Below, one piece after another: positions 1 through 64,000 of a stretch of DNA of 64,000 nucleotides. A program made the translations under genes and the position numbers. The notes under the pieces are model-generated. The model was not told the DNA's origin. It was given only the letters and a program-made list of their open reading frames with translations, and ran no database searches. Source of the DNA: Clostridia bacterium (GTDB lineage: Bacteria > Bacillota > Clostridia > Christensenellales > UBA1242); NCBI GenBank assembly GCA_045650505.1, contig JAZRRE010000003.1, positions 11,759 to 75,758 of the forward strand, in the 5' to 3' direction. How positions within the stretch are numbered: position 1 is the first letter of the stretch; each line of letters starts with the position of its first letter.

Positions 1-669
1 GGACAAAAAGTTAATCCACACGGAATCAGAGTTGGTATTAACAAGAGTTGGGATAGCAACTGGATTGCTGATAAAAAGCATGTTGCTGCTTACATTCTTG
101 AAGATAACAAAATTCGTGAATTCATTGAAAACAAATACAAAAATTGTGGAATTTCAAAAGTAGTTATTGAAAGAAGCAATGAAAACAAAGTTTTACTTTC
201 ACTCTATACTTCTAGACCTGGTATGGTTATCGGTCAAAAAGGTGCAGGTGTTGAAGCTATGAAGGCTGCTATTTCTAAAGTAGCAGGAAAGAAGGAAGTT
301 AATATCAATGTTATTGAAATTAAAACTCCAGACCTTGATGCTCAACTTGTTGCTGAAAGTATTGCTCAACAATTAGACCAAAGAATTGTTTGTCGTCGTG
401 CAATGAAACAAGCTATTGCAAGATGTCAAAAAGCTGGCGTTAAAGGTATTAAAGTTATGGTTTCTGGCCGTATCAACAATGCTGAAATCGCTAGAAGTGA
501 AACATTACACTATGGTTCAATTCCACTTCAAACACTTCGTGCTGATATTGATTATGGCTTCGCTGAAGGCACAATCTATGGAAGACTTGGTGTTAAAGTT
601 TGGATTTACAAAGGAGAAATCCTTGGTAAAGTTAACCTCGCTAAAAATGTAGAAGGAGGTAAGAACTAA
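1..669 (+). CDS. rpsC: 30S ribosomal protein uS3, 5'-truncated by window edge
   Basis: Frame 1 is open from base 1 ([21 protein letters not shown]...) and runs into the ORF-track protein. Stop at 667-669, and rplP starts 2 nt later. Confidence 0.95.
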
Positions 670-670
670 T

Positions 671-1114
671 ATGTTAATGCCAAAAAGAGTTAAAAGAAGA
701 AAAGTTCAAAGAGGCAGAATGACTGGTAAGGCTACACGTGGCAACAAACTTGCTTACGGTGAATACGGTCTTGTTGCTCTTGAACCATGTTGGATGACAT
801 CAAACCAACTTGAATCTGGACGTATCGCAATCAACAGATGCTTCCAAAGAGGTGGTAAGGTTTGGATTGATGTTTTCCCAGACAAACCAGTAACAAAGAA
901 ACCTGCAGATACTCGTATGGGTTCTGGTAAAGGTTCTCCAGAATATTGGGTTGCTGTCGTTAAACCAGGTAGAGTTATTTTTGAAGTTACAGCTAACTCT
1001 AAAGAGCTTATGATTAGAGCTCTTAAGAAAGCTCAATACAAACTTCCTTGCGCTACAAAGATTATTTCAAGAGAAGCACAAGAAGCAGCTGCTACCGAGA
1101 AGGAGGCTGAATAA
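671..1114 (+). CDS. rplP: 50S ribosomal protein uL16
   Basis: [24 protein letters not shown]... is the uL16 N-terminus. GGAGG RBS upstream and conserved operon position. Confidence 0.96.
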
Positions 1115-1116
1115 TT

Positions 1117-1383
1117 ATGAAAATCAATGAAATTAGTTCATTAACAGATAAAGAACTTGCTGAAAAACTTGCAAGCTTAAAATCTGAATTATTCAATTTA
1201 AGATTCACTCATGCAACAGGAAGTTTAGCAAACAATATGCAAATTTCAGTTTGCAAGAGAAACATTGCTAGAGTTAAAACCGTTATGAGACAAAGAGAAC
1301 TTGGAATGGTTGAAGCTCCTAAAGCAGCTCCAAAGAAAACAACAAAAAAATCTGCAAAAGTCGATGCAGAAGTTAAAGGTTAA
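1117..1383 (+). CDS. rpmC: 50S ribosomal protein uL29 with a K/A-rich C-terminal tail
   Basis: LSTDKELAEKL..LKSELFNLRF core typical of uL29. The last ~25 aa (APKAAPKKTTKKSAKVDAEVKG) are extra. Confidence 0.92.
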   Translation: MKINEISSLTDKELAEKLASLKSELFNLRFTHATGSLANNMQISVCKRNIARVKTVMRQRELGMVEAPKAAPKKTTKKSAKVDAEVKG

Positions 1384-1394
1384 GGTGAAAAAGT

Positions 1395-1661
1395 ATGGCA
1401 AATGAAATCGTAAGAAATGAAAGAAAAACAAGAATCGGTGAAGTTGTTTCTAATAAAATGGACAAAACAATCGTAGTTCTTATCAAAACAAAGGTTTTAC
1501 ACCCTGTATACGGAAAAACACTTAATCACTCAACAAAAGTTAAAGCAGACGATCCTGAAAACATTTGTGATATTGGCGATACAGTTGAAATTGCTGAAAC
1601 TCGTCCAATTAGCAAAGATAAGAGATGGAGACTTGTTCGTATTGTTGAAAAAGTTAAATAA
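1395..1661 (+). CDS. rpsQ: 30S ribosomal protein uS17
   Basis: [19 protein letters not shown]...[10 protein letters not shown] is a uS17 pattern. Conserved operon order. Confidence 0.94.
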
Positions 1662-1680
1662 TGAGTAGGAGAAATTAGTT

Positions 1681-2052
1681 ATGATACAACCACAAACTAG
1701 ACTTAGAGTTGCTGACAACTCTGGTGCTAAAGAAATTATGTGTTTCCACGTTACCGGTGGATCAGTTGTTAAAACTGCTAATATTGGCGACATTATTAAA
1801 GCTTCTGTTAAATCTGCTACACCAGGCGCTGCTATTAAAAAGGGTGATGTTGTTACCGCTGTTATCGTAAGATCAACAAAGGGTGTTCGTAGAGAAGACG
1901 GCAGTTACATCAAATTTGACGACAATGCTGCAGTTATTATCAATAGTGAAGGTAACCCAAAAGGTACTCGTATCTTTGGGCCTGTTGCTCGTGAGCTTCG
2001 TGCTAATCCAAAATTTATGAAGATTATTTCACTTGCACCAGAAGTTTTATAG
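1681..2052 (+). CDS. rplN: 50S ribosomal protein uL14
   Basis: [18 protein letters not shown]... is the canonical uL14 start. Confidence 0.97.
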
Positions 2053-2064
2053 GAGGAAGGATAA

Positions 2065-2583
2065 ATGAAGGTTAGTGTTAAAGTAGGCGATACCGTTTTA
2101 GTTAATTCCGGAAAAGACTCTGGTAAAAAGGGAAAGGTACTCGCAGTAAAGAAAAATAAAGATTCAGTTAGACTTATTGTTGAAGGTGTTAACATTATCA
2201 CCAAAGCAAAAAAAGCTAGAACTGCTCAAGAAAAGAGTGAAATCATTAAAACTGAAGGAACAATTGATGTTTCTAATGTTAATGTTATTTGCTCAAAATG
2301 CGACAAAGCTGTTCGTGTTAAACACACAGTTGTTGATGGCAAAAAAGTTAGAGTTTGCCCAAAATGCGGTGCTGTTTTAGATGTTAAATACAGCAAAGAC
2401 TCAAAAGTAAAGAAAGCTGCTAAAGCTGAAAATGCTGAAGCAAAAGAAACAAAGAAAGCTGAAAAAGCTGCAAAAACAGAAAAGTCGAAAGTTACAAAGT
2501 CAGTTAAATCTGATGAAAAAGCAACAAAAGTTGCAGTAGCTAAAAAGCCACAAACTGGTAGAAGTGCTCAAAGAGGAGTGTAA
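2065..2583 (+). CDS. rplX: 50S ribosomal protein uL24, long form (172 aa) with Cys4 insertion and K/A/E tail
   Basis: KOW motif [18 protein letters not shown]. Contains CSKC-x18-CPKC, then a ~60-aa lysine-rich tail. RBS GGAGGAAGG. Confidence 0.9.
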
Positions 2584-2589
2584 TAAATT

Positions 2590-3156
2590 ATGGCAACAAA
2601 GAAAATCGAATCTGGTGTTAGATTAAAAGATAAATATGTTAACGAAGTAGTTCCTGCACTCTTAAAAGAGTTTGGTTACAAAAATGTTAACGAAGTTCCA
2701 AAAATCGAAAAAATCGTTTTAAGCATGGGACTTGGTGCAGAAAAAGATAACTCAAAGAGCTTTAACATTGCTGTTGAAGAACTTGCTTCTATTTCTGGAC
2801 AAAAACCAGTTGTTACAGCTGCTAAAAAATCTATTGCAAACTTTAAACTTCGTGAAGGTCAAAAAGTTGGTGCTAAAGTTACTCTTCGTGGAAACAGAAT
2901 GTATGAGTTTTTAGATAGACTTATTGCTATCGCTCTTCCAAAAGTTCGTGACTTTAGAGGTATTGATTCTACCACAGGTTTTGATGGTAGAGGTAACTAT
3001 TCTTATGGTATTAAAGAACAACTTATCTTCCCAGAAATTATCTATGATAAAATCGAAAAGATTAGAGGTTTTGATATCAATTTTGTTACAACTGCAAAAA
3101 CTGACAATGAAGCTAGAATGCTTCTCAAACTTATGGGAATGCCTTTTAAGGCCTAG
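2590..3156 (+). CDS. rplE: 50S ribosomal protein uL5
   Basis: [34 protein letters not shown]... is a uL5 pattern in the expected operon position. Confidence 0.96.
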
Positions 3157-3187
3157 CGAATAATTTAAGGTAAGCAAGGAGAGAAAA

Positions 3188-3373
3188 ATGGCAAAGAAAT
3201 CAATGATTAATAAACAACAGGCTCCACAAAAATATAAAACACGTGAATACACAAGATGTTCAATTTGTGGAAGACCTCATTCAGTTCTCAGAAAATATGG
3301 CATTTGCCGTATCTGCTTCAGAGAACTTGCATACAAAGGTCAAATTCCTGGAATTAAAAAATCTAGCTGGTAA
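3188..3373 (+). CDS. rpsN: 30S ribosomal protein uS14, zinc-binding type Z (61 aa)
   Basis: Short form with CSICGRP...CRIC cysteine pairs. Lies between rplE and rpsH. Confidence 0.95.
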
Positions 3374-3393
3374 TATAGGAGGAAAAGAAGAAA

Positions 3394-3786
3394 ATGGTTA
3401 ATGATTCTATCGCAGATATGCTCACAAGAATTAGAAATGCTCAAACAGCAAGACACGAAACTGTTACACTTGAAACTTCAATTATGAAGAAATCAATTGC
3501 ACAAATCTTGCTTGATGAAGGTTACATTTCTGCATTCGAAGAAGTTGATGCTGGCAAAAACAAAAATCTTGTTATTAGCTTGAAATATGTAAACAAATCT
3601 AAAGTTATTACCGGACTTAAGAGAATCTCTAAACCAGGTAGAAGAATCTACGCTGGCGCTCAAGATTTACCAAAAGTTCTTGGTGGTCTTGGCATCGTTA
3701 TTGTTTCAACATCTAAAGGTGTTATGACAGATAGAGAAGCTAGAAAGCTCGGTATTGGTGGCGAAGTTCTCGCCTATGTATGGTAA
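3394..3786 (+). CDS. rpsH: 30S ribosomal protein uS8
   Basis: [14 protein letters not shown]... is the uS8 signature start. Confidence 0.96.
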
Positions 3787-3801
3787 GGAGGATAGAAGAG
3801 T

Positions 3802-4359
3802 ATGAGTCGTATAGGTAAAGCTCCGATTGTTCTCCCAGAAAATGTTACTGTTGATGTTGACGCTTCAAATATGGTTACTGTTAAAGGACCAAAAGGTGAA
3901 CTTAAACAACAAGTTCTTGGTAACATTTCAGTTACAAAGGTAGAACAAGCTGGTAAAAACGCTATTTTATTAGTAGCTAATGACAATCAAAAAGATACAA
4001 ATGCAAAACACGGTTTATATCGTGCACTCATCGCTAACTTGGTTACAGGTGTTTCTAATGGATTCACAAAATCTGTTACTATTAACGGTGTAGGTTACAA
4101 ATGTGCTGTTCAAGGCAACAAATTAGTTTTAAATATCGGTTTTTCACACCCTGTAAATATGGAAATTCCAGCAGGTTTAACTGTTACATGTCCATCTGCA
4201 ACTGAAATCGTTGTAGCTGGTATCAGCAAAGAACAAGTTGGACAATTTGCAGCTGATATTAAAGCTAACAAGAAGGTTGAACCATATCATGGATATGGTA
4301 TCTACTATACTAACGAACACGTTAGAAGAAAAGAAATTAAGAAAACAGGTAAGAAGTAA
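3802..4359 (+). CDS. rplF: 50S ribosomal protein uL6
   Basis: MSRIGKAPIVLPENVTVDV... is the uL6 signature start. Confidence 0.96.
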   Translation: MSRIGKAPIVLPENVTVDVDASNMVTVKGPKGELKQQVLGNISVTKVEQAGKNAILLVANDNQKDTNAKHGLYRALIANLVTGVSNGFTKSVTINGVGYKCAVQGNKLVLNIGFSHPVNMEIPAGLTVTCPSATEIVVAGISKEQVGQFAADIKANKKVEPYHGYGIYYTNEHVRRKEIKKTGKK

Positions 4360-4370
4360 GGAGTAGAGTT

Positions 4371-4739
4371 ATGTTTAAGAAAATAGACAAAAATGAAGTT
4401 AGAAAAGCAAAACATAGTCGTATTAGACATACCTTGAAAGGTACTGCTGATATGCCTAGACTTAATGTTTATCGTTCAACAAATGAGATTTATGCTCAAA
4501 TTATTGATGATAAAGCTGGTAAAACACTTTGCAGCGCTTCAAGCAAAGATAAAGCACTTGCTAAAGTTGTTGAAGGCAAAAACAAAGTTGACCAAGCTTT
4601 TGAAGTTGGTCAAGCAATCGGTGCTGCTGCACTTAAACTTGGAATTAAAAAAGTCGTATTCGACCGTAGTGGTTACATCTACACAGGTCGTGTTCAAAAA
4701 TTAGCTGACGGTGCTAGAGCCGCTGGTCTTGAGTTTTAG
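4371..4739 (+). CDS. rplR: 50S ribosomal protein uL18
   Basis: RKAKHSRIRHTLKGT..PRLNVYRSTNEIYAQIIDD...FDRSGYIYTGRVQKLADGAR is a uL18 pattern. Confidence 0.95.
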   Translation: MFKKIDKNEVRKAKHSRIRHTLKGTADMPRLNVYRSTNEIYAQIIDDKAGKTLCSASSKDKALAKVVEGKNKVDQAFEVGQAIGAAALKLGIKKVVFDRSGYIYTGRVQKLADGARAAGLEF

Positions 4740-4748
4740 GAGGAAATT

Positions 4749-5363
4749 ATGTCAGAAGAATTAGAAACTAAAGTTGAAAATACTGAAGTAGTTGAAAATG
4801 CTGAAGTAGTTGCTCCAGCTGAAAACAAAAAAGATGCTAAAGGTTCTAGAAAACCAAGAAGAGAAAATCGTCGTCCTGAAAGAGTTTCTGATGGACTTGA
4901 AAAGAGAATGGTTAGCCTTAACCCAATCACCAAAGTTACAAAAGGTGGTAAAACAATGCGTTATGACGCACTTATGGTTGTAGGTGATAAAAACGGTAAA
5001 GTAGGTATCGGTCTTGCTAAAGCTCTTGACGTTACAAACGCTATTGAAAAAGCAACTCTTCTTGCTAAAAAGAATATGATTAGTGTTTGCATCGATGGAA
5101 CAACAATTCCACACGATATTATTGGTAAATTTGGTACAACCAAAGTTATCATGATGCCATCTCCAGAAGGTAAAGGTATCATCGCTGGTGGTGCTGTTCG
5201 TGATGTTGTTGAACTTGCTGGTATCAAAGATATCACAACAAAACTTTATGGTTCAAACAACCCTGTAAACTGCGTTAAAGCAACATTTGAAGGCCTTAAA
5301 GCTTTAAGAAGTGCTGAACAAATTGCAGCTCTTCGTGGCAAAAAGGTTGAAGAAATTAGATAG
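4749..5363 (+). CDS. rpsE: 30S ribosomal protein uS5 with a ~45-aa charged N-terminal extension
   Basis: The core (VSLNPITKVTKGGKTMRYDALMVVGD...GKGIIAGGAVR) is uS5. The N-terminus (EELETKVENTEVVENAEVVAPAENKKD...) is extra. Confidence 0.93.
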   Translation: MSEELETKVENTEVVENAEVVAPAENKKDAKGSRKPRRENRRPERVSDGLEKRMVSLNPITKVTKGGKTMRYDALMVVGDKNGKVGIGLAKALDVTNAIEKATLLAKKNMISVCIDGTTIPHDIIGKFGTTKVIMMPSPEGKGIIAGGAVRDVVELAGIKDITTKLYGSNNPVNCVKATFEGLKALRSAEQIAALRGKKVEEIR

Positions 5364-5376
5364 GAGGAAGATTTAA

Positions 5377-5790
5377 ATGGCAGAAACAAAGAAAACAACA
5401 GAAACAAAAGCAGTTAAGTCTTCTGAAACAAAAACAGCTGCTAAAACAACAGCTGCTAAAAAGACAACAACAGCTGCTAAAGCTACAACAGCTAAAGCAA
5501 CTGAAACAAAAACAACAGCTACAAAGAAAACTCCAGCAACAGAAGCTAAAACAGCTCCTGTAGCTGAAGTTAAAGCTGAAGTTAAAGCTGCTCCAAAAGC
5601 AAAAGCTAAAGGTGATATGCTTAAAGTTACTCTTGTAAAGAGCAGCTCTGGCAGACTCATCAAGCAAAAGAGAACACTTGAAGCTCTTGGACTTGGTAAA
5701 ACAAATTCATCAAACATTGTTCCAGATAATGCTGCAACAAGAGGTATGATTTTTGTTGTTAAGCATCTTGTAAGTGTTGAAAAAGTATAA
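5377..5790 (+). CDS. rpmD: 50S ribosomal protein uL30 with an 80-aa T/A/K low-complexity N-terminal extension
   Basis: The C-terminal 57 aa (MLKVTLVKSSSGRLIKQKRTLEALGLGK...) are uL30. A strong RBS (GGAGGA) precedes ATG 5377. An internal start at 5617 cannot be excluded. Confidence 0.85.
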   Translation: MAETKKTTETKAVKSSETKTAAKTTAAKKTTTAAKATTAKATETKTTATKKTPATEAKTAPVAEVKAEVKAAPKAKAKGDMLKVTLVKSSSGRLIKQKRTLEALGLGKTNSSNIVPDNAATRGMIFVVKHLVSVEKV

Positions 5791-5808
5791 TAAGGAGAGA
5801 TACAACCT

Positions 5809-6252
5809 ATGAAAATTCATGAATTAAGACCAGCTGATGGTTCTACATCAAAGACAAAAAGACTTGGTCGTGGTATTGGTTCTGGTTTAGGTAAGACTTC
5901 TGGTAAAGGCCACAAAGGTCAAAATGCTAGAAGTGGTGGTGGTGTTAGACCTGGTTTTGAAGGTGGACAAATGCCACTTATTAGACAACTTCCTAAAATT
6001 GGCTTTACAAATAACTTCAGAAAGGTTTATACTACAATTAATGTAGGTGAACTTGAAGTTTTAGAAGCTGGAACAACTGTTACAGCAGAACTCTTAAAAT
6101 CTAAAGGTTTAATTGCAAAAGTTGAACCATTCGGTTTAAAAGTTCTTGGAAACGGTACACTTACCAAAGCTTTAAATGTTCAAGCTGCTAAATTTACTGA
6201 TGGTGCAGCAAAGAAAATTGCCGCAGTTGGCGGAACTATAGAGGTAAAATAA
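5809..6252 (+). CDS. rplO: 50S ribosomal protein uL15
   Basis: [40 protein letters not shown] is a uL15 pattern. Confidence 0.96.
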
Positions 6253-7556
6253 TGTTCAAAACCCTTGGAAGCGCTTTTAAAAATCGCGAATTACGAAAGA
6301 GTATGATAATAACAATATGTCTTTTACTCGTTTATCGTTTGGGTTGCTTTTTGCCAACCCCTGGACTTTCAAGTGACCTTTATGCGAATCTTGTTGGTGA
6401 TGATGTAACAGGCGTTTTATCGTTATTAAACGCAGTGTCTGGTAGCGCTCTTGCGAACGCTGCTATCTTTGCGCTTGGTGTTACACCATATATCAACGCA
6501 TCTATTATTGTGCAACTTTTAGCAGTTGCAATTCCTCCACTTCAAAGACTTTCTAAAGAAGGGGATGAAGGTAAACAAAAATTAAATCTTGTAACAAAAA
6601 TTACAGCACTTGTACTCGCACTTGCTCAAGGTCTTGGCATTGTTCTTGGCCTTGGCAGCGACTACATTCAACCAATCTTTGGTGAAAACCTTAAATGGCT
6701 CACTAGCTTGATTGTTATTGTAATTTTAATGGCAGGAACTTGCTTTACTATGTGGCTTGGTGACAAGATTACAGAGCAAGGTGTTGGCAACGGATTATCT
6801 CTTATAATCTTCGTTGGTATCATCGGAACTGCTGGTCAATCAATTTTAAATGCTATTAAGAATATTTCTAATAGCTTGGTATATTTGTGGGAACTTTTAG
6901 GTTTCTTTGTGCTTGTTATTTTGCTTTTCTTCCTTATCGTATTTGTAGATATGGCAGAAAGAAAAATTACAGTTCAATATGCTAAACAAGTGAAGGGAAG
7001 AAAAATGTATGGTGGACAAGCATCACACATTCCTATGAAGGTTAACTCTAGTGGTGTTATGCCTATCATCTTTGCATCTGCAATCATTACATTCCCAACA
7101 CTCATTATGTCACTTTGCGGCCTCAATGCAGAAAGTGGTGGTTTTGCAGGATTCTGGTTCAAATATCTTGGAACCGGTTCAGTTGTTTATAGCATTTTAA
7201 CAGCATTGCTTATTTTGTTCTTTGCATATTTCTATGCACAAATTCAATTTAACCCAACTGATGTTAGCTTAAATATTCAACAACACGGTGGATTTATTCC
7301 AGGTATCAGACCAGGAAAACCAACAACCGAATACTTGAGAAAAGTATCAGGTAGAATAACACTCTTTGGTGCAATATTCCTTGCGTTTATTGCTCTTATT
7401 CCATCAGTATTATTCTCTGCTGTTGCTGTTGGTTCACAAGGATTATTAAACTCATTCACAGCAACCGGTATGCTTATCGTTGTTTCTGTTGCTATTGAGT
7501 TTAGAGACCAACTTGAAGCACAACTTATGATGAAAAGACATAAAAACATTTTGTAG
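6252..7556 (+). CDS. secY: Preprotein translocase subunit SecY
   Basis: 434 aa, multi-TM, with ...LGVTPYINASIIVQLL... The start overlaps the rplO stop (TAATG). Operon position fits. Confidence 0.97.
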   Translation: MFKTLGSAFKNRELRKSMIITICLLLVYRLGCFLPTPGLSSDLYANLVGDDVTGVLSLLNAVSGSALANAAIFALGVTPYINASIIVQLLAVAIPPLQRLSKEGDEGKQKLNLVTKITALVLALAQGLGIVLGLGSDYIQPIFGENLKWLTSLIVIVILMAGTCFTMWLGDKITEQGVGNGLSLIIFVGIIGTAGQSILNAIKNISNSLVYLWELLGFFVLVILLFFLIVFVDMAERKITVQYAKQVKGRKMYGGQASHIPMKVNSSGVMPIIFASAIITFPTLIMSLCGLNAESGGFAGFWFKYLGTGSVVYSILTALLILFFAYFYAQIQFNPTDVSLNIQQHGGFIPGIRPGKPTTEYLRKVSGRITLFGAIFLAFIALIPSVLFSAVAVGSQGLLNSFTATGMLIVVSVAIEFRDQLEAQLMMKRHKNIL

Positions 7557-7613
7557 CTAGTTCATTAAAATGATATATTATAATTAGGATTTAAAATCAA
7601 AAGGAGAAAATAT

Positions 7614-8279
7614 ATGAAATTTTTAATGTTCGGAGCACCTATGGCAGGCAAGGGTACACTTGCAAATATGTTATCAGAGAAGTATAACCTTCCAACAATC
7701 TCTATGGGTGACATCTTAAGAGCAAGCATTGCTCGTGGTGATGAAGAAGGAAAACTTGCTAAACACTATATGGACCAAGGTCAAATGGTTCCAATTGAAG
7801 TTGTTTGTGCAATGATTAAGAAAAGACTTGCAGAGCCAGATGTTCAAGAAGGATTCATTTTAGATGGTTTCCCAAGAACACCTGAACAACTTGATTATTT
7901 CGTTAAAGAAAAAATCGCTGAACTCGATGCAGTTGTAAGCCTTGAAGTTCCTTATGAAACACTCTTATCACGTGTTGTTGGCAGAAGAACTTGCAAATCT
8001 TGTGGTTATATCTATAACACAAGCTGGAATCTTGGATATAAAGTATGTCCAAAATGTAACGGTGAATGGGGAATTAGAAGTGATGACAATGAAGAAACTT
8101 ATAAAACTCGTTATGATGTTTATATGAGTGAAACACTTCCAATTTTAGACTATTTCAAAAAAGAAGGAAAAGTTGTTGAAGTTGTTGGCGATAAAGAGCC
8201 AGAACAAAGCTACAACAATATGGTTGAAGCTTTCAAAAACAGCTCAATTCCTGGACTTAAAGAATTCATTGAAGGTTAA
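7614..8279 (+). CDS. adk: Adenylate kinase (zinc-lid type)
   Basis: P-loop GAPMAGKGT and lid with CKSCG...CPKCNG. Follows secY. Confidence 0.95.
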   Translation: MKFLMFGAPMAGKGTLANMLSEKYNLPTISMGDILRASIARGDEEGKLAKHYMDQGQMVPIEVVCAMIKKRLAEPDVQEGFILDGFPRTPEQLDYFVKEKIAELDAVVSLEVPYETLLSRVVGRRTCKSCGYIYNTSWNLGYKVCPKCNGEWGIRSDDNEETYKTRYDVYMSETLPILDYFKKEGKVVEVVGDKEPEQSYNNMVEAFKNSSIPGLKEFIEG

Positions 8280-8303
8280 TAACCTTTAAAGCATAAATCT
8301 CTA

Positions 8304-8337
8304 GAATATTAACCCCAGAATATTGGGGTTAATATTC
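8304..8337 (+). terminator. Strong hairpin after adk (13-bp perfect arms, 8-nt loop), terminator-like
   Basis: GAATATTAACCCC-agaatatt-GGGGTTAATATTC. The T-run is displaced ~7 nt downstream, so termination efficiency is uncertain. Confidence 0.55.
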
Positions 8338-8381
8338 GACAAGATTTTTTTAATTTTATTAAAAAATTTTTATGTTATATC

Positions 8382-8409
8382 TTGACAAAAATTGATATTT
8401 AAATATAAT
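8382..8409 (+). promoter_or_regulatory. Sigma-A-type promoter upstream of infA-rpmJ
   Basis: TTGACA (8382-8387), 16-nt spacer, TATAAT (8404-8409). Confidence 0.6.
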
Positions 8410-8614
8410 TATTAAAGAGGGAATATTCCCGATTTTTTGCGTGTTTAGATATTTTTTTCAATAATTTTTGTCGAAAAATAACCGAAATTTGGCAATGATT
8501 GTTAAAATGTTTAGTTTTAATAATAATTACGCAAGAAAAATTAGCGTTTTGCTACGAATTTTGCTTGGAAAACTTCAAGTAAAAACAAAATCTTCAATTT
8601 GGAGGAATAATCTT

Positions 8615-8833
8615 TTGAGTAAAGATGATGTAATTGAAACAGAGGGCGTTGTGGTTGAGGCTATGCCTGGCGCAACATTTAAAGTTCAAATTGCTGGTGG
8701 ACATATTGTCACAGCATATTTATCTGGAAAACTCTGGAAAAATTTTATTCGTGTTTATGAGGGCGACACAGTAAAACTTGAAATCAGCCCTTATGATTTA
8801 ACTCGTGGAAGAATTATCTGGCGTAGCAAATAA
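8615..8833 (+). CDS. infA: Translation initiation factor IF-1 (TTG start)
   Basis: SKDDVIETEGVVVEAMPGATFKVQ...RGRIIWRSK is IF-1. GGAGG at 8601-8605 lies 9 nt before in-frame TTG 8615. The ORF-track N-terminal extension is non-homologous. Confidence 0.9.
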   Translation: MSKDDVIETEGVVVEAMPGATFKVQIAGGHIVTAYLSGKLWKNFIRVYEGDTVKLEISPYDLTRGRIIWRSK

Positions 8834-8865
8834 AACGGGTGTAAATAAATTCGAGGAGAAAAAAA

Positions 8866-8982
8866 ATGAAAGTTAGACCTAGTGTAAAACCTATGTGTGA
8901 TGGTTGCAAAGTTATTAAGAGAGACGGTAAAGTAAGAGTCATTTGTAGCAAAAACCCAAAACATAAACAAGTTCAGGGTTAG
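8866..8982 (+). CDS. rpmJ: 50S ribosomal protein bL36 (38 aa, Cys/His zinc form)
   Basis: Hand translation gives [47 protein letters not shown] upstream. Below the ORF-track size cutoff. Confidence 0.93.
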
Positions 8983-9191
8983 TTTTCTCTTTGGTTTTGT
9001 TTATGGAAGATGATGCTTGGGGAAACAAGACATTCCACTTGCCAAACATTATCTTTCATATACAAAACTAATTTGAACATAAAATCAAAAGCGGCAGGGA
9101 GAAATCCTTTTTGAAATTATGTTATATCGCAGAGGCAATTGCCTCAAAAACTTATTTTTAAAACAAATTAATTATATCTGTGGAGGATAAA

Positions 9192-9584
9192 ATGGCACGT
9201 ATTGTTGGTGTAGATTTACCAAATGAAAAGAGAGTAGAAATCGGCCTTACATACATTTATGGTATCGGCAGAGTTACCTCTAACAAAGTTTTAAAAGATA
9301 CTGGAATTGATCCAGATACAAGAGTTAAGGATTTAACTGAAGAACAAATCGGTAAAATCCGTGAATATTTGGATAAGAATTTAACAACTGAAGGTGAACT
9401 TCGTAGAGTTGTTAATATGAACATTAAAGCTCTTCAAGAAATTAAGAGCTATCGTGGTTTGAGACACAAAGCAGGCCTTCCTGTTCGTGGTCAAAACACA
9501 AAATCAAACGCAAGAACAAGAAAAGGACCTAAAAAAGTTGGCGGTAAGAAAACAAAACAAATGCCAGCAAAAGGTAAGAAATAG
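9192..9584 (+). CDS. rpsM: 30S ribosomal protein uS13
   Basis: [26 protein letters not shown]... RBS GTGGAGG precedes ATG 9192. The ORF-track start at 9180 lies inside the RBS. Confidence 0.95.
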
Positions 9585-9603
9585 TTAAGGAGAAGGAAAG
9601 AAA

Positions 9604-10008
9604 ATGGCAGAAAAGAAAGTTAAAAAAGCTGCATCATCTAGAAAGCGTAAAATTACTACTAATGTTGATAAAGGTAGAGTTTATATTCAATCTTCTTTCA
9701 ACAACACTATTGTAACTGTTACTGATGCTGCAGGAAACGCACTCGCTGCTTGTTCAGCAGGTGCTCTTGGATATAAAGGTAGCAAGAAAAGCACACCTTT
9801 CGCAGCTGGTCAAGCTGCTGAAAAAGCTGCTAAAATCGCTAAAGAATATGGTCTTAAATCAGTCGAAGTTTATGTTAAAGGACCTGGCAATGGTAGAGAA
9901 TCTGCTGTAAGAAGTCTTGCAGCTGCTGACCTTGAAGTTACTATGATTAGAGATGTATCTCCAATCCCACACAATGGTTGCCGTCCACCAAAACCAAGAA
10001 GAATCTAA
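9604..10008 (+). CDS. rpsK: 30S ribosomal protein uS11
   Basis: [25 protein letters not shown]...[10 protein letters not shown]...[13 protein letters not shown] is a uS11 pattern. Confidence 0.96.
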
Positions 10009-10028
10009 TATAACCCAAGGAGAAAATA

Positions 10029-10649
10029 ATGGCAAAATATATTAATGCAGACTGCAGACTTTGCAGAAGAGAAGGTACAAAGCTTTTCCTTAAAGGTGAA
10101 AGATGTACTTCTAAAAAATGTGCTTTGGATAGACGTGCAGGTGTTCCTGGTGTGCATCCAACAACAAGAAAGAAAGCAAGTGAATATGCTATCCAACTTC
10201 GTGAAAAACAAAAAGTTAAAAGAGCTTATGGCTTATTAGAAAAACAATTTAGAGGCTACTATGAAGAAGCTGCTAGACAAAAAGGTAAAACAGGTGAAAC
10301 AATGTTAAGTTTACTTGAAAGAAGACTTGATAACGTTGTTTATAGACTTGGACTTGGTGCTAGCCGTGACCAAGCTCGTCAAATTGTTAACCACACTCAC
10401 ATTTTAGTTAACGGAAAAATGGTAAACATTCCATCATATCAAATTAAAGTTGGTGATGTTATTTCTGTTAAAGAAAAGAGTGCAAAGAGCGAACTTTTCG
10501 CTAGCGTTAAAGAAGCAAGAGTTATCGTTCCAAAGTGGCTTGAATTTGAACCATCTAAACTTACTGGTAAAGTTACTGCACTTCCAGCAAGAGAAGATAT
10601 TGACTTGACAATCGCTGAAAACCTTATCATTGAATTTTATTCTAAATAA
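10029..10649 (+). CDS. rpsD: 30S ribosomal protein uS4 (Cys4 N-terminal form)
   Basis: [23 protein letters not shown] zinc-ribbon-type N-terminus, plus an S4 RNA-binding domain ([23 protein letters not shown]). Confidence 0.95.
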
Positions 10650-10671
10650 TAAATAAATTGGGGGAGCTAAT

Positions 10672-11625
10672 ATGTTAGAAATCGAAAAGCCAAGGATTGA
10701 ATGTGTTGAAGAAAAAGGTGGTTCTTATGCAAGATTTGTTGTTGAACCATTAGAAAAAGGATTTGGTGTTACAATTGGTAATGCCCTTCGTAGAATCCTT
10801 CTTTCAAGCCTTCCTGGTTCAGCTATTACTAATATCAAAATAGCTGGTGTTGATCACGAATTTATGGCACTTAAAGGTGCTAAAGAAGATGTTACTGAAG
10901 TTGTTTTAAATATGAAAGGACTTGCAGTAAAAATCGATAGTGATGACAAAAACTTTAAAAAGACCTTAAAACTTAAGGCACAAGGACCATGTGTTGTTAC
11001 TGCCGCTGATATCGCTGATGATGACGAAGTTCATATTATGAATAAAAATATGTACATCTGCACTCTTGAAAGCGACGGTGTTTTAGATATGGACATTATG
11101 GTTGGTCAAGGCAGGGGATATGTTCCTGCTGATAAAAACAAGGATATGAGCCTTCCAATTGGATACATTGCAATTGATAGTATTTATACCCCTGTAAGAA
11201 GAGCAAGCTATGTTGTTGAAAACACTCGTGTTGGTCAAAACACAGACTTTGATAAACTTACACTTGAAGTTACTACAAATGGCACTGTTTCAGCTAAAGA
11301 AGTTGTTAGCTTATCAGCTAAACTTATGAACGAATACAATGAACTTTTCATTGAACTTGTTGAAAATATGGCAAACACATCAATCTTGGTTAGCCGTGAA
11401 GAAGACAAAGTTCACAAACTCTTGGTTATGAGCGTTGAAGATATGGACCTTTCAGTTCGTTCTTACAACTGCTTAAAGAGAGCTGGTATCAATACTGTTG
11501 AAGATTTAATCAAGAAAACTGAAGATGATATGCTTAAAGTTAAAAATCTTGGTAGAAAATCACTTGATGAAGTTATTCATAAACTTGAAAGTCTTGGACT
11601 CGGTCTTAAGACTAATGAAGATTAA
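10672..11625 (+). CDS. rpoA: DNA-directed RNA polymerase subunit alpha
   Basis: N-terminal assembly domain (GFGVTIGNALRRILLSSLPG) and alpha-CTD (VRSYNCLKRAGINTVEDL). Confidence 0.97.
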   Translation: MLEIEKPRIECVEEKGGSYARFVVEPLEKGFGVTIGNALRRILLSSLPGSAITNIKIAGVDHEFMALKGAKEDVTEVVLNMKGLAVKIDSDDKNFKKTLKLKAQGPCVVTAADIADDDEVHIMNKNMYICTLESDGVLDMDIMVGQGRGYVPADKNKDMSLPIGYIAIDSIYTPVRRASYVVENTRVGQNTDFDKLTLEVTTNGTVSAKEVVSLSAKLMNEYNELFIELVENMANTSILVSREEDKVHKLLVMSVEDMDLSVRSYNCLKRAGINTVEDLIKKTEDDMLKVKNLGRKSLDEVIHKLESLGLGLKTNED

Positions 11626-11636
11626 GGAGAAAAAAT

Positions 11637-12146
11637 ATGGACACAAGAAAATTAGGAAAACCATCTGACCAAAGACTTGCACTCGTTTCAAACCTTGCAA
11701 CTGACCTTTTATGGTTTGGCCATATTGAAACAACTTTCGATAGAGCAAAGGCTGCTGCTAGAGTTGCTGAACAAATCATCACTCTTGCTGTTAATACATA
11801 TGAAGATGTTGTAACTGCTGAAAAAGTTACTCTTGACAACAATGGTAAAGAGAAGAAAGTTACAGTATCTAAAGATGGCGTTAAAAAACTTGCTGCTAGA
11901 AGAAAGATTATTGCAATGGTTCAAAACAGACAAGAACAAAGAAAGAAAGGTGAAAAACTTGCTGACTTTGAAGCTAGAACTCAAGGTATCGAAATGCCTT
12001 TAGTTGAAAAAATCTTTGATGACCTTGCTCCAAAATATGCAGAGCTTGCAAAAGAATCAGGTCGCAAAGGTGGCTACACAAGAGTTATCAAAACTTCTAT
12101 TCGTCGTGGCGATAATGCTCAAATGGCACTTGTTGAATTAATTTAA
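11637..12146 (+). CDS. rplQ: 50S ribosomal protein bL17, long form with internal insertion
   Basis: N-terminus (RKLGKPSDQRLALVSNLATDL) and C-terminus (GGYTRVIKTSIRRGDNAQMALVELI) are bL17. The middle ~45 aa are extra. Confidence 0.9.
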   Translation: MDTRKLGKPSDQRLALVSNLATDLLWFGHIETTFDRAKAAARVAEQIITLAVNTYEDVVTAEKVTLDNNGKEKKVTVSKDGVKKLAARRKIIAMVQNRQEQRKKGEKLADFEARTQGIEMPLVEKIFDDLAPKYAELAKESGRKGGYTRVIKTSIRRGDNAQMALVELI

Positions 12147-12152
12147 TTTTAT

Positions 12153-12183
12153 AAAGCAACTTGAAAATCAAGTTGCTTTTTTT
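12153..12183 (+). terminator. Rho-independent terminator of the ribosomal operon
   Basis: GCAACTTG-aaaat-CAAGTTGC followed by T7. Confidence 0.85.
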
Positions 12184-12296
12184 ATTCAAAAAATTTTGGA
12201 AATACTTGACCGTTAGTTATAAATAAGACTATACTTAAAATAGTGTTTAATAAAGGTGAAACCTTTATTAAATTAAATAAAATTAAGGAGTTTGAA

Positions 12297-15023
12297 ATGT
12301 TAAGTGTTAGAAATTTAGTTAAAACTTACAAAACAAAGAAAGCAGATACAGTTGTTGCGCTTAATAATGTTTCAATTGACTTTCCTGAAACAGGTTTAGT
12401 TTTCTTGCTTGGTAAATCAGGTTCTGGTAAATCTACACTTTTGAATGCTATTGGTGGTCTTGATACTTTTGATAGTGGTGAAATTATCATTAAAGGCAAG
12501 TCTTCAGCAGATTTTTCACAAAGTGATTTTGATAGTTATCGCAATACATTTATCGGTTTCATTTTCCAAGAATATAATATTTTGGAAAACTTTACTGTGC
12601 ATAAAAACTTGGCTCTTGCTCTTGAACTTCAAGGCAAAAAGGCAGATAATAATGAAATCAACAAATTGCTCGAACAAGTTGAAATGACACAATATGCAAA
12701 ACGCAAACCAAATCAACTTTCAGGTGGTCAAAAACAAAGAGTTGCGATTGCTCGTGCGCTTGTTAAAAATCCAGAAATTATTATGGCAGATGAACCAACC
12801 GGTGCACTTGATTCGAATACCGGAAAACAAGTTATGGATACTTTGAAACAACTTTCAAAAACAAAACTTGTAATTATTGTTTCTCACGATAGAGAATTTG
12901 CTGAAATTTACGGTGATAGAATTATTGAACTTAAAGATGGAAAAATTCTTCAAGATATCACTAAAAAAGAAATCGAAGCAAAAGAAACTGCTTCAGGTAT
13001 TAAAGTTATTGATGATAATATTCTTTATATCAAAAAAGGTCATCAAATGACTGAAGGTGATATCAAAGCAATCACAAAAGTTATCACTGAAAATGCAAAA
13101 AATAATGACACTTTCATTTCGTTTGATAAGGAAGCAAATGACAAACTTAAAGAAGGTGCAAAAATCAATGATTCAGGCAACAAAGAAGCCTTCCTTACAA
13201 CTGAAAAAGAAGACATCAAGGTTAAACAATATAACCCTAACAGTTTGCAACTTATTAAGTCAAGACTTAAATTTATTGACTCATTAAAAATGGGTGCAAG
13301 TGCACTTAAAAATAAAGTTGGTAAACTTATTTTCACAATCATTCTTTCATTGTTTGCTTTTACTGTGTTTGGTATTGTTGACGCACTTTCTTGTTGGAAC
13401 AGAGCAGATTCTGTTTATCAAGCAATGCAAATGACAAACCAAACAAATATTGCTATGAGAAAGGGTGTGAAAAAAGATTCTTGGATTGATAATCAAGCAA
13501 CATTGCTTTCAGATATAGAAAATCTTCAAAAAGAGTTCCCTAAACACATAATTAAAGGTGTTGTTAAAGGAAACTATTATGAGCCAAACATTACAATTAA
13601 AGAAATTTCTTTAAAAAATAATAACAATCCTTTATATCAAACAATTGCTGGTGGTTATGCTTATCTCACAAAAGCAGAACTTGACACTATGAAAGTTTCT
13701 CTTGAAGGAAGAGTTCCTGCAACAGAGGGTGAAGTTTGTATTTCAAAGCATACATTTGAAGCGATGATTAAGAGAACTGCTGAAAATGAAGGTGATAAAA
13801 AGATTACAAGTTTCTCACAATTTACTGATGAAAAACCATTAATGATAAACATTGAAGGTTTTGTTGATGGTGGTCATGAATCATATGTTCGTGTTGTTGG
13901 TGTCTTTGATGACAAGACAAATCTTGATACATATAAAGCAAAAACAGATGAAGAACTTATGGAAAAGGGCTATCAAATTAGTGATGCTTTAAATTACAGT
14001 TGGGCAAGACTTGTTATTGTTAATGAAACCAAATATGATGAATTATCAAACAAAGGTTCTAGCATTGATTATGCAATGGATTATGGTCAAGGCAAAAATA
14101 ATGGTTATTACACATTAAGTGGCAGCAATTATTATGATATTAATGAATTTATTACAAATAGATATTATGGAGATGAGCAAGAAAAGGTAGAAGATTTCAT
14201 TAATCATTATCAAGTAGTAATGAAATCAGGAAAGACAATTGCAAATCTTGCTGATGATGAAATTATTGTTTATGCTTATTCATTAGAAAATTATTATTCT
14301 GATTTAGATGCTGCACTTGAAGAAGGTATTACTTTAAAATTAAAACCTGATATGTATGATGATGCTGTTGTTAAAGAGTTTAAAGTTGTTGGTTATCATA
14401 CTAATGGTTCTGGTTGCTTTGTTAATGCAAAAGCAAAAGAAGGACTTGACCCACTTTTTGCTGGTTGTGAATTTATGATTTCAGCGCTTATTGATGACGA
14501 GACTGAAGATAAGAGATTTATTACCAGACTTGAAACATTAGATGAAAACAATGTTAAATTCTCAATTCAAAACACAACAACATCAATGCTTGATATGCTT
14601 GAAGATATTTTATATATGATGACAGATATCTTCTTCTATGTTGCTATTGGATTTGCTGTGTTTGCTGCGCTTATGCTTATGAACTTTATTTCAACCTCAA
14701 TTTCTTACAAAAAGAGAGAAATTGGTGTGCTTCGTGCACTTGGTGCAAGGGGAAGTGATATCTTTGGAATCTTCTTCAATGAAAGTATGATTATTGCTCT
14801 TATTAACTTTGTGCTTGCAACAATTGCAACATTTGTTGGTTGCTACTTTATCAATGCAGCAATTCTTTCTGAATTACAACTTGATATTGTGCTTTTGAAT
14901 GTAAGCATTAGACAAATGATACTTATTCTTGCTGTTTCTTCAGGTTCTGCATTTATTGGAAGTTTCCTTCCTACATTCAAAATTTCAAGAAAGAAACCTA
15001 TTGATGCAATTAATAACAGATAA
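12297..15023 (+). CDS. ABC transporter, fused ATP-binding and MacB/FtsX-type permease
   Basis: Walker A GKSGSGKST, signature LSGGQKQR and Walker B IIMADEPT. Then one TM, a large extracytoplasmic domain and a C-terminal FtsX-like 3-TM bundle. ATG 12297 follows AAGGAG, and the track start at 12243 is unlikely. Confidence 0.85.
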   Translation: MLSVRNLVKTYKTKKADTVVALNNVSIDFPETGLVFLLGKSGSGKSTLLNAIGGLDTFDSGEIIIKGKSSADFSQSDFDSYRNTFIGFIFQEYNILENFTVHKNLALALELQGKKADNNEINKLLEQVEMTQYAKRKPNQLSGGQKQRVAIARALVKNPEIIMADEPTGALDSNTGKQVMDTLKQLSKTKLVIIVSHDREFAEIYGDRIIELKDGKILQDITKKEIEAKETASGIKVIDDNILYIKKGHQMTEGDIKAITKVITENAKNNDTFISFDKEANDKLKEGAKINDSGNKEAFLTTEKEDIKVKQYNPNSLQLIKSRLKFIDSLKMGASALKNKVGKLIFTIILSLFAFTVFGIVDALSCWNRADSVYQAMQMTNQTNIAMRKGVKKDSWIDNQATLLSDIENLQKEFPKHIIKGVVKGNYYEPNITIKEISLKNNNNPLYQTIAGGYAYLTKAELDTMKVSLEGRVPATEGEVCISKHTFEAMIKRTAENEGDKKITSFSQFTDEKPLMINIEGFVDGGHESYVRVVGVFDDKTNLDTYKAKTDEELMEKGYQISDALNYSWARLVIVNETKYDELSNKGSSIDYAMDYGQGKNNGYYTLSGSNYYDINEFITNRYYGDEQEKVEDFINHYQVVMKSGKTIANLADDEIIVYAYSLENYYSDLDAALEEGITLKLKPDMYDDAVVKEFKVVGYHTNGSGCFVNAKAKEGLDPLFAGCEFMISALIDDETEDKRFITRLETLDENNVKFSIQNTTTSMLDMLEDILYMMTDIFFYVAIGFAVFAALMLMNFISTSISYKKREIGVLRALGARGSDIFGIFFNESMIIALINFVLATIATFVGCYFINAAILSELQLDIVLLNVSIRQMILILAVSSGSAFIGSFLPTFKISRKKPIDAINNR

Positions 15024-15034
15024 AATAAACAAAA

Positions 15035-15067
15035 TAAAAATAGGAAGATTTTTCTTCCTATTTTTTT
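15035..15067. terminator. Bidirectional terminator between the ABC gene and mgtE
   Basis: A-run, then TAGGAAG-attttt-CTTCCTA, then T7. Confidence 0.75.
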
Positions 15068-15084
15068 ATGTTTAAAATTTAAAA

Positions 15085-16773
15085 TTAAAGCAATGTGATT
15101 GAGAATAAGCAGAAGATTAAAAGCGAAATCACATCGACAATGGTTGTGATGAATGGGTTTGCAACAACTGCTGGGTCAAGTTTGATTTTCTTTGCTAAAA
15201 GCGGCAAAATTGCCCCCACAAGTTTGGCAATACATATAGTTGCAAATAGTGATAATGAAACCACAAATGAGATTTTAAAGGTATAATCATAGCCAAAAAT
15301 CAAGTTGTCAATAAGCATAAGCTTTCCAAAGCAAGCTACTGCTAAAACAAATGCAACAATCACTGCAACGCGAATTTCTTTCCAAATAACTTTCAGAACA
15401 TCTTTCAGTTCAACTTCTCCTGTTGCAAGTGACTGAATTATGGTTACTGATGCTTGGCTTCCAGAGTTTCCACCGGTTCCCATAAGCATTGGAACACAGG
15501 CAAAAAGAAGGGGAGAAAGGCTGTTTAATGTGCTTTCATAAACGTTGATAATAATACCTGTAAATGTGGCCGAAATGAGCAAAATTAAGAGCCAAGGCAA
15601 ACGGTTTTTGAAAATAGAGAACACATTTGTTTGAAGATATGGTTTTGTGGTTGGTGCGATACCGGCCATTTTGCTGATATCTTCTTGGCTTTCTTCTTGA
15701 ATAATGTCGATAGCATCGTCAATAGTAACGATACCGGTGATTCTATTTTCATTGTCAACAACAGGAACTGCAAGAAGGTCGTATTTTTGAAGCATATTAG
15801 AAACTTCTTCTCTGTCTGTGCTTGTATGGGCATAAATGACATTTTCTTGCATAAAATCACCAATTTTATCGTTTGGCTTGTGCAAAATTATGTCTTTTGC
15901 AGAAACGGTTCCAAGAAGGCGTTTTTTGTCATCTGTAACATAACAAGTATAGATTGTTTCTTTGTCAATTGCTTGTTTTCTCATTTTCTTGAGTGCTTCT
16001 GAAACAGTCATTTTTGTTCGAAGTGTAACGAACTCTGTTGTCATAATGCTTCCAGCGCTATCTTTAGGGAAACCTAAAATTTTATTTAATGTTGCTCTTG
16101 TTTCAGGATTTGAAAGCTTTAAAAGTCTAATTACGACATTTGAAGGCATTTCTTCAATAATATCAACAGTATCATCGACAAAAAGCTCATTAATAATGTT
16201 AGAAACTTCGGCATCAGTGAATGTGTTGATAAGCATTTTTTGTCTATCTACGTTCATATCGACAAAAACTTCACTAGCAAGGTCTTTTGGAAGAAGTCTG
16301 AAAATAACTACAACTTTTTCTTTATCGATATCGTTCATAATGTCTGCAATATCAGCTGGTTCCATTTCTGCAAGAAGTGGTTTTAATGATGAAAACTTTT
16401 TGTTTTCAATGTTATCAATAATCTCAAGAAGTTTTTCGTGGCGAGTGTCAGCTTCAGCTTTTAAAAGAATTTCATTAAGCACTTTTTGGTTGACATCATT
16501 TTCAACATCACTGTCTAAAAGCTCTTCTGAAATTTCTTTAAATTCAAAGCCACTGATGTTATCAATTAAATATTGTTGAAGGTCTGTTTTAAATTTAACG
16601 AAAACTCTTGCAGAAACTTCTTCTGGAAGTTTAGGGAGAATTTTAACAAGTTCATCGCGTTCAATTCTTGAAAGGGCACGAGCGAGGTCGGTTGTTGTTA
16701 TTTTTTCAACCATTTCGTTGAGCTCATCAAACTTTTCTTCGTTAAATAATTCCTCAATTCTATTGTTTAACAT
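15085..16773 (-). CDS. mgtE: Magnesium transporter MgtE (562 aa, extended N-terminus)
   Basis: MgtE_N-like repeats, a CBS pair and a C-terminal TM domain with GTGGNSGSQ. Preceded by an M-box leader. Confidence 0.92.
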   Translation of the reverse strand: MLNNRIEELFNEEKFDELNEMVEKITTTDLARALSRIERDELVKILPKLPEEVSARVFVKFKTDLQQYLIDNISGFEFKEISEELLDSDVENDVNQKVLNEILLKAEADTRHEKLLEIIDNIENKKFSSLKPLLAEMEPADIADIMNDIDKEKVVVIFRLLPKDLASEVFVDMNVDRQKMLINTFTDAEVSNIINELFVDDTVDIIEEMPSNVVIRLLKLSNPETRATLNKILGFPKDSAGSIMTTEFVTLRTKMTVSEALKKMRKQAIDKETIYTCYVTDDKKRLLGTVSAKDIILHKPNDKIGDFMQENVIYAHTSTDREEVSNMLQKYDLLAVPVVDNENRITGIVTIDDAIDIIQEESQEDISKMAGIAPTTKPYLQTNVFSIFKNRLPWLLILLISATFTGIIINVYESTLNSLSPLLFACVPMLMGTGGNSGSQASVTIIQSLATGEVELKDVLKVIWKEIRVAVIVAFVLAVACFGKLMLIDNLIFGYDYTFKISFVVSLSLFATICIAKLVGAILPLLAKKIKLDPAVVANPFITTIVDVISLLIFCLFSITLL

Positions 16774-16786
16774 AGCTTTTCTCCAA

Positions 16787-16820
16787 TAAAAAAATCCCGC
16801 AATAATTAAAGCGGGAATTT
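16787..16820 (-). terminator. Intrinsic terminator, the expression platform of the M-box leader
   Basis: The minus strand reads AAAATTCCCGC-tttaattatt-GCGGGATTTTTTT immediately upstream of the mgtE RBS. Confidence 0.8.
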
Positions 16821-16825
16821 TAAAA

Positions 16826-16992
16826 GTATATCGACTTTTGAATACCCGTTCAAGCTTTAGCTCCGCAGGGCAGTGGCATTGCGTTAAATTTCCCCTTGAA
16901 AATGTTGTCGAGAAAATTTGTTAACCTGCAAACAAAAGTCTCCTTTTGAGAGCGGCAGCAACCCGTATCCCTGTGGTAGCCTTACCTACCGA
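16826..16992 (-). promoter_or_regulatory. M-box (ykoK-type) magnesium riboswitch
   Basis: The minus strand contains GGTAGGTAAGGCTACCACAGGGATACGGGTTGCTGCC...GCTAAAGCT. This matches the conserved M-box core as I remember it from the B. subtilis mgtE leader. It sits upstream of mgtE. Confidence 0.85.
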
Positions 16993-17008
16993 TTTATCAT
17001 ACAATTTG

Positions 17009-17038
17009 ATTATACAACTATAACTTAACTAATGTCAA
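17009..17038 (-). promoter_or_regulatory. Promoter of the M-box/mgtE unit
   Basis: Minus strand: TTGACA (17038-17033), 18-nt spacer, TATAAT (17014-17009). Confidence 0.6.
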
Positions 17039-17340
17039 TAGTTTAACAAAATTCTTGTTATATTTTATTCATAATTAAATTTTTATGAAACAGAATAAAT
17101 TTTGCATATAATCATTAATTTTAAGAAATTAAAATTATGCTTAAATTGTATAATTGAAAAATGGAAACGCTAAAAAATACATTTTTATGTAAAGTTTTAA
17201 AATAATTTCAAAATCTAAATTTTGCAAAAATTTTAGTTGAAATTTATAAAAGTTATAAAAAAGATAATTTTATAAATTATTCATTTGTTTGTGTTTTTGA
17301 TTTTATTCAGTTATAATAAGCACAGAAGGTGGAGATTTTT

Positions 17341-19653
17341 ATGAATTTTATTGAAACAATTTACAGCAAAATTTTACTTATGAGAAAGAATAAATTTAGT
17401 TTCCATGATGTTGCAAAAGCAACAGGGCTCACTTATGGTTTTGATAAGCGAACCCTAATTGACACTCTTGAAACACTTGTTAAACAAGAGAAACTTGGCA
17501 AACTTAAAAATGGTGATTATGTTGTTCTTAAAAAATCTCAAACAATTAAATGCACAATTTTAGGCACCAGCAAAGACTATGCTTTTGCAAGACCATTCAC
17601 AGGTGAAAAAGATAAAGACATTTTTATTGCTGAAGCAAATCTTAATGATGCGTGTCATGGTGACACAGTTCTCGTTGAAGTTGGAATTTCAGGTAAAGAT
17701 AGAAATTATAAACGCAATTTGCCACTTGTTGCAAAAGGAAAACAAGAAGGCAGGGTTGTTAAAATTTTAGAACGTGGATTTCAAGTGGTTGTGGGCATTA
17801 TGTCGATAAACGAAAGGGGAATCGCAACAGTTATTCCTGATGATAGGCGTTTTGCAGATTCGGTTTTTGTGTCTAGTGAAGACGTTAATGGTGCAGCAAA
17901 CAACACAAAGGTTGTGCTTGACATTCTTGATTATCCATCAAACATCAAAATGGCAAGAGGTCGCGTTCGTGAAATTTTAGGTGACCCAAATGATGCAAGA
18001 GTGACCACTCTTTCAATTATTCGCTCATTCAACTTGATTGAAGAGTTTCCTGATGATGTTGTTGCTGAAGCAGACAAGGTTTCGATTCCGGTTTCAAAAG
18101 AAGACCAAAAGGGCAGAAAAGATTATCGTGACAAACTTATCATCACAATTGATGGTGATGATGCGCGTGACTTTGATGACGCGATTTCTCTTGAAAAAGA
18201 TGGTGAAAATTATAAACTTGGCGTTTATATTGCCGATGTTTCGCACTATGTTCGAGGGGGTTCTAAAATTGACCAAGAAGCGTTCAAAAGAGCAACTTCT
18301 GTATATTTTCCTGACCATGTTCTTCCAATGCTTCCGGTTTCACTCTCAAACGGAATCTGCTCACTCAACCCAAAAGAAGACAGATTCACAATGGCTGTTG
18401 AAATGCTAATCAGCCCTGCAGGAAAAGTGCTTGACTATGAAATCCATAAAGGCATTATGCAGTCAAGTTATCGTATGACATACACAAAAGTTACCAAAAT
18501 TTTAAACGGTGATAAGAAACTTTGTGAAGAATATAAAGAAATTGTGCCAATGCTTGGGCTTATGGCAGAACTTGCCAAAATCTTGATTACAAGAAGAGAT
18601 AATGCAGGAAACCTTGATTTTGACATTCCAGCACCAGAAATTCATTTGAACGAAGATGGAACTGTTAAAGAAATCATTAGAAAGCCTCGTGATATTTCTG
18701 ACAGAGTTATTGAGCAGTTTATGGTGCTTACAAATGAAGTGGTTGCACGCCACTTTGATAAAATGAAAGTTCCTTTTGTTTATCGTATTCACGAAACACC
18801 AACAAGTGAAAAAGTTCAAAAATTCAGGGCTTTTGCAGGCAGTTTGGGGCTTCGTTTCCAAACAACAGGAACAGAGGCAAGCCCAAAAGATTTCCAAACA
18901 CTTTTGAAACTTTCAAAGGGTCAAGATTATTCAACTGCGCTTTCAAAAGTTATGCTTCGAAGTATGCAAAAGGCAAGATATGAAGTTCAAAACCTTGGTC
19001 ACTTTGGTTTGGCACTCAAAGATTATTGCCATTTCACTTCTCCGATTAGAAGATATCCTGACCTTACAATTCACAGAATTATGACTGAAATTTTAGAAGG
19101 CAGATTTGATAAGAAAAAGTATGAATTTTTCGAAGAATTTGCTGTTCAATCAGCAGAGCGTTCAAGCACAATGGAGCGACAAGCTGAAGAAGCAGAACGT
19201 GCGGTTGATGCTCAAAAGATGACCGAATATATGCAAACCAAAATTGGTGAAACATTTGAAGGCATCATTTCAGGCGTAACACAAAATGGCTTCTTTGTTG
19301 AACTTGAAAACACCATTGAAGGTTTTGTTTCAGTTTTAAGACTTCCAAAAGGTCATTATGATTATAACGAAAATAATTATAGTTTGAGCGGGCTTGGAAA
19401 AGTTTATCGCATTGGTGATAAAATTGAAATTCGCGTTGTTTCAACTGATATCGTGCTTCGCAGAATTGATTTCGAACTTGCAGACTTCCATAGAGAAGTT
19501 AGTGAAGATGAGTTTAATCACTTCAATGAAGACAGGAGAGATGAGAGAAATAATGACAGAAAAGGTTCTTCTAGAAGAAATGATAGAGATGACCAAAGGG
19601 GCAAAGAAAGAAAAGGCTCAACAAAAGGCAGGGGCAGAGGTTCAAGAAGATAA
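17341..19653 (+). CDS. rnr: Ribonuclease R
   Basis: RNB catalytic motif ITIDGDDARDFDDAISL, a C-terminal S1 domain and an R/G/K/D-rich basic tail. ATG 17341 follows AAGGTGGAG. Confidence 0.93.
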   Translation: MNFIETIYSKILLMRKNKFSFHDVAKATGLTYGFDKRTLIDTLETLVKQEKLGKLKNGDYVVLKKSQTIKCTILGTSKDYAFARPFTGEKDKDIFIAEANLNDACHGDTVLVEVGISGKDRNYKRNLPLVAKGKQEGRVVKILERGFQVVVGIMSINERGIATVIPDDRRFADSVFVSSEDVNGAANNTKVVLDILDYPSNIKMARGRVREILGDPNDARVTTLSIIRSFNLIEEFPDDVVAEADKVSIPVSKEDQKGRKDYRDKLIITIDGDDARDFDDAISLEKDGENYKLGVYIADVSHYVRGGSKIDQEAFKRATSVYFPDHVLPMLPVSLSNGICSLNPKEDRFTMAVEMLISPAGKVLDYEIHKGIMQSSYRMTYTKVTKILNGDKKLCEEYKEIVPMLGLMAELAKILITRRDNAGNLDFDIPAPEIHLNEDGTVKEIIRKPRDISDRVIEQFMVLTNEVVARHFDKMKVPFVYRIHETPTSEKVQKFRAFAGSLGLRFQTTGTEASPKDFQTLLKLSKGQDYSTALSKVMLRSMQKARYEVQNLGHFGLALKDYCHFTSPIRRYPDLTIHRIMTEILEGRFDKKKYEFFEEFAVQSAERSSTMERQAEEAERAVDAQKMTEYMQTKIGETFEGIISGVTQNGFFVELENTIEGFVSVLRLPKGHYDYNENNYSLSGLGKVYRIGDKIEIRVVSTDIVLRRIDFELADFHREVSEDEFNHFNEDRRDERNNDRKGSSRRNDRDDQRGKERKGSTKGRGRGSRR

Positions 19654-19693
19654 TTTTTGAAATCTGTTCATAAAAATCGAAAAAATTATGCAC

Positions 19694-19724
19694 AAAAAAA
19701 CAGGTGAAATTCACCTGTTTTTTA
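19694..19724. terminator. Bidirectional terminator (rnr and the convergent orphan gene)
   Basis: A7, then CAGGTGA-aat-TCACCTG, then T6. Confidence 0.85.
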
Positions 19725-20612
19725 TTGTGGTTGAAAACTTGAAGTATCTGGATTTGGCATTGAAACAAGAGGTTCTCTGTCGGTGTAAGGTTTTTGTTTT
19801 TTTGCTTTATAATCTTCTATAAAACCAAGTTCAAGGTCGTGTTTTCTTCTAAAATAAGAAAGTTCAACCAATTTTTTTGCATAACTTGCAATAGTTGCTG
19901 GTGTTTGTGGTTTTTCAAGCCCAACAAAATTTGTATTGAAACCATAAACAATTGCAAGGTTGTTGTTTTTTCTGTTTTCAGTTGCGTGAGTTTTTGCAAA
20001 GCTATAAAGTGCATCTTCAAAGGTTTGTTTTGGTTCAACATAAAGCTTCACCGGAGTAATGTTTTTAGAGGTGAACTTGTCAAGGTTATATTTTTCTCTA
20101 ACAATGGTTAAATTTTTAATATAGTCAAGGGTTTCTTGTGGGGCAGTTTTTCCATTATAAAGAATGAAATATAAATCAAGAAGCTCTGCTCTGATAAACT
20201 CTTTAATCATTTCTTCATGTTCACGAACAAGTGTTGAAAAGGCTCTTTTTTGTTTTGCAGCCGCTTTTTCAGTTTCTTGCCTAATCATTTCAGGTGAGGC
20301 ATAATAAGCAAGTTTGTTTGCACTTTGATAATCGGTTATATTTGAATCCATAAGGGTTGGAAGCACAACAAAATTTATGGTGCTTAAAACTTCATTTGGC
20401 ATTGTTTTGAGCTTAATTTCAACATTAGCAGGCATACCTGTTTGGTTGCAAGAATCAATAATTTCACCAACGCTTTCGTTTGAAAAACTTTCAGACCAAA
20501 GTTCATCGGAGTCTTTTGTTCCGTGAGTGTTGTGGAAAGTTGCGTGAAAATCAAGATATTTTCTTGTTCCAACGCTAGTTTTTGTGTGTTCATAAATTTG
20601 ACGACTATCCAT
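19722..20612 (-). CDS. Hypothetical protein (296 aa), no recognisable domain
   Basis: Long clean ORF convergent with rnr, placed between rnr and smpB. I recognise no motif. Confidence 0.6.
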   Translation of the reverse strand: MDSRQIYEHTKTSVGTRKYLDFHATFHNTHGTKDSDELWSESFSNESVGEIIDSCNQTGMPANVEIKLKTMPNEVLSTINFVVLPTLMDSNITDYQSANKLAYYASPEMIRQETEKAAAKQKRAFSTLVREHEEMIKEFIRAELLDLYFILYNGKTAPQETLDYIKNLTIVREKYNLDKFTSKNITPVKLYVEPKQTFEDALYSFAKTHATENRKNNNLAIVYGFNTNFVGLEKPQTPATIASYAKKLVELSYFRRKHDLELGFIEDYKAKKQKPYTDREPLVSMPNPDTSSFQPQ

Positions 20613-20768
20613 AAAAGCCCCTTAAAATCAGTTTATTTATTTCTAATTATATAATAATAAATTCAATAAGAAGTGTCAATAACTATTAAAATTTTGGGGT
20701 ATTTTTCAAAATTTAATTTGTTTAAATATTCTATTGATAATTAAAAATAGTTATGATATAATATTTTT

Positions 20769-21212
20769 ATGAAAATTTTAACAGAAAATAGAGAAGCAAG
20801 ACATAATTACTTTTTAGAGCAAGCCTTTGAGGCGGGCATTGTTCTTGTTGGCAGCGAAGTTAAGTCTATTCGCGCAGGCAAAGCAAACCTTAAAGATAGT
20901 TATGTGCTTATTCGAAATGGTGAAGTCTTTCTTTTAAACTGTTTCATTTCAAATTTTGACAAAACAGGAATGTTTAAGCCAGATGAAAGAAGAACAAGAA
21001 AACTTTTGCTCAACAAGGCTGAAATTTTGAAGTTAGAGAGAAAAACAAAAGAGCAGGGTTACACCATTGTTCCAACAAAAATGTATTTAGTTGGTGACAA
21101 AGTTAAAGTTGAAATTGCTCTTGCAAAAGGTAAAAAACTTTACAACAAAAAAGAAGACAAAATGAAAGCAGACCTTAAGCGTTATGCTGAAAGGCAAATC
21201 AAAGTTGGTTAA
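20769..21212 (+). CDS. smpB: SsrA-binding protein SmpB
   Basis: ENREARHNYFLEQAFEAGIVLVGSEVKSIRAGKANLKDSYV... is an SmpB pattern. tmRNA lies immediately downstream. Confidence 0.96.
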   Translation: MKILTENREARHNYFLEQAFEAGIVLVGSEVKSIRAGKANLKDSYVLIRNGEVFLLNCFISNFDKTGMFKPDERRTRKLLLNKAEILKLERKTKEQGYTIVPTKMYLVGDKVKVEIALAKGKKLYNKKEDKMKADLKRYAERQIKVG

Positions 21213-21230
21213 AATTTTCGTGAACAATAT

Positions 21231-21597
21231 GGGGGTGTTTCTGGTTTCGACAGGGAGCAAGAAATGCTATTTATAAGCGTGTGTGTAGCCTCGGCCTACA
21301 TTAAAAACGAGAAAAAAATAAACGCAGATAACTATTCTGTTGCTACTGACGTAGCAGTTGCTGCTTAATTTTAGCGGCTCGGCAATTTAAAATTTCTCAC
21401 TGGTTTTAAGTTGTTGTCATAATAAGTGGGGTGAACACTGTTGATGTTCGTGCATCAGTGTTCGAGATTTAACGGACTGGCTCAAAATGATTTTGTTTAT
21501 TTAAAGTTTTGTGTGAGACAATAAAATAAACTAGCACACGTAGAAGGGGTAGTCTTTCGCTTTTTGGACGCGGGTTCAAGTCCCGCCACCTCCACCA
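21231..21597 (+). ncRNA. ssrA: tmRNA (SsrA)
   Basis: 5' GGGGGTG pairs with 3' CACCTCCACCA, including a G3:U pair. T-arm GGACGCGGGTTCAAGTCCCGCC. The internal tag frame ends ...ADNYSVATDVAVAA-TAA (21324-21368). Confidence 0.93.
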
Positions 21598-21600
21598 AAT

Positions 21601-21630
21601 AAAAGCCTTGGAATTTTCCAAGGCTTTTTC
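21601..21630 (+). terminator. tmRNA terminator
   Basis: AAAAGCCTTGG-aatttt-CCAAGGCTTTTT. Confidence 0.85.
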
Positions 21631-21718
21631 TTATAGTCGGTGGCTGGGACAGTTTGAAATGAGTGACGCTCGAAATTTTCTCGCTATTCTGTCGCAAGAT
21701 AAACTTGCTCCTTACACG

Positions 21719-21735
21719 CCCGCCACCTCCACCAA
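21719..21735 (+). repeat. Direct repeat of the tmRNA 3' end (att-like)
   Basis: CCCGCCACCTCCACCAA is identical to 21582-21598, the last 17 nt of ssrA including one flanking base. Confidence 0.9.
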
Positions 21736-21742
21736 TATTTCA

Positions 21743-21774
21743 AATCGAACCTAATACATTGGGTTCGATTTTTA
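21743..21774 (+). terminator. Second terminator, following the duplicated tmRNA end
   Basis: ATCGAACC-taatacattg-GGTTCGAT followed by T5. Confidence 0.75.
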
Positions 21775-21790
21775 TTTGTGGCGCACTTTC

Positions 21791-21819
21791 TTGAATTGGC
21801 AAATTTTGGGTGTTAAAAT
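21791..21819 (+). promoter_or_regulatory. Promoter of the barnase-barstar cluster
   Basis: TTGAAT (21791-21796), 17-nt spacer, TAAAAT (21814-21819). Confidence 0.5.
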
Positions 21820-21858
21820 TTTTATATAATTGCTAAATTCAAGGAGAAATGCTAAAAT

Positions 21859-22428
21859 ATGAGTATATTTGATGATATAAAAGAATCAGTAGAAAATTTT
21901 TTCAAAGAAAAAACAACTAAATATAACAAATCTTCAAAATGGAAAGAATATAAACTTGGAGCAACTTTAACACATTGTGCAACTTGTTATGATAGAAATA
22001 ATAAAATTTACGAAGCATATTATAATGAACCAAAACTTCCAGAACACGATAATTGCAAATGTTATCTTGAGTGGCTCAAAAGTTTGGGTGTTGGAAAAGC
22101 AACGGAACTTGGAATAAATGGTGCAGATTTTTATCTAAAATATTATGGGCGTTTGCCAGAGTATTATATAACAAAACAAGAAGCAAAAAGTTTAGGTTGG
22201 AAGTCTTATAAGGGAAATTTTGACAAAGTTGCACCTGGAAAAATGATGGGTGGAAATATATATAAAAATAAATTGGGTATATTGCCAAACAAAGAAGGTC
22301 GAGTTTGGTATGAGTGTGATATTGATTATCAAGGTGGATACAGAAACAATGCAAGGCTTGTTTATTCAAATGATGGTTTGATATTTAAAACAGATAGTCA
22401 TTATACAAATTTTATAGCGATTGAATAA
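21859..22428 (+). CDS. Barnase-family ribonuclease toxin with an N-terminal MuF-type CxxC...HxNCxC motif
   Basis: The C-terminal ~110 aa align by eye with B. amyloliquefaciens barnase (LPEYYITKQEAKSLGWK...VAPGKMMGGNIYKN...GRVWYECDIDY...RNNARLVYSNDGLIFKTDSHYTNF). The N-terminus has CATCYDRNNKIY...LPEHDNCKCY. Confidence 0.88.
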   Translation: MSIFDDIKESVENFFKEKTTKYNKSSKWKEYKLGATLTHCATCYDRNNKIYEAYYNEPKLPEHDNCKCYLEWLKSLGVGKATELGINGADFYLKYYGRLPEYYITKQEAKSLGWKSYKGNFDKVAPGKMMGGNIYKNKLGILPNKEGRVWYECDIDYQGGYRNNARLVYSNDGLIFKTDSHYTNFIAIE

Positions 22429-22438
22429 GGAGAAAACT

Positions 22439-22717
22439 ATGGTAAAGTATGAATTTAATAGAAATGAATTTGAATGGGCAGAAGAGTTTTATGACATTAT
22501 TCAAAAGAAAATGAATTTGCCAGATTGGTTTGGAAAAAATCCAGATGCATTGTGGGATATGCTTACAGGTCACATTGAAACGCCTTGTGAAATTACACTA
22601 GTGGGTTTTAGTAGAGAAGAAAATGAATATAATAAAAAGGTTTTGGGTTATATATTTGACATTTTACGAGATGCACAAGAAGAGTTCCCAGACGAGTTTA
22701 AAATTATAATAAAATAG
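22439..22717 (+). CDS. Barstar-family immunity protein, copy 1
   Basis: F.DIIQKKMNLPDWFGKNPDALWDMLTGHIE matches the barstar YYGENLDALWDCLTG helix. AAGGAG RBS. ATG 22439 lies within the track ORF. Confidence 0.88.
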   Translation: MVKYEFNRNEFEWAEEFYDIIQKKMNLPDWFGKNPDALWDMLTGHIETPCEITLVGFSREENEYNKKVLGYIFDILRDAQEEFPDEFKIIIK

Positions 22718-22725
22718 GTGTTGCT

Positions 22726-23007
22726 ATGGTAAAGTATGAATTTAATAGAAATGAATTTGAATGGGCAGAAGAGTTTTATGATGTTATTCAAAAGAAAATG
22801 AATTTGCCAGATTGGTTTGGAAAAAATGCTGATGCTTTGTGGGATATGCTTACAGGTCACATAGAAACACCTTGTGAAATTATACTTATTGGTTTTAATA
22901 AAGAAGAAACAAATAAATATAATAAATTAATAATTGATAGAATACTTTTTTGTTTTGAAGAAGCAGAAAAAGAATATCCAGACGAATTTAAAATAATTAA
23001 AAAGTAG
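22726..23007 (+). CDS. Barstar-family immunity protein, copy 2
   Basis: The N-terminal ~55 aa are nearly identical to copy 1 (NADALWDMLTGH). The C-terminus has diverged. Confidence 0.88.
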   Translation: MVKYEFNRNEFEWAEEFYDVIQKKMNLPDWFGKNADALWDMLTGHIETPCEIILIGFNKEETNKYNKLIIDRILFCFEEAEKEYPDEFKIIKK

Positions 23008-23013
23008 GTTTTT

Positions 23014-23292
23014 ATGGTTAAATATGAATTTAATAGAAATGAATTTGAATGGGCAGAAGAGTTTTATGACATTATTCAAAAGAAAATGAATTTGCCAGAT
23101 TGGTTTGGAAAAAATCCACCTGCATTATGGGATATGCTTACAGGTTACATAGAAACACCTTGTGAAATTACACTTATTGGATTTAACAAGGAAGAAAATG
23201 ATTACAATAAAAAAGTTTTAGGGTATATACTTGAGAGATTTGAAGATGCAGAAAAAGAATTTCCTGATGAATTTAAAATAATTAAAAAGTAA
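23014..23292 (+). CDS. Barstar-family immunity protein, copy 3
   Basis: Same N-terminal block, but NPPALWDMLTGY. The first Asp of the barnase-binding helix is replaced by Pro. Confidence 0.85.
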   Translation: MVKYEFNRNEFEWAEEFYDIIQKKMNLPDWFGKNPPALWDMLTGYIETPCEITLIGFNKEENDYNKKVLGYILERFEDAEKEFPDEFKIIKK

Positions 23293-23378
23293 AAGTTCAA
23301 TTTAATTATGATGTTCTTCACCAATAATTAAGGCAAGTTTTGGCTTGTCTTTTTTTGTTTCGAAAAATTTATATTTAA

Positions 23379-23412
23379 TGTCCGTTTTTTTGGACAATAT
23401 GTTTGGTATGAT
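23379..23412 (+). promoter_or_regulatory. Operator-promoter module A: TGTCC-N8-GGACA dyad plus extended -10
   Basis: Dyad at 23379-23396, then 10 nt, then TGGTATGAT (-10 hexamer 23407-23412). Preceded by GAAAAATTT, as in modules C and D. Confidence 0.6.
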
Positions 23413-23445
23413 GTGGATAATAACAAAAAGCCAAAGGAGAAAACT

Positions 23446-24729
23446 ATGAAAGAGTTTGATAGAGTTATTGGATATGAATCAATTAAAAAAGAATTAAAAA
23501 GAATTTGTGATATTTTGGTGAATCCTGAAAAATATGACAAATTTGGGGTTAAAGCCTCACAGGGCTTGCTTTTGTTTGGTGACCCAGGTGTGGGCAAAAG
23601 TTTAATGGCGGAATGCTTCATTAATGCCACAAAAAGAAAGTGTTTTGTTTGCAGAAAAACCAAGCCAAACGGTGAATTTGTGAATGAAATCACAAAAACA
23701 TTTGAAGATGCCAAAGCAAATGCGCCATCAATTGTATTTCTTGATGATATGGATAAGTTTGCAAATGAAGATGAAAGAAGACCTGACACCGAAGAATATG
23801 TGACCATTCAATCTTGCATTGATGGAATTAAAGGCAGTGATGTGTTTGTTGTTGCGACCGCAAATGATATTTACAAACTTCCTTATTCACTTCGAAGGAC
23901 AGGCAGGTTCTCAAAAAGAATTGAAGTAAGAGCACCTGAAGGCAAAGATGCAGAAAACATTATTAAGTTTTATTTAAGCCAAAAAGACAAAGTCGGTGAT
24001 ATCAACTTAACCGAAATTTCAAGACTTCTCACAACAAAAACCTGTGCCGATTTAGAAATTATTGTAAATGAAGTAGGGGTTTATGCTGCAGCAGAAGGCA
24101 AAGAAAAAATTGAGCATAATGATATGGTTAGGGCATGTTTAAGAGTGTTATATGATGCACCTGAAGCAGAAGAATCTGTGTTTTCAAACAGCAGTGAGAA
24201 AAACAAGATGACTGCTTATCACGAAGCAGGGCATATTGTTGTTGCAGAAATTTTAGAGCCCGAAAGTGTAACCCTTGCATCTATTGCAAATTACACAGGT
24301 GATGCTGCAGGAATCACCTCAACTTATCAAACAAATGATTATTATCATTCAATCAAATATATGAAAAACAGAGTGAAAGTTGTGCTTGGTGGAAAGGCTG
24401 CAACTGAAATTGTGTTTGGTGAAATTGATGTTGGTGCAACAAATGATTTAAACAGAGCATTTAAAATTGCATCAAGATTTGATGATGACTATTGTGGAAT
24501 AGGTTTCGATTCAAATATTCGATACAACCATGATACATCAGATATGCAGAGAGAAAGACATAATCAAAAACTTGCAGTTGAACTTGAAAAATCTTATTTA
24601 GAAGTGAAAGAAATTATTGTTAAAAATCGTGAGTTTTTAGAAAAATTGGCTAACAAACTTTTAGAAAAAACAACAATTATGATGAGTGATATTCAAGAAA
24701 TTAAAAAGACTTGCAACATTTCAAGGTAG
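23446..24729 (+). CDS. Soluble FtsH-like AAA+ ATPase fused to an M41 zinc metalloprotease domain (no TM segments)
   Basis: Walker A GDPGVGKS, Walker B IVFLDDMD, SRH/Arg-finger ATANDIYKLPYSLRRTGRFS, and M41 motifs AYHEAGH...GGKAATEIVFG...GATNDL. ATG 23446 follows AAGGAG. The track start at 23413 directly abuts the predicted -10. Confidence 0.85.
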   Translation: MKEFDRVIGYESIKKELKRICDILVNPEKYDKFGVKASQGLLLFGDPGVGKSLMAECFINATKRKCFVCRKTKPNGEFVNEITKTFEDAKANAPSIVFLDDMDKFANEDERRPDTEEYVTIQSCIDGIKGSDVFVVATANDIYKLPYSLRRTGRFSKRIEVRAPEGKDAENIIKFYLSQKDKVGDINLTEISRLLTTKTCADLEIIVNEVGVYAAAEGKEKIEHNDMVRACLRVLYDAPEAEESVFSNSSEKNKMTAYHEAGHIVVAEILEPESVTLASIANYTGDAAGITSTYQTNDYYHSIKYMKNRVKVVLGGKAATEIVFGEIDVGATNDLNRAFKIASRFDDDYCGIGFDSNIRYNHDTSDMQRERHNQKLAVELEKSYLEVKEIIVKNREFLEKLANKLLEKTTIMMSDIQEIKKTCNISR

Positions 24730-24736
24730 GTGATTT

Positions 24737-25429
24737 ATGAGATATGTGGTTTCAGACATTCATGGCAATTATGATTTGCTTGTAAAATTATTAAATAAAA
24801 TTAAATTTTCAAAAGAAGACACATTGTTTGTTTTGGGTGATGTGATTGACAAGGGCAAAGATGTTCAAAAATTGTTAAATTTGCTTTTTGGTGAACTTCG
24901 TGATAACTCTTTTGTTCTTGCTGGAAATCATGAGTATGAGTTTGTGAAAATGGTTACCAACTTAATAACTCAAAATGCAAGTGACAAGAAAATTTTAGAG
25001 GAAAGCAAAAAGTTTTTGGGTGTTAAAAACTTAACACTTCAAGATGTTGATGACATTATGAATTTGCCTTATTTTCACGAAGAAGATGATTTTATTTTGG
25101 TTCATGCTGGTGTTCCATTCGATATGCGCGGAAATCAAATTCCTTTAGAACAAGCGGCTCTTGAAGATTTGGTTTATGATAGAAGATTTAAAAGAGAATG
25201 TTTTTTGCCTGAAAATTGTAAGTGTGTAATTTTTGGGCACACGCCAACATTTTATATTGAAGGGCATAGTGGCAAGATTATAAAATATCAAAAACCTAAA
25301 ACAGTGGGAAACAAGCCAAAAGATTATTACAAAATCCATATTGACACCGGCAATTATTTAACCGGAATTTTGGGCTGTTTGTGTCTTGATGATATGACAG
25401 AATATTATGTTAGTGAAATTGTTGAATAA
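24737..25429 (+). CDS. PPP-family metallophosphoesterase (PrpE/ApaH/lambda-phosphatase-like)
   Basis: Motifs VSDIHGN, GDVIDKG, GNHE, VHAG and GHTP occur in canonical order. Starts 8 nt after the protease gene. Confidence 0.85.
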   Translation: MRYVVSDIHGNYDLLVKLLNKIKFSKEDTLFVLGDVIDKGKDVQKLLNLLFGELRDNSFVLAGNHEYEFVKMVTNLITQNASDKKILEESKKFLGVKNLTLQDVDDIMNLPYFHEEDDFILVHAGVPFDMRGNQIPLEQAALEDLVYDRRFKRECFLPENCKCVIFGHTPTFYIEGHSGKIIKYQKPKTVGNKPKDYYKIHIDTGNYLTGILGCLCLDDMTEYYVSEIVE

Positions 25430-25433
25430 ATAG

Positions 25434-25467
25434 AAATGTGTCCAAAATAATGGACACATTTTGTTTT
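25434..25467 (+). terminator. Hairpin terminator that also contains a TGTCC-N8-GGACA dyad (module B)
   Basis: AAATGTGTCC-aaaataat-GGACACATTT followed by TTTTGTTTT. TGATATTAT (-10 hexamer 25475-25480) follows 18 nt after the dyad. Confidence 0.7.
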
Positions 25468-25517
25468 AAAATGATATTATGGAAATGATAAAAATTAGAA
25501 AATTAAAAAGGTTGAAA

Positions 25518-26510
25518 ATGGCTTACACAAACAATAAAAAATTATCCATAATTTATATTTTAGAAATTTTGAAAGAATATTCAGATGAAAAACACCCGCT
25601 CACACAAAATGAAATCTTGAAAAAACTTTATGATGTTTATGGAATGGAATGTGAAAGAAAATCTGTTGGTGCAAACATTGAAAATTTGATTGAAGCGGGC
25701 TATGACATCGTTAAATGTGAGGGTGGTGGCTGCTATCTTGGTGCACGCGATTTTGAGCAGAGTGAAATTTCGTTTTTGGTTGATGCAGTTTTTTCAAGCA
25801 AATCAATAGACAGCAAAAAATCGCGAGATTTGGCAAAGAAAATTTCGGCATTTTCAAGCAAATATGATAGAAAGAAATATAATTATATTTACAAAAGTGA
25901 TGAAATTTCAAGAACAAACAACAAGCAGTTGTTTTACACCATTGACATTTTGCACGAAGCAATAGAGCAGAAAAAACAGGTTGAATTTTCTTACGACAGA
26001 CCTTATGTTTCTAAAGCAAATCAAGAGAAACAACAAAATAAAAGATATATTGTGAATCCTTATTTTTTGGTTAATAATCAGGGCAGATATTATCTTGTGT
26101 GCAATTATCATTATTTTGATGATATTGCAAACTATAAACTTGACCAAATTAAAGATATCAAAATTTTAGAAAAAGATGCAAAACCAATTGAAAAGGTTAA
26201 AGGTTTTGAAAATGGACTTGATATTGCAAAGTATGCAAATGAAAATATTTATATGTTTTCAGCCGAAACTATTGATGCAGTTTTAAAACTTTCAGATGAG
26301 TATGCGGTTGGAATTTTAACCGATTGGTTTGGAACAAATGCAAGGGTTTATCAGCAAAATGGAGAGATTTTTGCTGATGTGAAAGCAAATGAAAAAGCCA
26401 TAGTTTATTGGGCACTTCAATATGGTGAGCACTTTGAACTTTTGTCACCACAACAAACACGCGAAAAAATCAAACAAGCAATAGAAACTTTAAACAAAAA
26501 ATACAATTAA
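25518..26510 (+). CDS. WYL-domain transcriptional regulator (wHTH-WYL-C-terminal extension)
   Basis: N-terminal wHTH-like region (IIYILEILKEYSDEKHPLTQNEILKKL...) and a central RYIVNPYFLVNNQGRYYLVCNY WYL signature. Start chosen downstream of the predicted -10, while the track start at 25479 overlaps it. Confidence 0.8.
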   Translation: MAYTNNKKLSIIYILEILKEYSDEKHPLTQNEILKKLYDVYGMECERKSVGANIENLIEAGYDIVKCEGGGCYLGARDFEQSEISFLVDAVFSSKSIDSKKSRDLAKKISAFSSKYDRKKYNYIYKSDEISRTNNKQLFYTIDILHEAIEQKKQVEFSYDRPYVSKANQEKQQNKRYIVNPYFLVNNQGRYYLVCNYHYFDDIANYKLDQIKDIKILEKDAKPIEKVKGFENGLDIAKYANENIYMFSAETIDAVLKLSDEYAVGILTDWFGTNARVYQQNGEIFADVKANEKAIVYWALQYGEHFELLSPQQTREKIKQAIETLNKKYN

Positions 26511-26527
26511 ACACAGGAGAAAAATAG

Positions 26528-27214
26528 ATGTTTCAACAAAAAAGTATAAAAGATATTGTGGATGAAATTTATCAAGATATTGTTAATGGTAAAATTATTT
26601 TTGCAAATGAAAATCAATTTCAGTTTGAATTGGCGTGGAGAATTAAAAATGAGTATAAAAATTATGATGTAATTTTTGAGGCTGTCTATTTAGACAACAC
26701 AGGAAAGAAATGTTACACTGATTTAGTTGTGTTAGATAAAAACAATAAAAAATACACTCCAATTGAACTTAAATATAAAACAAAGAGTAGATATAAAAAT
26801 GATTTATTATTAAAAAATCAAGATGCACAAGGGCTTGCAGCATATGATTATTTAATGGATTTAATGAGAATAGAATTTTTACAACAAAATCCACAGCAAC
26901 AATTAAAATTTTATGAGTATTATGATAATAATCAAAGTTATTCATTTGATACAGGCTATGCAATAATGTTCACAAACGATAAATCTTATTATAACGGAGA
27001 TTGGATAAATAATCAGGCTAGAGATTTCTCAATAAAAGAGGGTTTAAACAAAACAGGAACTCTTAATTGGAATTTAAAAATCAATAAAGTTAATAATTTT
27101 GGAAAAAACAGACAAAATTCAATTATTTTAAAAAACAACTATTTGTGTGAATGGGCACCAAAAATTGCGATAAATAACAATAATTATTTTCGCTATTTAA
27201 TACTAGAAGTTTAG
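26528..27214 (+). CDS. Hypothetical protein, possible PD-(D/E)xK nuclease fold
   Basis: Ordered E (FQFELAWRI), D (CYTDLVVLD) and ExK (TPIELKYK) motifs. This is weak, motif-level evidence only. Confidence 0.45.
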   Translation: MFQQKSIKDIVDEIYQDIVNGKIIFANENQFQFELAWRIKNEYKNYDVIFEAVYLDNTGKKCYTDLVVLDKNNKKYTPIELKYKTKSRYKNDLLLKNQDAQGLAAYDYLMDLMRIEFLQQNPQQQLKFYEYYDNNQSYSFDTGYAIMFTNDKSYYNGDWINNQARDFSIKEGLNKTGTLNWNLKINKVNNFGKNRQNSIILKNNYLCEWAPKIAINNNNYFRYLILEV

Positions 27215-27224
27215 GAGAACATTT

Positions 27225-28100
27225 ATGGAAGAAAATAAAATTATGTTAAATGATATATTAAACTTTACAGAAGAAGAAATTAAAAATGCAAAAATAACAT
27301 TAAATATGACTGCTGGACATGATGGTAAAAGTTTTTTAGATTACTGGCTTGAAACAAATGATTTAAAAAATGCACAAAAACATTGTTATTGGTCACATGG
27401 AGGAGAAAAGGAAGAAAATAATAGAAATTTTACAAGAGAAGGACAGATAAATGTTGGATTTGTAAGAATGAATGAAAATGATAAGTGGTTATTAGTTACA
27501 ATAGGTAAGATTACAAAAATACCACAAAAACCGGACCATTGTGAATTTGAAGAATATAAAGAAAAATATATTGGGTTATATGGTAGGTTAATTATTAGGT
27601 GTAAAAAAGGTAATACATTTGCTAGATATTGTTTTAATTTAAGCACATTTTTAGATAATTGCGAAGTGCTAGAAATATTACCTAAAAGATATGAAGGGGA
27701 AGAATTTAAAGGATTTGACCAAATATCATTAAAATATGATGAGTTAAAAGATATGTTAGCGGAAAAATCAAGAAAGACTTGGAAAGAAGCATTAAGTCAA
27801 ATTAAAGGTGTATATTGTTTAACTGATAAAAAAACAGGGAAATTATATATTGGTTCTGCAACAGGTGAAAATGGTTTTTCTCAAAGATGGAATGATTATT
27901 TAAAAACAAAAACTGGTGGAAATGTTGAGTTAATAAAATTATATGAAAAAGAAGGTGAGCAATATTTTATTGATAATTTCCAATATACGGTATTAGAATG
28001 GTTTGGTTTAAATTATGATAATAAAAAAATTCTTGAAAGAGAAAATTATTGGAAAAATGCTTTTTCAACTCGTGAAGGAAATGGATACAATAAAAACTAA
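27225..28100 (+). CDS. GIY-YIG nuclease domain protein with an uncharacterised ~185-aa N-terminal domain
   Basis: C-terminal KGVYCLTDKKTGKLYIGSA...RWNDY...ERENYWK...N gives the GIY, YIG, Arg and Glu elements in order. Confidence 0.8.
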   Translation: MEENKIMLNDILNFTEEEIKNAKITLNMTAGHDGKSFLDYWLETNDLKNAQKHCYWSHGGEKEENNRNFTREGQINVGFVRMNENDKWLLVTIGKITKIPQKPDHCEFEEYKEKYIGLYGRLIIRCKKGNTFARYCFNLSTFLDNCEVLEILPKRYEGEEFKGFDQISLKYDELKDMLAEKSRKTWKEALSQIKGVYCLTDKKTGKLYIGSATGENGFSQRWNDYLKTKTGGNVELIKLYEKEGEQYFIDNFQYTVLEWFGLNYDNKKILERENYWKNAFSTREGNGYNKN

Positions 28101-28215
28101 AAAAGAAATCTTTTGATTTCTTTTTTTTTGCTGAAAAATTTAAAATCATTATGTCCGTTTTTTGGGGCTTGGTTTTTGATATTATAGGGTTAAGCAAAAG
28201 GAAGAATGATTATGA
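28093..28215 (+). repeat. Module C / repeat R1: terminator hairpin + dyad + extended -10 + RBS
   Basis: The first 38 nt are identical to 29221-29258 (AAAACTAAAAAAGAAATCTTTTGATTTCTTTTTTTTTG). The rest looks ~85% similar by eye. Dyad 28152-28169, -10 hexamer 28180-28185. Confidence 0.85.
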
Positions 28216-29222
28216 GTAAAATTGAATCAAGAAAAATATTGGTTGTTAACGATGGTGGAAAAAAATTAGAAAAAAGCGATTTATTATTTTCAACTATTGT
28301 ATCTATTTGGGAACAAGGCAGAGAAGAAATTGAAGATTTAATAAATATTATAAATAAAAAAGGTCAAGGCTTTAATTTTGACAATGATTTCATTATGAGA
28401 ACATGTCTTTATTTAATGTGTCCATCGTCTGAATTGAAAATTGAAAATTTGGGTTCAGAAAACATAAAAGCAATTAAAGATAATTGGGAAAATATTAAAA
28501 ACAGCATTATTAAAGCAGTTGATTTACTTAATTGTTTTGGTTTTTGTTCAGGAAATTTGGTTTCTAAAAATGTTGCAATCCCGGTTATTTATTACATTCA
28601 TAAGGACGGCAAATTAGATGAAGAGTCTATAAGTGAATTAAGAAAATATTTAATTATAGCACAAGTGAAACAGTTGTTTGGTGCTGCAGGCAATTCGGCT
28701 TTAGCAAAAATAAAAAAAGAATTAAACAACCACAAACTCAAAAAAGAAGGCTTTAAATTATCTTATTTTAATGAATTGAAATTTGTTGCACAAAGAGATT
28801 TTTCTGTTAACGAAGACTTGTTAGAAATAGTTTTAAATTATGATAAGGGTAGCCCTTATGCGTTTATGATATTATCTTTGTTATATCCAGAAATTAAAAT
28901 GAATGAAGTTCAATGGCATCAAGACCATATGCACCCATATGCGAAATTTAACACGAAAAATTTAAAGAGTTTGGGAATAAATGAAGGAAAAATTATTGAA
29001 TGGCAAAAAATGAGAGATAAATTACCAAATTTGCAATTACTTGTAGGAAATGTAAATGAAAGTAAAAATGATATGGATTTGGAAGAATGGCTCAATAAAG
29101 GTAATATTGATAAATATTTGCCTAGAAAAATTTCTTATAAACTTGTTGATTTTGAAAAATTTTATGAAAAAAGAAGAGAACTTTTAAAAGATGAATTAAA
29201 AAAGATATTTGATATTAAATAA
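28212..29222 (+). CDS. GmrSD-family fragment: distal DUF262 part + DUF1524 His-Me finger, N-terminal catalytic part missing
   Basis: Starts at the ...NDGGKKLEKSDLLFS... motif that lies mid-DUF262. The DGQQR-type N-terminal motifs are absent. C-terminal HQDHMHP...NLQLLVGNVNESKN is a DUF1524/HNH-like motif. Confidence 0.7.
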   Translation: MSKIESRKILVVNDGGKKLEKSDLLFSTIVSIWEQGREEIEDLINIINKKGQGFNFDNDFIMRTCLYLMCPSSELKIENLGSENIKAIKDNWENIKNSIIKAVDLLNCFGFCSGNLVSKNVAIPVIYYIHKDGKLDEESISELRKYLIIAQVKQLFGAAGNSALAKIKKELNNHKLKKEGFKLSYFNELKFVAQRDFSVNEDLLEIVLNYDKGSPYAFMILSLLYPEIKMNEVQWHQDHMHPYAKFNTKNLKSLGINEGKIIEWQKMRDKLPNLQLLVGNVNESKNDMDLEEWLNKGNIDKYLPRKISYKLVDFEKFYEKRRELLKDELKKIFDIK

Positions 29223-29347
29223 AACTAAAAAAGAAATCTTTTGATTTCTTTTTTTTTGAAAAAATTTGAAATTATTTTTCAAATCCGTTTTTTGGGATTC
29301 TTCTTTTGATATTATAGAGTTATACAAAAGGAGGAAGGAAATATGAG
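29221..29347 (+). repeat. Module D / repeat R2: terminator hairpin + dyad + extended -10 + RBS
   Basis: Direct repeat of 28093-28215. Dyad AATCC-N8-GGATT at 29282-29299, then 10 nt, then TGATATTAT (-10 hexamer 29310-29315). Confidence 0.85.
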
Positions 29348-29579
29348 TGAAAATGAATTAAGAAAAAAAATTGATGAATTATTGGTGGTTGATGATGTGA
29401 GCATGGCAAGAATGAAAAGTGTGCTCAAAATTGGTTACACAAGGGCTGCAAAAATTATAAACTTTCTTGATGAAGAAGGTTATTTGATTGAAATGGGTTG
29501 TTATCAAAAGAAGTTTAACTTCGATTTTTATGATGAACTCAAAGATGTGATTTTTGAATGGTTTTGTGAAGTTGCCTAA
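29343..29579 (+). CDS. Small stand-alone FtsK-gamma-like winged-helix protein (78 aa)
   Basis: VSMARMKSVLKIGYTRAAKIINFLDEEGYLIE resembles the FtsK gamma domain core (LQR.L.IGY.RAA.I.D.LE..G.I). Confidence 0.65.
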   Translation: MSENELRKKIDELLVVDDVSMARMKSVLKIGYTRAAKIINFLDEEGYLIEMGCYQKKFNFDFYDELKDVIFEWFCEVA

Positions 29580-29593
29580 ATGAATTTAGTGCA

Positions 29594-29625
29594 TAAAAAA
29601 ACAGCCTAATTTTAGGCTGTTTTTG
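29594..29625. terminator. Bidirectional terminator between convergent island genes
   Basis: A7, then CAGCCTA-attt-TAGGCTG, then T5. Confidence 0.8.
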
Positions 29626-29639
29626 GCATTTATTATTTA

Positions 29640-31298
29640 TTAAAATGAGCGATATTTTTCAAAATATTCTTGAAGTGTTTTGCACTCTTTCATTTTTTTG
29701 AGGGTGCTTGCTTGAAGTCGTTGTTTATATTCTTCGGTTTCGGCTTGGTTTTGAATTTTGCCTTCAAGAACAGATTTTAAAATTCTAGACATTGTTCCAG
29801 ATGATTTGAAAAGATTGTGTGAAGAAGCATAAGCATCTGCCATATCAATCATTTCAGGAGTTGGGGTGGCATATGAACCATCAGGCATAATGAATTTGGC
29901 ATTTCCACTTGAATACATACCATAGTCAAAATCGGCTGAATATGAATCAAGTTTTTTGTATAAACCTGTTTTTTTGTTGAAAAGTTTATTTCTGGCATCA
30001 GGTGAAATTTGATTTGAAACGATTACAAAAGGTTTTGCAAACTCATTTCCTAAATTTATTGTTGCACCAGACTTTCTTTTATGGGCAACTAATGCAGTCA
30101 TTAAAAATTTAACTTCTGCATCTGTTAATCTCTTTAAAATTTCACTTTCTTCGGTTGAGTTTGAATCATATGAGTGAATTCGTTCATAATAATATGAAAT
30201 AATGTTTTCAGCAAAACGAATGATGTGAGTATTGTCAACGGTTGAAAGTCCAATATCCATAACAGTTGCAAGGCTTTTCATTTGTGATTGATTTGTCAAC
30301 ATTTCAGGAATATCAAGTTTGCCTTCGGCAATATCTTCAATTTGGTGTTTTATTATTGCAACATATGCTTGAGATTTTCTCTTGCTGTTTTCTTTATAAA
30401 ATTCTGCAAATTCAGGGTTTAAAAGAGAAACTTTTTCACACATTTTCTTAAAACCGGCAACATTTTCAATTTGAAACACACGGCAGAACTCTGTTGCTGA
30501 TAAACCACTATTCATAAAATAGTTCGCAATAAAAAAGTAGTCTTCAGCAGAAGTGATTTTCATTCCATCAGCAAGTTCAAAAAGTTGCATTAGTTCACCG
30601 TTGTCATCTGTCCAAGACATCTTTTTCACAAGGCGAATTTGTTGTTGAATCGCAGAGGTTTTCTTTCCGTGTTCACTTTGAAATTTGCGAAGTTGTTCGT
30701 CACCTTCAATATAAGCCAAAATAGCTTCAGGAACTTTGCTTTTATCTTCGATTTGGCTGTAATGTTCAACAACGTTTTGTCTTCCAAATGGGCTGATTGA
30801 ACTTGTTCGTGTCATAACAAATTTCAATTTGTCAGGAGCGTGAACTGCAATCCATTCAAGGGCTTCCCAAGGCTTATCTTCAGGAATTGAGTAGAGAAGT
30901 CTGTCATCAACTTTGTGTTGAACTTTCATTTTATAAATGTTTTCAGGGTGAACAATAACTTCGCGGCAAAGTTTTGGAAGTGTTAAAATTTGTTCTTTTG
31001 AATATTCTTTAAAATCTTTTGGTGAAAGTGTTTTAAACATTATTGGCCAAAACAAAACATCATAAGCAACTTCTGGGTGTTTTAAACAAAAGTCAATAAT
31101 GGTTTTTTTGTTTAAAATAAGGTTTTGAATGAGATCCATTTCATCATATTCAAGATGTGCGCGTTCGTAATAACCAGCATCTTTATGCGAAAGCAATTTT
31201 TCAACGATGTGATATGCATAGAAATGGCTATGGTTATTTGTTCTTACATAATTAAAATTGTTAAGCAATTCTTCTCTTAAAATCTCTCGTTTTTCCAT
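29640..31298 (-). CDS. Hypothetical protein (552 aa), no recognisable domain
   Basis: Clean long ORF. Its ATG overlaps the stop of the upstream 54-aa ORF (TAATG). No motif recognised. Confidence 0.7.
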   Translation of the reverse strand: MEKREILREELLNNFNYVRTNNHSHFYAYHIVEKLLSHKDAGYYERAHLEYDEMDLIQNLILNKKTIIDFCLKHPEVAYDVLFWPIMFKTLSPKDFKEYSKEQILTLPKLCREVIVHPENIYKMKVQHKVDDRLLYSIPEDKPWEALEWIAVHAPDKLKFVMTRTSSISPFGRQNVVEHYSQIEDKSKVPEAILAYIEGDEQLRKFQSEHGKKTSAIQQQIRLVKKMSWTDDNGELMQLFELADGMKITSAEDYFFIANYFMNSGLSATEFCRVFQIENVAGFKKMCEKVSLLNPEFAEFYKENSKRKSQAYVAIIKHQIEDIAEGKLDIPEMLTNQSQMKSLATVMDIGLSTVDNTHIIRFAENIISYYYERIHSYDSNSTEESEILKRLTDAEVKFLMTALVAHKRKSGATINLGNEFAKPFVIVSNQISPDARNKLFNKKTGLYKKLDSYSADFDYGMYSSGNAKFIMPDGSYATPTPEMIDMADAYASSHNLFKSSGTMSRILKSVLEGKIQNQAETEEYKQRLQASTLKKMKECKTLQEYFEKYRSF

Positions 31299-31462
31299 TA
31301 TTCTTCTCCAATTTCTTCAGTTAAAAATTTTTTCTTGTCACTTAAATATTCATCTAAAATTTCAAGTTCTTTAACACTTAATTTATTTATCACAGATTTG
31401 TCATTTTCAATAAGACTTAAAACTTCTTCAATTTCGTTATCGATTGTGAAAAATTTACTCAT
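31298..31462 (-). CDS. Small acidic protein (54 aa), translationally coupled to the 552-aa gene
   Basis: Hand translation gives MSKFFTIDNEIEEVLSLIENDKSVINKLSVKELEILDEYLSDKKKFLTEEIGEE*. AAGGAG lies 8 nt upstream. Below the ORF-track cutoff. Confidence 0.6.
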   Translation of the reverse strand: MSKFFTIDNEIEEVLSLIENDKSVINKLSVKELEILDEYLSDKKKFLTEEIGEE

Positions 31463-31504
31463 AACAAATCTCCTTAAAAATTACATTTTTAAATCACACC
31501 AATT

Positions 31505-31533
31505 ATTATATCATAACTTTTTATATTTGTCAA
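31505..31533 (-). promoter_or_regulatory. Consensus promoter of the 54-aa/552-aa operon
   Basis: Minus strand: TTGACA (31533-31528), 17-nt spacer, TATAAT (31510-31505). Confidence 0.7.
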
Positions 31534-31569
31534 TAGGGGCATAAATGGGTTTTATAATGCGTGCATAAT

Positions 31570-31596
31570 AAAAACAGGGGCAAGCCCTGTTTTTGT
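31570..31596. terminator. Terminator downstream of the helicase gene
   Basis: ACAGGG-gcaag-CCCTGT flanked by A- and T-runs. Confidence 0.75.
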
Positions 31597-34293
31597 TTAT
31601 TGTTTTTTAAATGGTGCTTTTGGAAGTTTTTTTCCTTTTTTCACAACAGATTTAGTTGTTATTTCAAAGCAGTTGTTGAAATAAGACAAGTTTTTAACTT
31701 TTTGAAGCACTTTAAAACCCTCATCGGTTCTGGTGTAAACATTTAAATATAAGCCCATTTTTCTGCTAATGCATTTGCTGAAATAGGTGGTTTTATCTTT
31801 GTTTGAACCAATAAGTTTTGGCACGCAAATTGAAAGCCTGAAGTTTTTTGAAATAATTTTTTTCTTAACAAGAATGTATCTTGGGTCTTGAACGGGTCCT
31901 AAAACTTCTTGCATTGCTTTTAAAAAGATATTTGATTGCTCTTTGTTTTCGGTTTTGATAAGGGAATAGAAAACACTATTTTTATCATTCTCAAAAGTTT
32001 TAATGTTAACTTTAGCACCAAAATTAATGACATCATCTCTTTTTAATGATTTCAAAACTGCACTTGAGAGTGATTTGATTAAATTTTTTAAGTTTCGTGT
32101 GTTAACCACAAAATAAACTTGTCTTAAAATAAGCACGATAAATCCGACGGCAACAACTGTTATTGATAATGTTTTAAATGTTTGATTTTTGATTATCATA
32201 TTAACAAGCATTAAGGCGATTGCAAAGATTGAAAACTTAAATGCTGGTTTCAAAAAGTCATAAAGCCCAATAAAAGGTGCTTTGGCTTTCGATTTAATAA
32301 TGTTTCCTTGAATCACTTCGCTTGGTCCATTTCCAAGTGCGATGTCCCAAGATTTTGAAGTGTTTTCACGGTCAGCAGCAAGAGCCATAATCTTCTCGTT
32401 ATATTCAGGCAAATTTTCCTGATTAAAGGTGAGTGGAATTTGACATCTTTCAATTCCGTATTCAATTTCGTTTGTTTCGTAGTTTGGTGCTAAAAAGGTT
32501 TTAAACCTACGCTCAAGTGTTTGATAATCTGTCAGGTTATAACTGCAAATTTCTTCACTTGAATTATCTTCGTTAGGCATAACGGTTACGAGGTGCCAAA
32601 TGTTTGAAATTTTGTTTGGCTGATTTTTGTCAACACGAATGGCTCTGCCACGAACTTGGTTTGAAAGCATAAAACTTCCAACAAAACTAGCAAATATGAG
32701 TGAGTTGATGTTAGGGGAATCCCAACCCTCACCAAGAAGTGATTTTGTGCCAATTACAATTTGAATGTGTCCTGCTTGGAAAAGTTCGGTCACAATGTTT
32801 ACTTTGTTTTTGTTGTTAACACCAATAAACGCACACTCAACATAATCAGTGTTTTCAAGTGGTTTAAGAGTATATTTACAGCCATAGTTTTTGCAGGTTT
32901 GTTCAAACTCTTTCAAGATGTTGTTTCGAATAATCACAAGAGTTCCACAAAGCACTGCAAGGTTGGTTTCAGGGTTTTGACGTCTTGCATACTCAAAAAT
33001 GCTGACAACAGAAATGTTGTCGATATCATTTTCAGTGCCAATGGCTTTCATTCCAGCTTTTTTGATATAGTCGGTCAAAATGAGCATACGAAGGTCTGCT
33101 TTAAGGTTTTCTTTTTCGTGTTTTATGATTTCAAGAATGCTTTGCATTTTGCTTTGGCTGGTCATAATTTCTTTATTGATTTTTGGGTTTGAACCAAGAT
33201 AAATCTTATTTTTAGAAATCAAGCCGTATCCTTTCAAAATGGTTTCAAAAGAAGTGTAATATTCTTCACCATAAAACTTTGCGTTTGTTTTTAAATCATT
33301 AAGCCATTTCAAAACAACTGAAAGAGAATAAGCCCCTAAACTTGTTTTGTTTTTTAAATATTTCAAAACTTTCGCGTTTGAAGGAATGGCAAAATGTTCG
33401 GCAATAGTGTAAGCCCCTGAAAACATAGGCAAATATTCAAGAAATTTGTCCATACTCGTTTCAAAATGGGTGATGGAAAGCAACATAATGTTTTGAAATG
33501 TTTCACTTTCAGCAATTTCTTTAATTGCAAGTTCAGTTTTTTCTTGGTATTTTTTTGCAACCTCAATTTCTTCATTGGTTGGAAAGTTGCAATAAATGAA
33601 ATCTTGATGTTTGCAAAGATTCTTTTTTTGCACAAGTTCAGGAACAAGCACTTCTTGGTCAATTTCACCGCAAAGTGAAATATATTTATTCCATTCGTTG
33701 TCATCAGAATCATAAGGTGGGGTGGCAGTTAAGGCAATAATTTTAATGTCACTGCCAAGAGCACCCAAAAACTCAATGAGTGCCTTGTGCCACTCATTTC
33801 TTAAGTGATGTGCTTCATCTAAACAAATAGTTTTGATTCCTTGATTTTTAACGGTTGCAATAAGGTCAAAATCTTCAAAGTTTTCGTCTTGTTCTTCTTC
33901 AAGAGATTCATCATCGCTTTCAAGTGTTTCTTTTGTGCCTTTTTTAAGTTTGTTCATTGCAGAGTGCAAACTTTGATATGTGGTTGAGGTTAAAAGCAAA
34001 GGCTCTTTAAGATTTAATGAAAACAATTCATCATTTTCTTTTTCTGTGTCAACAAACATTTCAAAACGCGATTTCCATTGGTTTTTAATTGTGATTGTTG
34101 GCGAAAAGATAAGGGCAGGTTGTTTTAGCCTTGAAATAAGTTCAAGCCCCAAAATGGTTTTTCCACTTCCTGGTGCAGCCACAATATGAATTTTTCCATT
34201 CTTGAGATATTTATTTGAGTTGTCAAGAACGTTTTGTTGATAATCTCTAAATGTGCCTTTAAATTGCACTTTGTTAAAATTTAATTTTTCCAT
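31597..34293 (-). CDS. SF2 (ResIII/DEAH) helicase with a two-TM hairpin and a ~168-aa C-terminal domain
   Basis: Motif I AAPGSGKT, motif II CLDEAHHL, motif III LTATPP, and motifs V/VI GEGWDSP...QVRGRAIR. Hydrophobic segments FKFSIFAIALMLVNMII and LSITVVAVGFIVLILRQVYFVV are encoded at ~32104-32250. Confidence 0.85.
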   Translation of the reverse strand: MEKLNFNKVQFKGTFRDYQQNVLDNSNKYLKNGKIHIVAAPGSGKTILGLELISRLKQPALIFSPTITIKNQWKSRFEMFVDTEKENDELFSLNLKEPLLLTSTTYQSLHSAMNKLKKGTKETLESDDESLEEEQDENFEDFDLIATVKNQGIKTICLDEAHHLRNEWHKALIEFLGALGSDIKIIALTATPPYDSDDNEWNKYISLCGEIDQEVLVPELVQKKNLCKHQDFIYCNFPTNEEIEVAKKYQEKTELAIKEIAESETFQNIMLLSITHFETSMDKFLEYLPMFSGAYTIAEHFAIPSNAKVLKYLKNKTSLGAYSLSVVLKWLNDLKTNAKFYGEEYYTSFETILKGYGLISKNKIYLGSNPKINKEIMTSQSKMQSILEIIKHEKENLKADLRMLILTDYIKKAGMKAIGTENDIDNISVVSIFEYARRQNPETNLAVLCGTLVIIRNNILKEFEQTCKNYGCKYTLKPLENTDYVECAFIGVNNKNKVNIVTELFQAGHIQIVIGTKSLLGEGWDSPNINSLIFASFVGSFMLSNQVRGRAIRVDKNQPNKISNIWHLVTVMPNEDNSSEEICSYNLTDYQTLERRFKTFLAPNYETNEIEYGIERCQIPLTFNQENLPEYNEKIMALAADRENTSKSWDIALGNGPSEVIQGNIIKSKAKAPFIGLYDFLKPAFKFSIFAIALMLVNMIIKNQTFKTLSITVVAVGFIVLILRQVYFVVNTRNLKNLIKSLSSAVLKSLKRDDVINFGAKVNIKTFENDKNSVFYSLIKTENKEQSNIFLKAMQEVLGPVQDPRYILVKKKIISKNFRLSICVPKLIGSNKDKTTYFSKCISRKMGLYLNVYTRTDEGFKVLQKVKNLSYFNNCFEITTKSVVKKGKKLPKAPFKKQ

Positions 34294-34301
34294 ACACTTT
34301 G

Positions 34302-34351
34302 ATTATATCAAAACCAATTATAGTTGACAATTTTTTTGAGAGTCTTATAAT
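34302..34351. promoter_or_regulatory. Back-to-back divergent promoters sharing the -35 region (helicase and NUDIX)
   Basis: Plus strand: TTGACA 34324-34329, 16 nt, TATAAT 34346-34351. Minus strand: TTGTCA 34330-34325, 17 nt, TATAAT 34307-34302. Only 8 nt separate the minus -10 from the helicase ATG. Confidence 0.6.
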
Positions 34352-34394
34352 GAAATAGGCTAGAAAGTTAAAGGTAAAAAAAGGAAACAAAAAA

Positions 34395-34865
34395 ATGGAA
34401 AAAAGAATAAGCTGCAGAGCAATCATTTTAAACGATGACGGACTAGTTGTTATGTATCGAAACAAAAACGGAAGCGAATATTATACACTTCCTGGTGGAG
34501 GAATGGAAAATGCTGAAACCGAACACGAATGTGTGAAAAGAGAATGCATTGAAGAATTTGGAATTTCTGTTGAGCCACTCAAAAAACTTTATGTTTTAGA
34601 AGACACAAAAACCATTCAACACATTTATTATTGTAAGTGGGTTTCTGGAAAACTTGGAACCGGCACAGGTGAAGAGTTTGAAGCAGGTAATGGAAAGGGC
34701 GTTTACAACCCAATGCAAATTGTGTTTAATAAACTTGCTGAAACAAATTTAGTTCCACCAGAAATCAAAGAGAGAATTTTGAAAGATTATAACGCCGACA
34801 AAAATTTTGTGGGTGACAGATTTGAATCTGTTTCAAGTGTTATAAAATTAGAGAGTGACTATTAA
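34395..34865 (+). CDS. NUDIX hydrolase
   Basis: Nudix box GGGMENAETEHECVKRECIEEFGI (GX5EX7REUXEEXGU). Confidence 0.88.
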   Translation: MEKRISCRAIILNDDGLVVMYRNKNGSEYYTLPGGGMENAETEHECVKRECIEEFGISVEPLKKLYVLEDTKTIQHIYYCKWVSGKLGTGTGEEFEAGNGKGVYNPMQIVFNKLAETNLVPPEIKERILKDYNADKNFVGDRFESVSSVIKLESDY

Positions 34866-34894
34866 AAAAGTGCCGACTAGTTCGGCATTTTTTA
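34864..34894 (+). terminator. Terminator after the NUDIX gene
   Basis: A6, then GTGCCGA-ctagt-TCGGCA, then T6. Confidence 0.8.
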
Positions 34895-35104
34895 TTTGCT
34901 GGTTTTAATTATTCAAAAAACGCAAATCTGCTCTTAATCTTGATAAAATAGGGTATTATGTTTCACATAACACTTTATTTTTCTCATATTTTTAGGCTGC
35001 TAATTAAAAAATTAATGCCTTTTGAAGTTTGGTTAATTTGTTATTGCGTAGTTATAGATTTTATGATAATATATAATCACCGAGCAATTATTTAGGAGAC
35101 AAAA

Positions 35105-35503
35105 ATGGAAGAAGAAAAGAAATATACAATGGCTGAACTTTTAGCTGAAGAAGATGCCAGACTTGCAGAAGAGGCAAAAAAAAGAGAGCAAGAAAGAATT
35201 GAGTATCAAGAAAAACTTCGCATTGAAAAAGAGCAAAGACATCAAGCATATCTTGAAATGAAAGAACAAAAACGCCTTGAGTGGGAAGCAGAGAAAGAAA
35301 GAAGAAGACTTGAGTGGGAAGCAGAAAAAGAAAGACGCGCTAACACTTTTGAAGATAAAACACTTACTTGCAAAAAATGTGGCAAAGAATGGGTGTGGGA
35401 AGCAAGTGAACAAAAGTTCTTTAAAGAAAAAGGTTTCTTTAGACCATCAATGTGCAAAGACTGCAGAAAATCAATCAAGGTTATTAACAATTTTAGACAA
35501 TAA
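35105..35503 (+). CDS. Coiled-coil protein with a C-terminal zinc ribbon (zf-trcl-like)
   Basis: CKKCGKEWVWEASEQKFFKEKGFFRPSMCKDCR, plus an internal direct repeat (RLEWEAEKERR x2). Confidence 0.7.
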   Translation: MEEEKKYTMAELLAEEDARLAEEAKKREQERIEYQEKLRIEKEQRHQAYLEMKEQKRLEWEAEKERRRLEWEAEKERRANTFEDKTLTCKKCGKEWVWEASEQKFFKEKGFFRPSMCKDCRKSIKVINNFRQ

Positions 35504-35536
35504 TTTATTGGTTTAAAAAAATAAAAATTTTTTACG

Positions 35537-35566
35537 AAATTGCTGACTTTTCAGCAATTTTTTTTA
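35537..35566 (+). terminator. Rho-independent terminator
   Basis: ATTGCTGA-cttt-TCAGCAAT followed by T8. Confidence 0.8.
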
Positions 35567-35589
35567 TTATATTCAAGAGAAATAATGCA

Positions 35590-35642
35590 TTTAGACAATA
35601 TTCGACAAAACAAGTCAAAATAAGACAAAATTCAACAAAACA
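35590..35642 (+). promoter_or_regulatory. Phased array of 0A-box-like repeats upstream of spo0A
   Basis: TTAGACAAT, TTCGACAAAA (a perfect reverse 0A box TGTCGAA at 35601-35607), AGTCAAAA, AAGACAAAA and TTCAACAAAA are spaced ~10 nt apart. Confidence 0.45.
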
Positions 35643-35736
35643 AAATTTGTGAATCTTTGCGATAATAGATTAAAAGATGCTAAAATTTTCGTGTTGCGAT
35701 TTTTAGCAAAAAATAAAATTTTCAAGGAAGTTTTTT

Positions 35737-36498
35737 ATGGAGAAAAATTTTAATCTGCTTATTGCAAATGATAACGAAGAAGAATCAAAATTGATTTGTG
35801 AAAAACTTACAAAAGACAACGACTTATATGTGATTGAAAACACTAAAAGTGGAAAAGACGCGATTAATTTTGTTAAAGATAAAGAATATGATATTGTAAT
35901 TCTTGATTTAGTGCTTGAAGGCAGTGATGGTTTTGAAGTTATTGAAACAATCAAAAATGCTGGCTATAAAACCAAGATAATTGTCATCACTTCACTTTGC
36001 AGTGAAACTTTTATCAATAAAGCAATTTCAATGGGTGTTGATTATTACATTTTAAAACCTATTAGCACAGATGTGCTTTCAAAAAGAGTGAAAGATTTGC
36101 TTGCACCAACAAAACTTAAAGTTGCTGGTGGTGCTCCAATGCTTACCGGCAGAGAAGTTGAAGAGAGAATAACCAATATATTTATCACTGTTGGAATTCC
36201 TGCTCATATTAAAGGCTATCAGTTTTTGAGAGAGGCAATCAAACTTGCGATGGAAGACCCAGACATTATTAATTCAATCACAAAGAAACTATATCCATCT
36301 ATTGCTGAAAAATTTGACACCTCTGCTTCAAAGGTTGAAAGGGCAATCAGGCACGCAATTGAAGTGGCTTGGAATAGGGGCAAAATTGAAAATATAAACA
36401 GCATTTTTGGGCTTACAATTTATGCAAACAATGAAAAGCCAACAAATGGTGAATTTATTGCGTTAGTTGCTGATAAAATGCTGTTAGATGTTAATTAA
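35737..36498 (+). CDS. spo0A: Sporulation master regulator Spo0A
   Basis: Receiver domain (DIVILDLVL) plus the Spo0A-specific C-terminus (GIPAHIKGYQFLREAI...SKVERAIRHAIEVAWNRG). Confidence 0.95.
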   Translation: MEKNFNLLIANDNEEESKLICEKLTKDNDLYVIENTKSGKDAINFVKDKEYDIVILDLVLEGSDGFEVIETIKNAGYKTKIIVITSLCSETFINKAISMGVDYYILKPISTDVLSKRVKDLLAPTKLKVAGGAPMLTGREVEERITNIFITVGIPAHIKGYQFLREAIKLAMEDPDIINSITKKLYPSIAEKFDTSASKVERAIRHAIEVAWNRGKIENINSIFGLTIYANNEKPTNGEFIALVADKMLLDVN

Positions 36499-36504
36499 AA
36501 ATAA

Positions 36505-36532
36505 AAAGTGCAGTTCTGCACTTTATTTTTTT
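36505..36532 (+). terminator. spo0A terminator
   Basis: AAAGTGCA-gttc-TGCACTTT followed by a T-run. Confidence 0.8.
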
Positions 36533-36657
36533 GGGTAATTTTGCCTAAAACTAGTTATTTTAAGGGCTTTTTTAATACAAAACATTTATATTCATTAGAC
36601 TTTTTAGATTTATTTGTATAAAATAGTCGGGTAAGCATAAAAAAAGGAGACTTAAAT

Positions 36658-39273
36658 ATGGATATTTATGTTAAAGATGAAGAGTCATTGCTTGCGCAAA
36701 TAAAGCAAATTAAGGATGCTCAAAAAGAATATTCAACTTACACCCAAGAACAAGTTGATAAAATCTTTAAGGCAGTTGCTATGGTTGCTAACGATAATAG
36801 AATCAACCTCGCAAAAATGGCTCACGAAGAAACAGGTATGGGCGTTATGGAAGACAAGGTTATTAAAAACCATTTTGCTTCTGAATATATTTATAACGCA
36901 TACAAAGACACAAAAACTGTTGGTGTTGTTGAAGAAGATAAGGCTTATGGTTATGCAAGAATTGCTGACCCAATCGGTATTATTGCCGCAATTGTTCCAA
37001 CAACAAACCCAACTTCAACCGTTATTTTCAAAGTGCTTTTAGCCTTGAAAACAAGAAATGGTATTATTATCAGTCCACACCCAAGAGCAAAAAATTGCAC
37101 AATTGAAACTGCTAGAATTTTGCTTGAGGCTGCTGTTAAAGCAGGTGCTCCAAAAAATATCATTGGTTGGATTGATGAACCAAGCGTTCCACTTTCAAGT
37201 GTTGTTATGAAGAGTTGTAACATTATTCTTGCAACAGGTGGTCCTGCAATGGTTAAGGCTGCTTATAGTTCAGGCAAGCCAGCAATCGGTGTTGGTCCTG
37301 GAAATGTTCCTGCAATCATTCACAAATCTGCAGACATTAAACTTGCTGTAAGTTCAATCATTCATTCAAAGATTTTTGATAATGGTATGATTTGTGCTTC
37401 AGAGCAAGCAGTTTTAACTGATGAATCAATTTATGATGAAGTTAAAGCAGAATTTCAAAAGAGAAATTGCTATTTCTTAAATGATGAAGAAAAGGCAAAA
37501 GTTGTTGAAGTTATGTTCAAAGAGGGTGCTCTTAACGCTAACATTGTTGGAAAATCAGCATTTGCAATTGCTGATATGGCAGGGGTTAAAGTTCCTGAAA
37601 GCACAAAAGTTTTAATGGCTGAAATCACAGATTATAATATTGCCACTGAAAAGTTTGCTCGTGAAAAACTTTCACCGGTTCTTGCGTTCTATAAATACGC
37701 TGATTTTGAAGAAGCAATTATTGGTGCTAAACGCCTCATCAAAGATGGTGGTTACGGACACACTTCTTCACTTTATATCAACACAGTGACAGAATCAGAA
37801 GATTTTGCTCATTATCAAGATAAAATGAGAACTTGTCGTATCGTTATCAACTCACCATCAGCATTTGGTGGAATTGGTGATGTTTACAACTTCAAACTTG
37901 CTCCATCACTCACACTTGGTTGTGGAACTTGGGGTGGAAACTCTGTTTCAGAAAACGTTGGTGTTAAACACCTTCTCAATATTAAAACTGTTGCAATTAG
38001 GAGAGAAAATATGTTGTGGCTTCGACTTCCAGAAAAAGTATATTTTAAAAAGGGCTGCCTTCCTGTGGCTCTTAAAGAACTTAAAGAAGTTATGAACAAA
38101 AAGAAAGTTTTTGTTGTTACTGATAACTTCTTATTTAACAATGGTTATGTTAAACCTGTTATTGACGCTCTTTATGATATGGGCATTGAATCACAAGTGT
38201 TCTTTGATGTTCCACCAGACCCAACACTTTCTTGCGCGAAGAAGGGTGCTGAACTTATGAAATCTTTTGCACCTGATGCAATCATTGCTGTTGGTGGTGG
38301 TTCTGCTATGGACGCTGCTAAAATTATGTGGGTTTTATATGAACACCCAGAAGTTGAATTTGCTGATATGGCAATGAGATTCAGCGATATTAGAAAGAGA
38401 GTTTACACATTCCCAAAAATGGGTGAAAAGGCATACTTTATTGCTGTTCCAACAAGTTCAGGAACCGGAAGTGAAGTGACTCCATTTGCAGTTATCACTG
38501 ATGACGCAACAGGAATTAAATATCCACTTGCTGATTATGAACTTCTTCCAAATATGGCTATTGTTGAAACTGATATGATGATGAGTGCTCCAAAGGGCTT
38601 AACTGCTGCTTCTGGTATCGATGCTCTTATTCATAGTTTAGAGGCTTATGTTTCAGTTATGGCTTCTGATTACACCGATGGTCTTGCACTTCAAGCAATC
38701 AAAATGATTTTTGAATATCTTCCAAGATGTTATAACGACGGTCAAACAGACTTTGTTGCTCGTGAAAAAATGGCAAATGCTGCAACAATGGCAGGTATTG
38801 CTTTTGCAAACGCATTCCTTGGTGTTTGCCACAGTTTGGCACACAAACTTGGTGCTTTCCACCACATTCCTCACGGTATTGCAAATGCTCTTGTTATTGA
38901 AGATGTAATTCGTTTTAATGCAAGTGAAACACCAACAAAGATGGGAACATTCCCACAATATGACCACCCAAAGACACTTCGCAAATATGCAGAAATTGCT
39001 GAAGCTCTTGGTCTTAAAGGCAAAACTGATGAAGAAAAACTTGAATCACTCATCAAAGCAGTTGCTGACCTTAAAGAAAAAGTGGGAATCAAGAGAACCA
39101 TTGCTGAATATAATGTTACTGAAGAAAACTTTGTTAAATCTCTTGATGATATGTGTATGCAAGCATTTGATGACCAATGCACAGGTGCAAACCCAAGATA
39201 TCCACTTATCTCTGAACTTAAACAAATTTATGAAAATGCATTTTATGGCACTTTCGGAAGAAATATAAAATAA
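36658..39273 (+). CDS. adhE: Bifunctional acetaldehyde-CoA / alcohol dehydrogenase
   Basis: 871 aa. The N-terminal ALDH domain and C-terminal iron-type ADH domain (GGGSAMDAAK, ...HSLAHKLG...HG) are colinear with AdhE. Confidence 0.95.
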   Translation: MDIYVKDEESLLAQIKQIKDAQKEYSTYTQEQVDKIFKAVAMVANDNRINLAKMAHEETGMGVMEDKVIKNHFASEYIYNAYKDTKTVGVVEEDKAYGYARIADPIGIIAAIVPTTNPTSTVIFKVLLALKTRNGIIISPHPRAKNCTIETARILLEAAVKAGAPKNIIGWIDEPSVPLSSVVMKSCNIILATGGPAMVKAAYSSGKPAIGVGPGNVPAIIHKSADIKLAVSSIIHSKIFDNGMICASEQAVLTDESIYDEVKAEFQKRNCYFLNDEEKAKVVEVMFKEGALNANIVGKSAFAIADMAGVKVPESTKVLMAEITDYNIATEKFAREKLSPVLAFYKYADFEEAIIGAKRLIKDGGYGHTSSLYINTVTESEDFAHYQDKMRTCRIVINSPSAFGGIGDVYNFKLAPSLTLGCGTWGGNSVSENVGVKHLLNIKTVAIRRENMLWLRLPEKVYFKKGCLPVALKELKEVMNKKKVFVVTDNFLFNNGYVKPVIDALYDMGIESQVFFDVPPDPTLSCAKKGAELMKSFAPDAIIAVGGGSAMDAAKIMWVLYEHPEVEFADMAMRFSDIRKRVYTFPKMGEKAYFIAVPTSSGTGSEVTPFAVITDDATGIKYPLADYELLPNMAIVETDMMMSAPKGLTAASGIDALIHSLEAYVSVMASDYTDGLALQAIKMIFEYLPRCYNDGQTDFVAREKMANAATMAGIAFANAFLGVCHSLAHKLGAFHHIPHGIANALVIEDVIRFNASETPTKMGTFPQYDHPKTLRKYAEIAEALGLKGKTDEEKLESLIKAVADLKEKVGIKRTIAEYNVTEENFVKSLDDMCMQAFDDQCTGANPRYPLISELKQIYENAFYGTFGRNIK

Positions 39274-39286
39274 TTAAAAAATAAAC

Positions 39287-39325
39287 AAAAAAGGGTTCTA
39301 TTTTAGAACCCTTTTTGTTTTTGTT
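39287..39325 (+). terminator. adhE terminator
   Basis: GGGTTCTA-ttt-TAGAACCC followed by T-runs. Confidence 0.85.
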
Positions 39326-39398
39326 TGACTTTGAGTTTTTAATGTTGATATACTTAACTTAATTATAGAAAAATTAAGACTTAAGAGGATTTTACACT

Positions 39399-42300
39399 AT
39401 GAGTATTTTAGGGGATATTAAAAAGACTGTTGTTGACAGAACAATACTTGTTGTTCAATTAAAGCAAGTTACAAAAGAATTAAAAGAAGTGTTGGCATGG
39501 ACAGCTGGTATTGCGTTAAGAAGAACAGGGGCTGAAAATGTAGAAGACAGAGTTAAAGGACTTATTGCAAAAAAAAGGGAGTTAACTGCTGCTATTCATA
39601 AAATTGACAAAGAAGCAATAAGTAAGAAGATAGATTCGGCTAAAGAAGGTGAAAAGTCTGGTTTTGTTGCAAAGAGAGATTCTTTGGATATGTCTTTTTG
39701 TGAATCGGAAATCGAAAGTTTAAGAGAATTGTTGTTAGCTTCAAGACAAACAGCAAAAGCTTATCAATCAAGAATAGAAATAGCTGAAAGTTTTATTCAA
39801 GATGCTCAAAGAGAGTTTGAAAGTGGAAAAATAACACAAGAACAATTTGAAGGGCGTGTTCAAAATCACAAACTTACAGTCGCACAACTCAAAAAGTCTA
39901 TAGAAGAGTGTCAAGAAGAACAAGTTGCAATAAAAACTCAAATTCTTGAAAACGAAGAATCAAGAGATGCTGCTTTTAAAAGTTACAGTTCAGAAACTCC
40001 TGAAAACGAAGGGTTGATTGATATGGAGAAATCAATAAAAACTTCAGAAGTTGATTTTGAAATTGCATCTATAGAAAGAACAATAAAAGCGATTGATGAA
40101 GCGTTAGAACGTGCAAATCAAAATATAACAAGTACCAAGGAAGAGATAAAAACTTATTCTGAAAAGTATAGTGGTGAACAGCTAAAATATATGGAAGAAA
40201 TGGCAAAAGAACGTATAAGTCATTTCGAAAATGAAATAAGTGCTCTTCAAAAAAATAAATCAGCATTTGAAGATATCCGAATGAATTTAACTTCAAAAAA
40301 GATAGGTATAGAAAATGAAGTTTCAAGAGAACATTTTGCAAGAGATGCAGAACATATTAGTGAAATTTCTAATAGATTTCGTTCTGGAGAAAGCATATCA
40401 ACACCTTCAGAGGGGGGAATTTCAACAACCCCTGAAGCACCAAAGCCAACTTTTGCTGATAGAATAAAAAAGGCTGGAGAGTTTATTGGCAAAGCTATAG
40501 AATCTGCAAGTGAAAAGTTAGAAGAAATTGGCGAAGCTATTGATGAAGGCAAAAAAGAAAGAGAAATTGAAAAACGTTTAAAAAAGGACCCTGTTGGGTA
40601 TTATAGAGAACTCATAAGCTTTAACGGTGAAAATATAAAGGAAGTAAATATTTCTAAACTTACTCATTCTGAATATAAACAATTATGTATCGAAGCAGTT
40701 AAATCAAATCCTACTGCATATAATTATATTCAAGGTCCACTTAAAGATGATATAACAATTTGTAAAATTGCAAAAGTTGCGATGGCAAGAAGAAAGATTG
40801 GACATTCTGAAGAACAATTAAATGAAGCCTATCCAACTGTAGTAAAAGAATTTCCATCAGAAATGAAAGATTTTAGTGCGACAGAATTTGTTGAATCACA
40901 TAACGGTGATTTTAGTAAAGCAATAGAAGATTTGATTGAAGCTGATAAGGCAAAAGAAGCAGCTGAAATTGAAAATTCAAGAAGAGAATTTGAAGAAAGA
41001 AATGCAGAAGCTGCTCAAGAATCTAAACCAGAAGAAAAAGGTGGTTTTGCCGGAATTGTTGCAAAATTAATTGGAAAAATTGGTGTTGCAAAAGAGGCGA
41101 AAAGAGAACTTGATGATTCAATTGAAAAAGTTGAAGAAATTGTTGAAGAAGTCCCAGAAGATGAAAGTGAGTTAGAAGCTCCAGCAGAAGAAGGTGAACT
41201 TGTTGTTGATGAGGGTGGAACAGATACAACTTCACCAAAAGATAAAGAACAAGATAAAAAGCCAACATTTAAAGAAAGAGTTTCTGGGTTGTTTGCACCA
41301 TTAGTGACTCTTGCAAAAGGTGTAAAGGAAAAACTTGAATCTGCAATTGAAACTGGTGAAATGGAAGTTGAAGCTACAAAAAAAGCTGAAAAAGATGAAA
41401 TTGAAAATTCTGCATTAGTTGAAGAAAATCCAGATAAGAAAAATGATGGCAAAGACAATGAAGTCAATCAGGCAGAAATTGATGAAGAAGAAGCTGCTAG
41501 AATTGCAGCCCTTGCAGAAGCAAGAGCAGCAGAAGCTGCAGAAGTGGAAGCAAAATTAGCTGAAGAAAATAAAAGAAAAGCAGAAGAAGCTGCGGTTGTT
41601 AAAAACGATAGTGAAATAGAAAATAATGCCACTGTGACCGATGGTTCAAAAATTGCGGGTAGTGAAGTTTTAGAAGATGCAGAAAAAGCAGCTGAACCTC
41701 CAAAGAAGAAAAAAGGTTTCTTTGCAAGACTTTTTAGAAGAGGTAAAGAAAAAGCTGTTGAAGAGAAAAAAGAAGACAACAAAGATGTTGAAGTTATTGA
41801 GAATGGTAGAGATGATTCAGCAGCCGTTGTAACCACTGTTACACCAGAAGAAATAGACAAAGAGAAAAAATCAGAAACCACAGTTATTGCAGGTGACAAG
41901 AAGTTAGAAGATGAAACTATTGAAGCTGAAATTACTGTTGACAAACCTGTTGCAGAAGAAGATAAAAGTGTTAAAAAAGAAGATAATTTAGAAGTAGATG
42001 TTATCGAAAATTCAGGTGATAGTTTAGAAGTTAAAACAGATGTTGTGCAAAATGACAATGCATCTCAAAATATTCAACCAAGCAATGTTGGTGGTGAAAG
42101 TGATGTTATTGTTAAAGAAGATAAAGATGCAGACCCAATAGAATTTACTTCTAAAAAACCATATCCTCAAGGTCAATCAAGATTGAAACTTTCAGCTGAA
42201 CAATTAAGGGCAATTGAGGCTGAAGCTGAAGCCGAAGTTAGGGCTCAAGTTACAGAACAACAATTCAAGAGATATAAAAGAACAAAGAGTGGCAAAGTTG

Positions 42301-42974
42301 CTAATATGATTAGAGATGCTATTGCTAAAAAGAAAGGTCAAGCTCTTGGAAAAATGGCAGAAGAAAGAAATAAACCAAAAGTTGAAGAGGTTGTTATTGA
42401 AGCTGCTCCAGAAGTTGTTGAGGTTGAAGAAATTGTAGAATCTACTCCAGAGGTTGTTGAGGCTGAAGAAGTTGTAGAGGTTGCTCCTGAAGAACCAAAG
42501 GTTAGCAAAGTTGCAGAATATATTTCAGCTTATGCTCAAGAATATAGCAGATTCTATTCAGTTAACACAGGTTCTCGTGGAACATCTATGGTTGATAAAC
42601 AAAGAAGACTCAACAGTTCAATGAAAAACTTTATTGAAAATCAAGTGGAACAGGTTTCTGTTAACAATAACGGTGAACTTAATGTTGATATGATGAAAAA
42701 AGTTAGTCACCCAATTAGCGAAGCAGATATGGCAGATTTGGTTGCTGATGAAAAAGCTATTTTAAGATTATTTGCAATTGCTTCAAATGATGGTTATAGA
42801 GGTGAAGATGGCAAGTGGAATAAGCTTACAGAAAAGAGAAGAATAGCACTTGCAGGAGTTCTTGTTAGTGTTGCTGAAAGAAAGATGGAAATTGAAAACA
42901 AAAGAGTTCAAGAGGCACAAGCACGCAAGGCTCAAGGATTACAAACAGACGGAGTTGAAAGAGAAAATGACTAA
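39399..42974 (+). CDS. Large (1191 aa) E/K/A-rich, predicted coiled-coil/low-complexity protein, unknown function
   Basis: Uninterrupted ORF with no signal peptide or TM. Short ordered segments occur near residues ~400-500 and in the C-terminal ~200 aa. Confidence 0.7.
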   Translation: MSILGDIKKTVVDRTILVVQLKQVTKELKEVLAWTAGIALRRTGAENVEDRVKGLIAKKRELTAAIHKIDKEAISKKIDSAKEGEKSGFVAKRDSLDMSFCESEIESLRELLLASRQTAKAYQSRIEIAESFIQDAQREFESGKITQEQFEGRVQNHKLTVAQLKKSIEECQEEQVAIKTQILENEESRDAAFKSYSSETPENEGLIDMEKSIKTSEVDFEIASIERTIKAIDEALERANQNITSTKEEIKTYSEKYSGEQLKYMEEMAKERISHFENEISALQKNKSAFEDIRMNLTSKKIGIENEVSREHFARDAEHISEISNRFRSGESISTPSEGGISTTPEAPKPTFADRIKKAGEFIGKAIESASEKLEEIGEAIDEGKKEREIEKRLKKDPVGYYRELISFNGENIKEVNISKLTHSEYKQLCIEAVKSNPTAYNYIQGPLKDDITICKIAKVAMARRKIGHSEEQLNEAYPTVVKEFPSEMKDFSATEFVESHNGDFSKAIEDLIEADKAKEAAEIENSRREFEERNAEAAQESKPEEKGGFAGIVAKLIGKIGVAKEAKRELDDSIEKVEEIVEEVPEDESELEAPAEEGELVVDEGGTDTTSPKDKEQDKKPTFKERVSGLFAPLVTLAKGVKEKLESAIETGEMEVEATKKAEKDEIENSALVEENPDKKNDGKDNEVNQAEIDEEEAARIAALAEARAAEAAEVEAKLAEENKRKAEEAAVVKNDSEIENNATVTDGSKIAGSEVLEDAEKAAEPPKKKKGFFARLFRRGKEKAVEEKKEDNKDVEVIENGRDDSAAVVTTVTPEEIDKEKKSETTVIAGDKKLEDETIEAEITVDKPVAEEDKSVKKEDNLEVDVIENSGDSLEVKTDVVQNDNASQNIQPSNVGGESDVIVKEDKDADPIEFTSKKPYPQGQSRLKLSAEQLRAIEAEAEAEVRAQVTEQQFKRYKRTKSGKVANMIRDAIAKKKGQALGKMAEERNKPKVEEVVIEAAPEVVEVEEIVESTPEVVEAEEVVEVAPEEPKVSKVAEYISAYAQEYSRFYSVNTGSRGTSMVDKQRRLNSSMKNFIENQVEQVSVNNNGELNVDMMKKVSHPISEADMADLVADEKAILRLFAIASNDGYRGEDGKWNKLTEKRRIALAGVLVSVAERKMEIENKRVQEAQARKAQGLQTDGVEREND

Positions 42975-43146
42975 TTTAGAAAATGAAGAATTAGAGCAAG
43001 TTCAAGAACAAGAAGAAGTTTCTGCTCCTGCTAAAATTGAAAAGATTTCACTTACTGAAATTACACAGGAAAAAGAAAAACAAGAAGATGAGAAAACAGA
43101 TGCTTTAGTTAAGCGAATTTTAGATAAGATTCTTGAAATAGAATAA
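42967..43146 (+). CDS. Possible small acidic protein (59 aa) overlapping the end of the 1191-aa gene
   Basis: Its ATG lies 8 nt before the upstream stop (ATGACTAA). MTNLENEELEQVQEQEEV...ILDKILEIE. Coding status is uncertain. Confidence 0.4.
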   Translation: MTNLENEELEQVQEQEEVSAPAKIEKISLTEITQEKEKQEDEKTDALVKRILDKILEIE

Positions 43147-43178
43147 AAAAAAGAAGAAGGGTAACCTTCTTCTTTTTG
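43146..43178. terminator. Bidirectional terminator
   Basis: A-run, then AAGAAGAAGG-gtaa-CCTTCTTCTT, then a T-run. Confidence 0.8.
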
Positions 43179-43185
43179 ATTGTTT

Positions 43186-43457
43186 AAAAAAGTCGAGCAC
43201 ACATTTCGTTATACAACACCGAAGTGGAAACCAAGTAGCCAGCTACTTCAAAGCTACCTCAAGGCACATAGAAGATTTCGCTTAATGCTGCTGCGGTCAG
43301 GCTCTGACATGGTTCACGAAGTTCTATTGCTTAAGACCTTGATATCAACACCGCTTGCTTGGTGCGACCTCCCATATCATATACCTAGATGTGCGGTCTA
43401 TCCTGCTATAGTAGATCTCAGGTTACAGGGCACTACTAGCTCCCCATATAGCTCGAC
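43186..43457 (-). ncRNA. ffs: Signal recognition particle RNA, long Bacillus-type (scRNA) with Alu domain
   Basis: The minus strand reads GTCGAGC..GGGGAGCTAGTAGTGCCCTGTAACCTG...TAGCAGG...GTGAACCATGTCAG..GCAGCAGCATTAAGCG...GCTCGAC+T6. This matches my recollection of B. subtilis scRNA blocks. Upstream promoter: TTGATT, 16 nt, TATAAT (43491-43464). Confidence 0.8.
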
Positions 43458-43562
43458 AAAAGTATTATATCATATCCACGCAAAAAATCAAGTGAAAAAT
43501 TTATACAAAAAGGTATTTAAAAGTAAAAAAATGTGTGATATAATGGCTCGTGGAGATTTTAT

Positions 43563-44468
43563 ATGAGTGAATTTAGACTTAAAAACAACGAAATGATGTT
43601 TTTTTTAGACTTCAACAACACTCTTGTTGATTACACTAATGAGTATGATATTCCAAGGCGTTATTTTGACAATATGGATTATGTGAACCCTTATCACACA
43701 AGAACAATGATTGCAAAAGCACTTATTGATTTTGAAAGACAAACGGGAATCACTCCGGTTGTTTGCATTGTTACAAATGCAAGGGTTAGTGTGATTGACA
43801 ATAATGGTTTTGAAGGGATTTGCAACGATTTATATCGAACATTTTTCTATGAAGAAGAAAGAACAAGCATTCACCCTAAAGCAGATGGCAGAAGGTTTTT
43901 TAAATATTTAATGCATTTTGAAAATGATGCTTTTATAAGACTTCATCCATCAGCCTCAACTTATGATGATATTTTTGAAGTGATTCCATTTCACCAAAAA
44001 GCACTTGATATTAGATATACCGAGCAATTTAAGAAAAAGGAAAGTGTTGATAGGCTAATGACTGTGGTTGACCCTAAAAAAAATACTTCAAAGTTTATTT
44101 TGTTTGCAGGTGATTCAATTAAAGATGATTATCCAATGAAGGAAATTTGGACACCAGAAGGGGTTTCAAAAATCTTCATAAGACCTTCAAGGTCGCAAAA
44201 GTTATCTTATTCGTTGATGCGTGAATTTTGTGAAGCAAAGGGTGACACATTTTCAAGCATAAACCCTAAAAACGGCAAAAAGGTTATTTGCACAGACCTG
44301 ACTTCATTTGCACTTTTGTCACCAGAAGACCAGGCAAAGATTTTAAACTATGATAGTGGTGATTATGTTTATTTAACCACAAAAAACACAAAAGGTTTGA
44401 CCGAAGGTATAAAAATGGCGGCAGATTTAATTGCAGACGGAAATGCACAAGAAAAACAAATGTTTTAG
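43563..44468 (+). CDS. Hypothetical protein, possibly HAD-superfamily-like
   Basis: N-terminal FFLDFNNTLVD resembles HAD motif I with Asp-to-Asn at the second position. A later GDSIKDD resembles motif IV. Weak evidence. Confidence 0.45.
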   Translation: MSEFRLKNNEMMFFLDFNNTLVDYTNEYDIPRRYFDNMDYVNPYHTRTMIAKALIDFERQTGITPVVCIVTNARVSVIDNNGFEGICNDLYRTFFYEEERTSIHPKADGRRFFKYLMHFENDAFIRLHPSASTYDDIFEVIPFHQKALDIRYTEQFKKKESVDRLMTVVDPKKNTSKFILFAGDSIKDDYPMKEIWTPEGVSKIFIRPSRSQKLSYSLMREFCEAKGDTFSSINPKNGKKVICTDLTSFALLSPEDQAKILNYDSGDYVYLTTKNTKGLTEGIKMAADLIADGNAQEKQMF

Positions 44469-44531
44469 CGTGCCTTATAATTTTTGACTTGTGTAAATAT
44501 TTTTGTTATTATGGTAATATAAGGAGCAAAT

Positions 44532-45248
44532 ATGGAAAAAAACGAATTAGCTAAAAGATTTATATCTGCTTACAACAGATTAGACCAAGGGCTTCGAGAT
44601 ATTTACTCAATTAAAAGAACCCTTAATTTTGCCGATATGATTAGAAAAGTTGCAACAGTTAACACTGTTGTTAAAAAGTTTGAAGAAGACCTTATTGACT
44701 ATGGCAGACTTCGTAATGCAATTGTGCATAGAAGTAGTGATGAGATTATTGCTGAGCCAAATGTTGATGTGGTTGAAAAATTAGAAAAAATCGCAAGAAT
44801 AATCAACACTCCACCAAGAGTTATTGAATGTTTGCGCCCTAGAGAGGTTTTCTCTGTTAGTGGTGATGAAACACTTCACAATGTTGTTGGTGAAATGTGG
44901 AAAAAGGGTTATTCAGTTGTTCCTGTTTATATTTCAGGAACACTTGTTGGTGTAATTAACAGAAAAATGATTGTTGATGGCATCGGCAGATTTATTGCAA
45001 ACGGAAAAGATATTGATGATGCAATGATGGAACCGGTTTCAAAATGTTTAGACATTTTCAATGAAACCAGCCACTATGAAGTTGCACCAACAAGTCTTAC
45101 TGTTGAAAATTTGATGTATATGTTCCAGCAAAACAGAAAGCTTTCAAGTGTTATTCTCACTGAAAATGGCAACTACACAGAGCCTGCGAAAGTTATTATT
45201 GTTAGTGCTGATATTATTGATTTGAACTTAATTTTAGACAACTATTAG
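44532..45248 (+). CDS. CBS-pair protein with an N-terminal HEPN-like (Rx4H) domain
   Basis: YGRLRNAIVH (R-x4-H) ends an all-helical N-terminal domain. A C-terminal CBS tandem follows (VFSVSGDETLHNVVGEMWKKGYSVVPVY...). Confidence 0.6.
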   Translation: MEKNELAKRFISAYNRLDQGLRDIYSIKRTLNFADMIRKVATVNTVVKKFEEDLIDYGRLRNAIVHRSSDEIIAEPNVDVVEKLEKIARIINTPPRVIECLRPREVFSVSGDETLHNVVGEMWKKGYSVVPVYISGTLVGVINRKMIVDGIGRFIANGKDIDDAMMEPVSKCLDIFNETSHYEVAPTSLTVENLMYMFQQNRKLSSVILTENGNYTEPAKVIIVSADIIDLNLILDNY

Positions 45249-45256
45249 AGAGTATT

Positions 45257-46123
45257 ATGAAAATTGCAAGTGAATGGAAAGATTATAAAGTTATAGCAAC
45301 CGGTGACGGAGAAAAGCTTGAGAATTGGAATGGCGTTGTTTTGCTTCGCCCAGACCCTCAAGTTATTTGGCATGCAAAAAAAGAACTTAATAAAGATAAA
45401 AGCATTAACGCTTGGTATCACAGAAGTGAAACAGGTGGTGGTGCTTGGGAATATAAGAAGAAAACTCCTGAAGAGTGGACAGTTTCTTATAAAAACCTTA
45501 AATTTGCACTCAAAACAATGGGTTTTAAACACACAGGATTGTTTCCAGAACAAGCCTATAATTGGGACAGAATGACAGATTTAATCAAAAATGCTGGCAG
45601 ACCAATTTCGGTTTTAAATTTGTTTGGTTACACCGGTGGTGCAACTGTTGCGTGTGCCGCAGCAGGGGCTTCTGTTTGCCATGTTGATGCAGCAAAAAAT
45701 ATGGTTGACCGTTGCAAAGAAAATATTAGAATTTCGGGGCTTGAAGATAAGCCGGTTAGATATATTGTTGATGACTGCACAAAATTTGTGAATCGTGAGA
45801 TAAGAAGAGGTCACAAATATGACGCAATCATTATGGACCCACCAAGTTATGGCAGGGGTTCAAATGGTGAAGTTTGGAAACTTGAAGAAAATCTTTATGA
45901 TTTTGTTGCACTTTGCAAACAGGTGCTTTCAGAAAAGCCACTTTTTGTGCTTATAAACAGTTACACAACAGGGCTTGGCGCAACTGTTTTAGAGAATATT
46001 TTAAACTTAACACTTGCCGATTTCAAAGGAAAAGCTGAAGCTTATGAACTTTGTCTTCCAACAGAAGAAAAGGGAGTGCTTCTTCCTTGTGGAACAAGTG
46101 GAATATTTATTGGAGAAGAATAA
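45257..46123 (+). CDS. Class I SAM-dependent methyltransferase, RlmI/RlmK-like short form
   Basis: LNLFGYTGGATVACAAAGA (motif I) and IIMDPPSYGRG (motif IV), similar to the RlmI catalytic domain. Confidence 0.7.
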   Translation: MKIASEWKDYKVIATGDGEKLENWNGVVLLRPDPQVIWHAKKELNKDKSINAWYHRSETGGGAWEYKKKTPEEWTVSYKNLKFALKTMGFKHTGLFPEQAYNWDRMTDLIKNAGRPISVLNLFGYTGGATVACAAAGASVCHVDAAKNMVDRCKENIRISGLEDKPVRYIVDDCTKFVNREIRRGHKYDAIIMDPPSYGRGSNGEVWKLEENLYDFVALCKQVLSEKPLFVLINSYTTGLGATVLENILNLTLADFKGKAEAYELCLPTEEKGVLLPCGTSGIFIGEE

Positions 46124-46833
46124 TGGAAGTTTTATATGAAGATAACCACATTGTTGTTGTAAGCAAACCTCAAGGTGTGCCTAGTCAAGCAGATGAGAGT
46201 GGTGATAAAGATATGCTCACAATGGTTAAAGAGTATGTAAAAGAAAAATATAATAAGCCGGGTGAAGCTTTTATTGGGTTAGTTCACAGACTTGACAGAC
46301 CAACAGGTGGTGTTATGGTTTTTGCAAGAACCAGCAAATCAGCTTCAAGACTTGCCGAGCAGATGAAAGAAGGTGATTTTGATAAGAGTTACCTTGCTGT
46401 TGTTTGTGGAAGACCTAGAGAAGCGAAAGGTAAACTTGTGAACTATTTAAAGAAAGACCCAAAAACAAATATGGCAAAGATTGTTCCTCAAACAGAAGAA
46501 GGTGCAAAAAGGGCCGAACTTGATTATGAAGTTTTAGAACATAATGGTGAAACAAATAGAAGTCTTGTTAAAGTTAAACTTTATTCAGGAAGGGGTCATC
46601 AAATTCGTGTTCAAATGAAAGGCATAAAGTGTCCAATCTATGGTGACCAAAAATATGGTGGCGAGGGAATGGATAAAGTTATGCTCAATTTGTTTGCAAG
46701 TGAACTTTCATTTAATCATCCAACCACAAAACAAAAACTTATTTTTAGAGTGTATCCACCTGAAACAGAAAGTGCTTGGAATGAGTTTAGACTTGATAAA
46801 TATTTATCACTCAAAACAAATTATGATGACTAA
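46123..46833 (+). CDS. RluA-family pseudouridine synthase
   Basis: VVVSKPQGVPSQ...GLVHRLDRPTGGVMVFA contains the catalytic HRLD motif. The start overlaps the upstream stop (TAATG). Confidence 0.88.
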   Translation: MEVLYEDNHIVVVSKPQGVPSQADESGDKDMLTMVKEYVKEKYNKPGEAFIGLVHRLDRPTGGVMVFARTSKSASRLAEQMKEGDFDKSYLAVVCGRPREAKGKLVNYLKKDPKTNMAKIVPQTEEGAKRAELDYEVLEHNGETNRSLVKVKLYSGRGHQIRVQMKGIKCPIYGDQKYGGEGMDKVMLNLFASELSFNHPTTKQKLIFRVYPPETESAWNEFRLDKYLSLKTNYDD

Positions 46834-46930
46834 AAATATGGAGAAGAAAACCTCCATATTTTTATTTAAAAAGTGATGTAAAATTAGAAAAATTAGGGTG
46901 TTATGTTTCACATAACACTTGGAGAATGCT

Positions 46931-47869
46931 ATGCAGTTGCCGTTATCTTTACAAGAAAAAGTGAACGCTCTTTACAGTGAGTTAAAAAGAGGTGAACTTT
47001 CAAAAGTACAGAAAGATTTAACTTATAAATATAAAAACGAAACGGGCGAAAGCAAGTCATTAATTGATTCAAAGGCAGATAGTTTGCTTTATGCAATTTC
47101 AAGAATGCCAGCAACTTATGCAGTGATTTATACACTCATAAATCAACTTATTGAACAAGGTTTTATTTCTAATATTGAATCTGTTTTTGATGTTGGGTCG
47201 GGAACAGGTGCTGGTTATTTTGCAGTTAAAGAGTTTGGTGAAGATATAAAAATAACTCTTGCTGAACGTGATGAAAATATGATTAAAGTTTTTGAGCATT
47301 TAAAAAATGATAGTGTTTCTGTTCAAAAACTTGATATTGTTCGTGACAGACTTGAAACAAAAGCTGATTTGGTGATGACAAGTTATGTGCTTTCAGAAAT
47401 GAAAGAGCAAGATAGATTAAATTCAGTTCTAAAACTTTTAGAATCTGCAAATAAATATCTTTTAATCATCGACACAGGCACACCAAGAACTTATGAAAAT
47501 ATGATGACAGTTAAGCGTTTTGTGATTGAAAAAGGGTATAAAGTTATTGCTCCGTGTCAAAGTGATAAGTGTGGGCTAAAAAACGATTATTGTCAGTTTT
47601 ATGCAAGAGTTGAAAGGTCTGCACTTATGAGACAAGCAAAACAGGGTGAACTCTCTTATGAAGATGAAAAGTATTTTTATCTTTTAATTTCTAAAGAAAA
47701 TGTAGAAACTTGCAGTAAAAGAGTTATTCGAAGACCGATAATCAAACCAAATAATATTGAACTTATACATTGTTCAAAAGATGGTGTGCAAAAAGAAATT
47801 TTCACAAAAAAGAATAAAGAATTGTTTAAACAAGCGAAAAAGTCAAAGATAAACGATTTGATAAAATAG
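46931..47869 (+). CDS. Rsm22-like SAM-dependent methyltransferase
   Basis: VFDVGSGTGAG motif I and a Cys-rich C-terminal module (APCQSDKCGLKNDYCQFYARVERS) typical of the Rsm22 family. ATG 46931 follows GGAG. Confidence 0.6.
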   Translation: MQLPLSLQEKVNALYSELKRGELSKVQKDLTYKYKNETGESKSLIDSKADSLLYAISRMPATYAVIYTLINQLIEQGFISNIESVFDVGSGTGAGYFAVKEFGEDIKITLAERDENMIKVFEHLKNDSVSVQKLDIVRDRLETKADLVMTSYVLSEMKEQDRLNSVLKLLESANKYLLIIDTGTPRTYENMMTVKRFVIEKGYKVIAPCQSDKCGLKNDYCQFYARVERSALMRQAKQGELSYEDEKYFYLLISKENVETCSKRVIRRPIIKPNNIELIHCSKDGVQKEIFTKKNKELFKQAKKSKINDLIK

Positions 47870-47879
47870 GAAAGATAAT

Positions 47880-48677
47880 ATGGAATTTAAAATTGAAGAA
47901 TTAAATAAGAAAAAAGAATATTTTGAAATTAATGAAAAAACTGCAAAAGATTTAAAAAATGAATTGAAAACTGCAAAATTTAGTGATATTTCAGTTAATT
48001 TTGAATACTTAAATTTGGGCAATAAACTTTATGGTGATAGCAAAAAGGCAAGCATTAAAATTCAACAAGAAAACTGCAAACAAATGATGTTGGTTTATAA
48101 GGCTTGCAAAAAGTTTGTTAAACTCGCAAAAAAGTTAAAAATTGAATGGAATGGCGTGTTTTATGTTGATGGTTTGAAAGATAAAAAGAATAACAATGAT
48201 TTAATGCTTCTTGCCTTGCTTGACACTCATTTTAACTATAACATTTTTAAAAGACTTGGAAGTGCTGTGCATTATTCGTGTGATTATCTTGATAAAGAAA
48301 ATGAAATCAACAATATGTGTGATTTTAAAGATAACAAATGTGTTAAACACAGAGAACTCAACATTGACAAAAAAACCGGTTGCTGTCCATCATTTTGCAA
48401 ATATGTTGACTGCAAGGTTTGTAATGTTAAAAACTTGTCTTGCAAAATCTTTATGTGTAACTTTTTAGAGGATAGGGGTTATTATTTCACACCACACACA
48501 ATTCCTGTTTTAAAGAAACATTTAAACATTGTTGAAAGATTTATGTGTTTTGGGTTATTATTCAAAACAACAAAGAGAACTATTAGCAGATTATGGTTTA
48601 TAAGAGTGCTTTTAGCGCTTGCAGGGGTTGTTGTTTCGGCAGCACTTGTTATGGCAATTTTAGCAATCATATTATAA
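47880..48677 (+). CDS. Cysteine-rich tail-anchored membrane protein, unknown function
   Basis: A central cluster of ~13 Cys (CDYLD...CDFKDNKCVKH...GCCPSFCKYVDCKVCNVKNLSCKIFMCNF) and a C-terminal TM (VLLALAGVVVSAALVMAILAIIL). Confidence 0.65.
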   Translation: MEFKIEELNKKKEYFEINEKTAKDLKNELKTAKFSDISVNFEYLNLGNKLYGDSKKASIKIQQENCKQMMLVYKACKKFVKLAKKLKIEWNGVFYVDGLKDKKNNNDLMLLALLDTHFNYNIFKRLGSAVHYSCDYLDKENEINNMCDFKDNKCVKHRELNIDKKTGCCPSFCKYVDCKVCNVKNLSCKIFMCNFLEDRGYYFTPHTIPVLKKHLNIVERFMCFGLLFKTTKRTISRLWFIRVLLALAGVVVSAALVMAILAIIL

Positions 48678-48854
48678 AGAAAACCACATTTTGTGGTTTT
48701 TTATTTTGCGAAAATGTAAAAATGCTACAACTCGTGAATTTGCCCAGTTTTTTATTGCCAAAAAGGGTTTGTGTTTGTTAAAATAAATATGATGAGAATT
48801 GTTAGCTTTTAAGTTTTTTATTGGCTAGTTTTGCAAACAATAAGAGGTGAGTAT

Positions 48855-49529
48855 ATGAAATTTTTTAATAATGGCTGGGACGAAGTTTTAGAAGATGAAT
48901 TTGAAAAGCCATACTTTAAAAATCTTTTAGATAAGGTTGATGAAGAATATGAAAATTATAAGGTGTATCCACCTCGTGGAAAGATTTTTTCAGCGCTCAC
49001 TCATTGTGACATTAAAGATGTTAAGGTTGTGATTTTAGGTCAAGACCCATACCACGAAGAAGGTCAGGCTCACGGAATGTGTTTTTCAGTTATGCCAGGT
49101 GTGGTTGTGCCTCCATCACTTAAAAACATTTATAAAGAAATTGAGGCGGAGTATGGCTTCAAACCACCAAATCACGGATATTTAGTTTCGTGGTCAAATC
49201 AAGGTGTGTTGCTTTTAAACACAACACTCACTGTTCGTGAACATGAAGCAAATTCACACTCGACTTATGGTTGGCAAAAATTTACTGATAGAATCATTCA
49301 AGAAGTTAATAAGCAAGAACAACCGGTTGTATTTTTGCTTTGGGGCAGAAATGCAATCAGCAAACAAAAGTTTATTGATGAAAACAAGCATTTGGTTTTA
49401 ACTTCTGCACACCCAAGCCCACTTTCAGCTTATCAAGGCTTTTTGGGAAATGGACATTTCAAAAAGACAAACGAATTTTTGAAAATGCAGGGCAGAAAAG
49501 AAATAAATTGGCAAATTGAGGATATTTAG
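48855..49529 (+). CDS. ung: Uracil-DNA glycosylase (family 1)
   Basis: VVILGQDPYH...GVLLLN...HPSPLSA motifs. RBS AGAGGTGAG lies before ATG 48855. Confidence 0.93.
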   Translation: MKFFNNGWDEVLEDEFEKPYFKNLLDKVDEEYENYKVYPPRGKIFSALTHCDIKDVKVVILGQDPYHEEGQAHGMCFSVMPGVVVPPSLKNIYKEIEAEYGFKPPNHGYLVSWSNQGVLLLNTTLTVREHEANSHSTYGWQKFTDRIIQEVNKQEQPVVFLLWGRNAISKQKFIDENKHLVLTSAHPSPLSAYQGFLGNGHFKKTNEFLKMQGRKEINWQIEDI

Positions 49530-49536
49530 AAAATTT

Positions 49537-50967
49537 ATGAAAAAGCAATTAAGTTTTATTTTGGTGCTCATCGTTAGCATAACAAGTGTTATGCTTGCTT
49601 TTTCGTGGCTTTTTCAGCCAAAGGTTAAGGCAAGTGCAGAAAGTGTTGTGTTTGATGAAGATAATCTTATAAATAGGGTTGATATTATTGACCCAAATAA
49701 TATGAATGCATCATTTTTTAGTGATATGGTTGAAAATCAAAATCCTTTTGATTTAACCACAAAAGAAATGATGACGGGTTATTCGGTAGTTCCCAAAACA
49801 ATTAATTCTTTAAAAGATATTAATTCGGCGTATGTTATTGATGAATTTTCAATTGTGCCAGATGAATCTGTGTTTATGTGGATATTTATTCCAAGTGACT
49901 ATTATCTTGATTTAACCATTTCATTTGAAGATTCATCTTCAAATGAAATATCGTGGACTTTTTCAAGAGCAGAACTTACAGTTATGTTAGAAAATTCAAA
50001 GTTAGACAAATATGCTTATGGTTGGAGACTTTTTGAATTTTGTGTTAGTGATGCAGATATGGAAGAGTCTGTGAGAGATAATATTGCATTTCATAAGTTT
50101 AAAACATTGAAAATTTCTTATATAAACAACACCGGAACTTATATGGAATCAAATAAAAACAAACTTTCTTTTTACAGTCTTTTTATGGCAAAAAGTTTTT
50201 CCAACTATTCGGGTATTGTAGATTCTCAAACTTATGTGCAATATAAACTCAACTCAAATTTTGTTGGTGAAAGAGCTTATTATGTTGATGATGAAGTTTT
50301 GTTTACTAATGTAAAAAGCATTTTTGATGTTTTGATTATTGGTCAAGTGAATTTGAGAGATTATTCAAACAGCAACTATTCATTTGAAATTTCTGTGCAA
50401 GACCCAAATGGAGATGTTGTGAATAAATATTTTGGAGAAAAATTTATTTTTGATTCGATTGGTTATCACAGAGTTTCAGTGATGATAAAAGAATATCGCA
50501 CAGACAGCAGTGAGGTTGTTTTGTATGAGCAGTTAGATTTCTATGTTGATTATTTTGCAATGGGTGCATTCACTAACGTAAATTATATTTTTGAAGAAGG
50601 TGAAAAAACTGCTATTACTTTCAAATTTTCACCATCATTTTTGACAACCGAAGATGATATTGAAGTTAAATCAAGTGATAAAACAATTGCAGAAGTGACA
50701 CACTATATAAAAGATGGTGTGTGTTATGTTTACGTTACAGGTTTAAAAGAGGGTGAGTTTGACCTTGTTGTTAAGGCAAAAGGCGAAAGACTTGGCACTA
50801 ATGATGTGAAAGAATATAGCGTTACAACTGCGGCAAAAATTGTTGATAGTGATAAAAAAAGTAGTTCAGAAATTTTTTTGTTGGTAATTTTGGCAGTTTA
50901 TGGGGGTGGATTTACCATATTTGTCGTTATTTCACTTGTAAAAGCAAGGCGTGTTAGTGTAAAATAA
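49537..50967 (+). CDS. Secreted/membrane-anchored protein with an Ig-like (Big_2-type) domain, unknown function
   Basis: N-terminal signal/anchor (LSFILVLIVSITSVMLAF), a C-terminal TM, and a DIEVKSSDKTIAEVTHYIKDGVCYVYVTGLKEGEFDLVVKA segment. The start codon is uncertain (49516 TTG or 49537 ATG). Confidence 0.65.
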   Translation: MKKQLSFILVLIVSITSVMLAFSWLFQPKVKASAESVVFDEDNLINRVDIIDPNNMNASFFSDMVENQNPFDLTTKEMMTGYSVVPKTINSLKDINSAYVIDEFSIVPDESVFMWIFIPSDYYLDLTISFEDSSSNEISWTFSRAELTVMLENSKLDKYAYGWRLFEFCVSDADMEESVRDNIAFHKFKTLKISYINNTGTYMESNKNKLSFYSLFMAKSFSNYSGIVDSQTYVQYKLNSNFVGERAYYVDDEVLFTNVKSIFDVLIIGQVNLRDYSNSNYSFEISVQDPNGDVVNKYFGEKFIFDSIGYHRVSVMIKEYRTDSSEVVLYEQLDFYVDYFAMGAFTNVNYIFEEGEKTAITFKFSPSFLTTEDDIEVKSSDKTIAEVTHYIKDGVCYVYVTGLKEGEFDLVVKAKGERLGTNDVKEYSVTTAAKIVDSDKKSSSEIFLLVILAVYGGGFTIFVVISLVKARRVSVK

Positions 50968-51006
50968 AATTGAATAAATCATAAAGAAATCATAAAGGAG
51001 GCGTCA

Positions 51007-52278
51007 ATGAGCTACTACGAAGGCGGCTATGGCGACAACTATTCTGGTGAAAAGATTCCTTATGATGAAATTCCAATCTCAAGAAAAGCTCAAAAGAAAA
51101 AGCATCAAAGAGTTTCGGTTTCAAATTTCAACATATTGGTTTCGATAGTTGCTGTTATGTTCATCATAAACATTGGTTTATGCATAGCGTTAGTTTATCA
51201 TATGAAGCATGCAGTGGTGAAAAATGTTATTGTTAATCATAACAATATAACGGCTGTGGGAAATGCATCTAACTTTGCTGTTGAAACAGCAGAGTCTAGT
51301 TCTGTGTGTGTTGCCGCTGGCGGAACCTGTTATGATAAAAATTCATTCTATAAAAACACTTCGAGCAGAGGTTCGGGTGTTATCTATAAAATTGATGAAA
51401 CAAAAAATGAAATTTATTATATAACTTGTCATCACGTTGTAGATGGTTATGATAAATTTTATGTATTGCTTCCAAGTGAACAAATTGAAAGGGCTACACT
51501 TATTGGTTATTCAGCTTATTATGATATCGCAGTTTTAAAAACCGATGCTGATAATGCTGAAATCAGCACAGCAATTCAAATTTTTGATAGTACATTTTTA
51601 ACTACAGGAGAAGAAGTTTATGCTGTGGGAAATCCACTTTCTGGTGGTCCAAGCGTTACAAAAGGTATTGTTTCTAGAATCAATACTTTAATAAATGTTG
51701 AGGGAAATAACTTTCAATCTCGTGAAATTCAAATTGATGCTGCAATCAACCCAGGAAACTCTGGTGGTGGAGCGTTTAACAATGAAGGAAAGTTTATTGG
51801 GCTTGTTAATGCAAAACTAAACAATGCACAATCAGGAAACACAAGCATTTCTGTTGCAGGAACTGCGTATGCGATTCCAAGCAGACTTGTTATCTCAATT
51901 GCAGATAATATAATTCAAAATAATGGTGCGCCAACTTGTGTAAATTTAGGAATAAAGCTTGAACATAATTCAGATTTTGCTTTTGAAAAATATGAATTTG
52001 AAGATAATAAATATATCAAGGATTACAAAGTTCAAGTTGATTCTGTTTCATCAGGTTCGATTGCTGAAGGAAAATTTTATAATAATGATGAATTGATTTC
52101 AGCTAAATTTACTGATATTTTTGGAAAAACTCAAGAAATAACAATGTTCAATATGTATTCGTTTGAAGATATTAAATTCATAATTAAACCTTATTCAACA
52201 ATCACATTCATTGTTGATAGAGAGTTTAAAGGTGAGGTGATTGTCACTATTGATGCTTCAAGTTTTTCAACTTATTAG
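51007..52278 (+). CDS. Membrane-anchored trypsin-like serine protease (S1C/HtrA-like, no clear PDZ)
   Basis: N-terminal TM and the catalytic triad context TCHHVV...YDIAVLK...NPGNSGGGAFN. Confidence 0.85.
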   Translation: MSYYEGGYGDNYSGEKIPYDEIPISRKAQKKKHQRVSVSNFNILVSIVAVMFIINIGLCIALVYHMKHAVVKNVIVNHNNITAVGNASNFAVETAESSSVCVAAGGTCYDKNSFYKNTSSRGSGVIYKIDETKNEIYYITCHHVVDGYDKFYVLLPSEQIERATLIGYSAYYDIAVLKTDADNAEISTAIQIFDSTFLTTGEEVYAVGNPLSGGPSVTKGIVSRINTLINVEGNNFQSREIQIDAAINPGNSGGGAFNNEGKFIGLVNAKLNNAQSGNTSISVAGTAYAIPSRLVISIADNIIQNNGAPTCVNLGIKLEHNSDFAFEKYEFEDNKYIKDYKVQVDSVSSGSIAEGKFYNNDELISAKFTDIFGKTQEITMFNMYSFEDIKFIIKPYSTITFIVDREFKGEVIVTIDASSFSTY

Positions 52279-52338
52279 ATTTTGTTGCAAAATAAATTTA
52301 AATATGATAATATAAAATTAGTTTTTGGAGGATATACT

Positions 52339-52581
52339 ATGGAAAATAAAGAAATGACAGCAAAAGTTACAGAAATTATTGCTAATCAACTTTCAGTTCC
52401 AGCTGAAAAAGTTAAAGGCGACACAAATATTGCTGAAGAACTTGGTGCGGATTCTCTTGATTTGGTTGAAATTTTAATGTCACTTGAAGATGAATTTGGA
52501 ATTTCAATTCCTGATGAAGCAATTCCACAAATCAAGACTGTTAATGATATCGTTAATTTTATTGAAACAAACAAGAAATAG
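52339..52581 (+). CDS. acpP: Acyl carrier protein
   Basis: LGADSLDLVEILMSLEDEFG contains the phosphopantetheine Ser motif. GGAGGA lies before ATG 52339. Confidence 0.9.
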   Translation: MENKEMTAKVTEIIANQLSVPAEKVKGDTNIAEELGADSLDLVEILMSLEDEFGISIPDEAIPQIKTVNDIVNFIETNKK

Positions 52582-52779
52582 AAAACAAAAAAGTGCGAAA
52601 GCACTTTTTTCTTTTGCTTAAAATTTACCGAAAAATTATAAATTTTTTATTTATGAAAATTTGTGTATATTTTTTTGTTTTAGTAATAAAATATAAAAAT
52701 AAAAAAAATTGCTAAAGTAGTTTACAAATGCAAAATTTTGTTATACTATATGGGCAACACGAAAGCAAGGAGAGCTTAT

Positions 52780-53334
52780 ATGGCAAAAAAATATATTAAA
52801 TGTCCTAGATGTGAACTTAACTATATTTTAGAAGGCGAGGATTATTGCAGTGTTTGCAAAAATGAAATGAAACATCATAACGAGGCTGATTATGATGAAG
52901 ATTTATTAGATTTTGATGATATGGAGTTGTGTCCTGTTTGTGGTCAAAATTATATCAAAGAAGACCAATCTATGTGTGATGAATGCAAAAAGAAACGCAA
53001 TGGAACTGAAAAAGATTTTGAAGATGAAATGTCTTCTCCTGTATCTGATATTGATAGTGAAGATGAAGAAGATGAAGAATACAATTCAGGGTTCAGTGAA
53101 ATTGATGAAAATGGCGAAGAAATTGACCCATTTAAAGAGACTTCACTTTTAGATGATGATTCTTCTTTAGACTTTGCATTAGATGATGAAACTGATATTG
53201 ATGATGAAATTGTTGAAACAATGAAAGATGATTTTGAAATTGTTGATGTTTCAGATGATGATGAAGAAGATGAAGAAGATGAAGATGATTATGACTTTGA
53301 TGATGACGATATGCTAGGAAAGAAAAATAAATAA
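52780..53334 (+). CDS. Double zinc-ribbon protein with an extremely acidic C-terminal tail
   Basis: CPRC...CSVC and CPVC...CDEC, then a ~110-aa D/E-rich region. AAGGAG lies before ATG 52780. Confidence 0.7.
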   Translation: MAKKYIKCPRCELNYILEGEDYCSVCKNEMKHHNEADYDEDLLDFDDMELCPVCGQNYIKEDQSMCDECKKKRNGTEKDFEDEMSSPVSDIDSEDEEDEEYNSGFSEIDENGEEIDPFKETSLLDDDSSLDFALDDETDIDDEIVETMKDDFEIVDVSDDDEEDEEDEDDYDFDDDDMLGKKNK

Positions 53335-53393
53335 AAATAAAAACACCACTTTTTAAGTGGTGTTTTTTTGTGTCAAAAATTGGTGTTTTTAGT

Positions 53394-53636
53394 TTAGTTG
53401 ACTTTTAATCCATTAATCACAACATCGCCGCAAAGCACTTCGGTGTAAGAGTATGAAAGTGGGCTTTTTCCTTCACCAATGTTAACGGTGAAAATGCTAG
53501 GGTAAACATTTTCAATAATTCCTTGATATTTTTCAATTTTTTTTCGGCCCTTGTTGATTTGCATTGAAATATATTCTCCTTTAAGTCTTTCAATTTCTTC
53601 AATAATGTTTGATACGCTATAATTCACTTTTCTCAT
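53394..53636 (-). CDS. veg: Veg protein (biofilm formation stimulator family)
   Basis: NKGRKKIEKYQGIIENVYPSIFTV...LSYSYTEVL parallels B. subtilis Veg ([23 protein letters not shown]...VSYSYADIL). Confidence 0.88.
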   Translation of the reverse strand: MRKVNYSVSNIIEEIERLKGEYISMQINKGRKKIEKYQGIIENVYPSIFTVNIGEGKSPLSYSYTEVLCGDVVINGLKVN

Positions 53637-53739
53637 ATAAATTCTCTCCTAAACAAATTATTGTCAAGTCTTAAATTTTTATTCAAAAAAGTTCTAATAT
53701 AATTTCTAAAATAATAGACTATTTCTAATGGGGGAATTT

Positions 53740-55209
53740 ATGGAAAATTTAATTGTTCAAGCAAAGAAAAAAATTACTTTAGACAAGTTTGTTTCATCAG
53801 TCAAAATTTTGACAACAAATGAGATTAAATCGATTTTGAATATTTCAGCAAAAGCAGTTTTGAGTCAGATTGAACAGTCTAATAATGTGATTACCTTAAG
53901 TGGAAAAATTATTGCGAATGTGATTTATTTGAGTCAAGATAATCAAATTTTATCAGCTGAAACGATGATGGATTTTATTGAAAAACAACAGGTTTTAACA
54001 TCACTTCAAGAGATGACTGCAATTGATAATGTAAGTGTTAAAATTGACACTTTTTCAGGCACTGAAATTCTATGCTCTGTCACACATAATACCTATATTT
54101 TCGGAATTTACAGCTATGAAATTGCAGATTTTGTTGGAGAGAACACTGCTTTTGTTTTAAACAAAAAAACATTTAATTCAAAAAAATTTGTGACTGCTTG
54201 CAGTGATAATTTTGTGGTTGCAGAAGAACAAGAAAGCAACATTTTAAACTTAAAAGTTTTAGAGTGTAAAGCCAAGGTTTTAAACTATGAAGCATCAGCG
54301 GGGGTTGATAAAATTATTGTTTCAGGCAAGCTTTTAGTTGAAACAATTTATGATGATGGAGAACTTTCGGTGATTACAAAAGATTTTGAGTTCAAACAAG
54401 AAATTGAGGCTCAAGGTGTTGTTCCAAATATGTTTGTTGATGCTCTTTTAAATGTGAATAATGTAACTGTTACACCAGAAGATAGAGAGAATAAAACTAA
54501 CATTGTTTATGTGCTTGATGCATTTGCAAAAGGTTATGTTTTTGAAGATTATGAATATGAAATTGCAACAGATATGTTTGCACTAGACAGTGAAATTCAA
54601 AACACCTTTGAGTTTTTAGAGTTTAGAAATTTTAGCAGTGAAAACGCCACAAGTGATATATTTATCAGTCAAACAGATGTTTCAAAGATAGAAAATTTCG
54701 ATGATATTATTGGTGTGTTTGATGCAAAAACCAAATTAAACGAGGTGATTTTAACTAATGATAAAGCAGTAATTGATTTTACTGTTTCAGCATTTGCACT
54801 TTATAAGTCGGGTGAAAATGTTAAAAGATTAGATGTTTCACATTTGGCAAAGTTTGAATTTGACAAAACTCAAGAAGAATTTGTTGAGGATGTAAGGCTT
54901 ATTGCTGAAATTTCTTCATTTAAGGTTAAAGCAGGAAAAGAGTTAGAAGTGGCATTTAAAGTTAGTGCAGAAGTTAAAAAATCAACAGAAGTTAGTGAAA
55001 AGTTTGTTAAGTCTTATGAAATTAAAGAAGTAAAAAACATTTCTAATGATGGAATTAAAGTTTATGTAACTAGAGCAGGTGAAACGCTTTTTGATGTCGC
55101 AAAAGTGCTCTGTGTTAGACCTGAAATTATTGAAGAACAAAATCAAATTGATGGTGTTTTTGAAGAAGGTGAAAAAATTTATGTTTATTCACCAATAAAC
55201 ATTATTTAA
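53740..55209 (+). CDS. DUF3794-repeat protein with a C-terminal LysM domain (SipL / SpoVID-functional-analog-like)
   Basis: C-terminal LysM (IKVYVTRAGETLFDVAKVLCVRPEIIEEQNQI...GEKIYV). The size and architecture match clostridial SipL as I recall it. Confidence 0.65.
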   Translation: MENLIVQAKKKITLDKFVSSVKILTTNEIKSILNISAKAVLSQIEQSNNVITLSGKIIANVIYLSQDNQILSAETMMDFIEKQQVLTSLQEMTAIDNVSVKIDTFSGTEILCSVTHNTYIFGIYSYEIADFVGENTAFVLNKKTFNSKKFVTACSDNFVVAEEQESNILNLKVLECKAKVLNYEASAGVDKIIVSGKLLVETIYDDGELSVITKDFEFKQEIEAQGVVPNMFVDALLNVNNVTVTPEDRENKTNIVYVLDAFAKGYVFEDYEYEIATDMFALDSEIQNTFEFLEFRNFSSENATSDIFISQTDVSKIENFDDIIGVFDAKTKLNEVILTNDKAVIDFTVSAFALYKSGENVKRLDVSHLAKFEFDKTQEEFVEDVRLIAEISSFKVKAGKELEVAFKVSAEVKKSTEVSEKFVKSYEIKEVKNISNDGIKVYVTRAGETLFDVAKVLCVRPEIIEEQNQIDGVFEEGEKIYVYSPINII

Positions 55210-55265
55210 ACAATTTACAAAACCATTCAAATGTGTTAAAATTTTCATAGAAAAGGAGTGATTCT

Positions 55266-56270
55266 ATGGAAGAAACATCAAAAAATAAAATTGATACAAC
55301 ACTTTATAATGAAAAATCACTATATTTGCTCAATATTCGTGAGCTTCGTGATATGGGCAGAAAATTTGGGGTTCCATCTCCAACAACTTTGAAAAAACAA
55401 GATTTAGTTGAATATATCTTAAAGATTGTTTATGGCGAAGTTGCTCCAACAAGAAGCAATTATGGCAGACCAAATGTTCGTGAATTTGAAATGGATAAGT
55501 GTTTAGATAAGATTAAGAAAAATACAGATATAACTGATGAACTTTTAAAATTTACACTTGATGACTTTTCGGCAATTGCTGATTTGAAAGTTGCAATGCC
55601 AAAGGAAAAGCAAATTGCAGATAACATTAAAACTTTGGTTTATATTGAAGAAGATGATAAGTGTTTTTTAAAAAAACACGCGTTTGTGTCATCGAAAGAT
55701 GATATTAAAATTGGAAAAGAACTTGCAGAAAAACTTGAGCTTGTGGATTATGATGTTATTGAAGCAAGGGTTGAAGGTGAGTTGTTTAAAATAATCACCG
55801 TTAATGGAAATCGAAAAAATAACAAGTTTAAAGATTTTGTTATTAAAAGCAACACCCTTGAAGCTGGAAAACAAACAGTTTTTGATATTGAAACTAATGA
55901 AGAAAAAGAAAACATCATTTTAAACATTCAAAATGAATGTCAAGAACGTGATTTGAATCTTGTTATTTTTGCAAATAAAAAATGCACCGGTTGGTGCACT
56001 AACTGTGTTGAATATAATTTAGAAGATGATTTTTCAATCACTTACAAAAACTTTATGAAGTTTATGGGAGAATGTGAAAAACACATTTTCAAAGGCGAAG
56101 ATATTGTTGTTTTGATTGATGAAATGGCTGTTGTTAACAATGTTTTAGATGCTTTTGATGAAGATGTTAACAAAAGAGCAAAAACAAATGTAAGTGAAGC
56201 GGTTAACAAAATTTTGGCACTTGAAAATCTTGTGATTGCATTTAGAAAAATAGAAGTTAAAGAATTTTAA
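55266..56270 (+). CDS. Hypothetical protein with an N-terminal Rho_N/SAP-like motif
   Basis: LYLLNIRELRDMGRKFGVPSPTTLKKQDLVEYIL resembles the Rho N-terminal helix-extended-helix. Confidence 0.6.
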   Translation: MEETSKNKIDTTLYNEKSLYLLNIRELRDMGRKFGVPSPTTLKKQDLVEYILKIVYGEVAPTRSNYGRPNVREFEMDKCLDKIKKNTDITDELLKFTLDDFSAIADLKVAMPKEKQIADNIKTLVYIEEDDKCFLKKHAFVSSKDDIKIGKELAEKLELVDYDVIEARVEGELFKIITVNGNRKNNKFKDFVIKSNTLEAGKQTVFDIETNEEKENIILNIQNECQERDLNLVIFANKKCTGWCTNCVEYNLEDDFSITYKNFMKFMGECEKHIFKGEDIVVLIDEMAVVNNVLDAFDEDVNKRAKTNVSEAVNKILALENLVIAFRKIEVKEF

Positions 56271-56537
56271 TTAATTTGAAACACTTGCGTTTTCGATAAT
56301 AAATTTATCAAAATCAATAGATTCAATAAAATCTCTTGGTAAAAATACACTATTATTAAAGTCCACATAATTTGTTATGTGGCTTTTTAATATTGCTGGG
56401 GTGGGAATATCAAGTTCGTGACACATTTTTTCAATGTGGAAGTGGAATTTGTCTTCAACAAAATTGTCGATACTTTCATAAATATAAGACCTTGTAATTT
56501 TTCCGTCAACAACGGTTCTTGCCCAAATTCTAATCAT
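56271..56537 (-). CDS. Small hypothetical protein (88 aa)
   Basis: MIRIWARTVVDGKITRSYIYE... with a GAGGT RBS. No family recognised. Confidence 0.55.
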   Translation of the reverse strand: MIRIWARTVVDGKITRSYIYESIDNFVEDKFHFHIEKMCHELDIPTPAILKSHITNYVDFNNSVFLPRDFIESIDFDKFIIENASVSN

Positions 56538-56605
56538 AATTACCTCTAAAAAATATGATATCAAAACACAAAAAAATAATCAAGCAAAACATTTTCAAAT
56601 TTAGA

Positions 56606-56634
56606 TTGACAATAAATATATTTTATAATATAAT
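56606..56634 (+). promoter_or_regulatory. Consensus promoter upstream of greA
   Basis: TTGACA (56606-56611), 17 nt, TATAAT (56629-56634). Confidence 0.7.
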
Positions 56635-56680
56635 ACACTCAATTTTTGGGGCAAATTTATTTGCTATAAGGAGAGAAATA

Positions 56681-57148
56681 ATGGCAGAATTATTTATCAC
56701 AGCAGCAGGAAAAGCTGAAAAAGAAGAAAGATTAAGATATTTAAAGAATGAGAAAAGACCAGAAGTTTTGGAAAAACTTAAAGTAGCTCGTGATTTTGGT
56801 GACCTTTCTGAAAATGCTGAATATGATGCAGCAAAGAAAGAACAATCAATTTTAGAAACAGAAATTGCTTCAATTGAAGAAACTTTAAGAAAAGCAAAAA
56901 TCATTGATAGCACAGATGTAACAATGGATACAGTTGGTGTTGGAAATGTGGTTACAGTTTTTGATGAAGACTTTGGAGAAGAAGATACATACACAATTGT
57001 TGGTGTTATTGAAAGTGACCCAAACAGGAATTTGGTTTCAAACGAATCTCCAATTGGCAGTGGTTTGATGGGCAAAAAGGTGGGTGACACAGCAGAAATC
57101 ACAACACCTGGTGGCATTATCAAAATGAAAATATTAAAGATTTCTTAA
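56681..57148 (+). CDS. greA: Transcription elongation factor GreA
   Basis: RPEVLEKLKVARDFGDLSENAEYDAAKKEQ is the GreA coiled-coil signature. AAGGAGAG lies before ATG 56681. Confidence 0.93.
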   Translation: MAELFITAAGKAEKEERLRYLKNEKRPEVLEKLKVARDFGDLSENAEYDAAKKEQSILETEIASIEETLRKAKIIDSTDVTMDTVGVGNVVTVFDEDFGEEDTYTIVGVIESDPNRNLVSNESPIGSGLMGKKVGDTAEITTPGGIIKMKILKIS

Positions 57149-57182
57149 AAAAAAACATAGCAATTTTGCTATGTTTTTTTTG
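57148..57182 (+). terminator. greA terminator
   Basis: A-run, then CATAGCA-atttt-TGCTATG, then T8. Confidence 0.85.
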
Positions 57183-57258
57183 TGCACAAAAAGTTGTGGA
57201 TTTTTATATATTTCTTGACTTTAAACCATATTTTTATTACTCTATAATAAGAGGGATT

Positions 57259-58245
57259 ATGCTAGATTATTCAAAAGTTATTGAAAATTCAAATGCATTT
57301 AAAACCATTGAGCTTGATATTTCAAGGTCAAGGCTTTCTCATGTTTATTTATTTGTGAGTGCCGATGAAAATTATTTAAAGAGTTTTGTAGAAATTGTTG
57401 CTAAAAGATTTATCAATTTAAACGAAACTGAATTTGCTGAAAAAAACAATTCAAGAATTGAAAAAAGAATTCACCCTGATGTTATTTTTTATGGTGAAGA
57501 CAAACAAGTTGATGTTTCAGCAGTGTCTGATATTGTTGAGAGTTCGAATGTTAGCCCATTTGAAGCTGATAAAAAGATATTTATTCTTTTGAATGCTCAA
57601 AAAATGAATGAATCTTCACAAAATAAAATTTTGAAATCGATTGAAGAACCACCAAAAAACACATTTTATTTGCTCTGTGCGACTTCAATCACAAAAATCC
57701 TTCCAACCATTCTTTCAAGAGTTAAAAAACTTGATTTAGATAATCTTTCTGTTGATGGTATTGTTTCAATGCTAGAAGCCAAGGGTGTTGAAAAACAAAA
57801 AGCAGAGATTCTTTCAAGTTGTTCAAATGGAAATGCAACATTTGCTGAAAAACTTGCAACTGATGAAGGGTTTATTGAGTTTTTTAATAGCATAGTTTCT
57901 TGTTTATTTGAAATCAATGGAAGTCGTGATGTTTTGAAATTTTCAAACATTTTTTCGGGAAAAACTATTGATAAGGAAGAATTTATCAATATTTCAATGC
58001 TTCTTCTTCGTGATATAATGATGATTTTATCAAAGAAAGAGGAACTTGTGGTTTGCAAGAATGTGCTTGCAAAATTAAAAGTCATTTCAGCTGGTCTTAA
58101 TTTAAGTGGGGTGCAGAGTCTTATTTCCGCCTGTCTTGAAGAAAAGAAAAAGTTGGCATTTAATGTTAATACAACAGCTGTTATTGATGATTTTTTGTTT
58201 AAATATGCGGAGGTTAAAGTAAAATGCAGAAGATTGTCGGTGTAA
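57259..58245 (+). CDS. holB: DNA polymerase III delta' subunit
   Basis: LSHVYLF...QNKILKSIEEPP...ILPTILSRV motifs typical of clamp-loader delta'. Followed by ricT, as in Bacillus. The track N-terminus overlaps the greA terminator. Confidence 0.8.
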   Translation: MLDYSKVIENSNAFKTIELDISRSRLSHVYLFVSADENYLKSFVEIVAKRFINLNETEFAEKNNSRIEKRIHPDVIFYGEDKQVDVSAVSDIVESSNVSPFEADKKIFILLNAQKMNESSQNKILKSIEEPPKNTFYLLCATSITKILPTILSRVKKLDLDNLSVDGIVSMLEAKGVEKQKAEILSSCSNGNATFAEKLATDEGFIEFFNSIVSCLFEINGSRDVLKFSNIFSGKTIDKEEFINISMLLLRDIMMILSKKEELVVCKNVLAKLKVISAGLNLSGVQSLISACLEEKKKLAFNVNTTAVIDDFLFKYAEVKVKCRRLSV

Positions 58246-59327
58246 GACGCGTTGATGACAAAAATATATATTATTTTAGCACAAATGTAGAACTTAAGCT
58301 TGATAGCAAGGTTGTTGTTAACTTTGATGAATTTCAAACAATTGCAACAGTTGTTAGAGTTGACCCCAAAGTTGAAGATTCTAGTGCTGAAGAAATTAAA
58401 AAAATTGTTCGTGAGGCAACAGATGCTGATATAAAGAAGTTTGATGAACTTCGAAAGAAGGCAAAATCAAGCATTCCAGCTATCAAGAAAAAGTCACTTG
58501 AACTTGGGTTGATGATGAAGTTTGTTGGTGCTGAATATAGTTTAGATAACTCAAAAATAGTTATTACTTTCTCAAGTGAAGAAAGAGTTGATTTTAGACA
58601 ATTTTTGAAAGATTTGGCTTCAATGCTCAAAACAAGAATTGAGCTTAAACAAATTGGTCAAAGAGATGAAGTTAAGGTTTGTGGCGGTGTTGGACCTTGT
58701 GGTCAACCTTGTTGTTGTGCAAGGTTTTTAAATGATTTTGAGCACGTAACCGTTAAAATGGCGAAAGTGCAAGGTTTGTCACTTTCTCCAACAAAAATTA
58801 ACGGAATTTGTGGCAGACTTATGTGTTGTTTGGGTTATGAATCTGAAGTTTATGAAGAAATATTAGCAAGAATGCCAAAGATTAACAGTGAAGTAAAAAC
58901 TGAAAAAGGCAAAGGCACAGTTGTTTATAATGACATTCTTCGTGAAAGAGTTTCTGTGAAACGCCAAGCAGAAGGTGATACTTTTGTGGTTGAAGATTTT
59001 GCTTTAGAAGAAGTTGAATTTGAAGGTCACCCAGCAAAAAAACAAGAAAAGAAAAAAGAAGAAAAAGTGATTCAAGAAGAAGTTAAGGTTGATGAGAATG
59101 CTGAAAAATTTCAAAACAACAAACAAAACAAAAATAATCACGAACAAAAAGAATTTAAACAAAAAGATAAAAAATTTGCTCAAAAGCTAGAAACAAAAGA
59201 AAGCAAAGAACCTGAAATTATGGAACTTGGTGCAGGTGAAAACAAGACAAATCATAATCATAAAAAGGGTTTTCATTTTAGACCCAAAAACAAAAACAAA
59301 GCAAAATCATATAATAATAAAAACTAA
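58224..59327 (+). CDS. ricT: PSP1-domain protein RicT/YaaT with a K/N-rich tail
   Basis: VVGVRR..KIYYF..., and a Cys cluster (CGGVGPCGQPCCCARFL...CGRLMCCLGYE) characteristic of YaaT. Confidence 0.9.
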   Translation: MQKIVGVRRVDDKNIYYFSTNVELKLDSKVVVNFDEFQTIATVVRVDPKVEDSSAEEIKKIVREATDADIKKFDELRKKAKSSIPAIKKKSLELGLMMKFVGAEYSLDNSKIVITFSSEERVDFRQFLKDLASMLKTRIELKQIGQRDEVKVCGGVGPCGQPCCCARFLNDFEHVTVKMAKVQGLSLSPTKINGICGRLMCCLGYESEVYEEILARMPKINSEVKTEKGKGTVVYNDILRERVSVKRQAEGDTFVVEDFALEEVEFEGHPAKKQEKKKEEKVIQEEVKVDENAEKFQNNKQNKNNHEQKEFKQKDKKFAQKLETKESKEPEIMELGAGENKTNHNHKKGFHFRPKNKNKAKSYNNKN

Positions 59328-59407
59328 TTCAAGATGATAAAAACTCTTGATAAAAAGTATAAATAAGAGTATAATGAGTTTGTTAAATTATTTTAAGGAG
59401 ATAAATT

Positions 59408-59584
59408 ATGGCATATACAATTGACGCTGAAAAATGTATCGGTTGTGGAGCTTGCGCAGGCGCTTGTCCTGTTGCTGCAATCACACCAACAGATGATGGA
59501 AAAATGGTTATTGATGCAGAAAAATGTATTTCTTGCGGAACTTGTCAAGCTGTTTGTCCTGTAGGGGCACCTGTAAGTGAATAA
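59408..59584 (+). CDS. 2x[4Fe-4S] ferredoxin (58 aa)
   Basis: Hand translation gives MAYTIDAEKCIGCGACAGACPV...CISCGTCQAVCPVGAPVSE*. Two CxxCxxCxxxCP motifs. AAGGAG RBS. Confidence 0.88.
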   Translation: MAYTIDAEKCIGCGACAGACPVAAITPTDDGKMVIDAEKCISCGTCQAVCPVGAPVSE

Positions 59585-60305
59585 TCTTTTAAAAAACGAT
59601 GAAAGATTAGACGACCTAGAGCTTGATAATCTAATGATTATACAGCGAAAAAATGGCTACAAATTTTCAACTGATTCTGTGCTCCTCGCAAACTTTGCAA
59701 AGGGTAAACCTAGTGATGTTTGTGTGGACCTTTGCAGTGGGGGTGGAGTTGTAGCCATTCTTTTTTCATACAAGAATAAAATTAGAAAAATGTATGCTGT
59801 TGAAATTCAAGAGAGACAGGCTGAAATGTCAAAACGTTCAATTGAGTATAATAAGCTTAATATTGAAGTTATTAATGATGACCTTAAAAATTTAAAGCAA
59901 ATTTTAGGTGCTGAAACCGTTGATATTATTACTGTCAATCCGCCTTATAATAAAGTTGGAGAAACTAGTGAACTTGATGAAATTGCAATATCAACTCACG
60001 AAATCAAAACAAACATTGAAGAGATTGCAAAAGCATCTAGCACTGCTTTAAAGTTTGGTGGAAAACTCTATATGGTGCATCGTGCCGACAGGCTTGCTGA
60101 TATTATTTGGAATTTAAAGAAATATAATCTTGAACCAAAGGTTTTGAGAGTGGTGTATCCAAAGATAAAGAAAGAGCCAAACCTTGTTTTGATTGAAGCG
60201 AAAAAAGGTGCTAAATCGGGGCTCAAAATTATGAAGCCACTTGTTTTAAATAATGAAGATGGTTCTGAAACTGATGAACTTAAACAAATCTATGGTAGAA
60301 AATAA
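59577..60305 (+). CDS. N6-adenine (NPPY) methyltransferase, tRNA1(Val) m6A37 / YabB-like
   Basis: ERLDDL...IIQ...GYKFSTDSVLLANF N-terminus and the VNPPY motif. The GTG start overlaps the ferredoxin stop by 8 nt. Confidence 0.75.
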   Translation: MNNLLKNDERLDDLELDNLMIIQRKNGYKFSTDSVLLANFAKGKPSDVCVDLCSGGGVVAILFSYKNKIRKMYAVEIQERQAEMSKRSIEYNKLNIEVINDDLKNLKQILGAETVDIITVNPPYNKVGETSELDEIAISTHEIKTNIEEIAKASSTALKFGGKLYMVHRADRLADIIWNLKKYNLEPKVLRVVYPKIKKEPNLVLIEAKKGAKSGLKIMKPLVLNNEDGSETDELKQIYGRK

Positions 60306-60321
60306 TAAAAAGGAAAATTTT

Positions 60322-60993
60322 ATGATTGATAAAAATCACTTTAAAGAAATAGTAAAAAATAGAAAAGCAGAAGATTTTTTAGATTCAAGAGAAACTATTT
60401 TATGGAGGGGTATTCCTAAAAAATCTGCTTATGTGTTAGGCAAAACCATATCAATGGCACCTATTGCAATTGTTTGGCTCATATTTGACCTTGGTTTTAT
60501 TATTGCGGCTGCAACACTTGGAGATATTGGAGCAATTTGGCTTTTTTTGATTCCATTTTTTGCAATTCATATGACACCCGTTTGGATTTGGCTTGCTGGT
60601 TTGCTTAAAGCGGGAAAAGAAACAAAAACAATTGAGTATGTAATTACCGATAAGAGAATCATTGAATTTAAAGGTGAAGTAAAATATATTTCTTCGCAAA
60701 TCTTTTTAAAAGAATTAAAAGGTGCAAGACTTTCAAGAAATATTGTTGATAAAATCTTGAGAGTTGGCGATATTTACATTGAAGAAAATGGTGGCAGAGA
60801 GCTTGTGCTTTTTGATATTCCTAATAGTGAATTTATGCATACTAAAATTCTTGAACTTTGTGGAACAAAATCAAAAACTGATGAGTTTTATGAAAATCAT
60901 TCAGCTTGTGAGCATTGTGGTTCATATTACAGCAACACAAGTTCAAAATGTCCAAATTGTGGTGCACCTAAAGATAAAGTTAAAAGAAAATAA
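60322..60993 (+). CDS. Membrane bPH (YdbS/YdbT-like) domain protein with a C-terminal zinc ribbon
   Basis: ILWRGIPKK, then two TM segments, then ITDKRIIEFKG..., and finally CEHCG...CPNCG. Confidence 0.65.
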   Translation: MIDKNHFKEIVKNRKAEDFLDSRETILWRGIPKKSAYVLGKTISMAPIAIVWLIFDLGFIIAAATLGDIGAIWLFLIPFFAIHMTPVWIWLAGLLKAGKETKTIEYVITDKRIIEFKGEVKYISSQIFLKELKGARLSRNIVDKILRVGDIYIEENGGRELVLFDIPNSEFMHTKILELCGTKSKTDEFYENHSACEHCGSYYSNTSSKCPNCGAPKDKVKRK

Positions 60994-61112
60994 AAAACAC
61001 CCAGACTCAACATTGAGTTTGGGGTTTTATTTTTTAAAACAAGCTAAATGATTATGTTTAAAATATTCTATATGTTAAAATAAAAGTATCTTTTTGTTTA
61101 GGAGAACAGATT

Positions 61113-61532
61113 ATGATAAAAGACTATGTGCATAAAGTGCAATATTATGAAACAGACAAAATGGGGGTTACTCACCATTCAAATTACATAAGGTTTATGG
61201 AAGAGGCAAGAGTTGATTTTATGGACCAAATTGGTTATGGTTATGATAGAATGGAAAATGATGGATTTGCTGCTCCTGTTATAAATGTGGATTGTGATTT
61301 TAAAAAATCAACCACTTATGCCGATATTATTTCTGTTTCAGTAAAAGTTGTTGAAATTAGCCAAGTTCGAATAAAATTTGAATATATTATGAGGGTTAAA
61401 GATGAAGTTGTGTTTAAAGGCACAAGTTCTCATTGTTGTTTAAATCAAGAAGGAAAGGTGATTTCATTAAAACGTGAAAAGCCTGAAATTTATGAATTAT
61501 TTTTAAGTTATTTGGAAAATAAAGAAAAATAA
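61113..61532 (+). CDS. Acyl-CoA thioesterase, 4HBT/YbgC family
   Basis: HKVQYYETDKMGVTHHSNYIRFMEEARVDF is a hotdog-fold thioesterase signature. Confidence 0.85.
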   Translation: MIKDYVHKVQYYETDKMGVTHHSNYIRFMEEARVDFMDQIGYGYDRMENDGFAAPVINVDCDFKKSTTYADIISVSVKVVEISQVRIKFEYIMRVKDEVVFKGTSSHCCLNQEGKVISLKREKPEIYELFLSYLENKEK

Positions 61533-61668
61533 TAACTCAAATCAAAATTTTTCAGAAAAAGTGAAAATATTTGATGATAATGGTGTAATTTGATATATAA
61601 AAATAACTATTGCTATTGACTTAAATTGATTTTTAAGGTATAATGCTTATATAATAAGAGAGGTGTTT

Positions 61669-62220
61669 ATGAATATAGATGAACTTCAAGATGCAGGTGT
61701 TGAGTTTTTCGATGTTTCTGAAAATGAGTTATTTCCATTTTCAACAACTTGGAAAAAAACTTTTGAAGCGATTGAAAAATCACTTAAAGAACTTAACAAC
61801 GAACAAGAAAAAGAAAGAATTTTGCAAAAAGTTTCAAATATCGTAAATGTGCTTGTTAGATATGGAACAACTTATGAAGATATTGTTCTTGAAATTGCCG
61901 AGCTTTATATTTTTGCAAGAGAAGCAAAAATTGCTCCAGATTTTTTTGAAAAATCATACGGAAAAGGAATTGTTGAGTCTGTTATTTGTTTGAATAACGC
62001 ACTTGACACAGAAGAAAAGAGAAAAGCAGTTTTTGAAAATGAAAAACACAGATATTTAGGAAAAATCAAAATTGCAGACTATTTAGTTGAACTTGTAGAG
62101 AATAAATCAATTTCAAAAGAATATAAAAAGGAAATTGATGAAGTTATTAAACATTATGAAAATAGAAGCCACAAGGCATTAATGAGAATGTTAATTGCCG
62201 AAAGAAAAAGAATAAAATAA
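61669..62220 (+). CDS. Hypothetical helical protein (183 aa) upstream of the RelA/SpoT-like fusion gene
   Basis: Clean ORF with a GAGAGGTG RBS. No motif recognised. Ends 19 nt before the next gene. Confidence 0.55.
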   Translation: MNIDELQDAGVEFFDVSENELFPFSTTWKKTFEAIEKSLKELNNEQEKERILQKVSNIVNVLVRYGTTYEDIVLEIAELYIFAREAKIAPDFFEKSYGKGIVESVICLNNALDTEEKRKAVFENEKHRYLGKIKIADYLVELVENKSISKEYKKEIDEVIKHYENRSHKALMRMLIAERKRIK

Positions 62221-62239
62221 AGGGAGAAAAATTTTTATT

Positions 62240-64000
62240 ATGGCAGAACAAAAAAAACAAAACGACAATTTAACACCAGGAGGCAGTGACCAACCAGAAG
62301 TTTTATCAGAAATTTTTGATAAACTTTACAGTAAACAGGAAAGAAGTGTTTTAGAAGATTGGATTGCTAACATTAAATCAGACCTTGAAAGCGTTCCAGA
62401 TGTTGATGGGTTTGTTATGTCGAGAATTAAAGGACCTCTTTCAATCTTGAAGAAGGTTAATGGAGATAGCAAATATTTAGCTGAATGGAACACAATGAAA
62501 GACCTTTTAGGATTTATGGTGGTTGTTGATTCAAATGCTGAAATTGATACTTTGCTTTATTATATGCAAACACACTTTGGTATGTTAAAAAATCCTAATG
62601 CAAAGACTTTTATTAGTGATTTTAGAAAGAAACCAATTCGTGAACCAGACCCAACAAGACCAAAAATTTTTGATGCTCCATCACCAAAGGGATATCAAGT
62701 TAACGATGGTTATAAAAACGTTAGAATAAACTTGATGGTTTCAGAATATCCTGTTGAAATTCAAGTTAAAACACGTGAACAATATGTTGCTCATATGGCA
62801 ACTCACGACCCTGTTTATAAGTCTAAAATTATTCCAGATGAAATTTCAGCTCATCGTTTTTCTGATGCACTTTTCCCATATTTTGAAGCTTATGCTCATT
62901 TAAAACTTAAAGAAGATGAGATGACTCCAACTCAAATGGAAAACTGCAAAAAGGATATGAGAGCTATCTTTGAAAGAAATAAAGATATTTATGAACAATA
63001 TCCTGAAGTTTATAATGAAGCTTGTAGCATTTTTGCGGTTTATGTTTTTGTTATGAAAAACCGTGAACAACTTTATGCTGATGCACTTTTAGATGATTCA
63101 GTTGTAAACAATCAACTTTTAGAAGCAGAAATCTTGAGAATTTTCCACTATAAACAAAAAGAATTGCTTAAAAAAGATAAGTCACTCACTGACAGTAAGT
63201 CGTTTATGAAAACTGCTGAAGAAATTATGAGTATGTCTTATGATGAATACAAAGAAACATCTAAAAAGCTTGCGGGTGAATATCGTAAAGAGCTTTGCAT
63301 TATTTCAGGTGTATTTGATATGATTCGTGAACAAGATATCAACCTTATTAAAAGATGTGCAAAAAGCTTTAGAAGGGTTGTTGTGTCTGTTTATGATGAT
63401 GACCTTGCAAAACTTTATCTTGGAATTGAACCAATGTACACAACAGCTGAAAGAATGAAAGCACTTGAAATGATTGATGATGTTGCAAGTGTCAGTGTTG
63501 TTGGAATTGATGGTTCTGTTAATGATAAAGAAATGGTTGAACCATTCATCATTGATAAACCGGTTCAAAAGAAATATAAACTTGGATATCTTCCAGGTGT
63601 GTTTGATTTATTCCACCCGGGACATATTGAGTATATTCAAGAAGCATCAAAACTTTGCGAAAGACTTGTTGTTGGCATTAAAACTGATGATTATGTTATG
63701 CTTAACAAAAAGAAAACAACCATTCAAAATGAAAGAGAAAGAGCAATTATTGCAGATGCTCTTGTTTGTGTTGATGGTGTTGAAATTACCGGTTATGATA
63801 TCACACCGCCAATTAGAGTGCTTCACGAATTAGAAGAAGTTGGAAAAAATGGTGAGGGTGCAGTTATTTTCTTGGGTTCAGATTGGCATAAGCCAGAAAC
63901 TTTGAAGAAAAAGAGCCCTTTAAGTTTGGGTGAGTATGAAATGCTTCAAAAAGGTTACCCAATGATTGAATTTGGAAAAATTCCAAGAGGCGAAAGCAAA
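62240..64000 (+). CDS. RelA/SpoT-like nucleotidyltransferase domain fused to two cytidylyltransferase-like domains (3' end outside the window)
   Basis: Hand-translated with no stop to base 64000 (587 codons). Motifs: SRIKGPLSILKK...DLLGFMVVV...GYKNVRINLMVSEYPVEIQVKTREQYVAHMATHDPVYK (RSH synthetase-like), ISGVFDMIREQD... (degenerate HIGH), and GVFDLFHPGHIEYIQ...GSDW...IPRGES (TagD-like). Absent from the ORF track because it is open-ended. Confidence 0.8.
   Translation, partial: MAEQKKQNDNLTPGGSDQPEVLSEIFDKLYSKQERSVLEDWIANIKSDLESVPDVDGFVMSRIKGPLSILKKVNGDSKYLAEWNTMKDLLGFMVVVDSNAEIDTLLYYMQTHFGMLKNPNAKTFISDFRKKPIREPDPTRPKIFDAPSPKGYQVNDGYKNVRINLMVSEYPVEIQVKTREQYVAHMATHDPVYKSKIIPDEISAHRFSDALFPYFEAYAHLKLKEDEMTPTQMENCKKDMRAIFERNKDIYEQYPEVYNEACSIFAVYVFVMKNREQLYADALLDDSVVNNQLLEAEILRIFHYKQKELLKKDKSLTDSKSFMKTAEEIMSMSYDEYKETSKKLAGEYRKELCIISGVFDMIREQDINLIKRCAKSFRRVVVSVYDDDLAKLYLGIEPMYTTAERMKALEMIDDVASVSVVGIDGSVNDKEMVEPFIIDKPVQKKYKLGYLPGVFDLFHPGHIEYIQEASKLCERLVVGIKTDDYVMLNKKKTTIQNERERAIIADALVCVDGVEITGYDITPPIRVLHELEEVGKNGEGAVIFLGSDWHKPETLKKKSPLSLGEYEMLQKGYPMIEFGKIPRGESK

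Follow-up and report, generated by a model that had tools for sequence, protein, structure and literature searches.

In the 64-kb window (the whole stretch of clostridial DNA that was analysed), a phage-defence island adjoins the tmRNA gene, and its four transcription units are each headed by a palindrome. UzuA-like, HEC-05-like and IetA-like genes are present, the gene for a WYL regulator lies inside the island, and the islands of relatives carry GmrSD, LlaJI and BREX genes. The features, in order along the sequence, are:

23330-23358, +, intrinsic terminator closing the barstar block, directly 5' of module A (9-bp stem and T run; folding energy -9.2 kcal/mol, z -3.9)
23362-23370, +, GAAAAATTT, A/T-rich UP-like stretch of module A
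23379-23396, +, box A, forward type, TGTCC-GTTTTTTT-GGACA, centre at about -31.5
23404-23412, +, extended -10 of module A, TGGTATGAT; ATG at 23446
23446-25429, +, unit 1: soluble AAA+/peptidase M41 protein (23446-24729) and metallophosphoesterase (24737-25429) (Pfam)
25433-25462, +, hairpin ending unit 1 and holding box R (12-bp stem, -15.5 kcal/mol, then a T run)
25439-25456, +, box R, inverted type, TGTCC-AAAATAAT-GGACA, centre at about -39.5
25472-25480, +, extended -10 of the WYL promoter, TGATATTAT
25518-26510, +, WYL regulator, 330 aa: wHTH, helical bundle, WYL, WCX (Pfam WYL and WCX)
26528-28100, +, cargo co-transcribed with WYL: orf228 (26528-27214) and UzuA-like GIY-YIG protein (27225-28100)
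28093-28130, +, terminator and copy 1 of a perfect 38-nt repeat (-10.8 kcal/mol, z -4.9)
28152-28169, +, box C, forward type, degenerate right arm, TGTCC-GTTTTTTG-GGGCT
28177-28185, +, extended -10 of module C, TGATATTAT; ATG at 28206
28206-29222, +, unit 3: HEC-05/GmrSD-type protein, C-terminal half (PADLOC HEC-05)
29221-29258, +, terminator and copy 2 of this repeat of 28093-28130
29282-29299, +, box D, forward type, ATCC/GGAT variant, AATCC-GTTTTTTG-GGATT
29307-29315, +, extended -10 of module D, TGATATTAT; ATG at 29343
29343-29579, +, unit 4, cargo: winged-helix protein of 78 aa, FtsK-gamma-like (Pfam FtsK_gamma match scoring under the curated threshold)
29597-29629, +, terminator closing unit 4, convergent with minus-strand genes (-16.1 kcal/mol)

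The stem-loops at the gene ends (25433-25462, 28099-28130, 29227-29258 and 29597-29629), with their T runs, have the folding energies of intrinsic terminators (-15.5, -10.8 and -16.1 kcal/mol; z -4 to -5). As for the cargo, the AAA+/M41 protein has a weak IetA-like match and the GIY-YIG protein matches UzuA with an E-value of 5e-47 (both PADLOC), while the unit 3 protein covers positions 257-594 of the 600 of the HEC-05 profile (E 6e-92). The segment 26528-28100 is exchangeable, since the related island L323 has two unrelated genes in its place (breakpoints 26522 and 28121), and the order box, AAA+ gene, WYL gene recurs in eight other islands with close homologues.

The promoter modules

The core TCCGTTTTTTKGG starts at 23381, 28154 and 29284, and these are its only copies in the whole 64-kb window; three exact matches to this 13-mer compare with 0.31 expected even when one mismatch is allowed. 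The regions of C and D share the 38-nt perfect repeat over the terminator and a further 56 nt at 80% identity, and, as C and D are therefore sequence duplicates, the window alone provides about two independent instances. An earlier note on this DNA had proposed that a shared cis module heads units of the island, and the module was confirmed, with its coordinates, for all four. In modules A, C and D alike, the dyad centre lies 19.5 nt from the -10 hexamer, at about -31.5, and there is no -35 hexamer at 16-18 nt in any of the three, so the dyad indeed occupies the -35 position, as had been suggested. The spacing of “exactly 10 nt” holds when measured from the 18-nt dyad to the -10 hexamer, but the distance to the TG of the extended -10 is 7 nt. 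This TG stands one base before a TATAAT-like hexamer (TGGTATGAT once, TGATATTAT three times), and each module is most likely a sigma-A promoter, as predicted from its sequence, with a strong extended -10 (TRTGnTATnAT) and a palindrome of 16-18 bp, wGTCC-N8-GGACw with an A/T-rich N8, replacing the -35 hexamer.

The element further upstream fared less well. Its distance from the dyad, given earlier as 10-17 nt, measures 8, 10 and 14 nt, it reads GAAAAAATTT in module D, and a GAAAAWTT-like stretch is found 5' of merely 6 of 80 related boxes elsewhere; GAAAAATTT is not a conserved component of the promoter module. Box A is identical in L031 and L323, box D is retained in L323 as ATCC-GTTTTTTA-GGAT, and the L323 orthologue of box C is a perfect GTCC-GTTTTTTT-GGAC, the imperfect right arm of box C being, on this sequence comparison, a derived state.

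Box R differs in its arrangement. Its GTCC-N8-GGAC core (25440-25455) belongs to a hairpin of 12 bp followed by a T run and the box lies 18 nt 5' of TATTAT (25475-25480), in agreement with the earlier description of a fourth perfect dyad that precedes the WYL gene and doubles as a terminator. The WYL promoter takes its -35 from the box arm TGGACA (25451-25456), so that one element serves both as terminator hairpin and as -35. The same arrangement occurs in L066, L033, L331, L333 and L341, as well as in the metagenome WYL loci L245, L265, L302, L305 and L313, and this inverted form, with the box as -35, was seen upstream of WYL genes only.

Distribution of the box

The dyad is not specific to the island, the possibility that the earlier note wanted checked, being common across Clostridia and the phages that infect them: box and spacing recur together at a minimum of 119 loci in Clostridia genomes and in gut phage contigs, within unrelated flanks. 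The pattern of this large scan imposed a T-rich loop and the spacing, and the claim of rigidity consequently rests on the smaller, unbiased sets of WYL loci; the 19.5-nt distance from centre to hexamer is also present in sites that were not selected for spacing. Across 120 sites, the positions that the pattern left free complete the palindrome wGTCC-N8-GGACw around the T-rich centre (G before TCC in 68%, A and C after GG in 74% and 68%, respectively), and in related sites the final T of the -10 (TAnnnT) reaches 85% and a T at -17 reaches 65%. In one locus (L333), a single box is common to two divergent genes.

The genes that follow the box elsewhere define a candidate regulon, the evidence for which comes from other genomes, the recA gene of the present one lying outside the window. 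They include recA in three genomes (L070, L075 and L097), where in L070 the box promoter is followed by a second promoter with a LexA box, a lexA-like gene (L086), a Y-family (IMS) polymerase gene (L005) and addB (L072), besides prophage immA genes, cas12a and helicase/nuclease genes.

The WYL regulator as the candidate binding protein

No protein family accompanies the box as often as WYL (clustering gave 12 loci, the window and one phage contig among them); an HMM search found WYL genes in 10 of the 119 genome loci and none in the 119 phage loci of a relaxed-loop scan. A second set, of 74 loci, was picked by WYL homology of the protein alone, and the 200 nt upstream of each gene were examined. 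The dyad occurs there 12 times in 14.6 kb (at -47 to -94) versus 11 times in 496 kb elsewhere, a 37-fold enrichment, and the total of 23 dyads in these loci compares with 7.2 +/- 2.9 in shuffles. All ten distinct islands whose WYL protein is 59-99% identical have the box. Counting against the WYL reading, just 12 of 74 distant homologues (28-57% identity) retain the strict dyad, and about 88% of the boxes have no WYL gene within some 8 kb, so most of them would need to be served by a WYL protein in trans. Given the co-location, the enrichment, the ten islands and the autoregulatory architecture specific to WYL genes, the WYL protein is the best candidate binder, as the earlier note had anticipated, and the palindrome most likely serves as the box to which the island's 330-aa WYL regulator binds, along with related WYL proteins encoded in the same genomes.

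The other candidate named there, the 78-aa winged-helix protein, did not hold up, since its close homologues are confined to L066 and the sister island L323, and the FtsK-gamma gene is better regarded as cargo. As a regulator it is implausible, FtsK_gamma proteins being also encoded downstream of boxes in L033 and L043.

The model of the WYL protein (m7edc8d5a207d) comprises helices 7-59 plus a wing, a bundle (81-150), a beta domain (153-220) and WCX (251-329). A sequence-profile search of the PDB with this protein matched DriD (E 2e-14) and also PafBC, and gave no match to BrxR or CapW at E<1. Foldseek ranked DriD (4e-14) and PafBC (6e-12) ahead of BrxR (3e-8) and CapW (6e-8), the BrxR/CapW matches ranging from 3e-8 to 6e-7; the low TM-scores (around 0.3) reflect the failure of the multi-domain model to superpose in its entirety. 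On model and sequence, the island protein appears closer to the activators DriD and PafBC than to BrxR or CapW.

Proposed mechanism and alternative explanations

Our main reading, to which we assign a probability of roughly 0.55, is that a clostridial DriD-like WYL box, probably triggered by ssDNA, was co-opted by defence islands and prophages. The conservation, the geometry, the co-occurrence with WYL and the fold relation are observed; from them we infer binding, ligand and sign of regulation. In this mechanism, patterned on Caulobacter DriD and mycobacterial PafBC, ssDNA arising from DNA damage or phage attack would bind the WYL domain and free the winged helices, allowing the WYL dimer to sit on the two GTCC/GGAC half-sites. 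Sigma region 4 would dock on the opposite face, above the T-rich centre, and the regulator would thereby hold RNA polymerase at a promoter that has no -35, so that unit 1 (AAA+/M41 protein and phosphoesterase) would be switched on together with the HEC-05 fragment and the FtsK-gamma gene. In the promoter of the WYL gene itself, the box is turned round and placed 8 bp further upstream and, as its TGGACA arm is the -35, WYL binding there should compete with sigma, giving negative feedback.

It is possible, if rather doubtful, that the same WYL protein is instead a repressor of the BrxR/CapW type, with the box over the -35 region of extended -10 promoters that are active by themselves, so that the toxic cargo stays silent until ssDNA binds the WYL domain in infection or damage and the protein leaves the DNA. 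A defence island whose cargo includes nuclease and protease genes would suit such a role, and the two box positions (-31.5 and -39.5) both overlap the site of sigma region 4. The near-consensus -10 with its TG, the T at -17 and the A/T-rich upstream sequence suggest that the promoters may not need help; that a near-consensus extended -10 with A/T-rich sequence upstream could work alone speaks against activation and fits a repressor better. It also speaks against activation that the WYL regulators found so far in defence islands (BrxR and CapW) are repressors. However, BrxR and CapW match the WYL protein clearly worse than DriD and PafBC do, a spacing fixed to the base pair is needless for a plain steric repressor, and the fixed position is that of an activation complex. 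Moreover, recA and repair genes in the regulon agree with the DriD literature on recA. PafBC activates recA too. Two reports describe ssDNA-sensing WYL repressors in control of BREX and CBASS (PMC9122601; PMC11662680), which is in line with repression here, but the BrxR boxes have arms of 10-11 bp separated by a 5-bp spacer and are found downstream of the promoter (PMC9122601). Of the repressor operator that the earlier note proposed by analogy with BrxR/CapW, the placement of the dyad over the -35 stands, but the reading and its analogy are doubtful: the protein ranks with DriD and PafBC, the fixed position is that of DriD-activated promoters, and the wider regulon includes recA and repair genes.

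We consider it unlikely that another factor found across Clostridia, such as an XRE/ImmR-type repressor or a global regulator, binds the box, with WYL genes as one kind of cargo. That most boxes have no WYL gene nearby would agree with this, as would the many boxes and relaxed-loop phage variants in XRE-ImmA-integrase modules that have no WYL gene, but the XRE proteins in the neighbourhood of the box are a heterogeneous group that varies in position. Enrichment at a fixed distance, the inverted form seen at WYL genes only and the box in ten of ten islands are, on the other hand, the classic signature of an autoregulated factor, and the more distant WYL homologues carry diverged dyads, as would be expected if protein and box co-evolve.

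Finally, it is highly improbable that the dyads are nucleic-acid hairpins (RNA terminators or attenuators, or cassette recombination sites) or copies of one duplicated intergenic region: the fourth dyad does lie within a strong terminator hairpin, C and D are duplicates, the arms change symmetrically (GTCC/GGAC versus ATCC/GGAT) and the cargo swap of L323 ends just before module C, but the stems of A, C and D have 4-6 bp and -4.8 to -7.3 kcal/mol (equalled by 5-10 of 200 shuffles), these three dyads lie upstream of the -10 and hence outside the transcript that they head, the dyads match no Rfam family, and more than 100 independent sites keep box and -10 spacing in unrelated flanks.

Comparison with known WYL systems

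DriD of Caulobacter crescentus is a WYL activator with the box ATACGAC-N7-GTCGTAT, and promoters of driD homologues (68 of 69) carry a CGNC-N7-GNCG box with an A/T-rich centre (PMC10853764). In DriD promoters, which have no -35, the box covers that position and its distance to the -10 does not vary (PMC13004042); the box centre that we computed from the constructs of that study is -31.0, versus -31.5 in the island. The likeness extends to the predicted protein, a homodimeric wHTH, helical bundle, WYL and WCX chain of about 327-330 aa, whose modelled domain order and length match those of DriD (PMC10853764), to a palindrome of short GC-rich half-sites around an A/T-rich centre, to its place and constant distance in promoters that lack a -35, to a box at the regulator's own gene, to recA in the regulon (for the island-type box, in other genomes) and to a single box common to divergent genes (PMC13004042), as in L333. 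Among the differences, the island half-sites are GTCC/GGAC with an 8-nt spacer (7 in DriD), the promoters are of the extended -10 type, the organism is a Gram-positive anaerobe, and the box is reiterated before defence cargo, prophage immA and cas12a; sequence identity is only about 14-18%.

With mycobacterial PafBC and the RecA-NDp promoter motif the island system would share a WYL activator, an SOS-independent damage response and target promoters without a -35. The PafBC site lies just upstream of the -10 and PafBC is genetically linked to a protease system, to which the island AAA+/M41 gene adjoining WYL is a parallel. Mycobacterial recA has a LexA-box promoter beside a WYL-type promoter, and the double promoter of recA in L070 is built in the same way. 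PafBC, however, is a heterodimer-like fusion with a non-palindromic site that does not bind DNA without RNA polymerase (PMC10853764), whereas the island has a symmetric dyad and one gene.

The island also shares with BrxR and CapW a wHTH-WYL-WCX regulator encoded within a defence island and, likely, the sensing of ssDNA, and with BrxR several boxes per island (R-BOX1 and R-BOX2; PMC9122601). Those proteins are shorter (about 280-290 aa) and act as repressors, and the BrxR operator, with 10-11 bp arms and a 5-bp spacer, differs from the island boxes, with arms of 4-5 bp, a spacer of 8 and centres at -31.5 or -39.5. The WYL activators of Acinetobacter and Moraxellaceae, which belong to another phylum, are alike in the genes that they regulate: they are reported to control damage-response and anti-phage genes (PMC12392091, PMC13010146), one WYL regulator joining DNA-damage and phage-defence genes there, as is proposed here.

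Genomic setting of the island

The window comes from the chromosome of an uncultured Clostridia bacterium of low GC content, whose nearest record is a metagenome-assembled genome (MAG) from goat caecum (locus L031, with 98.6% amino-acid identity in the AAA/M41 protein). No integrase was seen in the island, which has the following layout.

Features of the island and its surroundings (window positions)
15085-16773, minus strand: mgtE
16837-17000, minus strand: M-box riboswitch, upstream of mgtE
Ahead of the island: RNase R and SmpB
21231-21597: tmRNA gene, followed by the island
21603-23315: barnase/barstar block immediately behind the tmRNA gene; one gene for a barnase-like ribonuclease (21859-22428) and a tandem of three barstar genes (22421-23292), two of which form an 86% repeat
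23379-23396: box of copy A, before the AAA+/peptidase-M41 gene (23446-24729)
24737-25429: metallophosphoesterase gene
25439-25456: fourth dyad
25518-26510: WYL regulator gene (330 aa)
26523-28120: genes for a 228-aa unknown protein (orf228) and a UzuA-like GIY-YIG protein
28152-28169: box of copy C
28206-29222: C-terminal half of a HEC-05/GmrSD-type protein
29282-29299: box of copy D, before the gene of a 78-aa FtsK-gamma-like protein
Opposite strand: genes for a 552-aa protein and a ResIII helicase
About 34.3 kb: island end; NUDIX gene and spo0A beyond it
43193-43456, minus strand: large SRP RNA gene

The riboswitch and the SRP RNA gene are ordinary chromosomal features. The HEC-05/GmrSD-type gene, which starts directly behind module C, covers only profile positions 257-594 of 600 and is either a truncated gene with a new promoter or a stand-alone nuclease half.

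Promoter modules in the window

The earlier note had described three intergenic modules (copies A, C and D), each with a dyad ahead of an extended -10 element, and its coordinates were all borne out on rechecking. Their core, TCCGTTTTTTKGG, occurs exactly three times in the 64 kb, where 0.31 occurrences would be expected even with one mismatch allowed. In the three copies the dyad is centred 19.5 nt ahead of the -10 hexamer in TGnTATnAT, at about -31.5, the -35 hexamer is absent at the usual spacing (as already noted), and the order is always intrinsic terminator, module, ribosome-binding site and ATG. Copies C and D duplicate each other, sharing a perfect 38-nt repeat and a further 56 nt that are 80% identical, and the imperfect arm of copy C is derived, since a close relative has a perfect orthologous copy. 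The fourth dyad, upstream of the WYL gene, has an A-rich loop on the coding strand and its TGGACA arm forms the -35; the 18-nt spacing (to TATTAT) and the terminator reported for it were both recovered, the dyad being the core of a 12-bp hairpin (-15.5 kcal/mol). A further point of the original description was also revised: GAAAAATTT, regarded as a component of the module at 10-17 nt from the dyad, actually lies at 8, 10 and 14 nt and, because it is present at only 6 of 80 sites, reads as a subfamily or UP-like feature.

Other ways of reading the modules were discarded. An alternative -35 for copy A (TTGGAC/TGGACA) would, on inspection, have a distance of just 10-11 nt to TATGAT, and of 19-20 nt to a second GATAAT. 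An alternative sigma factor was rejected, given the standard extended -10 of the sigma-A type and the dyad symmetry of the element upstream, and so was an integron-like attC or cassette junction, as the island has no recombinase and the repeats consist of terminator and promoter. Rfam searches (with gathering thresholds on the window and by E-value on 23250-29700) gave no match at the modules.

Distribution of the box and its two architectures

The dyad, whose island-specificity the note had proposed to check, turned out to be widespread: scanning for TCCGTTTTTTKGG-N10-TGnTAT returned four viral contigs and at least 119 genome loci. The genome matches listed are overwhelmingly from Lachnospiraceae, Oscillospiraceae and other Clostridia, with a minority of evident chance matches in other phyla, and include the cultured isolates Parablautia muri, Gallintestinimicrobium propionicum and Pseudoflavonifractor sp. 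MSJ-30. The flanks of these sites are unrelated, yet positions not imposed by the pattern extend the palindrome (W and G before TCC; A, C and W after GG) and the -10 element (last T in 85%, T at -17 in 65%). Because unimposed positions complete both elements in unrelated flanks, we take the sites to represent a widespread promoter type, with the consensus wGTCC-GTTTTTTK-GGACw, 8 nt, TGnTATnnT. A literature search for the string TCCGTTTTTT brought up nothing relevant, and one for a clostridial WYL/recA regulon found nothing.

A second scan, of viral contigs and with a free loop (GTCC-N8-GGAC-N8-TGnTATnnT), found many gut-phage sites with loops of the nnTTTATn type, mostly in XRE-ImmA-integrase modules; this pattern is loose (about 450 chance matches expected in the viral collection), and only intergenic, recurrent sites carry weight. 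In L130, L136, L144, L187, L192 and further gut-phage loci, the relaxed-loop box is located at the 3' end of a small cro-like HTH gene, with the gene's stop codon inside the loop, and points antisense through that gene toward a cI-like/ImmA/integrase operon, a position like that of lambda P_RE. In five further loci (L002, L004, L116, L151 and L178) the box sits between an XRE gene and an ImmA-like gene.

In the two big scans loop and spacing were fixed by the pattern, and the architectures were read in loci unselected for any -10 element. The forward type has a T-rich loop on the coding strand and a GGAC arm followed by 8 nt and (T/C/A)GnTAnnnT, with its centre at -31.5. The inverted type has an A-rich loop, and its (T)GGAC(A) arm serves as the -35, 17-18 nt before the -10, with the centre at -39.5; it was found exclusively upstream of WYL genes (in the window, L033, L066, L331, L333, L341 and five or six metagenome loci). 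L333 (9945-9960) has a single dyad that reads as inverted toward the WYL gene and, on the opposite strand, as forward toward the divergent gene; the same locus also contains one case that breaks the association of loop orientation with spacing.

The WYL regulator as the probable protein of the box

Two candidate regulators had been put forward, the WYL protein and the 78-aa FtsK-gamma protein, and the evidence supports the former. ORF clustering around 85 credible genome sites gave the WYL-WCX HTH regulator as the commonest co-located family (12 loci, including the window and one phage contig). By HMM search, WYL genes are present at 10 of the 119 listed genome loci and at none of the 119 phage loci of the relaxed-loop scan, counts that could be cited for a non-WYL factor acting on the box; we consider such a factor less likely. 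By the reverse route, we took 80 metagenomic loci (74 non-redundant) picked solely for a WYL homologue of 28-57% identity, found via an alignment of the box-linked WYL proteins, and defined dyads by at least 7 of 8 arm bases and an A/T-rich loop. Twelve dyads fell in the 14.6 kb upstream of the 74 WYL genes (-47 to -94 from the start codon) and 11 in the remaining 496 kb, a 37-fold difference, with a total of 23 against 7.2 +/- 2.9 in local shuffles. More distant homologues have diverged dyads (for example with GTAC arms, or TGTCGAC-N5-GTCGACA). Among close homologues (59-99% identity) the box precedes the WYL-containing unit in all ten distinct islands, with a different cargo behind WYL in each (UzuA, GmrSD, a Macro-domain protein, a LlaJI restriction enzyme or unknown proteins).

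As for the FtsK-gamma protein, L066 and the sister island L323 are the only loci with close homologues, and such proteins are the first gene downstream of the box in L033 and L043; being recurrent behind boxes, they are therefore cargo and not the shared regulator. Of the two paralogous WYL genes in L066 (553-6376), the first shares 85% identity with that of the window and has an inverted box of the GTCC/GGAC kind, and the second shares 46% and has a forward box of the ATCC/GGAT kind; the cargo boxes of this locus are also ATCC/GGAT, like copy D, which hints at two specificities.

Exact-sequence look-up of the window's WYL protein returned no record. Its predicted structure (pLDDT 77.5) comprises a winged helix, a helical bundle, a WYL beta domain and a WCX domain, a model that has the same layout as described for DriD (PMC10853764). 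A sequence-profile search of the PDB matched DriD (E about 2e-14) and PafBC, and did not match BrxR or CapW; Foldseek ranked DriD first (4e-14), then PafBC (6e-12), BrxR (3e-8) and CapW (6e-8). The DriD box, ATACGAC-N7-GTCGTAT, has an A/T-rich centre and is present in 68 of 69 promoters of driD homologues (PMC10853764), and DriD-activated promoters are reported to have no -35 and to place the box at the -35 position, with an invariant distance to the -10 (2026 cryo-EM study, PMC13004042). From the promoter and the "optimised -35" construct of the latter study, we computed that the DriD box is centred 1.5 bp downstream of the -35 hexamer centre, at -31.0, close to the -31.5 of the forward type.

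Genes behind the boxes and exchange of cargo

In other Clostridia, the first genes downstream of forward-type boxes include recA (in three genomes), a lexA-like S24 gene, a Y-family polymerase gene, addB, prophage immA/M78 genes, XRE-ImmA operons, cas12a (twice), SNF2 and Schlafen-type helicase or nuclease genes, and HIRAN proteins. Three recA genes among about 64 distinct downstream genes is far beyond chance. In L070, a Lachnospiraceae MAG, recA is preceded (at about 1040-1170) by the box promoter and then by a TTGACA/TATTAT promoter with two GAAC-N4-GTTC LexA boxes, GAACGGATGTTC and GAACATTTGTTC. Mycobacterial recA has this two-promoter layout, with a LexA promoter and a PafBC promoter. A recurrent cargo pair behind the box (L027, L038, L051-L054, L001, L058 and L009) may be a defence module; one of its proteins, of about 200 aa, begins MRIMSR..YHRPECRY..CKCC, and the other has a HIRAN domain.

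The sister island L323, whose WYL protein is 99% identical to that of the window, is otherwise collinear and lacks the barnase/barstar block, which is an insertion in the window; in place of 26523-28120 it has two unrelated genes (427 and 353 aa; L323 9857-12249). The breakpoints of this exchange are the WYL stop codon and position 28121, just before module C, where homology returns; the terminator-box-promoter units therefore bound exchangeable cargo, and the modules may favour homologous exchange. An AAA+ gene lies upstream of WYL also in distant relatives (with a peptidase M41 domain in L323, L331, L335 and L338, and with AAA_lid_6 in L339 and L340), often with a metallophosphoesterase in between; in L066, L033 and L341 only the metallophosphoesterase-WYL part was seen. 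By analogy with PafBC and the proteasome, AAA+ and WYL could form a regulator-protease pair.

Proposed mechanism and implications

The reading with the best support takes the modules as box promoters under a DriD/PafBC-like WYL regulator. Single-stranded DNA from damage or infection would license binding of the WYL dimer to GTCC/GGAC, the bound dimer would bring RNA polymerase to the -35-less extended -10 promoter, and the inverted box at the regulator's own -35 would provide negative feedback besides terminating the upstream unit. The main rival keeps the same WYL protein with the opposite sign, as a BrxR/CapW-like repressor, which would suit the strong extended -10 and the defence-island setting; however, the fold ranking places DriD and PafBC above BrxR and CapW, the base-pair-exact position of the box is that of an activation complex, and recA is in the regulon. 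Explaining the modules by a hairpin or by duplication, despite the C/D repeat, is less likely, and a hairpin or attenuator role of A, C and D was rejected, their stems being weak and upstream of the -10.

Extending the activator reading, we tentatively propose, with a probability of roughly 0.4, that gut Clostridia possess an undescribed, SOS-independent alarm regulon under DriD-like WYL activators, in which a GTCC-(T-rich N8)-GGAC box at -31.5 governs recA and repair genes, prophage immA/switch genes, and cas12a together with defence-island cargo, the AAA+/WYL pair being a regulator-protease unit. If so, prophage induction would be coupled to the alarm through the immA/switch genes, and cas12a and defence cargo would be wired to the same single-stranded DNA signal as repair. 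A 16-bp box would then predict damage- or phage-responsive genes in uncultured gut Clostridia (repair, prophage switches, CRISPR-Cas12a and many defence cassettes), and defence islands and prophages would plug their cargo into the host alarm circuit via a portable terminator-box-promoter module. The activation mode of DriD and PafBC at -35-less promoters would thereby extend to Firmicutes, and the pairing of the regulator with an AAA+ protein, often with a peptidase M41 domain, would be comparable to that of PafBC and the proteasome.

Follow-up and report, generated by a model that had tools for sequence, protein, structure and literature searches.

FtsH-type proteases are textbook membrane-anchored quality-control enzymes, so what is a gene for such an enzyme without its membrane anchor doing in an accessory island, immediately ahead of a phosphatase gene? 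The question is raised by a locus in a 64 000-nt stretch of contig JAZRRE010000003.1 from a Clostridia bacterium (hereafter the window), for which an initial annotation, made from the sequence alone, proposed a two-gene operon acting as a novel stress or defence module. All features described below lie on the forward strand.

The first gene (23446–24729) encodes a soluble, 427-aa FtsH-like AAA+/peptidase M41 protein, as judged from Pfam, motifs and an AF2 model. The listed open reading frame (23413–24729) opens with GTG and would give 438 aa; the likely start is the ATG at 23446, with an AAGGAG 6 nt before it, and this agrees with the coordinate initially annotated. In the 438-aa numbering, an AAA domain covers residues 52–173 (7.3e-21; 75.4 bits against a gathering score of 21.2 for classical AAA, PF00004) and Peptidase_M41 residues 260–430 (2.3e-22; 80.2 bits against 29.9 for PF01434). 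In the 427-aa protein, Walker A (GDPGVGKS, residues 45–52) is preceded by 44 residues, sensor-1 Asn140 and the two arginines of the second region of homology (Arg151 and Arg154) are retained, HEAGH is intact (residues 259–263), and Asp334 falls at the position of the Asp in the 'GAxND' segment of FtsH, which we take, from published FtsH structures, to be the third zinc ligand. The AF2 model (pLDDT 89.7) finds FtsH, AFG3L2 and YME1 as its top PDB matches. The full cytosolic architecture of FtsH, AAA+ followed by M41 with HEAGH, is thus borne out by Pfam and motif alignment, as had been claimed.

The claimed loss of the N-terminal transmembrane and periplasmic part holds as well. No transmembrane segment was found in the protease, whose highest 19-residue Kyte–Doolittle mean is 1.13, and the FtsH hallmark of a pair of N-terminal transmembrane helices flanking a periplasmic domain is missing. 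A membrane-spanning N-terminus encoded upstream in frame, which the initial annotation had named as grounds for abandoning its reading, is not there: stop codons in all three upstream frames rule out an upstream transmembrane exon or a frameshift, and the preceding gene, a barstar, ends at 23292. As a whole the protein scores 201.8 bits against the FtsH equivalog TIGR01241, for which the cut-off is 600. It also departs from FtsH at Walker B, where hhhhDE with its catalytic Glu would be expected; alignment to FtsH confirmed the previously noted Asp in this place (IVFLDDMD, residues 96–103, against IDEID). On these sequence grounds the first gene encodes an ATP-dependent zinc protease of the FtsH lineage that is soluble; its activity and its assembly into a ring are predictions. 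With the catalytic Glu replaced by Asp, ATP hydrolysis should be slowed rather than abolished. In the alignment the pore-1 loop reads FVN, with a four-residue deletion, where FtsH has FVG, and this loop together with the DD Walker B makes translocation of substrates possible, not assured.

The second gene (24737–25429; Pfam, motifs, AF2 model) encodes a 230-aa PPP-type metallophosphoesterase resembling lambda phosphatase, ApaH and the Pnkp phosphatase domain. It starts 7 nt past the protease stop codon (8 nt in the initial annotation), and its ribosome-binding site overlaps that stop. The Metallophos domain is clear (2.8e-16; 61 bits against 21.5) and all of the PPP motifs that had been reported are present (SDIHG at residue 6, GDVIDKG at 34, GNHE at 63, VHAG at 122 and GHT at 167). 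The top PDB matches of its AF2 model (pLDDT 94.1) are 1g5b, 2qjc and ApaH, but against the NCBIfam equivalogs for ApaH, PrpE and PrpA it reaches at best 61.4 bits where the cut-off is 176. Its substrate may be a phosphoprotein, an Ap4A-like nucleotide or a nucleic-acid end.

How the pair may be controlled is suggested by its promoter and those of its neighbours. A terminator-like hairpin (23330–23351, terminator scan) ends the upstream barnase/barstar genes, which form a separate unit with no box seen upstream of 21859. The promoter of the protease/phosphatase operon (23380–23412) then combines an operator, GTCCGTTTTTTTGGAC (23380–23395), with an extended -10, TGGTATGAT (23404–23412). Beyond the phosphatase lies the promoter of a WYL operon (25440–25480), with operator GTCCAAAATAATGGAC (25440–25455) and extended -10 TGATATTAT; this operator sits inside a longer palindrome (25434–25461) that may also terminate the preceding operon. 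The WYL operon opens with a wHTH-WYL-WCX regulator of about 330 aa from the ATG at 25518 (25518–26510; the listed reading frame starts at 25479, and orthologues are 330 aa), which matches Pfam WYL (8.6e-14; 51.7 bits against 21.8), WCX (1.3e-5; 25.9 against 23.9) and the PADLOC WYL model (2.1e-27). The WYL and WCX scores place it with repressors of the CapW/BrxR type, in which these domains follow an N-terminal wHTH. Two further genes (26528–28100) are co-transcribed with it, encoding a 228-aa protein and a UzuA-like GIY-YIG nuclease (27225–28100; PADLOC UzuA 4.7e-47, Pfam GIY-YIG 1.2e-7). A third boxed promoter (GTCCGTTTTTTGGGG + TGATATTAT, 28153) precedes a GmrSD_C/HEC-05-like gene (28206–29222) that matches only the C-terminal half of the profile, and a fourth (ATCCGTTTTTTGGGAT + TGATATTAT, 29283) precedes a gene for a 78-aa FtsK-gamma-like wHTH protein (29343–29579; Pfam FtsK_gamma 1.1e-5, below the gathering score). 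The box, GTCC/ATCC-N8-GGAC/GGAT followed by TGnTAnnAT, occurs at these four sites (23380, 25440, 28153 and 29283) and nowhere else in the 64 kb. The operator-bearing promoter that the initial annotation believed to be common to the pair and the neighbouring nuclease genes is therefore real, and the WYL protein is the predicted repressor of all four boxed promoters, a prediction made from sequence. Repressors built in this way are known to come off their operators on sensing ssDNA (PMC11662680).

The accessory location of the pair was likewise correctly recognized. The island lies directly 3' of the tmRNA, holds the UzuA-like, GmrSD_C/HEC-05-like and WYL genes, and ends near 34 kb. A 39-kb variable region, considered because of a match to the 4HBT gene of a related locus (L081) at 61.1 kb of the window, was rejected: Spo0A, AdhE and SipL lie between the island and that point, so the match reflects a rearrangement between genomes. 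In three related loci (L081, L082 and L293) the protease-operon box precedes the orthologous operon, and a box identical to GTCCAAAATAATGGAC precedes the WYL operon; their boxed promoters carry the same boxes at different chromosomal sites. Neither the protease nor the phosphatase is covered by a system model in PADLOC-DB v2.0.0, the protease having only weak, AAA-level matches to IetA/TRIP13 and the phosphatase none.

The protease belongs to a sizeable family. After clustering at 50% identity, about 146 of the 150 best representatives are family proteins that lack transmembrane segments, nearly all of them 410–470 aa long, and their hosts are Bacillota of gut and rumen. The signature DD-x-DKFAN (hhhhDDxDKFAN) and HEAGH are conserved throughout, the DD Walker B being present in all of the 117 (of 120) closest homologues in which the motif search located Walker B, and G45..K51, N140, R151, R154, HEAGH and Asp334 are invariant. 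The DD motif is, in these sequences, a feature of the whole family, which the initial annotation missed. A scan of genome contigs with the family alignment and an AYHEAGH pattern was swamped by canonical FtsH and gave only three family loci (L001–L003); it was replaced by a family-specific DNA pattern for LDDxDKFAN, which matched family loci only among the loci already collected and yielded 120 metagenome loci. The distribution of the family is patchy. A scan of viral contigs returned mostly FtsH of giant viruses and cyanophages and only three to four family loci, the few members on IMG/VR contigs being L093–L095 and L172; there was none in 50 697 cultured phage records and only one in 72 556 plasmids, on Butyrivibrio proteoclasticus pCY186, among WYL, DnaX, DnaA/Hda and PolC genes. 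Databases name the family simply 'AAA family ATPase' or 'cell division protease FtsH'. A full-text literature search found no paper describing it, or any AAA-M41 defence or stress protein without transmembrane segments.

Neighbours were counted within three genes on either side of 86 dereplicated family loci, many of which are short contigs. The commonest is a WYL gene (22 of 86) and the second commonest a Metallophos gene (10 of 86), followed by PAD_porph (7), GmrSD_N (6) and PDDEXK_4 (5); retron RT, McrBC, DUF2779, Mrr, HD and SNF2 genes also occur. Most of the identifiable neighbours are defence-type nucleases, and 7 of the 40 long loci lie next to a tmRNA or tRNA. Not every setting is a defence island: some belong to the replication modules of plasmids or other elements, as at L092 (RNase_T, DnaB_C, FtsK and UDG-like neighbours). 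L085 has a DUF1351/DuOB neighbour and L088 an ArdA-like gene. Bacillota thus carry the protease gene as an accessory module, in their defence islands and mobile elements.

The operator extends beyond the close relatives. Family genes and WYL genes have in common a palindromic operator, GTnC-N8-GnAC, over an extended -10 promoter, and it recurs in distant family loci: the stricter GT[ACG]C-N8-G[CGT]AC was found upstream of 15 of 72 family operon heads, 6 of 29 separate WYL operon heads and 15 of 292 other heads, and we estimate that chance alone would give about 0.02 sites in each upstream region. The A/T-rich spacer is the same in most of the 15 'other' sites, at least two of which are the box of the family operon itself, counted from a gene that diverges from it.

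Some family members are also linked to a DNA-binding domain. The FtsK-gamma domain, to which the wHTH of the window's 78-aa protein is homologous, is fused to three homologues, N-terminally in P0030 and C-terminally in P0246 and P0267, and an FtsK-gamma wHTH is encoded beside the protease at some loci. As a general partner it was rejected, being limited to a minority of loci and the three fusions. The initial annotation contained neither these fusions nor the link to a WYL repressor, and did not see that DD is conserved across the family.

The reading that we prefer, and to which we give an even chance, is that of a WYL-controlled, inducible module built on a soluble FtsH-type protease, with the phosphatase optional, as a candidate for defence or stress response. 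What the data show is the protein architecture, the signature of the family, its gene neighbourhoods and the common operators; the operator-binding protein, the inducing signal, the substrates and an anti-phage role we infer as follows. The wHTH-WYL-WCX repressor would bind GTnC-N8-GnAC operators overlapping the promoters and hold off transcription of the protease and the neighbouring nuclease genes; by analogy with CapW, BrxR and DriD, ssDNA or DNA damage during phage infection or prophage induction would make it let go; once induced, the protease would unfold certain target proteins and break them down, and the invader would be blocked or the cell halted. That an FtsK-gamma wHTH is at times fused to the protease or encoded beside it hints at targets associated with DNA. 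We counted against this reading the 57 of 72 family operon heads without the strict operator pattern, the replication-module contexts, the altered pore-1 loop and Walker B, the absence of a covering PADLOC model and the fact that WYL regulators are common in defence islands generally. Protease and WYL sequences co-vary weakly in a mirror-tree comparison (r = 0.27), so they are probably not a tightly co-evolving pair.

The model that grows out of the initial annotation is instead a defence system that needs both genes, in which the protease would be the effector and the phosphatase would reset or degrade a signal. The tight spacing of the genes and the overlapping ribosome-binding site fit such a system, as does the conservation of the pair in all the close relatives that were examined, where the flanks are of four different kinds, with at least nine further contigs judged by their matching lengths to carry both genes. 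Metallophos genes, where present, mostly lie directly downstream of the protease (8 of 10 loci), and metallophosphatases have been validated in defence, in DS-8 and DS-9 (PMC13092281). The identities of the two proteins co-vary with r = 0.81, but over only 8 loci, three of them close relatives. Across the family, however, the pair is not the conserved unit it was taken to be: Metallophos is found near 10 of 86 family genes against 22 of 86 for WYL, many family genes on long contigs have no phosphatase, and phosphatase homologues at or below 50% identity occur in unrelated contexts without the protease. Recurrence as neighbours, which the initial annotation had wanted checked, is accordingly seen in the window's clade, where pairing is the rule down to about 64% protease identity, and not across the family. 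We consider an obligate pair unlikely, and the phosphatase is best read as a clade-specific, translationally linked helper, an optional partner of the protease. A housekeeping role of the pair, in protein quality control or sporulation, is hardly credible. The host is a spore former, since Spo0A and SipL are in the window, and in Bacillus both FtsH and phosphatases of the PrpE type have roles in sporulation and germination; against this, the pair occupies variable islands at tmRNA or tRNA sites with flanks that differ in each genome, so that it is no ubiquitous core gene pair, its distribution is patchy, and the protease falls far under the FtsH equivalog cut-off.

Three further readings were weighed. 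The protease might be a regulator, turning the island on by proteolysis of the WYL repressor or of some other island regulator, in the manner of CapP cleaving CapH or CalpL cleaving CalpT. Control of immune operons by a protease plus a repressor has precedent (PMC13228613, PMC11662680), the neighbourhood and operator link to WYL genes is strong, and in the window, L081 and L293 the protease heads the island, before the nuclease cassettes. This type of WYL protein, however, answers its ligand directly, with no need of a protease (PMC11662680), an operator on the protease's own promoter would make the protease scarce exactly when it is needed, and most family loci have no WYL gene in the available sequence, the co-variation with WYL being weak; we regard this role as rather doubtful. 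That the gene serves its mobile element (replication control, maintenance, or counter-defence by degradation of host proteins) rather than host defence is suggested by the pCY186 context, by the neighbours at L092, L085 and L088, by the few members on IMG/VR contigs and by the best PHROG match of the phosphatase, to NinI-like phage phosphatases (9.4e-37). The near absence of the family from cultured phages and plasmids and its defence-type neighbours argue otherwise, no integrase, capsid or conjugation genes were seen in the window's island, and we think service to an element improbable. More speculative still is a DNA-tethered module, for defence or repair, that clears bound or covalently attached proteins from DNA. 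Here the AAA-M41 protease would be recruited to DNA by an FtsK-gamma-type wHTH, fused or separate, and would digest such proteins there, among them relaxases, rolling-circle Rep proteins, phage terminal proteins and trapped adducts of topoisomerases or nucleases. The leftover phospho-amino-acid–DNA link would be hydrolysed, or the DNA end healed, by the metallophosphoesterase, and the whole would be ssDNA-induced through the WYL repressor. We hold this to be a long shot; if true, bacteria would have an equivalent of the eukaryotic Cdc48/SPRTN-plus-TDP/Mre11 pathway.

Returning to the inducible WYL-controlled module, its interest lies in a large, conserved, soluble branch of FtsH with a family-wide Walker B change, residing in defence islands and mobile elements and within predicted WYL-repressor regulons. 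This points to a candidate new use of the FtsH machine, in which proteolysis would be inducible, possibly directed to DNA, and would serve as an effector or a switch. If it proves protective against phages or plasmids, an ATP-dependent metalloprotease would be added to the known defence effectors, and one repressor with four promoters would provide a tractable regulon for the joint switching-on of defence islands.

Among known systems, the membrane proteases FtsH, AFG3L2 and YME1 are closest in build, having the same order of classical AAA module, lid and M41 protease, the same HEAGH, downstream Asp, sensor-1 Asn and paired arginines, and, for the cytosolic region of FtsH, a fold on which the predicted structure superposes with TM 0.75–0.80. 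They are membrane-anchored, whereas the window protease has neither transmembrane helices nor a periplasmic or intermembrane domain; identity to FtsH is 26–30%, DE and FVG in FtsH are replaced by DD and the shortened FVN loop, and FtsH is a core gene while this one is accessory and island-borne. IetAS, an IetA AAA ATPase with an IetS serine protease, likewise joins an FtsH-related, classical-clade AAA to a protease in a defence-island setting, and its IetA PADLOC model matches the AAA part of our protein (4.1e-19, partial). However, the window protease has its M41 zinc domain fused to the ATPase and scores 50 bits against the 510-bit cut-off of the NCBIfam anti-phage ATPase model; membership was rejected, with no IetS or other serine protease gene in the island. 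FtsH-type AAA domains have also been recruited into predicted MoxR-vWA ternary conflict systems of Actinobacteria, Deltaproteobacteria and Planctomycetes, which combine two such domains with MoxR and vWA partners (Kaur et al., 2020; PMC7159879). Assignment to these was rejected, since the architecture differs and none of the partners is found here. The phosphatase has all the PPP/MPP metal-binding motifs of lambda phosphatase (NinI), ApaH and the bacterial Pnkp phosphatase domain, but its best fold matches (1g5b, 2qjc, 2dfj/9ojd and 4j6o) are only 17–20% identical, it reads GDVIDKG where the PPP motif is GDxxDRG, and it stays below every NCBIfam equivalog cut-off. The regulation, finally, resembles that of CapW/BrxR-controlled operons, in that the regulator found in the island shares their three-domain layout and the island has predicted palindromic operators over the WYL gene's own promoter and those of neighbouring defence-type genes. 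Derepression by ssDNA is the logic expected of such repressors (PMC11662680), but where their cargo is CBASS or BREX, the predicted cargo here is a soluble FtsH-like protease that may or may not be joined by a phosphatase.

The protease gene probably starts at an ATG at 23446, preceded by AAGGAG, and runs to 24729, encoding a 427-residue product with the Pfam domains AAA (7.3e-21) and Peptidase_M41 (2.3e-22). The closest NCBIfam model is FtsH, but the score of 201.8 bits falls well short of the 600-bit cut-off, and the match spans only profile positions 154–597, the cytosolic part. The protein has no hydrophobic segment (highest 19-residue hydropathy 1.13), and stop codons 5' of the gene in every frame leave no in-frame upstream transmembrane extension. 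Residue-level alignment to Thermus FtsH identified a Walker A motif (GDPGVGKS), a pore-1 loop reduced by a four-residue deletion to FVN (FVGVGAA in FtsH), the sensor-1 Asn, the two SRH arginines, HEAGH and the Asp of the 'GAxND' segment, which we take from published FtsH structures to be the third zinc ligand. Walker B reads IVFLDDMD, as opposed to IVFIDEID in FtsH, so that Asp replaces the catalytic Glu. The AlphaFold2 model is confident (pLDDT 89.7, pTM 0.81) and matches over its whole length the cytosolic regions of FtsH (3kds, TM 0.75), AFG3L2 (0.80) and YME1 (0.76). The initial annotation had described just such an FtsH-like AAA+/M41 protease, lacking a membrane segment and substituted at Walker B with HEAGH intact, and had placed a PPP-type phosphatase next to it; these descriptions hold, except that the phosphatase gene (24737–25429) starts 7 nt, not 8, past the protease stop codon. 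The phosphatase carries the full set of PPP-type motifs and falls under all NCBIfam equivalog cut-offs. Among PHROG families it is closest to the NinI-like phosphatases, and its model (pLDDT 94.1) is nearest in fold to lambda phosphatase, a putative Ap4A hydrolase, ApaH and the Pnkp phosphatase domain (TM 0.57–0.69).

The protease belongs to a large, well-conserved family. Nearly all of the best 120 matches among 5.8 billion proteins are 417–460 amino acids long, and five contain a segment of hydropathy > 1.6. A motif search located Walker B in 117 of these 120, reading hhhhDD in every case, and HEAGH is present in 119. Invariant residues in an 85-sequence alignment include G45, G50, K51, F78, D100, D101, K104, N107, N140, R151, R154, C200, H259–H263, E268 and D334. 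When cluster representatives at 50% identity were searched exhaustively, the same short, N-terminally complete type made up about 146 of the 150 best matches, with DDxDKF in 114 and HExxH in 145 of them. Database names are 'AAA family ATPase' or 'cell division protease FtsH' only, and the hosts are Clostridia and Bacilli from gut and rumen samples. Conservation of the arginine fingers and sensor-1 argues that the ATPase site is in use. In P-loop ATPases, a Glu-to-Asp change at the catalytic position of Walker B is expected to make hydrolysis slow, and by analogy the family's hydrolysis would be slow.

The genomic setting is an island directly 3' of a conserved block of RNase R (17329–19653), SmpB (20769–21212) and, as its last element, tmRNA (21231–21597). 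The 17 terminal nucleotides of the tmRNA gene (CCCGCCACCTCCACCAA, 21582–21598) recur 137 nt downstream at 21719–21735, where chance would predict no copy; the repeat looks like an att-type integration scar, and the island would have inserted at the tmRNA 3' end. Core genes resume at Spo0A (35737) and AdhE (36658), so the island extends over ~21.6–34.3 kb in this spore-forming member of the Clostridia (~32% G+C). The orthologous island in locus L081 also follows tmRNA, while that in L293 follows tRNA-Thr. On the plus strand, the two genes under study are followed by a WYL/WCX regulator (25518–26510), a 228-aa protein matching no known family (26528–27214), a UzuA-like GIY-YIG nuclease (27225–28100), a GmrSD_C/HEC-05-like protein (28206–29222) and a 78-aa FtsK-gamma-like protein (29343–29579).

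Several other features of the island deserve mention. Upstream of the protease lie a 189-aa protein (21859–22428, plus strand) with a barnase-type ribonuclease as its C-terminal half (Pfam Ribonuclease, 2.8e-12), and three tandem barstar genes (22421–23292, plus strand) 76–86% identical at the DNA level. Together (21859–23292) they resemble a toxin accompanied by an enlarged set of immunity genes, and form a separate transcription unit without a GTCC-N8-GGAC box. The GmrSD_C-like protein matches PADLOC HEC-05 at 6.3e-92 over profile positions 257–594 of 600 only; it lacks the DUF262/GmrSD_N N-terminal half, which adjacent ORFs do not supply. Its gene either has been truncated or encodes a C-terminal nuclease form that stands alone. 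A 38-nt terminator-like sequence in two identical copies (28093–28130, 29221–29258), each with a promoter/operator block behind it (28154–28209, 29284–29339; the blocks are 80% identical), brackets this gene in cassette fashion, suggesting that genes may be exchanged by recombination between repeated regulatory blocks. At the distal end, transcribed towards the island on the minus strand, are a 552-aa protein without a family match (29640–31298) and an 898-aa ResIII/DEAD-type helicase (31597–34293) with only a weak PADLOC match (PDC-M27C); they and a NUDIX gene (34395–34865) that matches PDC-S07 (7e-12) are possible additional, uncharacterised defence candidates.

The initial annotation's accessory setting is borne out, and its operator-bearing promoter common to neighbouring genes proved to be four boxed promoters, the only ones in the 64-kb window: at 23380 (protease operon), 25440 (WYL operon), 28153 (GmrSD_C-like gene) and 29283 (FtsK-gamma-like gene). 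They share one design, a GTCC/ATCC-N8-GGAC/GGAT palindrome, 8–15 nt and an extended −10 (TGnTAnnAT). The same boxes stand ahead of the matching operons of L081, L082 and L293, whose islands lie at different chromosomal sites. At distant loci the box becomes GTAC-N8-GTAC or GTGC-N8-GTAC with an A/T-rich spacer; L204, for example, has GTACAAAATAATGTAC ahead of the protease gene and GTACATAATAATGTAC ahead of the WYL gene, and similar pairs occur in L259 and L094. The pattern GT[ACG]C-N8-G[CGT]AC is found upstream of 15 of 72 protease operon heads, six of 29 separate WYL operon heads and 15 of 292 other operon heads at the same loci, where by our calculation chance gives ~0.02 sites per upstream region. 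Most of the 15 'other' sites share the A/T-rich spacer and so look like additional regulon members; at least two (L081, L082) belong to the family operon itself and were counted again for a divergently transcribed neighbour. L081 also carries a second WYL/WCX paralogue (14404–15390, 64% identical in DNA to the window's) and, at 13152, 13955 and 14340, extra promoters with an ATCC-N8-GGAT box; cassettes in the regulon can thus outnumber those of the window. The wHTH-WYL-WCX regulators CapW and BrxR repress their own and cargo promoters (PMC11662680; PMC9122601), and single-stranded DNA releases CapW (PMC11662680). From this precedent and the putative operators, we take the protease operon to be a probable member of a WYL-repressor regulon.

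To the homologues from six look-ups on long contigs we added 120 metagenome loci found with the family-specific DNA pattern TNYTNGAYGAYNNNGAYAARTTYGCNAAY; the resulting 137 loci collapsed into 86 groups at 90% identity. Among Pfam domains encoded no more than three genes away from the protease, WYL was the commonest (22 of 86 loci; nine upstream, 13 downstream), followed by Metallophos (10; eight downstream), PAD_porph (seven), GmrSD_N (six), PDDEXK_4 (five), FtsK_SpoIIIE (four), HD (three, downstream count only) and DUF2779 (two, upstream count only). Neighbours also include McrBC, Mrr, SNF2 helicase and retron RT genes, and PADLOC matches many of the neighbours, among them retron RT, PDC-S26, PDC-S02, HEC-06 and SspE/SspH. 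One sub-clade, ~39–48% identical to the window protein (L205 and 15 near-identical loci, L217, L254, L222, L291, L182), has a recurring gene set linked to the protease: a Sel1/TPR protein, a PAD_porph-type deiminase, a CPCC protein rich in cysteine, an Ec107-like retron-type reverse transcriptase (2e-114) and a 225-aa product of unknown family. In L088–L091, the protease is flanked by a separate 148-aa Metallophos gene and an ArdA-like gene, and three genes away (10526–13636) lies a 1036-aa Metallophos/nSTAND NTPase protein, resembling in layout the validated metallophosphatase–NACHT defence protein DS-8 (PMC13092281).

The family is accessory and horizontally mobile, as judged from its distribution. 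It is absent from 50,697 cultured phage records and present in one of 72,556 plasmids, pCY186 of Butyrivibrio proteoclasticus, beside WYL, DnaX, DnaA/Hda and PolC genes; some metagenomic loci have replication-type or anti-restriction neighbours, and tRNA or tmRNA genes flank seven of 40 long loci. Its genes lie mostly amid defence-type genes and sometimes in element backbones. A role for the mobile element itself, in replication control, maintenance or counter-defence, would suit such backbones but is unlikely overall; no integrase, capsid or conjugation genes were found in the window's island. A housekeeping or sporulation role for this accessory family is very improbable.

The initial annotation had suggested that the two genes could serve as effector and signal reset. 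The pairing stands throughout the window's clade, for example in L081 (86% protease identity), L082 (75%) and L293/L294, with differing flanks, and contigs of identical length in the protease and phosphatase hit lists indicate that both genes lie on at least nine further contigs. Protease and phosphatase also co-vary (r = 0.81, though over eight loci only). Beyond the clade, however, the pair is sporadic at 41–55% protease identity (L083, L090, L180, L176, L224, L241), many long contigs carry the protease unpaired, and phosphatase homologues at ≤ 50% identity sit beside a zf_Tbcl gene, a TIR-HD protein or an acetyltransferase. The phosphatase is thus a real, recurrent, yet optional partner, and an obligate two-gene system of effector and signal reset is unlikely. 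Equally, a regulatory protease that removes the repressor seems improbable, as co-variation with WYL is weak (r = 0.27, 32 loci), arguing against a tightly co-evolving pair.

The reading we prefer, to which we give about an even chance, is a WYL-repressed, damage- or infection-inducible protease. The repressor would keep the operon off until DNA damage or infection induced the soluble FtsH-type enzyme, which would then degrade specific, perhaps DNA-associated, proteins, the phosphatase acting as a clade-specific helper. Domain fusions suggest that the protease may be brought to DNA: an FtsK-gamma winged-helix domain is N-terminal in protein P0030 and C-terminal in P0246 and P0267, the tail of the last matching E. 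coli FtsK gamma (2j5p, E = 1e-6). In L082 and L293/L294 an FtsK-gamma gene immediately precedes that of the protease, and the window's FtsK-gamma-like gene shares the protease operon's promoter type. These fusions are independent, but number three among ~270 family proteins, with such neighbours in a handful of loci. The module is a strong candidate for experimental testing, and the functions given for it here are putative.

Among known systems, identity with IetAS was rejected, there being no IetS, as was identity with the FtsH ternary system of Kaur et al. No PADLOC model covers the protease, and we found no published description of an AAA-M41 protein without a transmembrane segment in defence or stress, although such a search cannot prove absence. 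The protease shares its fold and protease site with FtsH, but differs in its missing membrane anchor, curated score and Walker B. We rate it as a protease of the FtsH lineage whose form is new: soluble, carried in islands and apparently wired into a WYL regulon.

What the first reader, a model, noticed from the sequence alone, without database searches (positions are those of the whole stretch)
25518..28100. WYL regulator co-transcribed with a PD-(D/E)xK-like protein and a GIY-YIG nuclease, with no methyltransferase
Three tightly packed genes (gaps of 17 and 10 nt) lie together. The first is a wHTH-WYL regulator. The second is a 228-aa protein with ordered E...D...ExK motifs. The third is a 291-aa protein whose C-terminus is a clear GIY-YIG nuclease, and its ~185-aa N-terminal domain is unknown to me. 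WYL regulators are known to sit upstream of anti-phage systems and repress them. A pair of unrelated nuclease folds with no modification enzyme suggests a modification-dependent or abortive-type effector pair, not classical restriction-modification. I cannot match the pair to a named system.
Basis: partly seen in the sequence, partly recalled or inferred. Interest (0 to 1): 0.65.

Follow-up and report, generated by a model that had tools for sequence, protein, structure and literature searches.

The report
WYL-led operon with two separable nucleases
A WYL-type regulator heads a three-gene operon in a defence island beside the tmRNA gene: the GIY-YIG gene is the already named single-gene anti-phage system Uzume, and the 228-aa gene belongs to a large unannotated family of stand-alone PD-(D/E)xK nucleases, so these look like two independent nucleases sharing a regulator, not a new two-nuclease system.

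Summary
Three co-directional genes (25518-26510, 26528-27214, 27225-28100; gaps of 17 and 10 nt) lie between two terminator-like hairpins. Gene 1 has WYL and WCX domains. Gene 2 has a PD-(D/E)xK core, with E28, D65, E80 and K82 invariant in 155 relatives. Gene 3 has an intact GIY-YIG site. No methyltransferase was found in the island.

Gene 3 matches the PADLOC UzuA model (E 4.7e-47). UzuA is Uzume, a published single-gene defence system of unknown mechanism. Its relatives at 50-68% identity occur without gene 2.

Gene 2 belongs to a family of about 3,400 clusters that has no Pfam, NCBIfam or PADLOC model. It is usually a solo gene in prophages, mobile elements and defence islands.

In related gut bacteria the orthologous WYL gene heads a mosaic slot:
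- WYL-PDEXK followed by a terminator
- WYL-PDEXK-FtsK-like-UzuA
- WYL-464aa-UzuA

Each nuclease therefore occurs without the other, although they co-occur in three independent loci.

Best reading: a WYL-controlled slot carrying two autonomous nuclease modules. Moderate interest. The unannotated PD-(D/E)xK family and the unknown N-terminal domain of UzuA are the parts worth testing.

The parts
25434..25461 (+). Stable hairpin followed by a T-rich tract after the metallophosphatase gene. It is a terminator-like boundary of the upstream unit. It overlaps the -35 of the WYL promoter-like site, so it could also serve as an operator.
   Evidence: RNA fold -17.2 kcal/mol, z -6.1. The same hairpin, with compensatory stem changes and a clearer T-run, lies upstream of the WYL orthologues in L001 and L125.
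25451..25480 (+). Promoter-like site (TGGACA-18-TATTAT, with TG before the -10) upstream of the WYL gene.
   Evidence: Consensus scan, 10 of 12 matches. L001 and L125 carry TGnTATGAT at the aligned place. This is a consensus match only; the number of such sites in the region is not above shuffles.
25518..26510 (+). WYL-domain transcription regulator (N-terminal HTH-like region, WYL, WCX), 330 aa from the conserved start.
   Evidence: Pfam WYL 8.6e-14 and WCX 1.3e-5. PADLOC WYL 2.1e-27. The start aligns with the orthologues' start. Orthologues of 64-78% identity head related loci.
26528..27214 (+). 228-aa stand-alone PD-(D/E)xK-type nuclease of an unannotated family.
   Evidence: E28, D65, E80, K82 and D111 are 100% conserved, and E51, R114, N150 and W209 99%, in 155 members. 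AF2 pLDDT 88 with a canonical core. Almost all of the strongest Foldseek PDB hits are PD-(D/E)xK nucleases, but E >= 0.013. Family members weakly hit HSDR_N_2, AHJR-like and PDDEXK_13. 3,406 cluster representatives at E <= 1e-3.
27225..28100 (+). UzuA (Uzume): unknown N-terminal domain of about 185 aa plus a C-terminal GIY-YIG nuclease.
   Evidence: PADLOC UzuA 4.7e-47 and 1.2e-37. I-TevI catalytic domain by sequence (3e-4) and by fold (3e-5). Catalytic Y197, Y208, R221, E273 and N289 are invariant.
28099..28131 (+). AT-rich hairpin followed by a T9 run: terminator-like end of the three-gene unit.
   Evidence: Sequence. Fold -10.8 kcal/mol, z -4.7.
23413..25429 (+). Context only, a separate upstream unit: a soluble FtsH-like AAA+/M41 protease (23413-24729) and a calcineurin-like metallophosphatase (24737-25429). 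They recur next to the WYL-PDEXK pair in relatives.
   Evidence: Pfam and NCBIfam. Same order in L001 and L125. Rearranged but present in L026 and L023.
28206..29222 (+). Context only: a neighbouring ORF matching only the C-terminal half of the HEC-05 candidate-defence model in PADLOC.
   Evidence: PADLOC HEC-05 6.3e-92, profile positions 257-594 of 600. phrog_17051 positions 243-580 of 584.

Best explanation
The three genes form one WYL-headed transcription unit inside a variable, low-GC island downstream of smpB-tmRNA in a Spo0A-encoding Firmicute from an animal-gut metagenome.

The WYL protein (wHTH-like, WYL, WCX) is the conserved anchor. By analogy with BrxR and CapW it most likely represses its own promoter and releases it when its WYL domain binds an infection or DNA-damage signal. 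This step is inferred.

Downstream of the WYL gene is a swappable cargo slot. In this genome the slot holds two autonomous single-protein nucleases.

(1) A 228-aa PD-(D/E)xK enzyme of a large unannotated family. It is normally found as a solo gene in prophages, mobile elements and defence islands. It probably acts as a dimeric metal-dependent DNA endonuclease against incoming DNA. The fold and active site have computational support. The substrate and the defence role are inferred.

(2) UzuA, the single-gene Uzume defence protein. Its C-terminal GIY-YIG domain cuts nucleic acid. Its N-terminal domain presumably supplies target recognition, possibly of modified DNA, as the sensor domain does in the GIY-YIG type IV enzyme CMoRE/PD-T4-3. 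This is a hypothesis.

The two nucleases share regulation but do not need each other.
For: Operon anatomy:
- Gaps of 17 and 10 nt with RBS-like sequences.
- Terminator-like hairpins before the WYL gene and after UzuA.

Identities:
- WYL and WCX domains.
- UzuA model E 4.7e-47, with the catalytic residues aligned to I-TevI.
- PD-(D/E)xK residues invariant in 155 members, on a canonical core.

Separability in loci whose WYL gene is 64-78% identical to this one (for the WYL and nuclease identities):
- L001, L126 and L125 carry WYL-PDEXK without UzuA. L001 has a strong terminator directly after the PDEXK gene.
- L122 carries WYL, a 464-aa unknown gene, then UzuA at 65% identity.
- L127/L128 carry WYL, PDEXK (47%), an FtsK-like gene, then UzuA (32%).

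UzuA without either partner: between housekeeping genes (L007-L011) and in a prophage (L123).

PDEXK family without a fixed partner: 65 upstream neighbours hit 79 Pfam families, with at most 3 neighbours per family.

Contexts of PDEXK homologues:
- Serine recombinases and integrases.
- Between terL and portal in a Peptoclostridium prophage.
- Beside BREX-5 pglZ on a haloarchaeal plasmid.

Literature:
- BrxR-type WYL regulators repress, and about half sit upstream of diverse defence systems (PMC9122601).
- Uzume is a single-gene GIY-YIG system (10.1101/2024.10.26.620412).
- CMoRE is a GIY-YIG type IV enzyme with a separate sensor domain (PMC12923530).
Against: - No expression data. Co-transcription and repression by the WYL protein are inferred from sequence signals only.
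- The HTH of the WYL protein was not detected by any model. The protein shows no significant sequence similarity to the solved BrxR or CapW chains. Only three chains deposited as 'WYL domain-containing protein' were hit, at E 0.004-0.008.
- The defence role of the 228-aa family is untested. No PADLOC model matches it. One family member hits PD-Lambda-3_A at 3.4e-5.
- Foldseek matches of the 228-aa model are all non-significant (best E 0.013, TM 0.2-0.3).
- The two nuclease families co-occur in three independent, deeply diverged loci (window, L127/L128, L086). On a crude estimate this is somewhat more than expected by chance, so some functional cooperation is not excluded.
- The idea that the UzuA N-domain is a reader of modified bases rests on non-significant PUA-like fold hits (E 0.2-2.4).
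Confidence: 0.6

Rival explanations
1. The PD-(D/E)xK protein and the GIY-YIG protein act together as one two-nuclease effector system, either modification-dependent or abortive, under WYL control.
For: Gaps of only 10-17 nt in the window. The two families co-occur in three independent loci with deeply diverged sequences. These are the window, L127/L128 (PDEXK 47%, UzuA 32% identity) and L086 (UzuA then PDEXK, 36-nt gap, 31-33% identity). Both extra GIY-YIG proteins are UzuA by PADLOC (1e-45 and 4e-61).
Against: - Uzume is described as a single-gene system.
- Five distinct UzuA contexts at 50-68% identity lack the PD-(D/E)xK gene. One of these (L122) sits under an orthologous WYL gene, with an unrelated 464-aa gene in the PDEXK position.
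- Three of the four other close PD-(D/E)xK lineages lack UzuA. One of them has a terminator directly after the PDEXK gene.
- Gene order and spacing differ among the three co-occurrences.
- Only 3 of about 94 non-redundant PD-(D/E)xK loci carry UzuA.
Confidence: 0.12
2. The 228-aa PD-(D/E)xK protein is not a host defence effector. It is a selfish or element-serving nuclease, for example a free-standing homing-type endonuclease or a DNA-processing enzyme of mobile elements. It landed downstream of the WYL gene, and UzuA is the only true defence gene in the operon.
For: - Homologues sit between terL and portal in a prophage, and after the head genes in another prophage.
- The commonest neighbours are serine recombinases, which occur within 5 kb of the gene in 12 loci. 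Tyrosine integrases and resolvases also occur.
- Eight hits in IMG/VR viral contigs.
- No fixed partner, and a patchy distribution from Clostridia to Paracoccus and haloarchaea.
Against: - In six lineages the gene lies directly downstream of a WYL regulator in the same orientation. These are the window, L001, L125, L126, L127 and the distant L090. That position is typical of regulated defence cargo (PMC9122601).
- It also sits beside BREX-5 pglZ and beside type I hsdM genes.
- No cultured-phage genome in INPHARED carries it.
- Prophage morons near structural genes are often defence genes as well, so these contexts do not discriminate between the two readings.
Confidence: 0.2
3. A classical restriction-modification system whose methyltransferase was missed or lies elsewhere.
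For: Two nuclease genes with a regulator resemble C-protein-controlled restriction genes. Some family members lie near methyltransferases (N6_Mtase and UPF0020 among upstream neighbours; hsdM).
Against: No methyltransferase domain in any ORF scanned between 21.8 and 35.5 kb. Methyltransferases are next to the PD-(D/E)xK gene in only a few of about 65 neighbourhoods. UzuA homologues stand alone.
Confidence: 0.02

Closest known systems
Uzume (UzuA), a single-gene anti-phage system attributed to Millman et al. 2022
   Same: Full-length match to both PADLOC UzuA models (E 4.7e-47 and 1.2e-37). Same size (about 285 aa) and same layout: an unknown N-terminal domain plus a C-terminal GIY-YIG domain. 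Relatives at about 50% identity are widespread and stand alone.
   Different: Here the gene is the third cistron of a WYL-headed operon, not a lone gene. Anti-phage activity of this copy is untested. The mechanism of Uzume is still listed as unknown (PMC12926258).
BrxR/CapW-type WYL regulators of defence islands
   Same: WYL plus WCX domains behind an N-terminal HTH-like region. The gene is first in, and co-directional with, a set of nuclease genes. An inverted repeat overlaps its promoter region. The downstream cargo is mosaic.
   Different: No significant sequence similarity to the solved BrxR or CapW chains. The HTH was not detected by profile. Firmicute host, whereas the BrxR census in PMC9122601 found that family mostly in Proteobacteria. 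The inverted repeat also behaves as the terminator of the upstream gene, because its stem shows compensatory changes.
CMoRE / PD-T4-3, a GIY-YIG type IV restriction enzyme specific for 5hmC and 5ghmC (PMC12923530)
   Same: A single polypeptide that joins a GIY-YIG nuclease to a separate non-catalytic domain. No methyltransferase. Defence context. It is the only mechanistic precedent found here for a GIY-YIG single-gene defence protein.
   Different: The domain order is reversed (nuclease N-terminal in CMoRE, C-terminal here). Foldseek similarity is limited to about 100 columns at E >= 1.1. The window protein gave no PADLOC PD-T4-3 hit. Its sensor function is unproven.
Solo PD-(D/E)xK nucleases such as HSDR_N/Mrr-like type IV enzymes and archaeal Holliday-junction-resolvase-like (AHJR) nucleases
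   Same: An E...D...ExK active site on an alpha-beta-beta-beta-alpha-beta core. Small size. Tandem-fusion relatives of 412-480 aa suggest a dimer. Family members weakly hit HSDR_N_2 and AHJR-like.
   Different: The window protein reaches no Pfam, NCBIfam, PHROG or PADLOC model at E <= 0.01. It has a conserved C-terminal half rich in aromatic residues (Y154, F167, W181, Y205, W209) with no recognised counterpart.

Membership tests
Uzume (UzuA) | Significant full-length match to the UzuA profile | tested here: met
   PDLC03973 E 4.7e-47 (residues 70-291, profile 55-278 of 278). PDLC03974 E 1.2e-37 (residues 3-291).
Uzume (UzuA) | GIY-YIG domain with intact catalytic residues | tested here: met
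   Pfam GIY-YIG 1.2e-7. R221, E273 and N289 align with I-TevI R27, E75 and N90. These residues are invariant in 46 homologues. Foldseek I-TevI 3e-5.
Uzume (UzuA) | Acts as a single gene with no obligate partner | tested here: met
   Five distinct contexts of homologues at 50-68% identity lack the PD-(D/E)xK gene. Four of the five also lack an adjacent WYL gene (L122 has one two genes upstream). This is genomic evidence only.
Uzume (UzuA) | Protects against phage when expressed | not testable with these tools
   Needs plaque assays.
BrxR/CapW-type WYL defence regulators | wHTH + WYL + WCX architecture | tested here: inconclusive
   WYL 8.6e-14 and WCX 1.3e-5. No HTH model hit. The PADLOC WYL model spans residues 35-326.
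BrxR/CapW-type WYL defence regulators | Sequence relatedness to BrxR or CapW | tested here: not met
   A PDB sequence search at E <= 0.01 returned only three chains deposited as 'WYL domain-containing protein' (7u02, 7tzv, 9cu3; E 0.004-0.008). No BrxR or CapW entries were returned.
BrxR/CapW-type WYL defence regulators | Located upstream of, and co-directional with, defence genes | tested here: met
   The WYL gene directly precedes UzuA-containing cargo in the window, L122 and L127.
BrxR/CapW-type WYL defence regulators | Binds inverted repeats at its promoter and represses | not testable with these tools
   A conserved inverted repeat (25434-25461) overlaps the -35-like hexamer. It also fits a terminator hairpin. 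EMSA and reporter assays are needed.
PD-(D/E)xK nuclease superfamily | Conserved acidic residues and lysine in the order E...D...(D/E)xK | tested here: met
   E28, D65, E80 and K82 are 100% conserved in 155 members.
PD-(D/E)xK nuclease superfamily | Alpha-beta-beta-beta-alpha-beta core with the motif residues on helix 1, strand 2 and strand 3 | tested here: met
   AF2 model with pLDDT 88 and pTM 0.89. Elements: H28-42, E46-55, E61-70, E75-84, H101-120, E144-149. Residue placement was read from the secondary-structure string, not from coordinates.
PD-(D/E)xK nuclease superfamily | Significant structural or profile match to a known member | tested here: inconclusive
   Almost all of the strongest Foldseek PDB hits are PD-(D/E)xK enzymes (MGME1, Cas4, R2 endonuclease domain, Bax1, DrdV, MunI, AddAB, EcoRV). 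However E >= 0.013 and TM is 0.2-0.3. Family members hit AHJR-like at 2e-4 and HSDR_N_2 at 4e-3. A profile search of PDB found nothing.
Classical (type I-III) restriction-modification | Cognate DNA methyltransferase in the locus | tested here: not met
   No methyltransferase domain in the island ORFs scanned between 21.8 and 35.5 kb.
   The UzuA N-domain has no Pfam hit in 46 homologues. Among the top 40 Foldseek hits, 13 are PUA-like proteins (YTH 7yyj/6zot/6k6u, EVE/THYN1 5j3e/2eve/2g2x/3eop, Lon-N), interleaved with unrelated folds. All have E 0.2-2.4 and probability <= 0.2. No other architectures carrying this domain were found.

The most novel reading that the evidence does not exclude
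The 228-aa protein represents a large family that has no Pfam, NCBIfam, PHROG or PADLOC model (at least 3,400 clusters at 50% identity, spanning Clostridia, Bacteroidales, Alphaproteobacteria and haloarchaea). On this reading the family is a new stand-alone anti-phage or anti-plasmid PD-(D/E)xK nuclease. Its conserved aromatic-rich C-terminal half would supply target recognition. In a clade of gut Firmicutes it would be deployed together with Uzume under a common WYL switch, so that the two nucleases cover different invaders.
Probability: 0.4. Interest if true: 0.5.

Novelty: new member of a known kind. Interest (0 to 1): 0.35.

Why it matters
- It removes an apparent novelty. The 'unnamed two-nuclease system' is largely the known Uzume gene placed under a WYL regulator.
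- It leaves three testable leads. The first is a sizeable family of solo PD-(D/E)xK nucleases that is absent from the profile libraries searched here. The second is a natural set of mosaic loci (same WYL regulator, different cargo) suited to asking what signal WYL regulators sense in Firmicutes. The third is the N-terminal domain of UzuA, whose function would explain how Uzume recognises its target.
- None of this overturns current understanding.

Tried and rejected
- Direct sequence searches of the 228-aa protein against Pfam, NCBIfam, PHROGs, PADLOC and PDB gave nothing useful. A profile search of PDB also gave nothing.
- The first word-indexed homologue search suggested a tiny family of 21 proteins. 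This was misleading: the exhaustive HMMER search found 3,406 clusters.
- I considered AAA-M41 protease, metallophosphatase, WYL and PD-(D/E)xK as one four-gene system, because the set recurs (L001, L125, L026, L023). I rejected it as the unit of the finding. A conserved terminator hairpin separates the metallophosphatase gene from the WYL gene. The wider PD-(D/E)xK family also lacks these partners.
- I looked for an att-type duplicate of the tmRNA 3' end that would delimit the island. I found only a 17-nt repeat 137 nt away. No integrase was seen.
- RNA evidence for co-transcription was not obtainable. The best public runs hold at most 22% of the region's 31-mers, and all are metagenomic DNA.
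- The Foldseek search of the UzuA model against viral structures returned only GIY-YIG domains and said nothing about the N-domain. A search with the N-domain alone found only full-length UzuA proteins.
- The Millman preprint held in the library does not use the name Uzume, and the journal version is not held. The single-gene status is therefore cited from secondary sources.
Full report
**1. Observation**

- WYL gene: the ORF opens at 25479, but the start shared with orthologues is ATG 25518 (330 aa; alignment with L001 and L125). It ends at 26510.
- 228-aa ORF: 26528-27214.
- 291-aa ORF: 27225-28100.

The gaps are 17 and 10 nt. RBS-like ACAGGAG and TTAGGAGAA precede genes 2 and 3.

A stable hairpin (25434-25461; -17.2 kcal/mol, z -6.1) with a T-rich tail follows the upstream metallophosphatase gene. 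An AT-rich hairpin plus a T9 run (28099-28131; z -4.7) follows the GIY-YIG gene. A promoter-like site with a TG-extended -10 ends at 25480. Such sites are no more frequent here than in shuffles.

The three genes therefore look like one transcription unit. No RNA data could be found: the public runs are metagenomic DNA holding at most 22% of the region's words.

**2. Setting**

smpB (20769-21212) and a tmRNA gene (21231-21597) precede a variable stretch. The housekeeping genes for Spo0A (35737) and AdhE follow it. In order, the stretch contains:
- a barnase-like RNase and three ORFs of the barstar type (one checked against Pfam Barstar);
- a soluble FtsH-like AAA+/M41 protease;
- a metallophosphatase;
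- the three genes of the finding;
- a C-terminal-only ORF of the PADLOC HEC-05 candidate;
- an FtsK-gamma-like ORF;
- a helicase operon on the other strand.

GC falls to 26-28% at 26-30 kb, against about 34% elsewhere. No methyltransferase domain was found in any island ORF scanned. This is a defence-island-like hotspot next to ssrA in a gut Firmicute.

**3. Gene 1**

Pfam gives WYL (8.6e-14) and WCX (1.3e-5). PADLOC WYL models match at 2.1e-27 and 6.8e-17. No HTH model hit the N-terminal 80 residues, so the wHTH is inferred.

The only PDB sequence hits are three chains deposited as 'WYL domain-containing protein' (E 0.004-0.008). BrxR and CapW were not hit. The architecture and position match the BrxR family, whose members repress defence islands and bind inverted repeats (PMC9122601). 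Strict membership in that family is not shown.

**4. Gene 2**

No curated library recognises it.

The word-indexed search found 21 relatives. The metagenome scan found at least 230. The exhaustive HMMER search found 3,406 cluster representatives at E <= 1e-3 and 2,567 at <= 1e-10. Among the 150 best, most are single-domain proteins of about 200-280 aa, and a few are tandem fusions of 412-480 aa. Where a source gives a name, it is 'hypothetical protein'.

In 155 members, E28, D65, E80, K82 and D111 are 100% conserved. E51, R114, N150 and W209 are 99% conserved.

The AF2 model (pLDDT 88, pTM 0.89) has the canonical alpha-beta-beta-beta-alpha-beta core, with these residues on helix 1, strand 2 and strand 3.

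Foldseek against PDB gives no significant hit. Almost all of the strongest hits are PD-(D/E)xK nucleases: MGME1, Cas4, the R2 endonuclease domain, Bax1, DrdV, MunI, AddAB and EcoRV (best E 0.013). Individual family members weakly hit HSDR_N_2, AHJR-like, PDDEXK_13 and DUF234.

I accept it as a PD-(D/E)xK nuclease of an unannotated family.

**5. Gene 3**

It matches both PADLOC UzuA models over nearly its full length (4.7e-47 and 1.2e-37).

Its C-terminal 100 residues are a GIY-YIG domain (Pfam 1.2e-7). The alignment to the two I-TevI mutant structures places R221 at R27, E273 at E75 and N289 at N90. These residues, with Y197 and Y208, are invariant in 46 homologues. The fold match to I-TevI has E 3e-5.

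Uzume is listed as a single-gene GIY-YIG system (10.1101/2024.10.26.620412) of unknown mechanism (PMC12926258).

The N-terminal domain of about 185 aa has no Pfam hit in any of 46 homologues. Among the top 40 Foldseek hits, 13 are PUA-like proteins (YTH, EVE/THYN1, Lon-N). They are interleaved with unrelated folds and are all non-significant (E 0.2-2.4, probability <= 0.2). This is a hint at a reader-type domain and nothing more.

The only mechanistic precedent I found is CMoRE/PD-T4-3. That protein is a GIY-YIG type IV enzyme with a separate sensor domain for 5hmC and 5ghmC, and its domain order is the reverse of UzuA's (PMC12923530).

**6. Are the genes a functional unit?**

Loci whose WYL gene is 64-78% identical to the window's show a mosaic:
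- window: WYL | PDEXK | UzuA | terminator
- L001 and L126: WYL | PDEXK (51%) | terminator (z -6.4 in L001) | 155 aa | 121 aa | Macro
- L125: AAA-M41 | metallophosphatase | 147 aa | WYL | PDEXK (50%) | a gene on the opposite strand
- L127/L128: WYL | PDEXK (47%) | FtsK/SpoIIIE-like, 279 aa | UzuA (32%; PADLOC UzuA 1e-45)
- L122: WYL | unrelated 464-aa protein | UzuA (65%)
- L120: 78 aa | FtsK-like, 281 aa | UzuA (68%) | HTH on the opposite strand

Other UzuA homologues (63-66% and 50% identity) sit between housekeeping genes or inside a prophage.

For the PD-(D/E)xK family at large (about 94 non-redundant loci), 65 immediate upstream neighbours hit 79 Pfam families, with at most three neighbours per family. 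The three-neighbour families are resolvase/recombinase, HTH_17 and WYL+WCX. Within 5 kb of the gene, the recurrent companions are serine recombinases (12 loci) and divergent XRE-type regulators (10 loci).

Annotated records place homologues in three kinds of setting:
- between terL and portal in a Peptoclostridium prophage;
- after the head genes in a Paracoccus prophage;
- beside BREX-5 pglZ on a haloarchaeal plasmid.

No cultured-phage genome carries the gene.

Each nuclease therefore occurs without the other, even under the same regulator. This argues for two autonomous modules.

Against complete independence, the two families are neighbours in three independent and deeply diverged loci. 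These are the window, L127/L128 and L086 (where UzuA precedes PDEXK by 36 nt). By a rough estimate this is a little more than chance for two rare families. I could not compute a proper expectation.

**7. Mechanism proposed**

| Step | Status |
|---|---|
| Operon anatomy, domain identities and active sites | Supported by the computations above |
| Separability of the two nucleases | Supported by comparative genomics |
| WYL protein represses the promoter at about 25451-25480 and is released by a ligand | Inferred |
| The 228-aa enzyme acts as a dimeric DNA endonuclease against invading DNA | Inferred |
| UzuA uses its N-domain for target recognition (possibly modified DNA) and its GIY-YIG domain for cleavage | Inferred |

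Confidence in 'WYL-controlled slot with two independent nucleases' is about 0.6. The rivals are:
- a cooperative pair (0.12);
- the PD-(D/E)xK gene as a selfish or element-serving nuclease, not a defence gene (0.2);
- a classical R-M system with a hidden methyltransferase (0.02).

**8. Novelty and score**

UzuA and WYL-regulated defence are known. The arrangement is a new instance of a known kind. The unannotated PD-(D/E)xK family and the N-domain of UzuA are the only open items. Interest is 0.35.

Noticed in passing
window 21231-21771: A tmRNA gene (tag ADNYSVATDVAVAA) lies directly after smpB. The last 17 nt of the tmRNA region (21582-21598) are repeated exactly at 21719-21735, just before a strong terminator hairpin (21742-21771). 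This could be a scar of an element once integrated at ssrA.
   Followed up: partly
window 21859-23292: A barnase-like secreted-RNase domain protein (189 aa, Pfam Ribonuclease 2.8e-12) is followed by three tandem paralogous ORFs (98, 93 and 92 aa). The first matches Pfam Barstar (1.2e-16); the other two were not scanned but have near-identical N-terminal sequence. A toxin with a triplicated immunity gene is unusual.
   Followed up: partly
window 23413-25429; L001 2464-4430; L125 1-1631; L026 5088-6359 and 10857-11537; L023 1020-1700: A soluble FtsH-like AAA+/M41 metalloprotease (no membrane part; HEAGH motif present) and a calcineurin-like metallophosphatase form a pair. The pair recurs beside the WYL-PDEXK unit. 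In two rabbit-gut Clostridia MAGs the phosphatase follows the PDEXK gene directly. This may be an uncharacterised defence-type module of its own. The protease hits PADLOC IetA at 4e-19.
   Followed up: partly
window 28206-29222: This ORF matches only the C-terminal half of the PADLOC HEC-05 model (profile 257-594 of 600; E 6e-92). The N-terminal half is absent, and only 105 nt separate the ORF from the UzuA stop. It is either a truncated remnant or a stand-alone C-terminal module.
   Followed up: partly
window 29343-29579 and 29597-29624: A 78-aa ORF with an FtsK-gamma-like winged helix (Pfam 1.1e-5, below the gathering score), followed by a strong terminator. FtsK/SpoIIIE-type genes also flank the related loci L001, L120 and L127, which hints at an integrative-element origin for the region.
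   Followed up: no
window 29640-34293, minus strand: An 898-aa ResIII/Helicase_C protein with a long unknown C-terminal half. Separately, an operon of a 54-aa ORF and a 552-aa ORF with no family hit, preceded by a perfect TTGACA-17-TG-TATAAT promoter match (31533-31505). This is possibly another defence module.
   Followed up: no
L122 399-1793: A 464-aa protein with no Pfam or PADLOC hit occupies the position of the PD-(D/E)xK gene, between an orthologous WYL gene and a UzuA gene of 65% identity. It overlaps the UzuA start by 23 nt. It is an alternative cargo of the same slot.
   Followed up: partly
L120 907-1752; L127 966-1805: FtsK/SpoIIIE-like ATPases of about 280 aa directly precede UzuA genes in two loci. 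They are 26% identical to each other and show weak PADLOC hits to the SspH C-terminus and mad8. A possible two-gene variant of Uzume.
   Followed up: partly
L130 (NZ_CP007453.1) 5992-6621: A homologue of the 228-aa protein sits between the terminase large subunit and portal genes of a prophage on the Peptoclostridium acidaminophilum megaplasmid. That position is typical of free-standing homing endonucleases and morons. A NERD-type nuclease is inserted a few genes further on.
   Followed up: partly
L084, L096, L101, L103, L107 (about 118 nt downstream of the PDEXK homologue); L001 7669-8475; L026 3395-4186: Genes that look related to ADP-ribose processing recur near PD-(D/E)xK homologues. A 167-172-aa protein that looks like a Macro domain by eye (not scanned) follows the PDEXK gene in five loci. 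A Pfam Macro protein lies downstream in L001 and L126, and an ADP-ribosylglycohydrolase lies in L026. The meaning is unknown.
   Followed up: no
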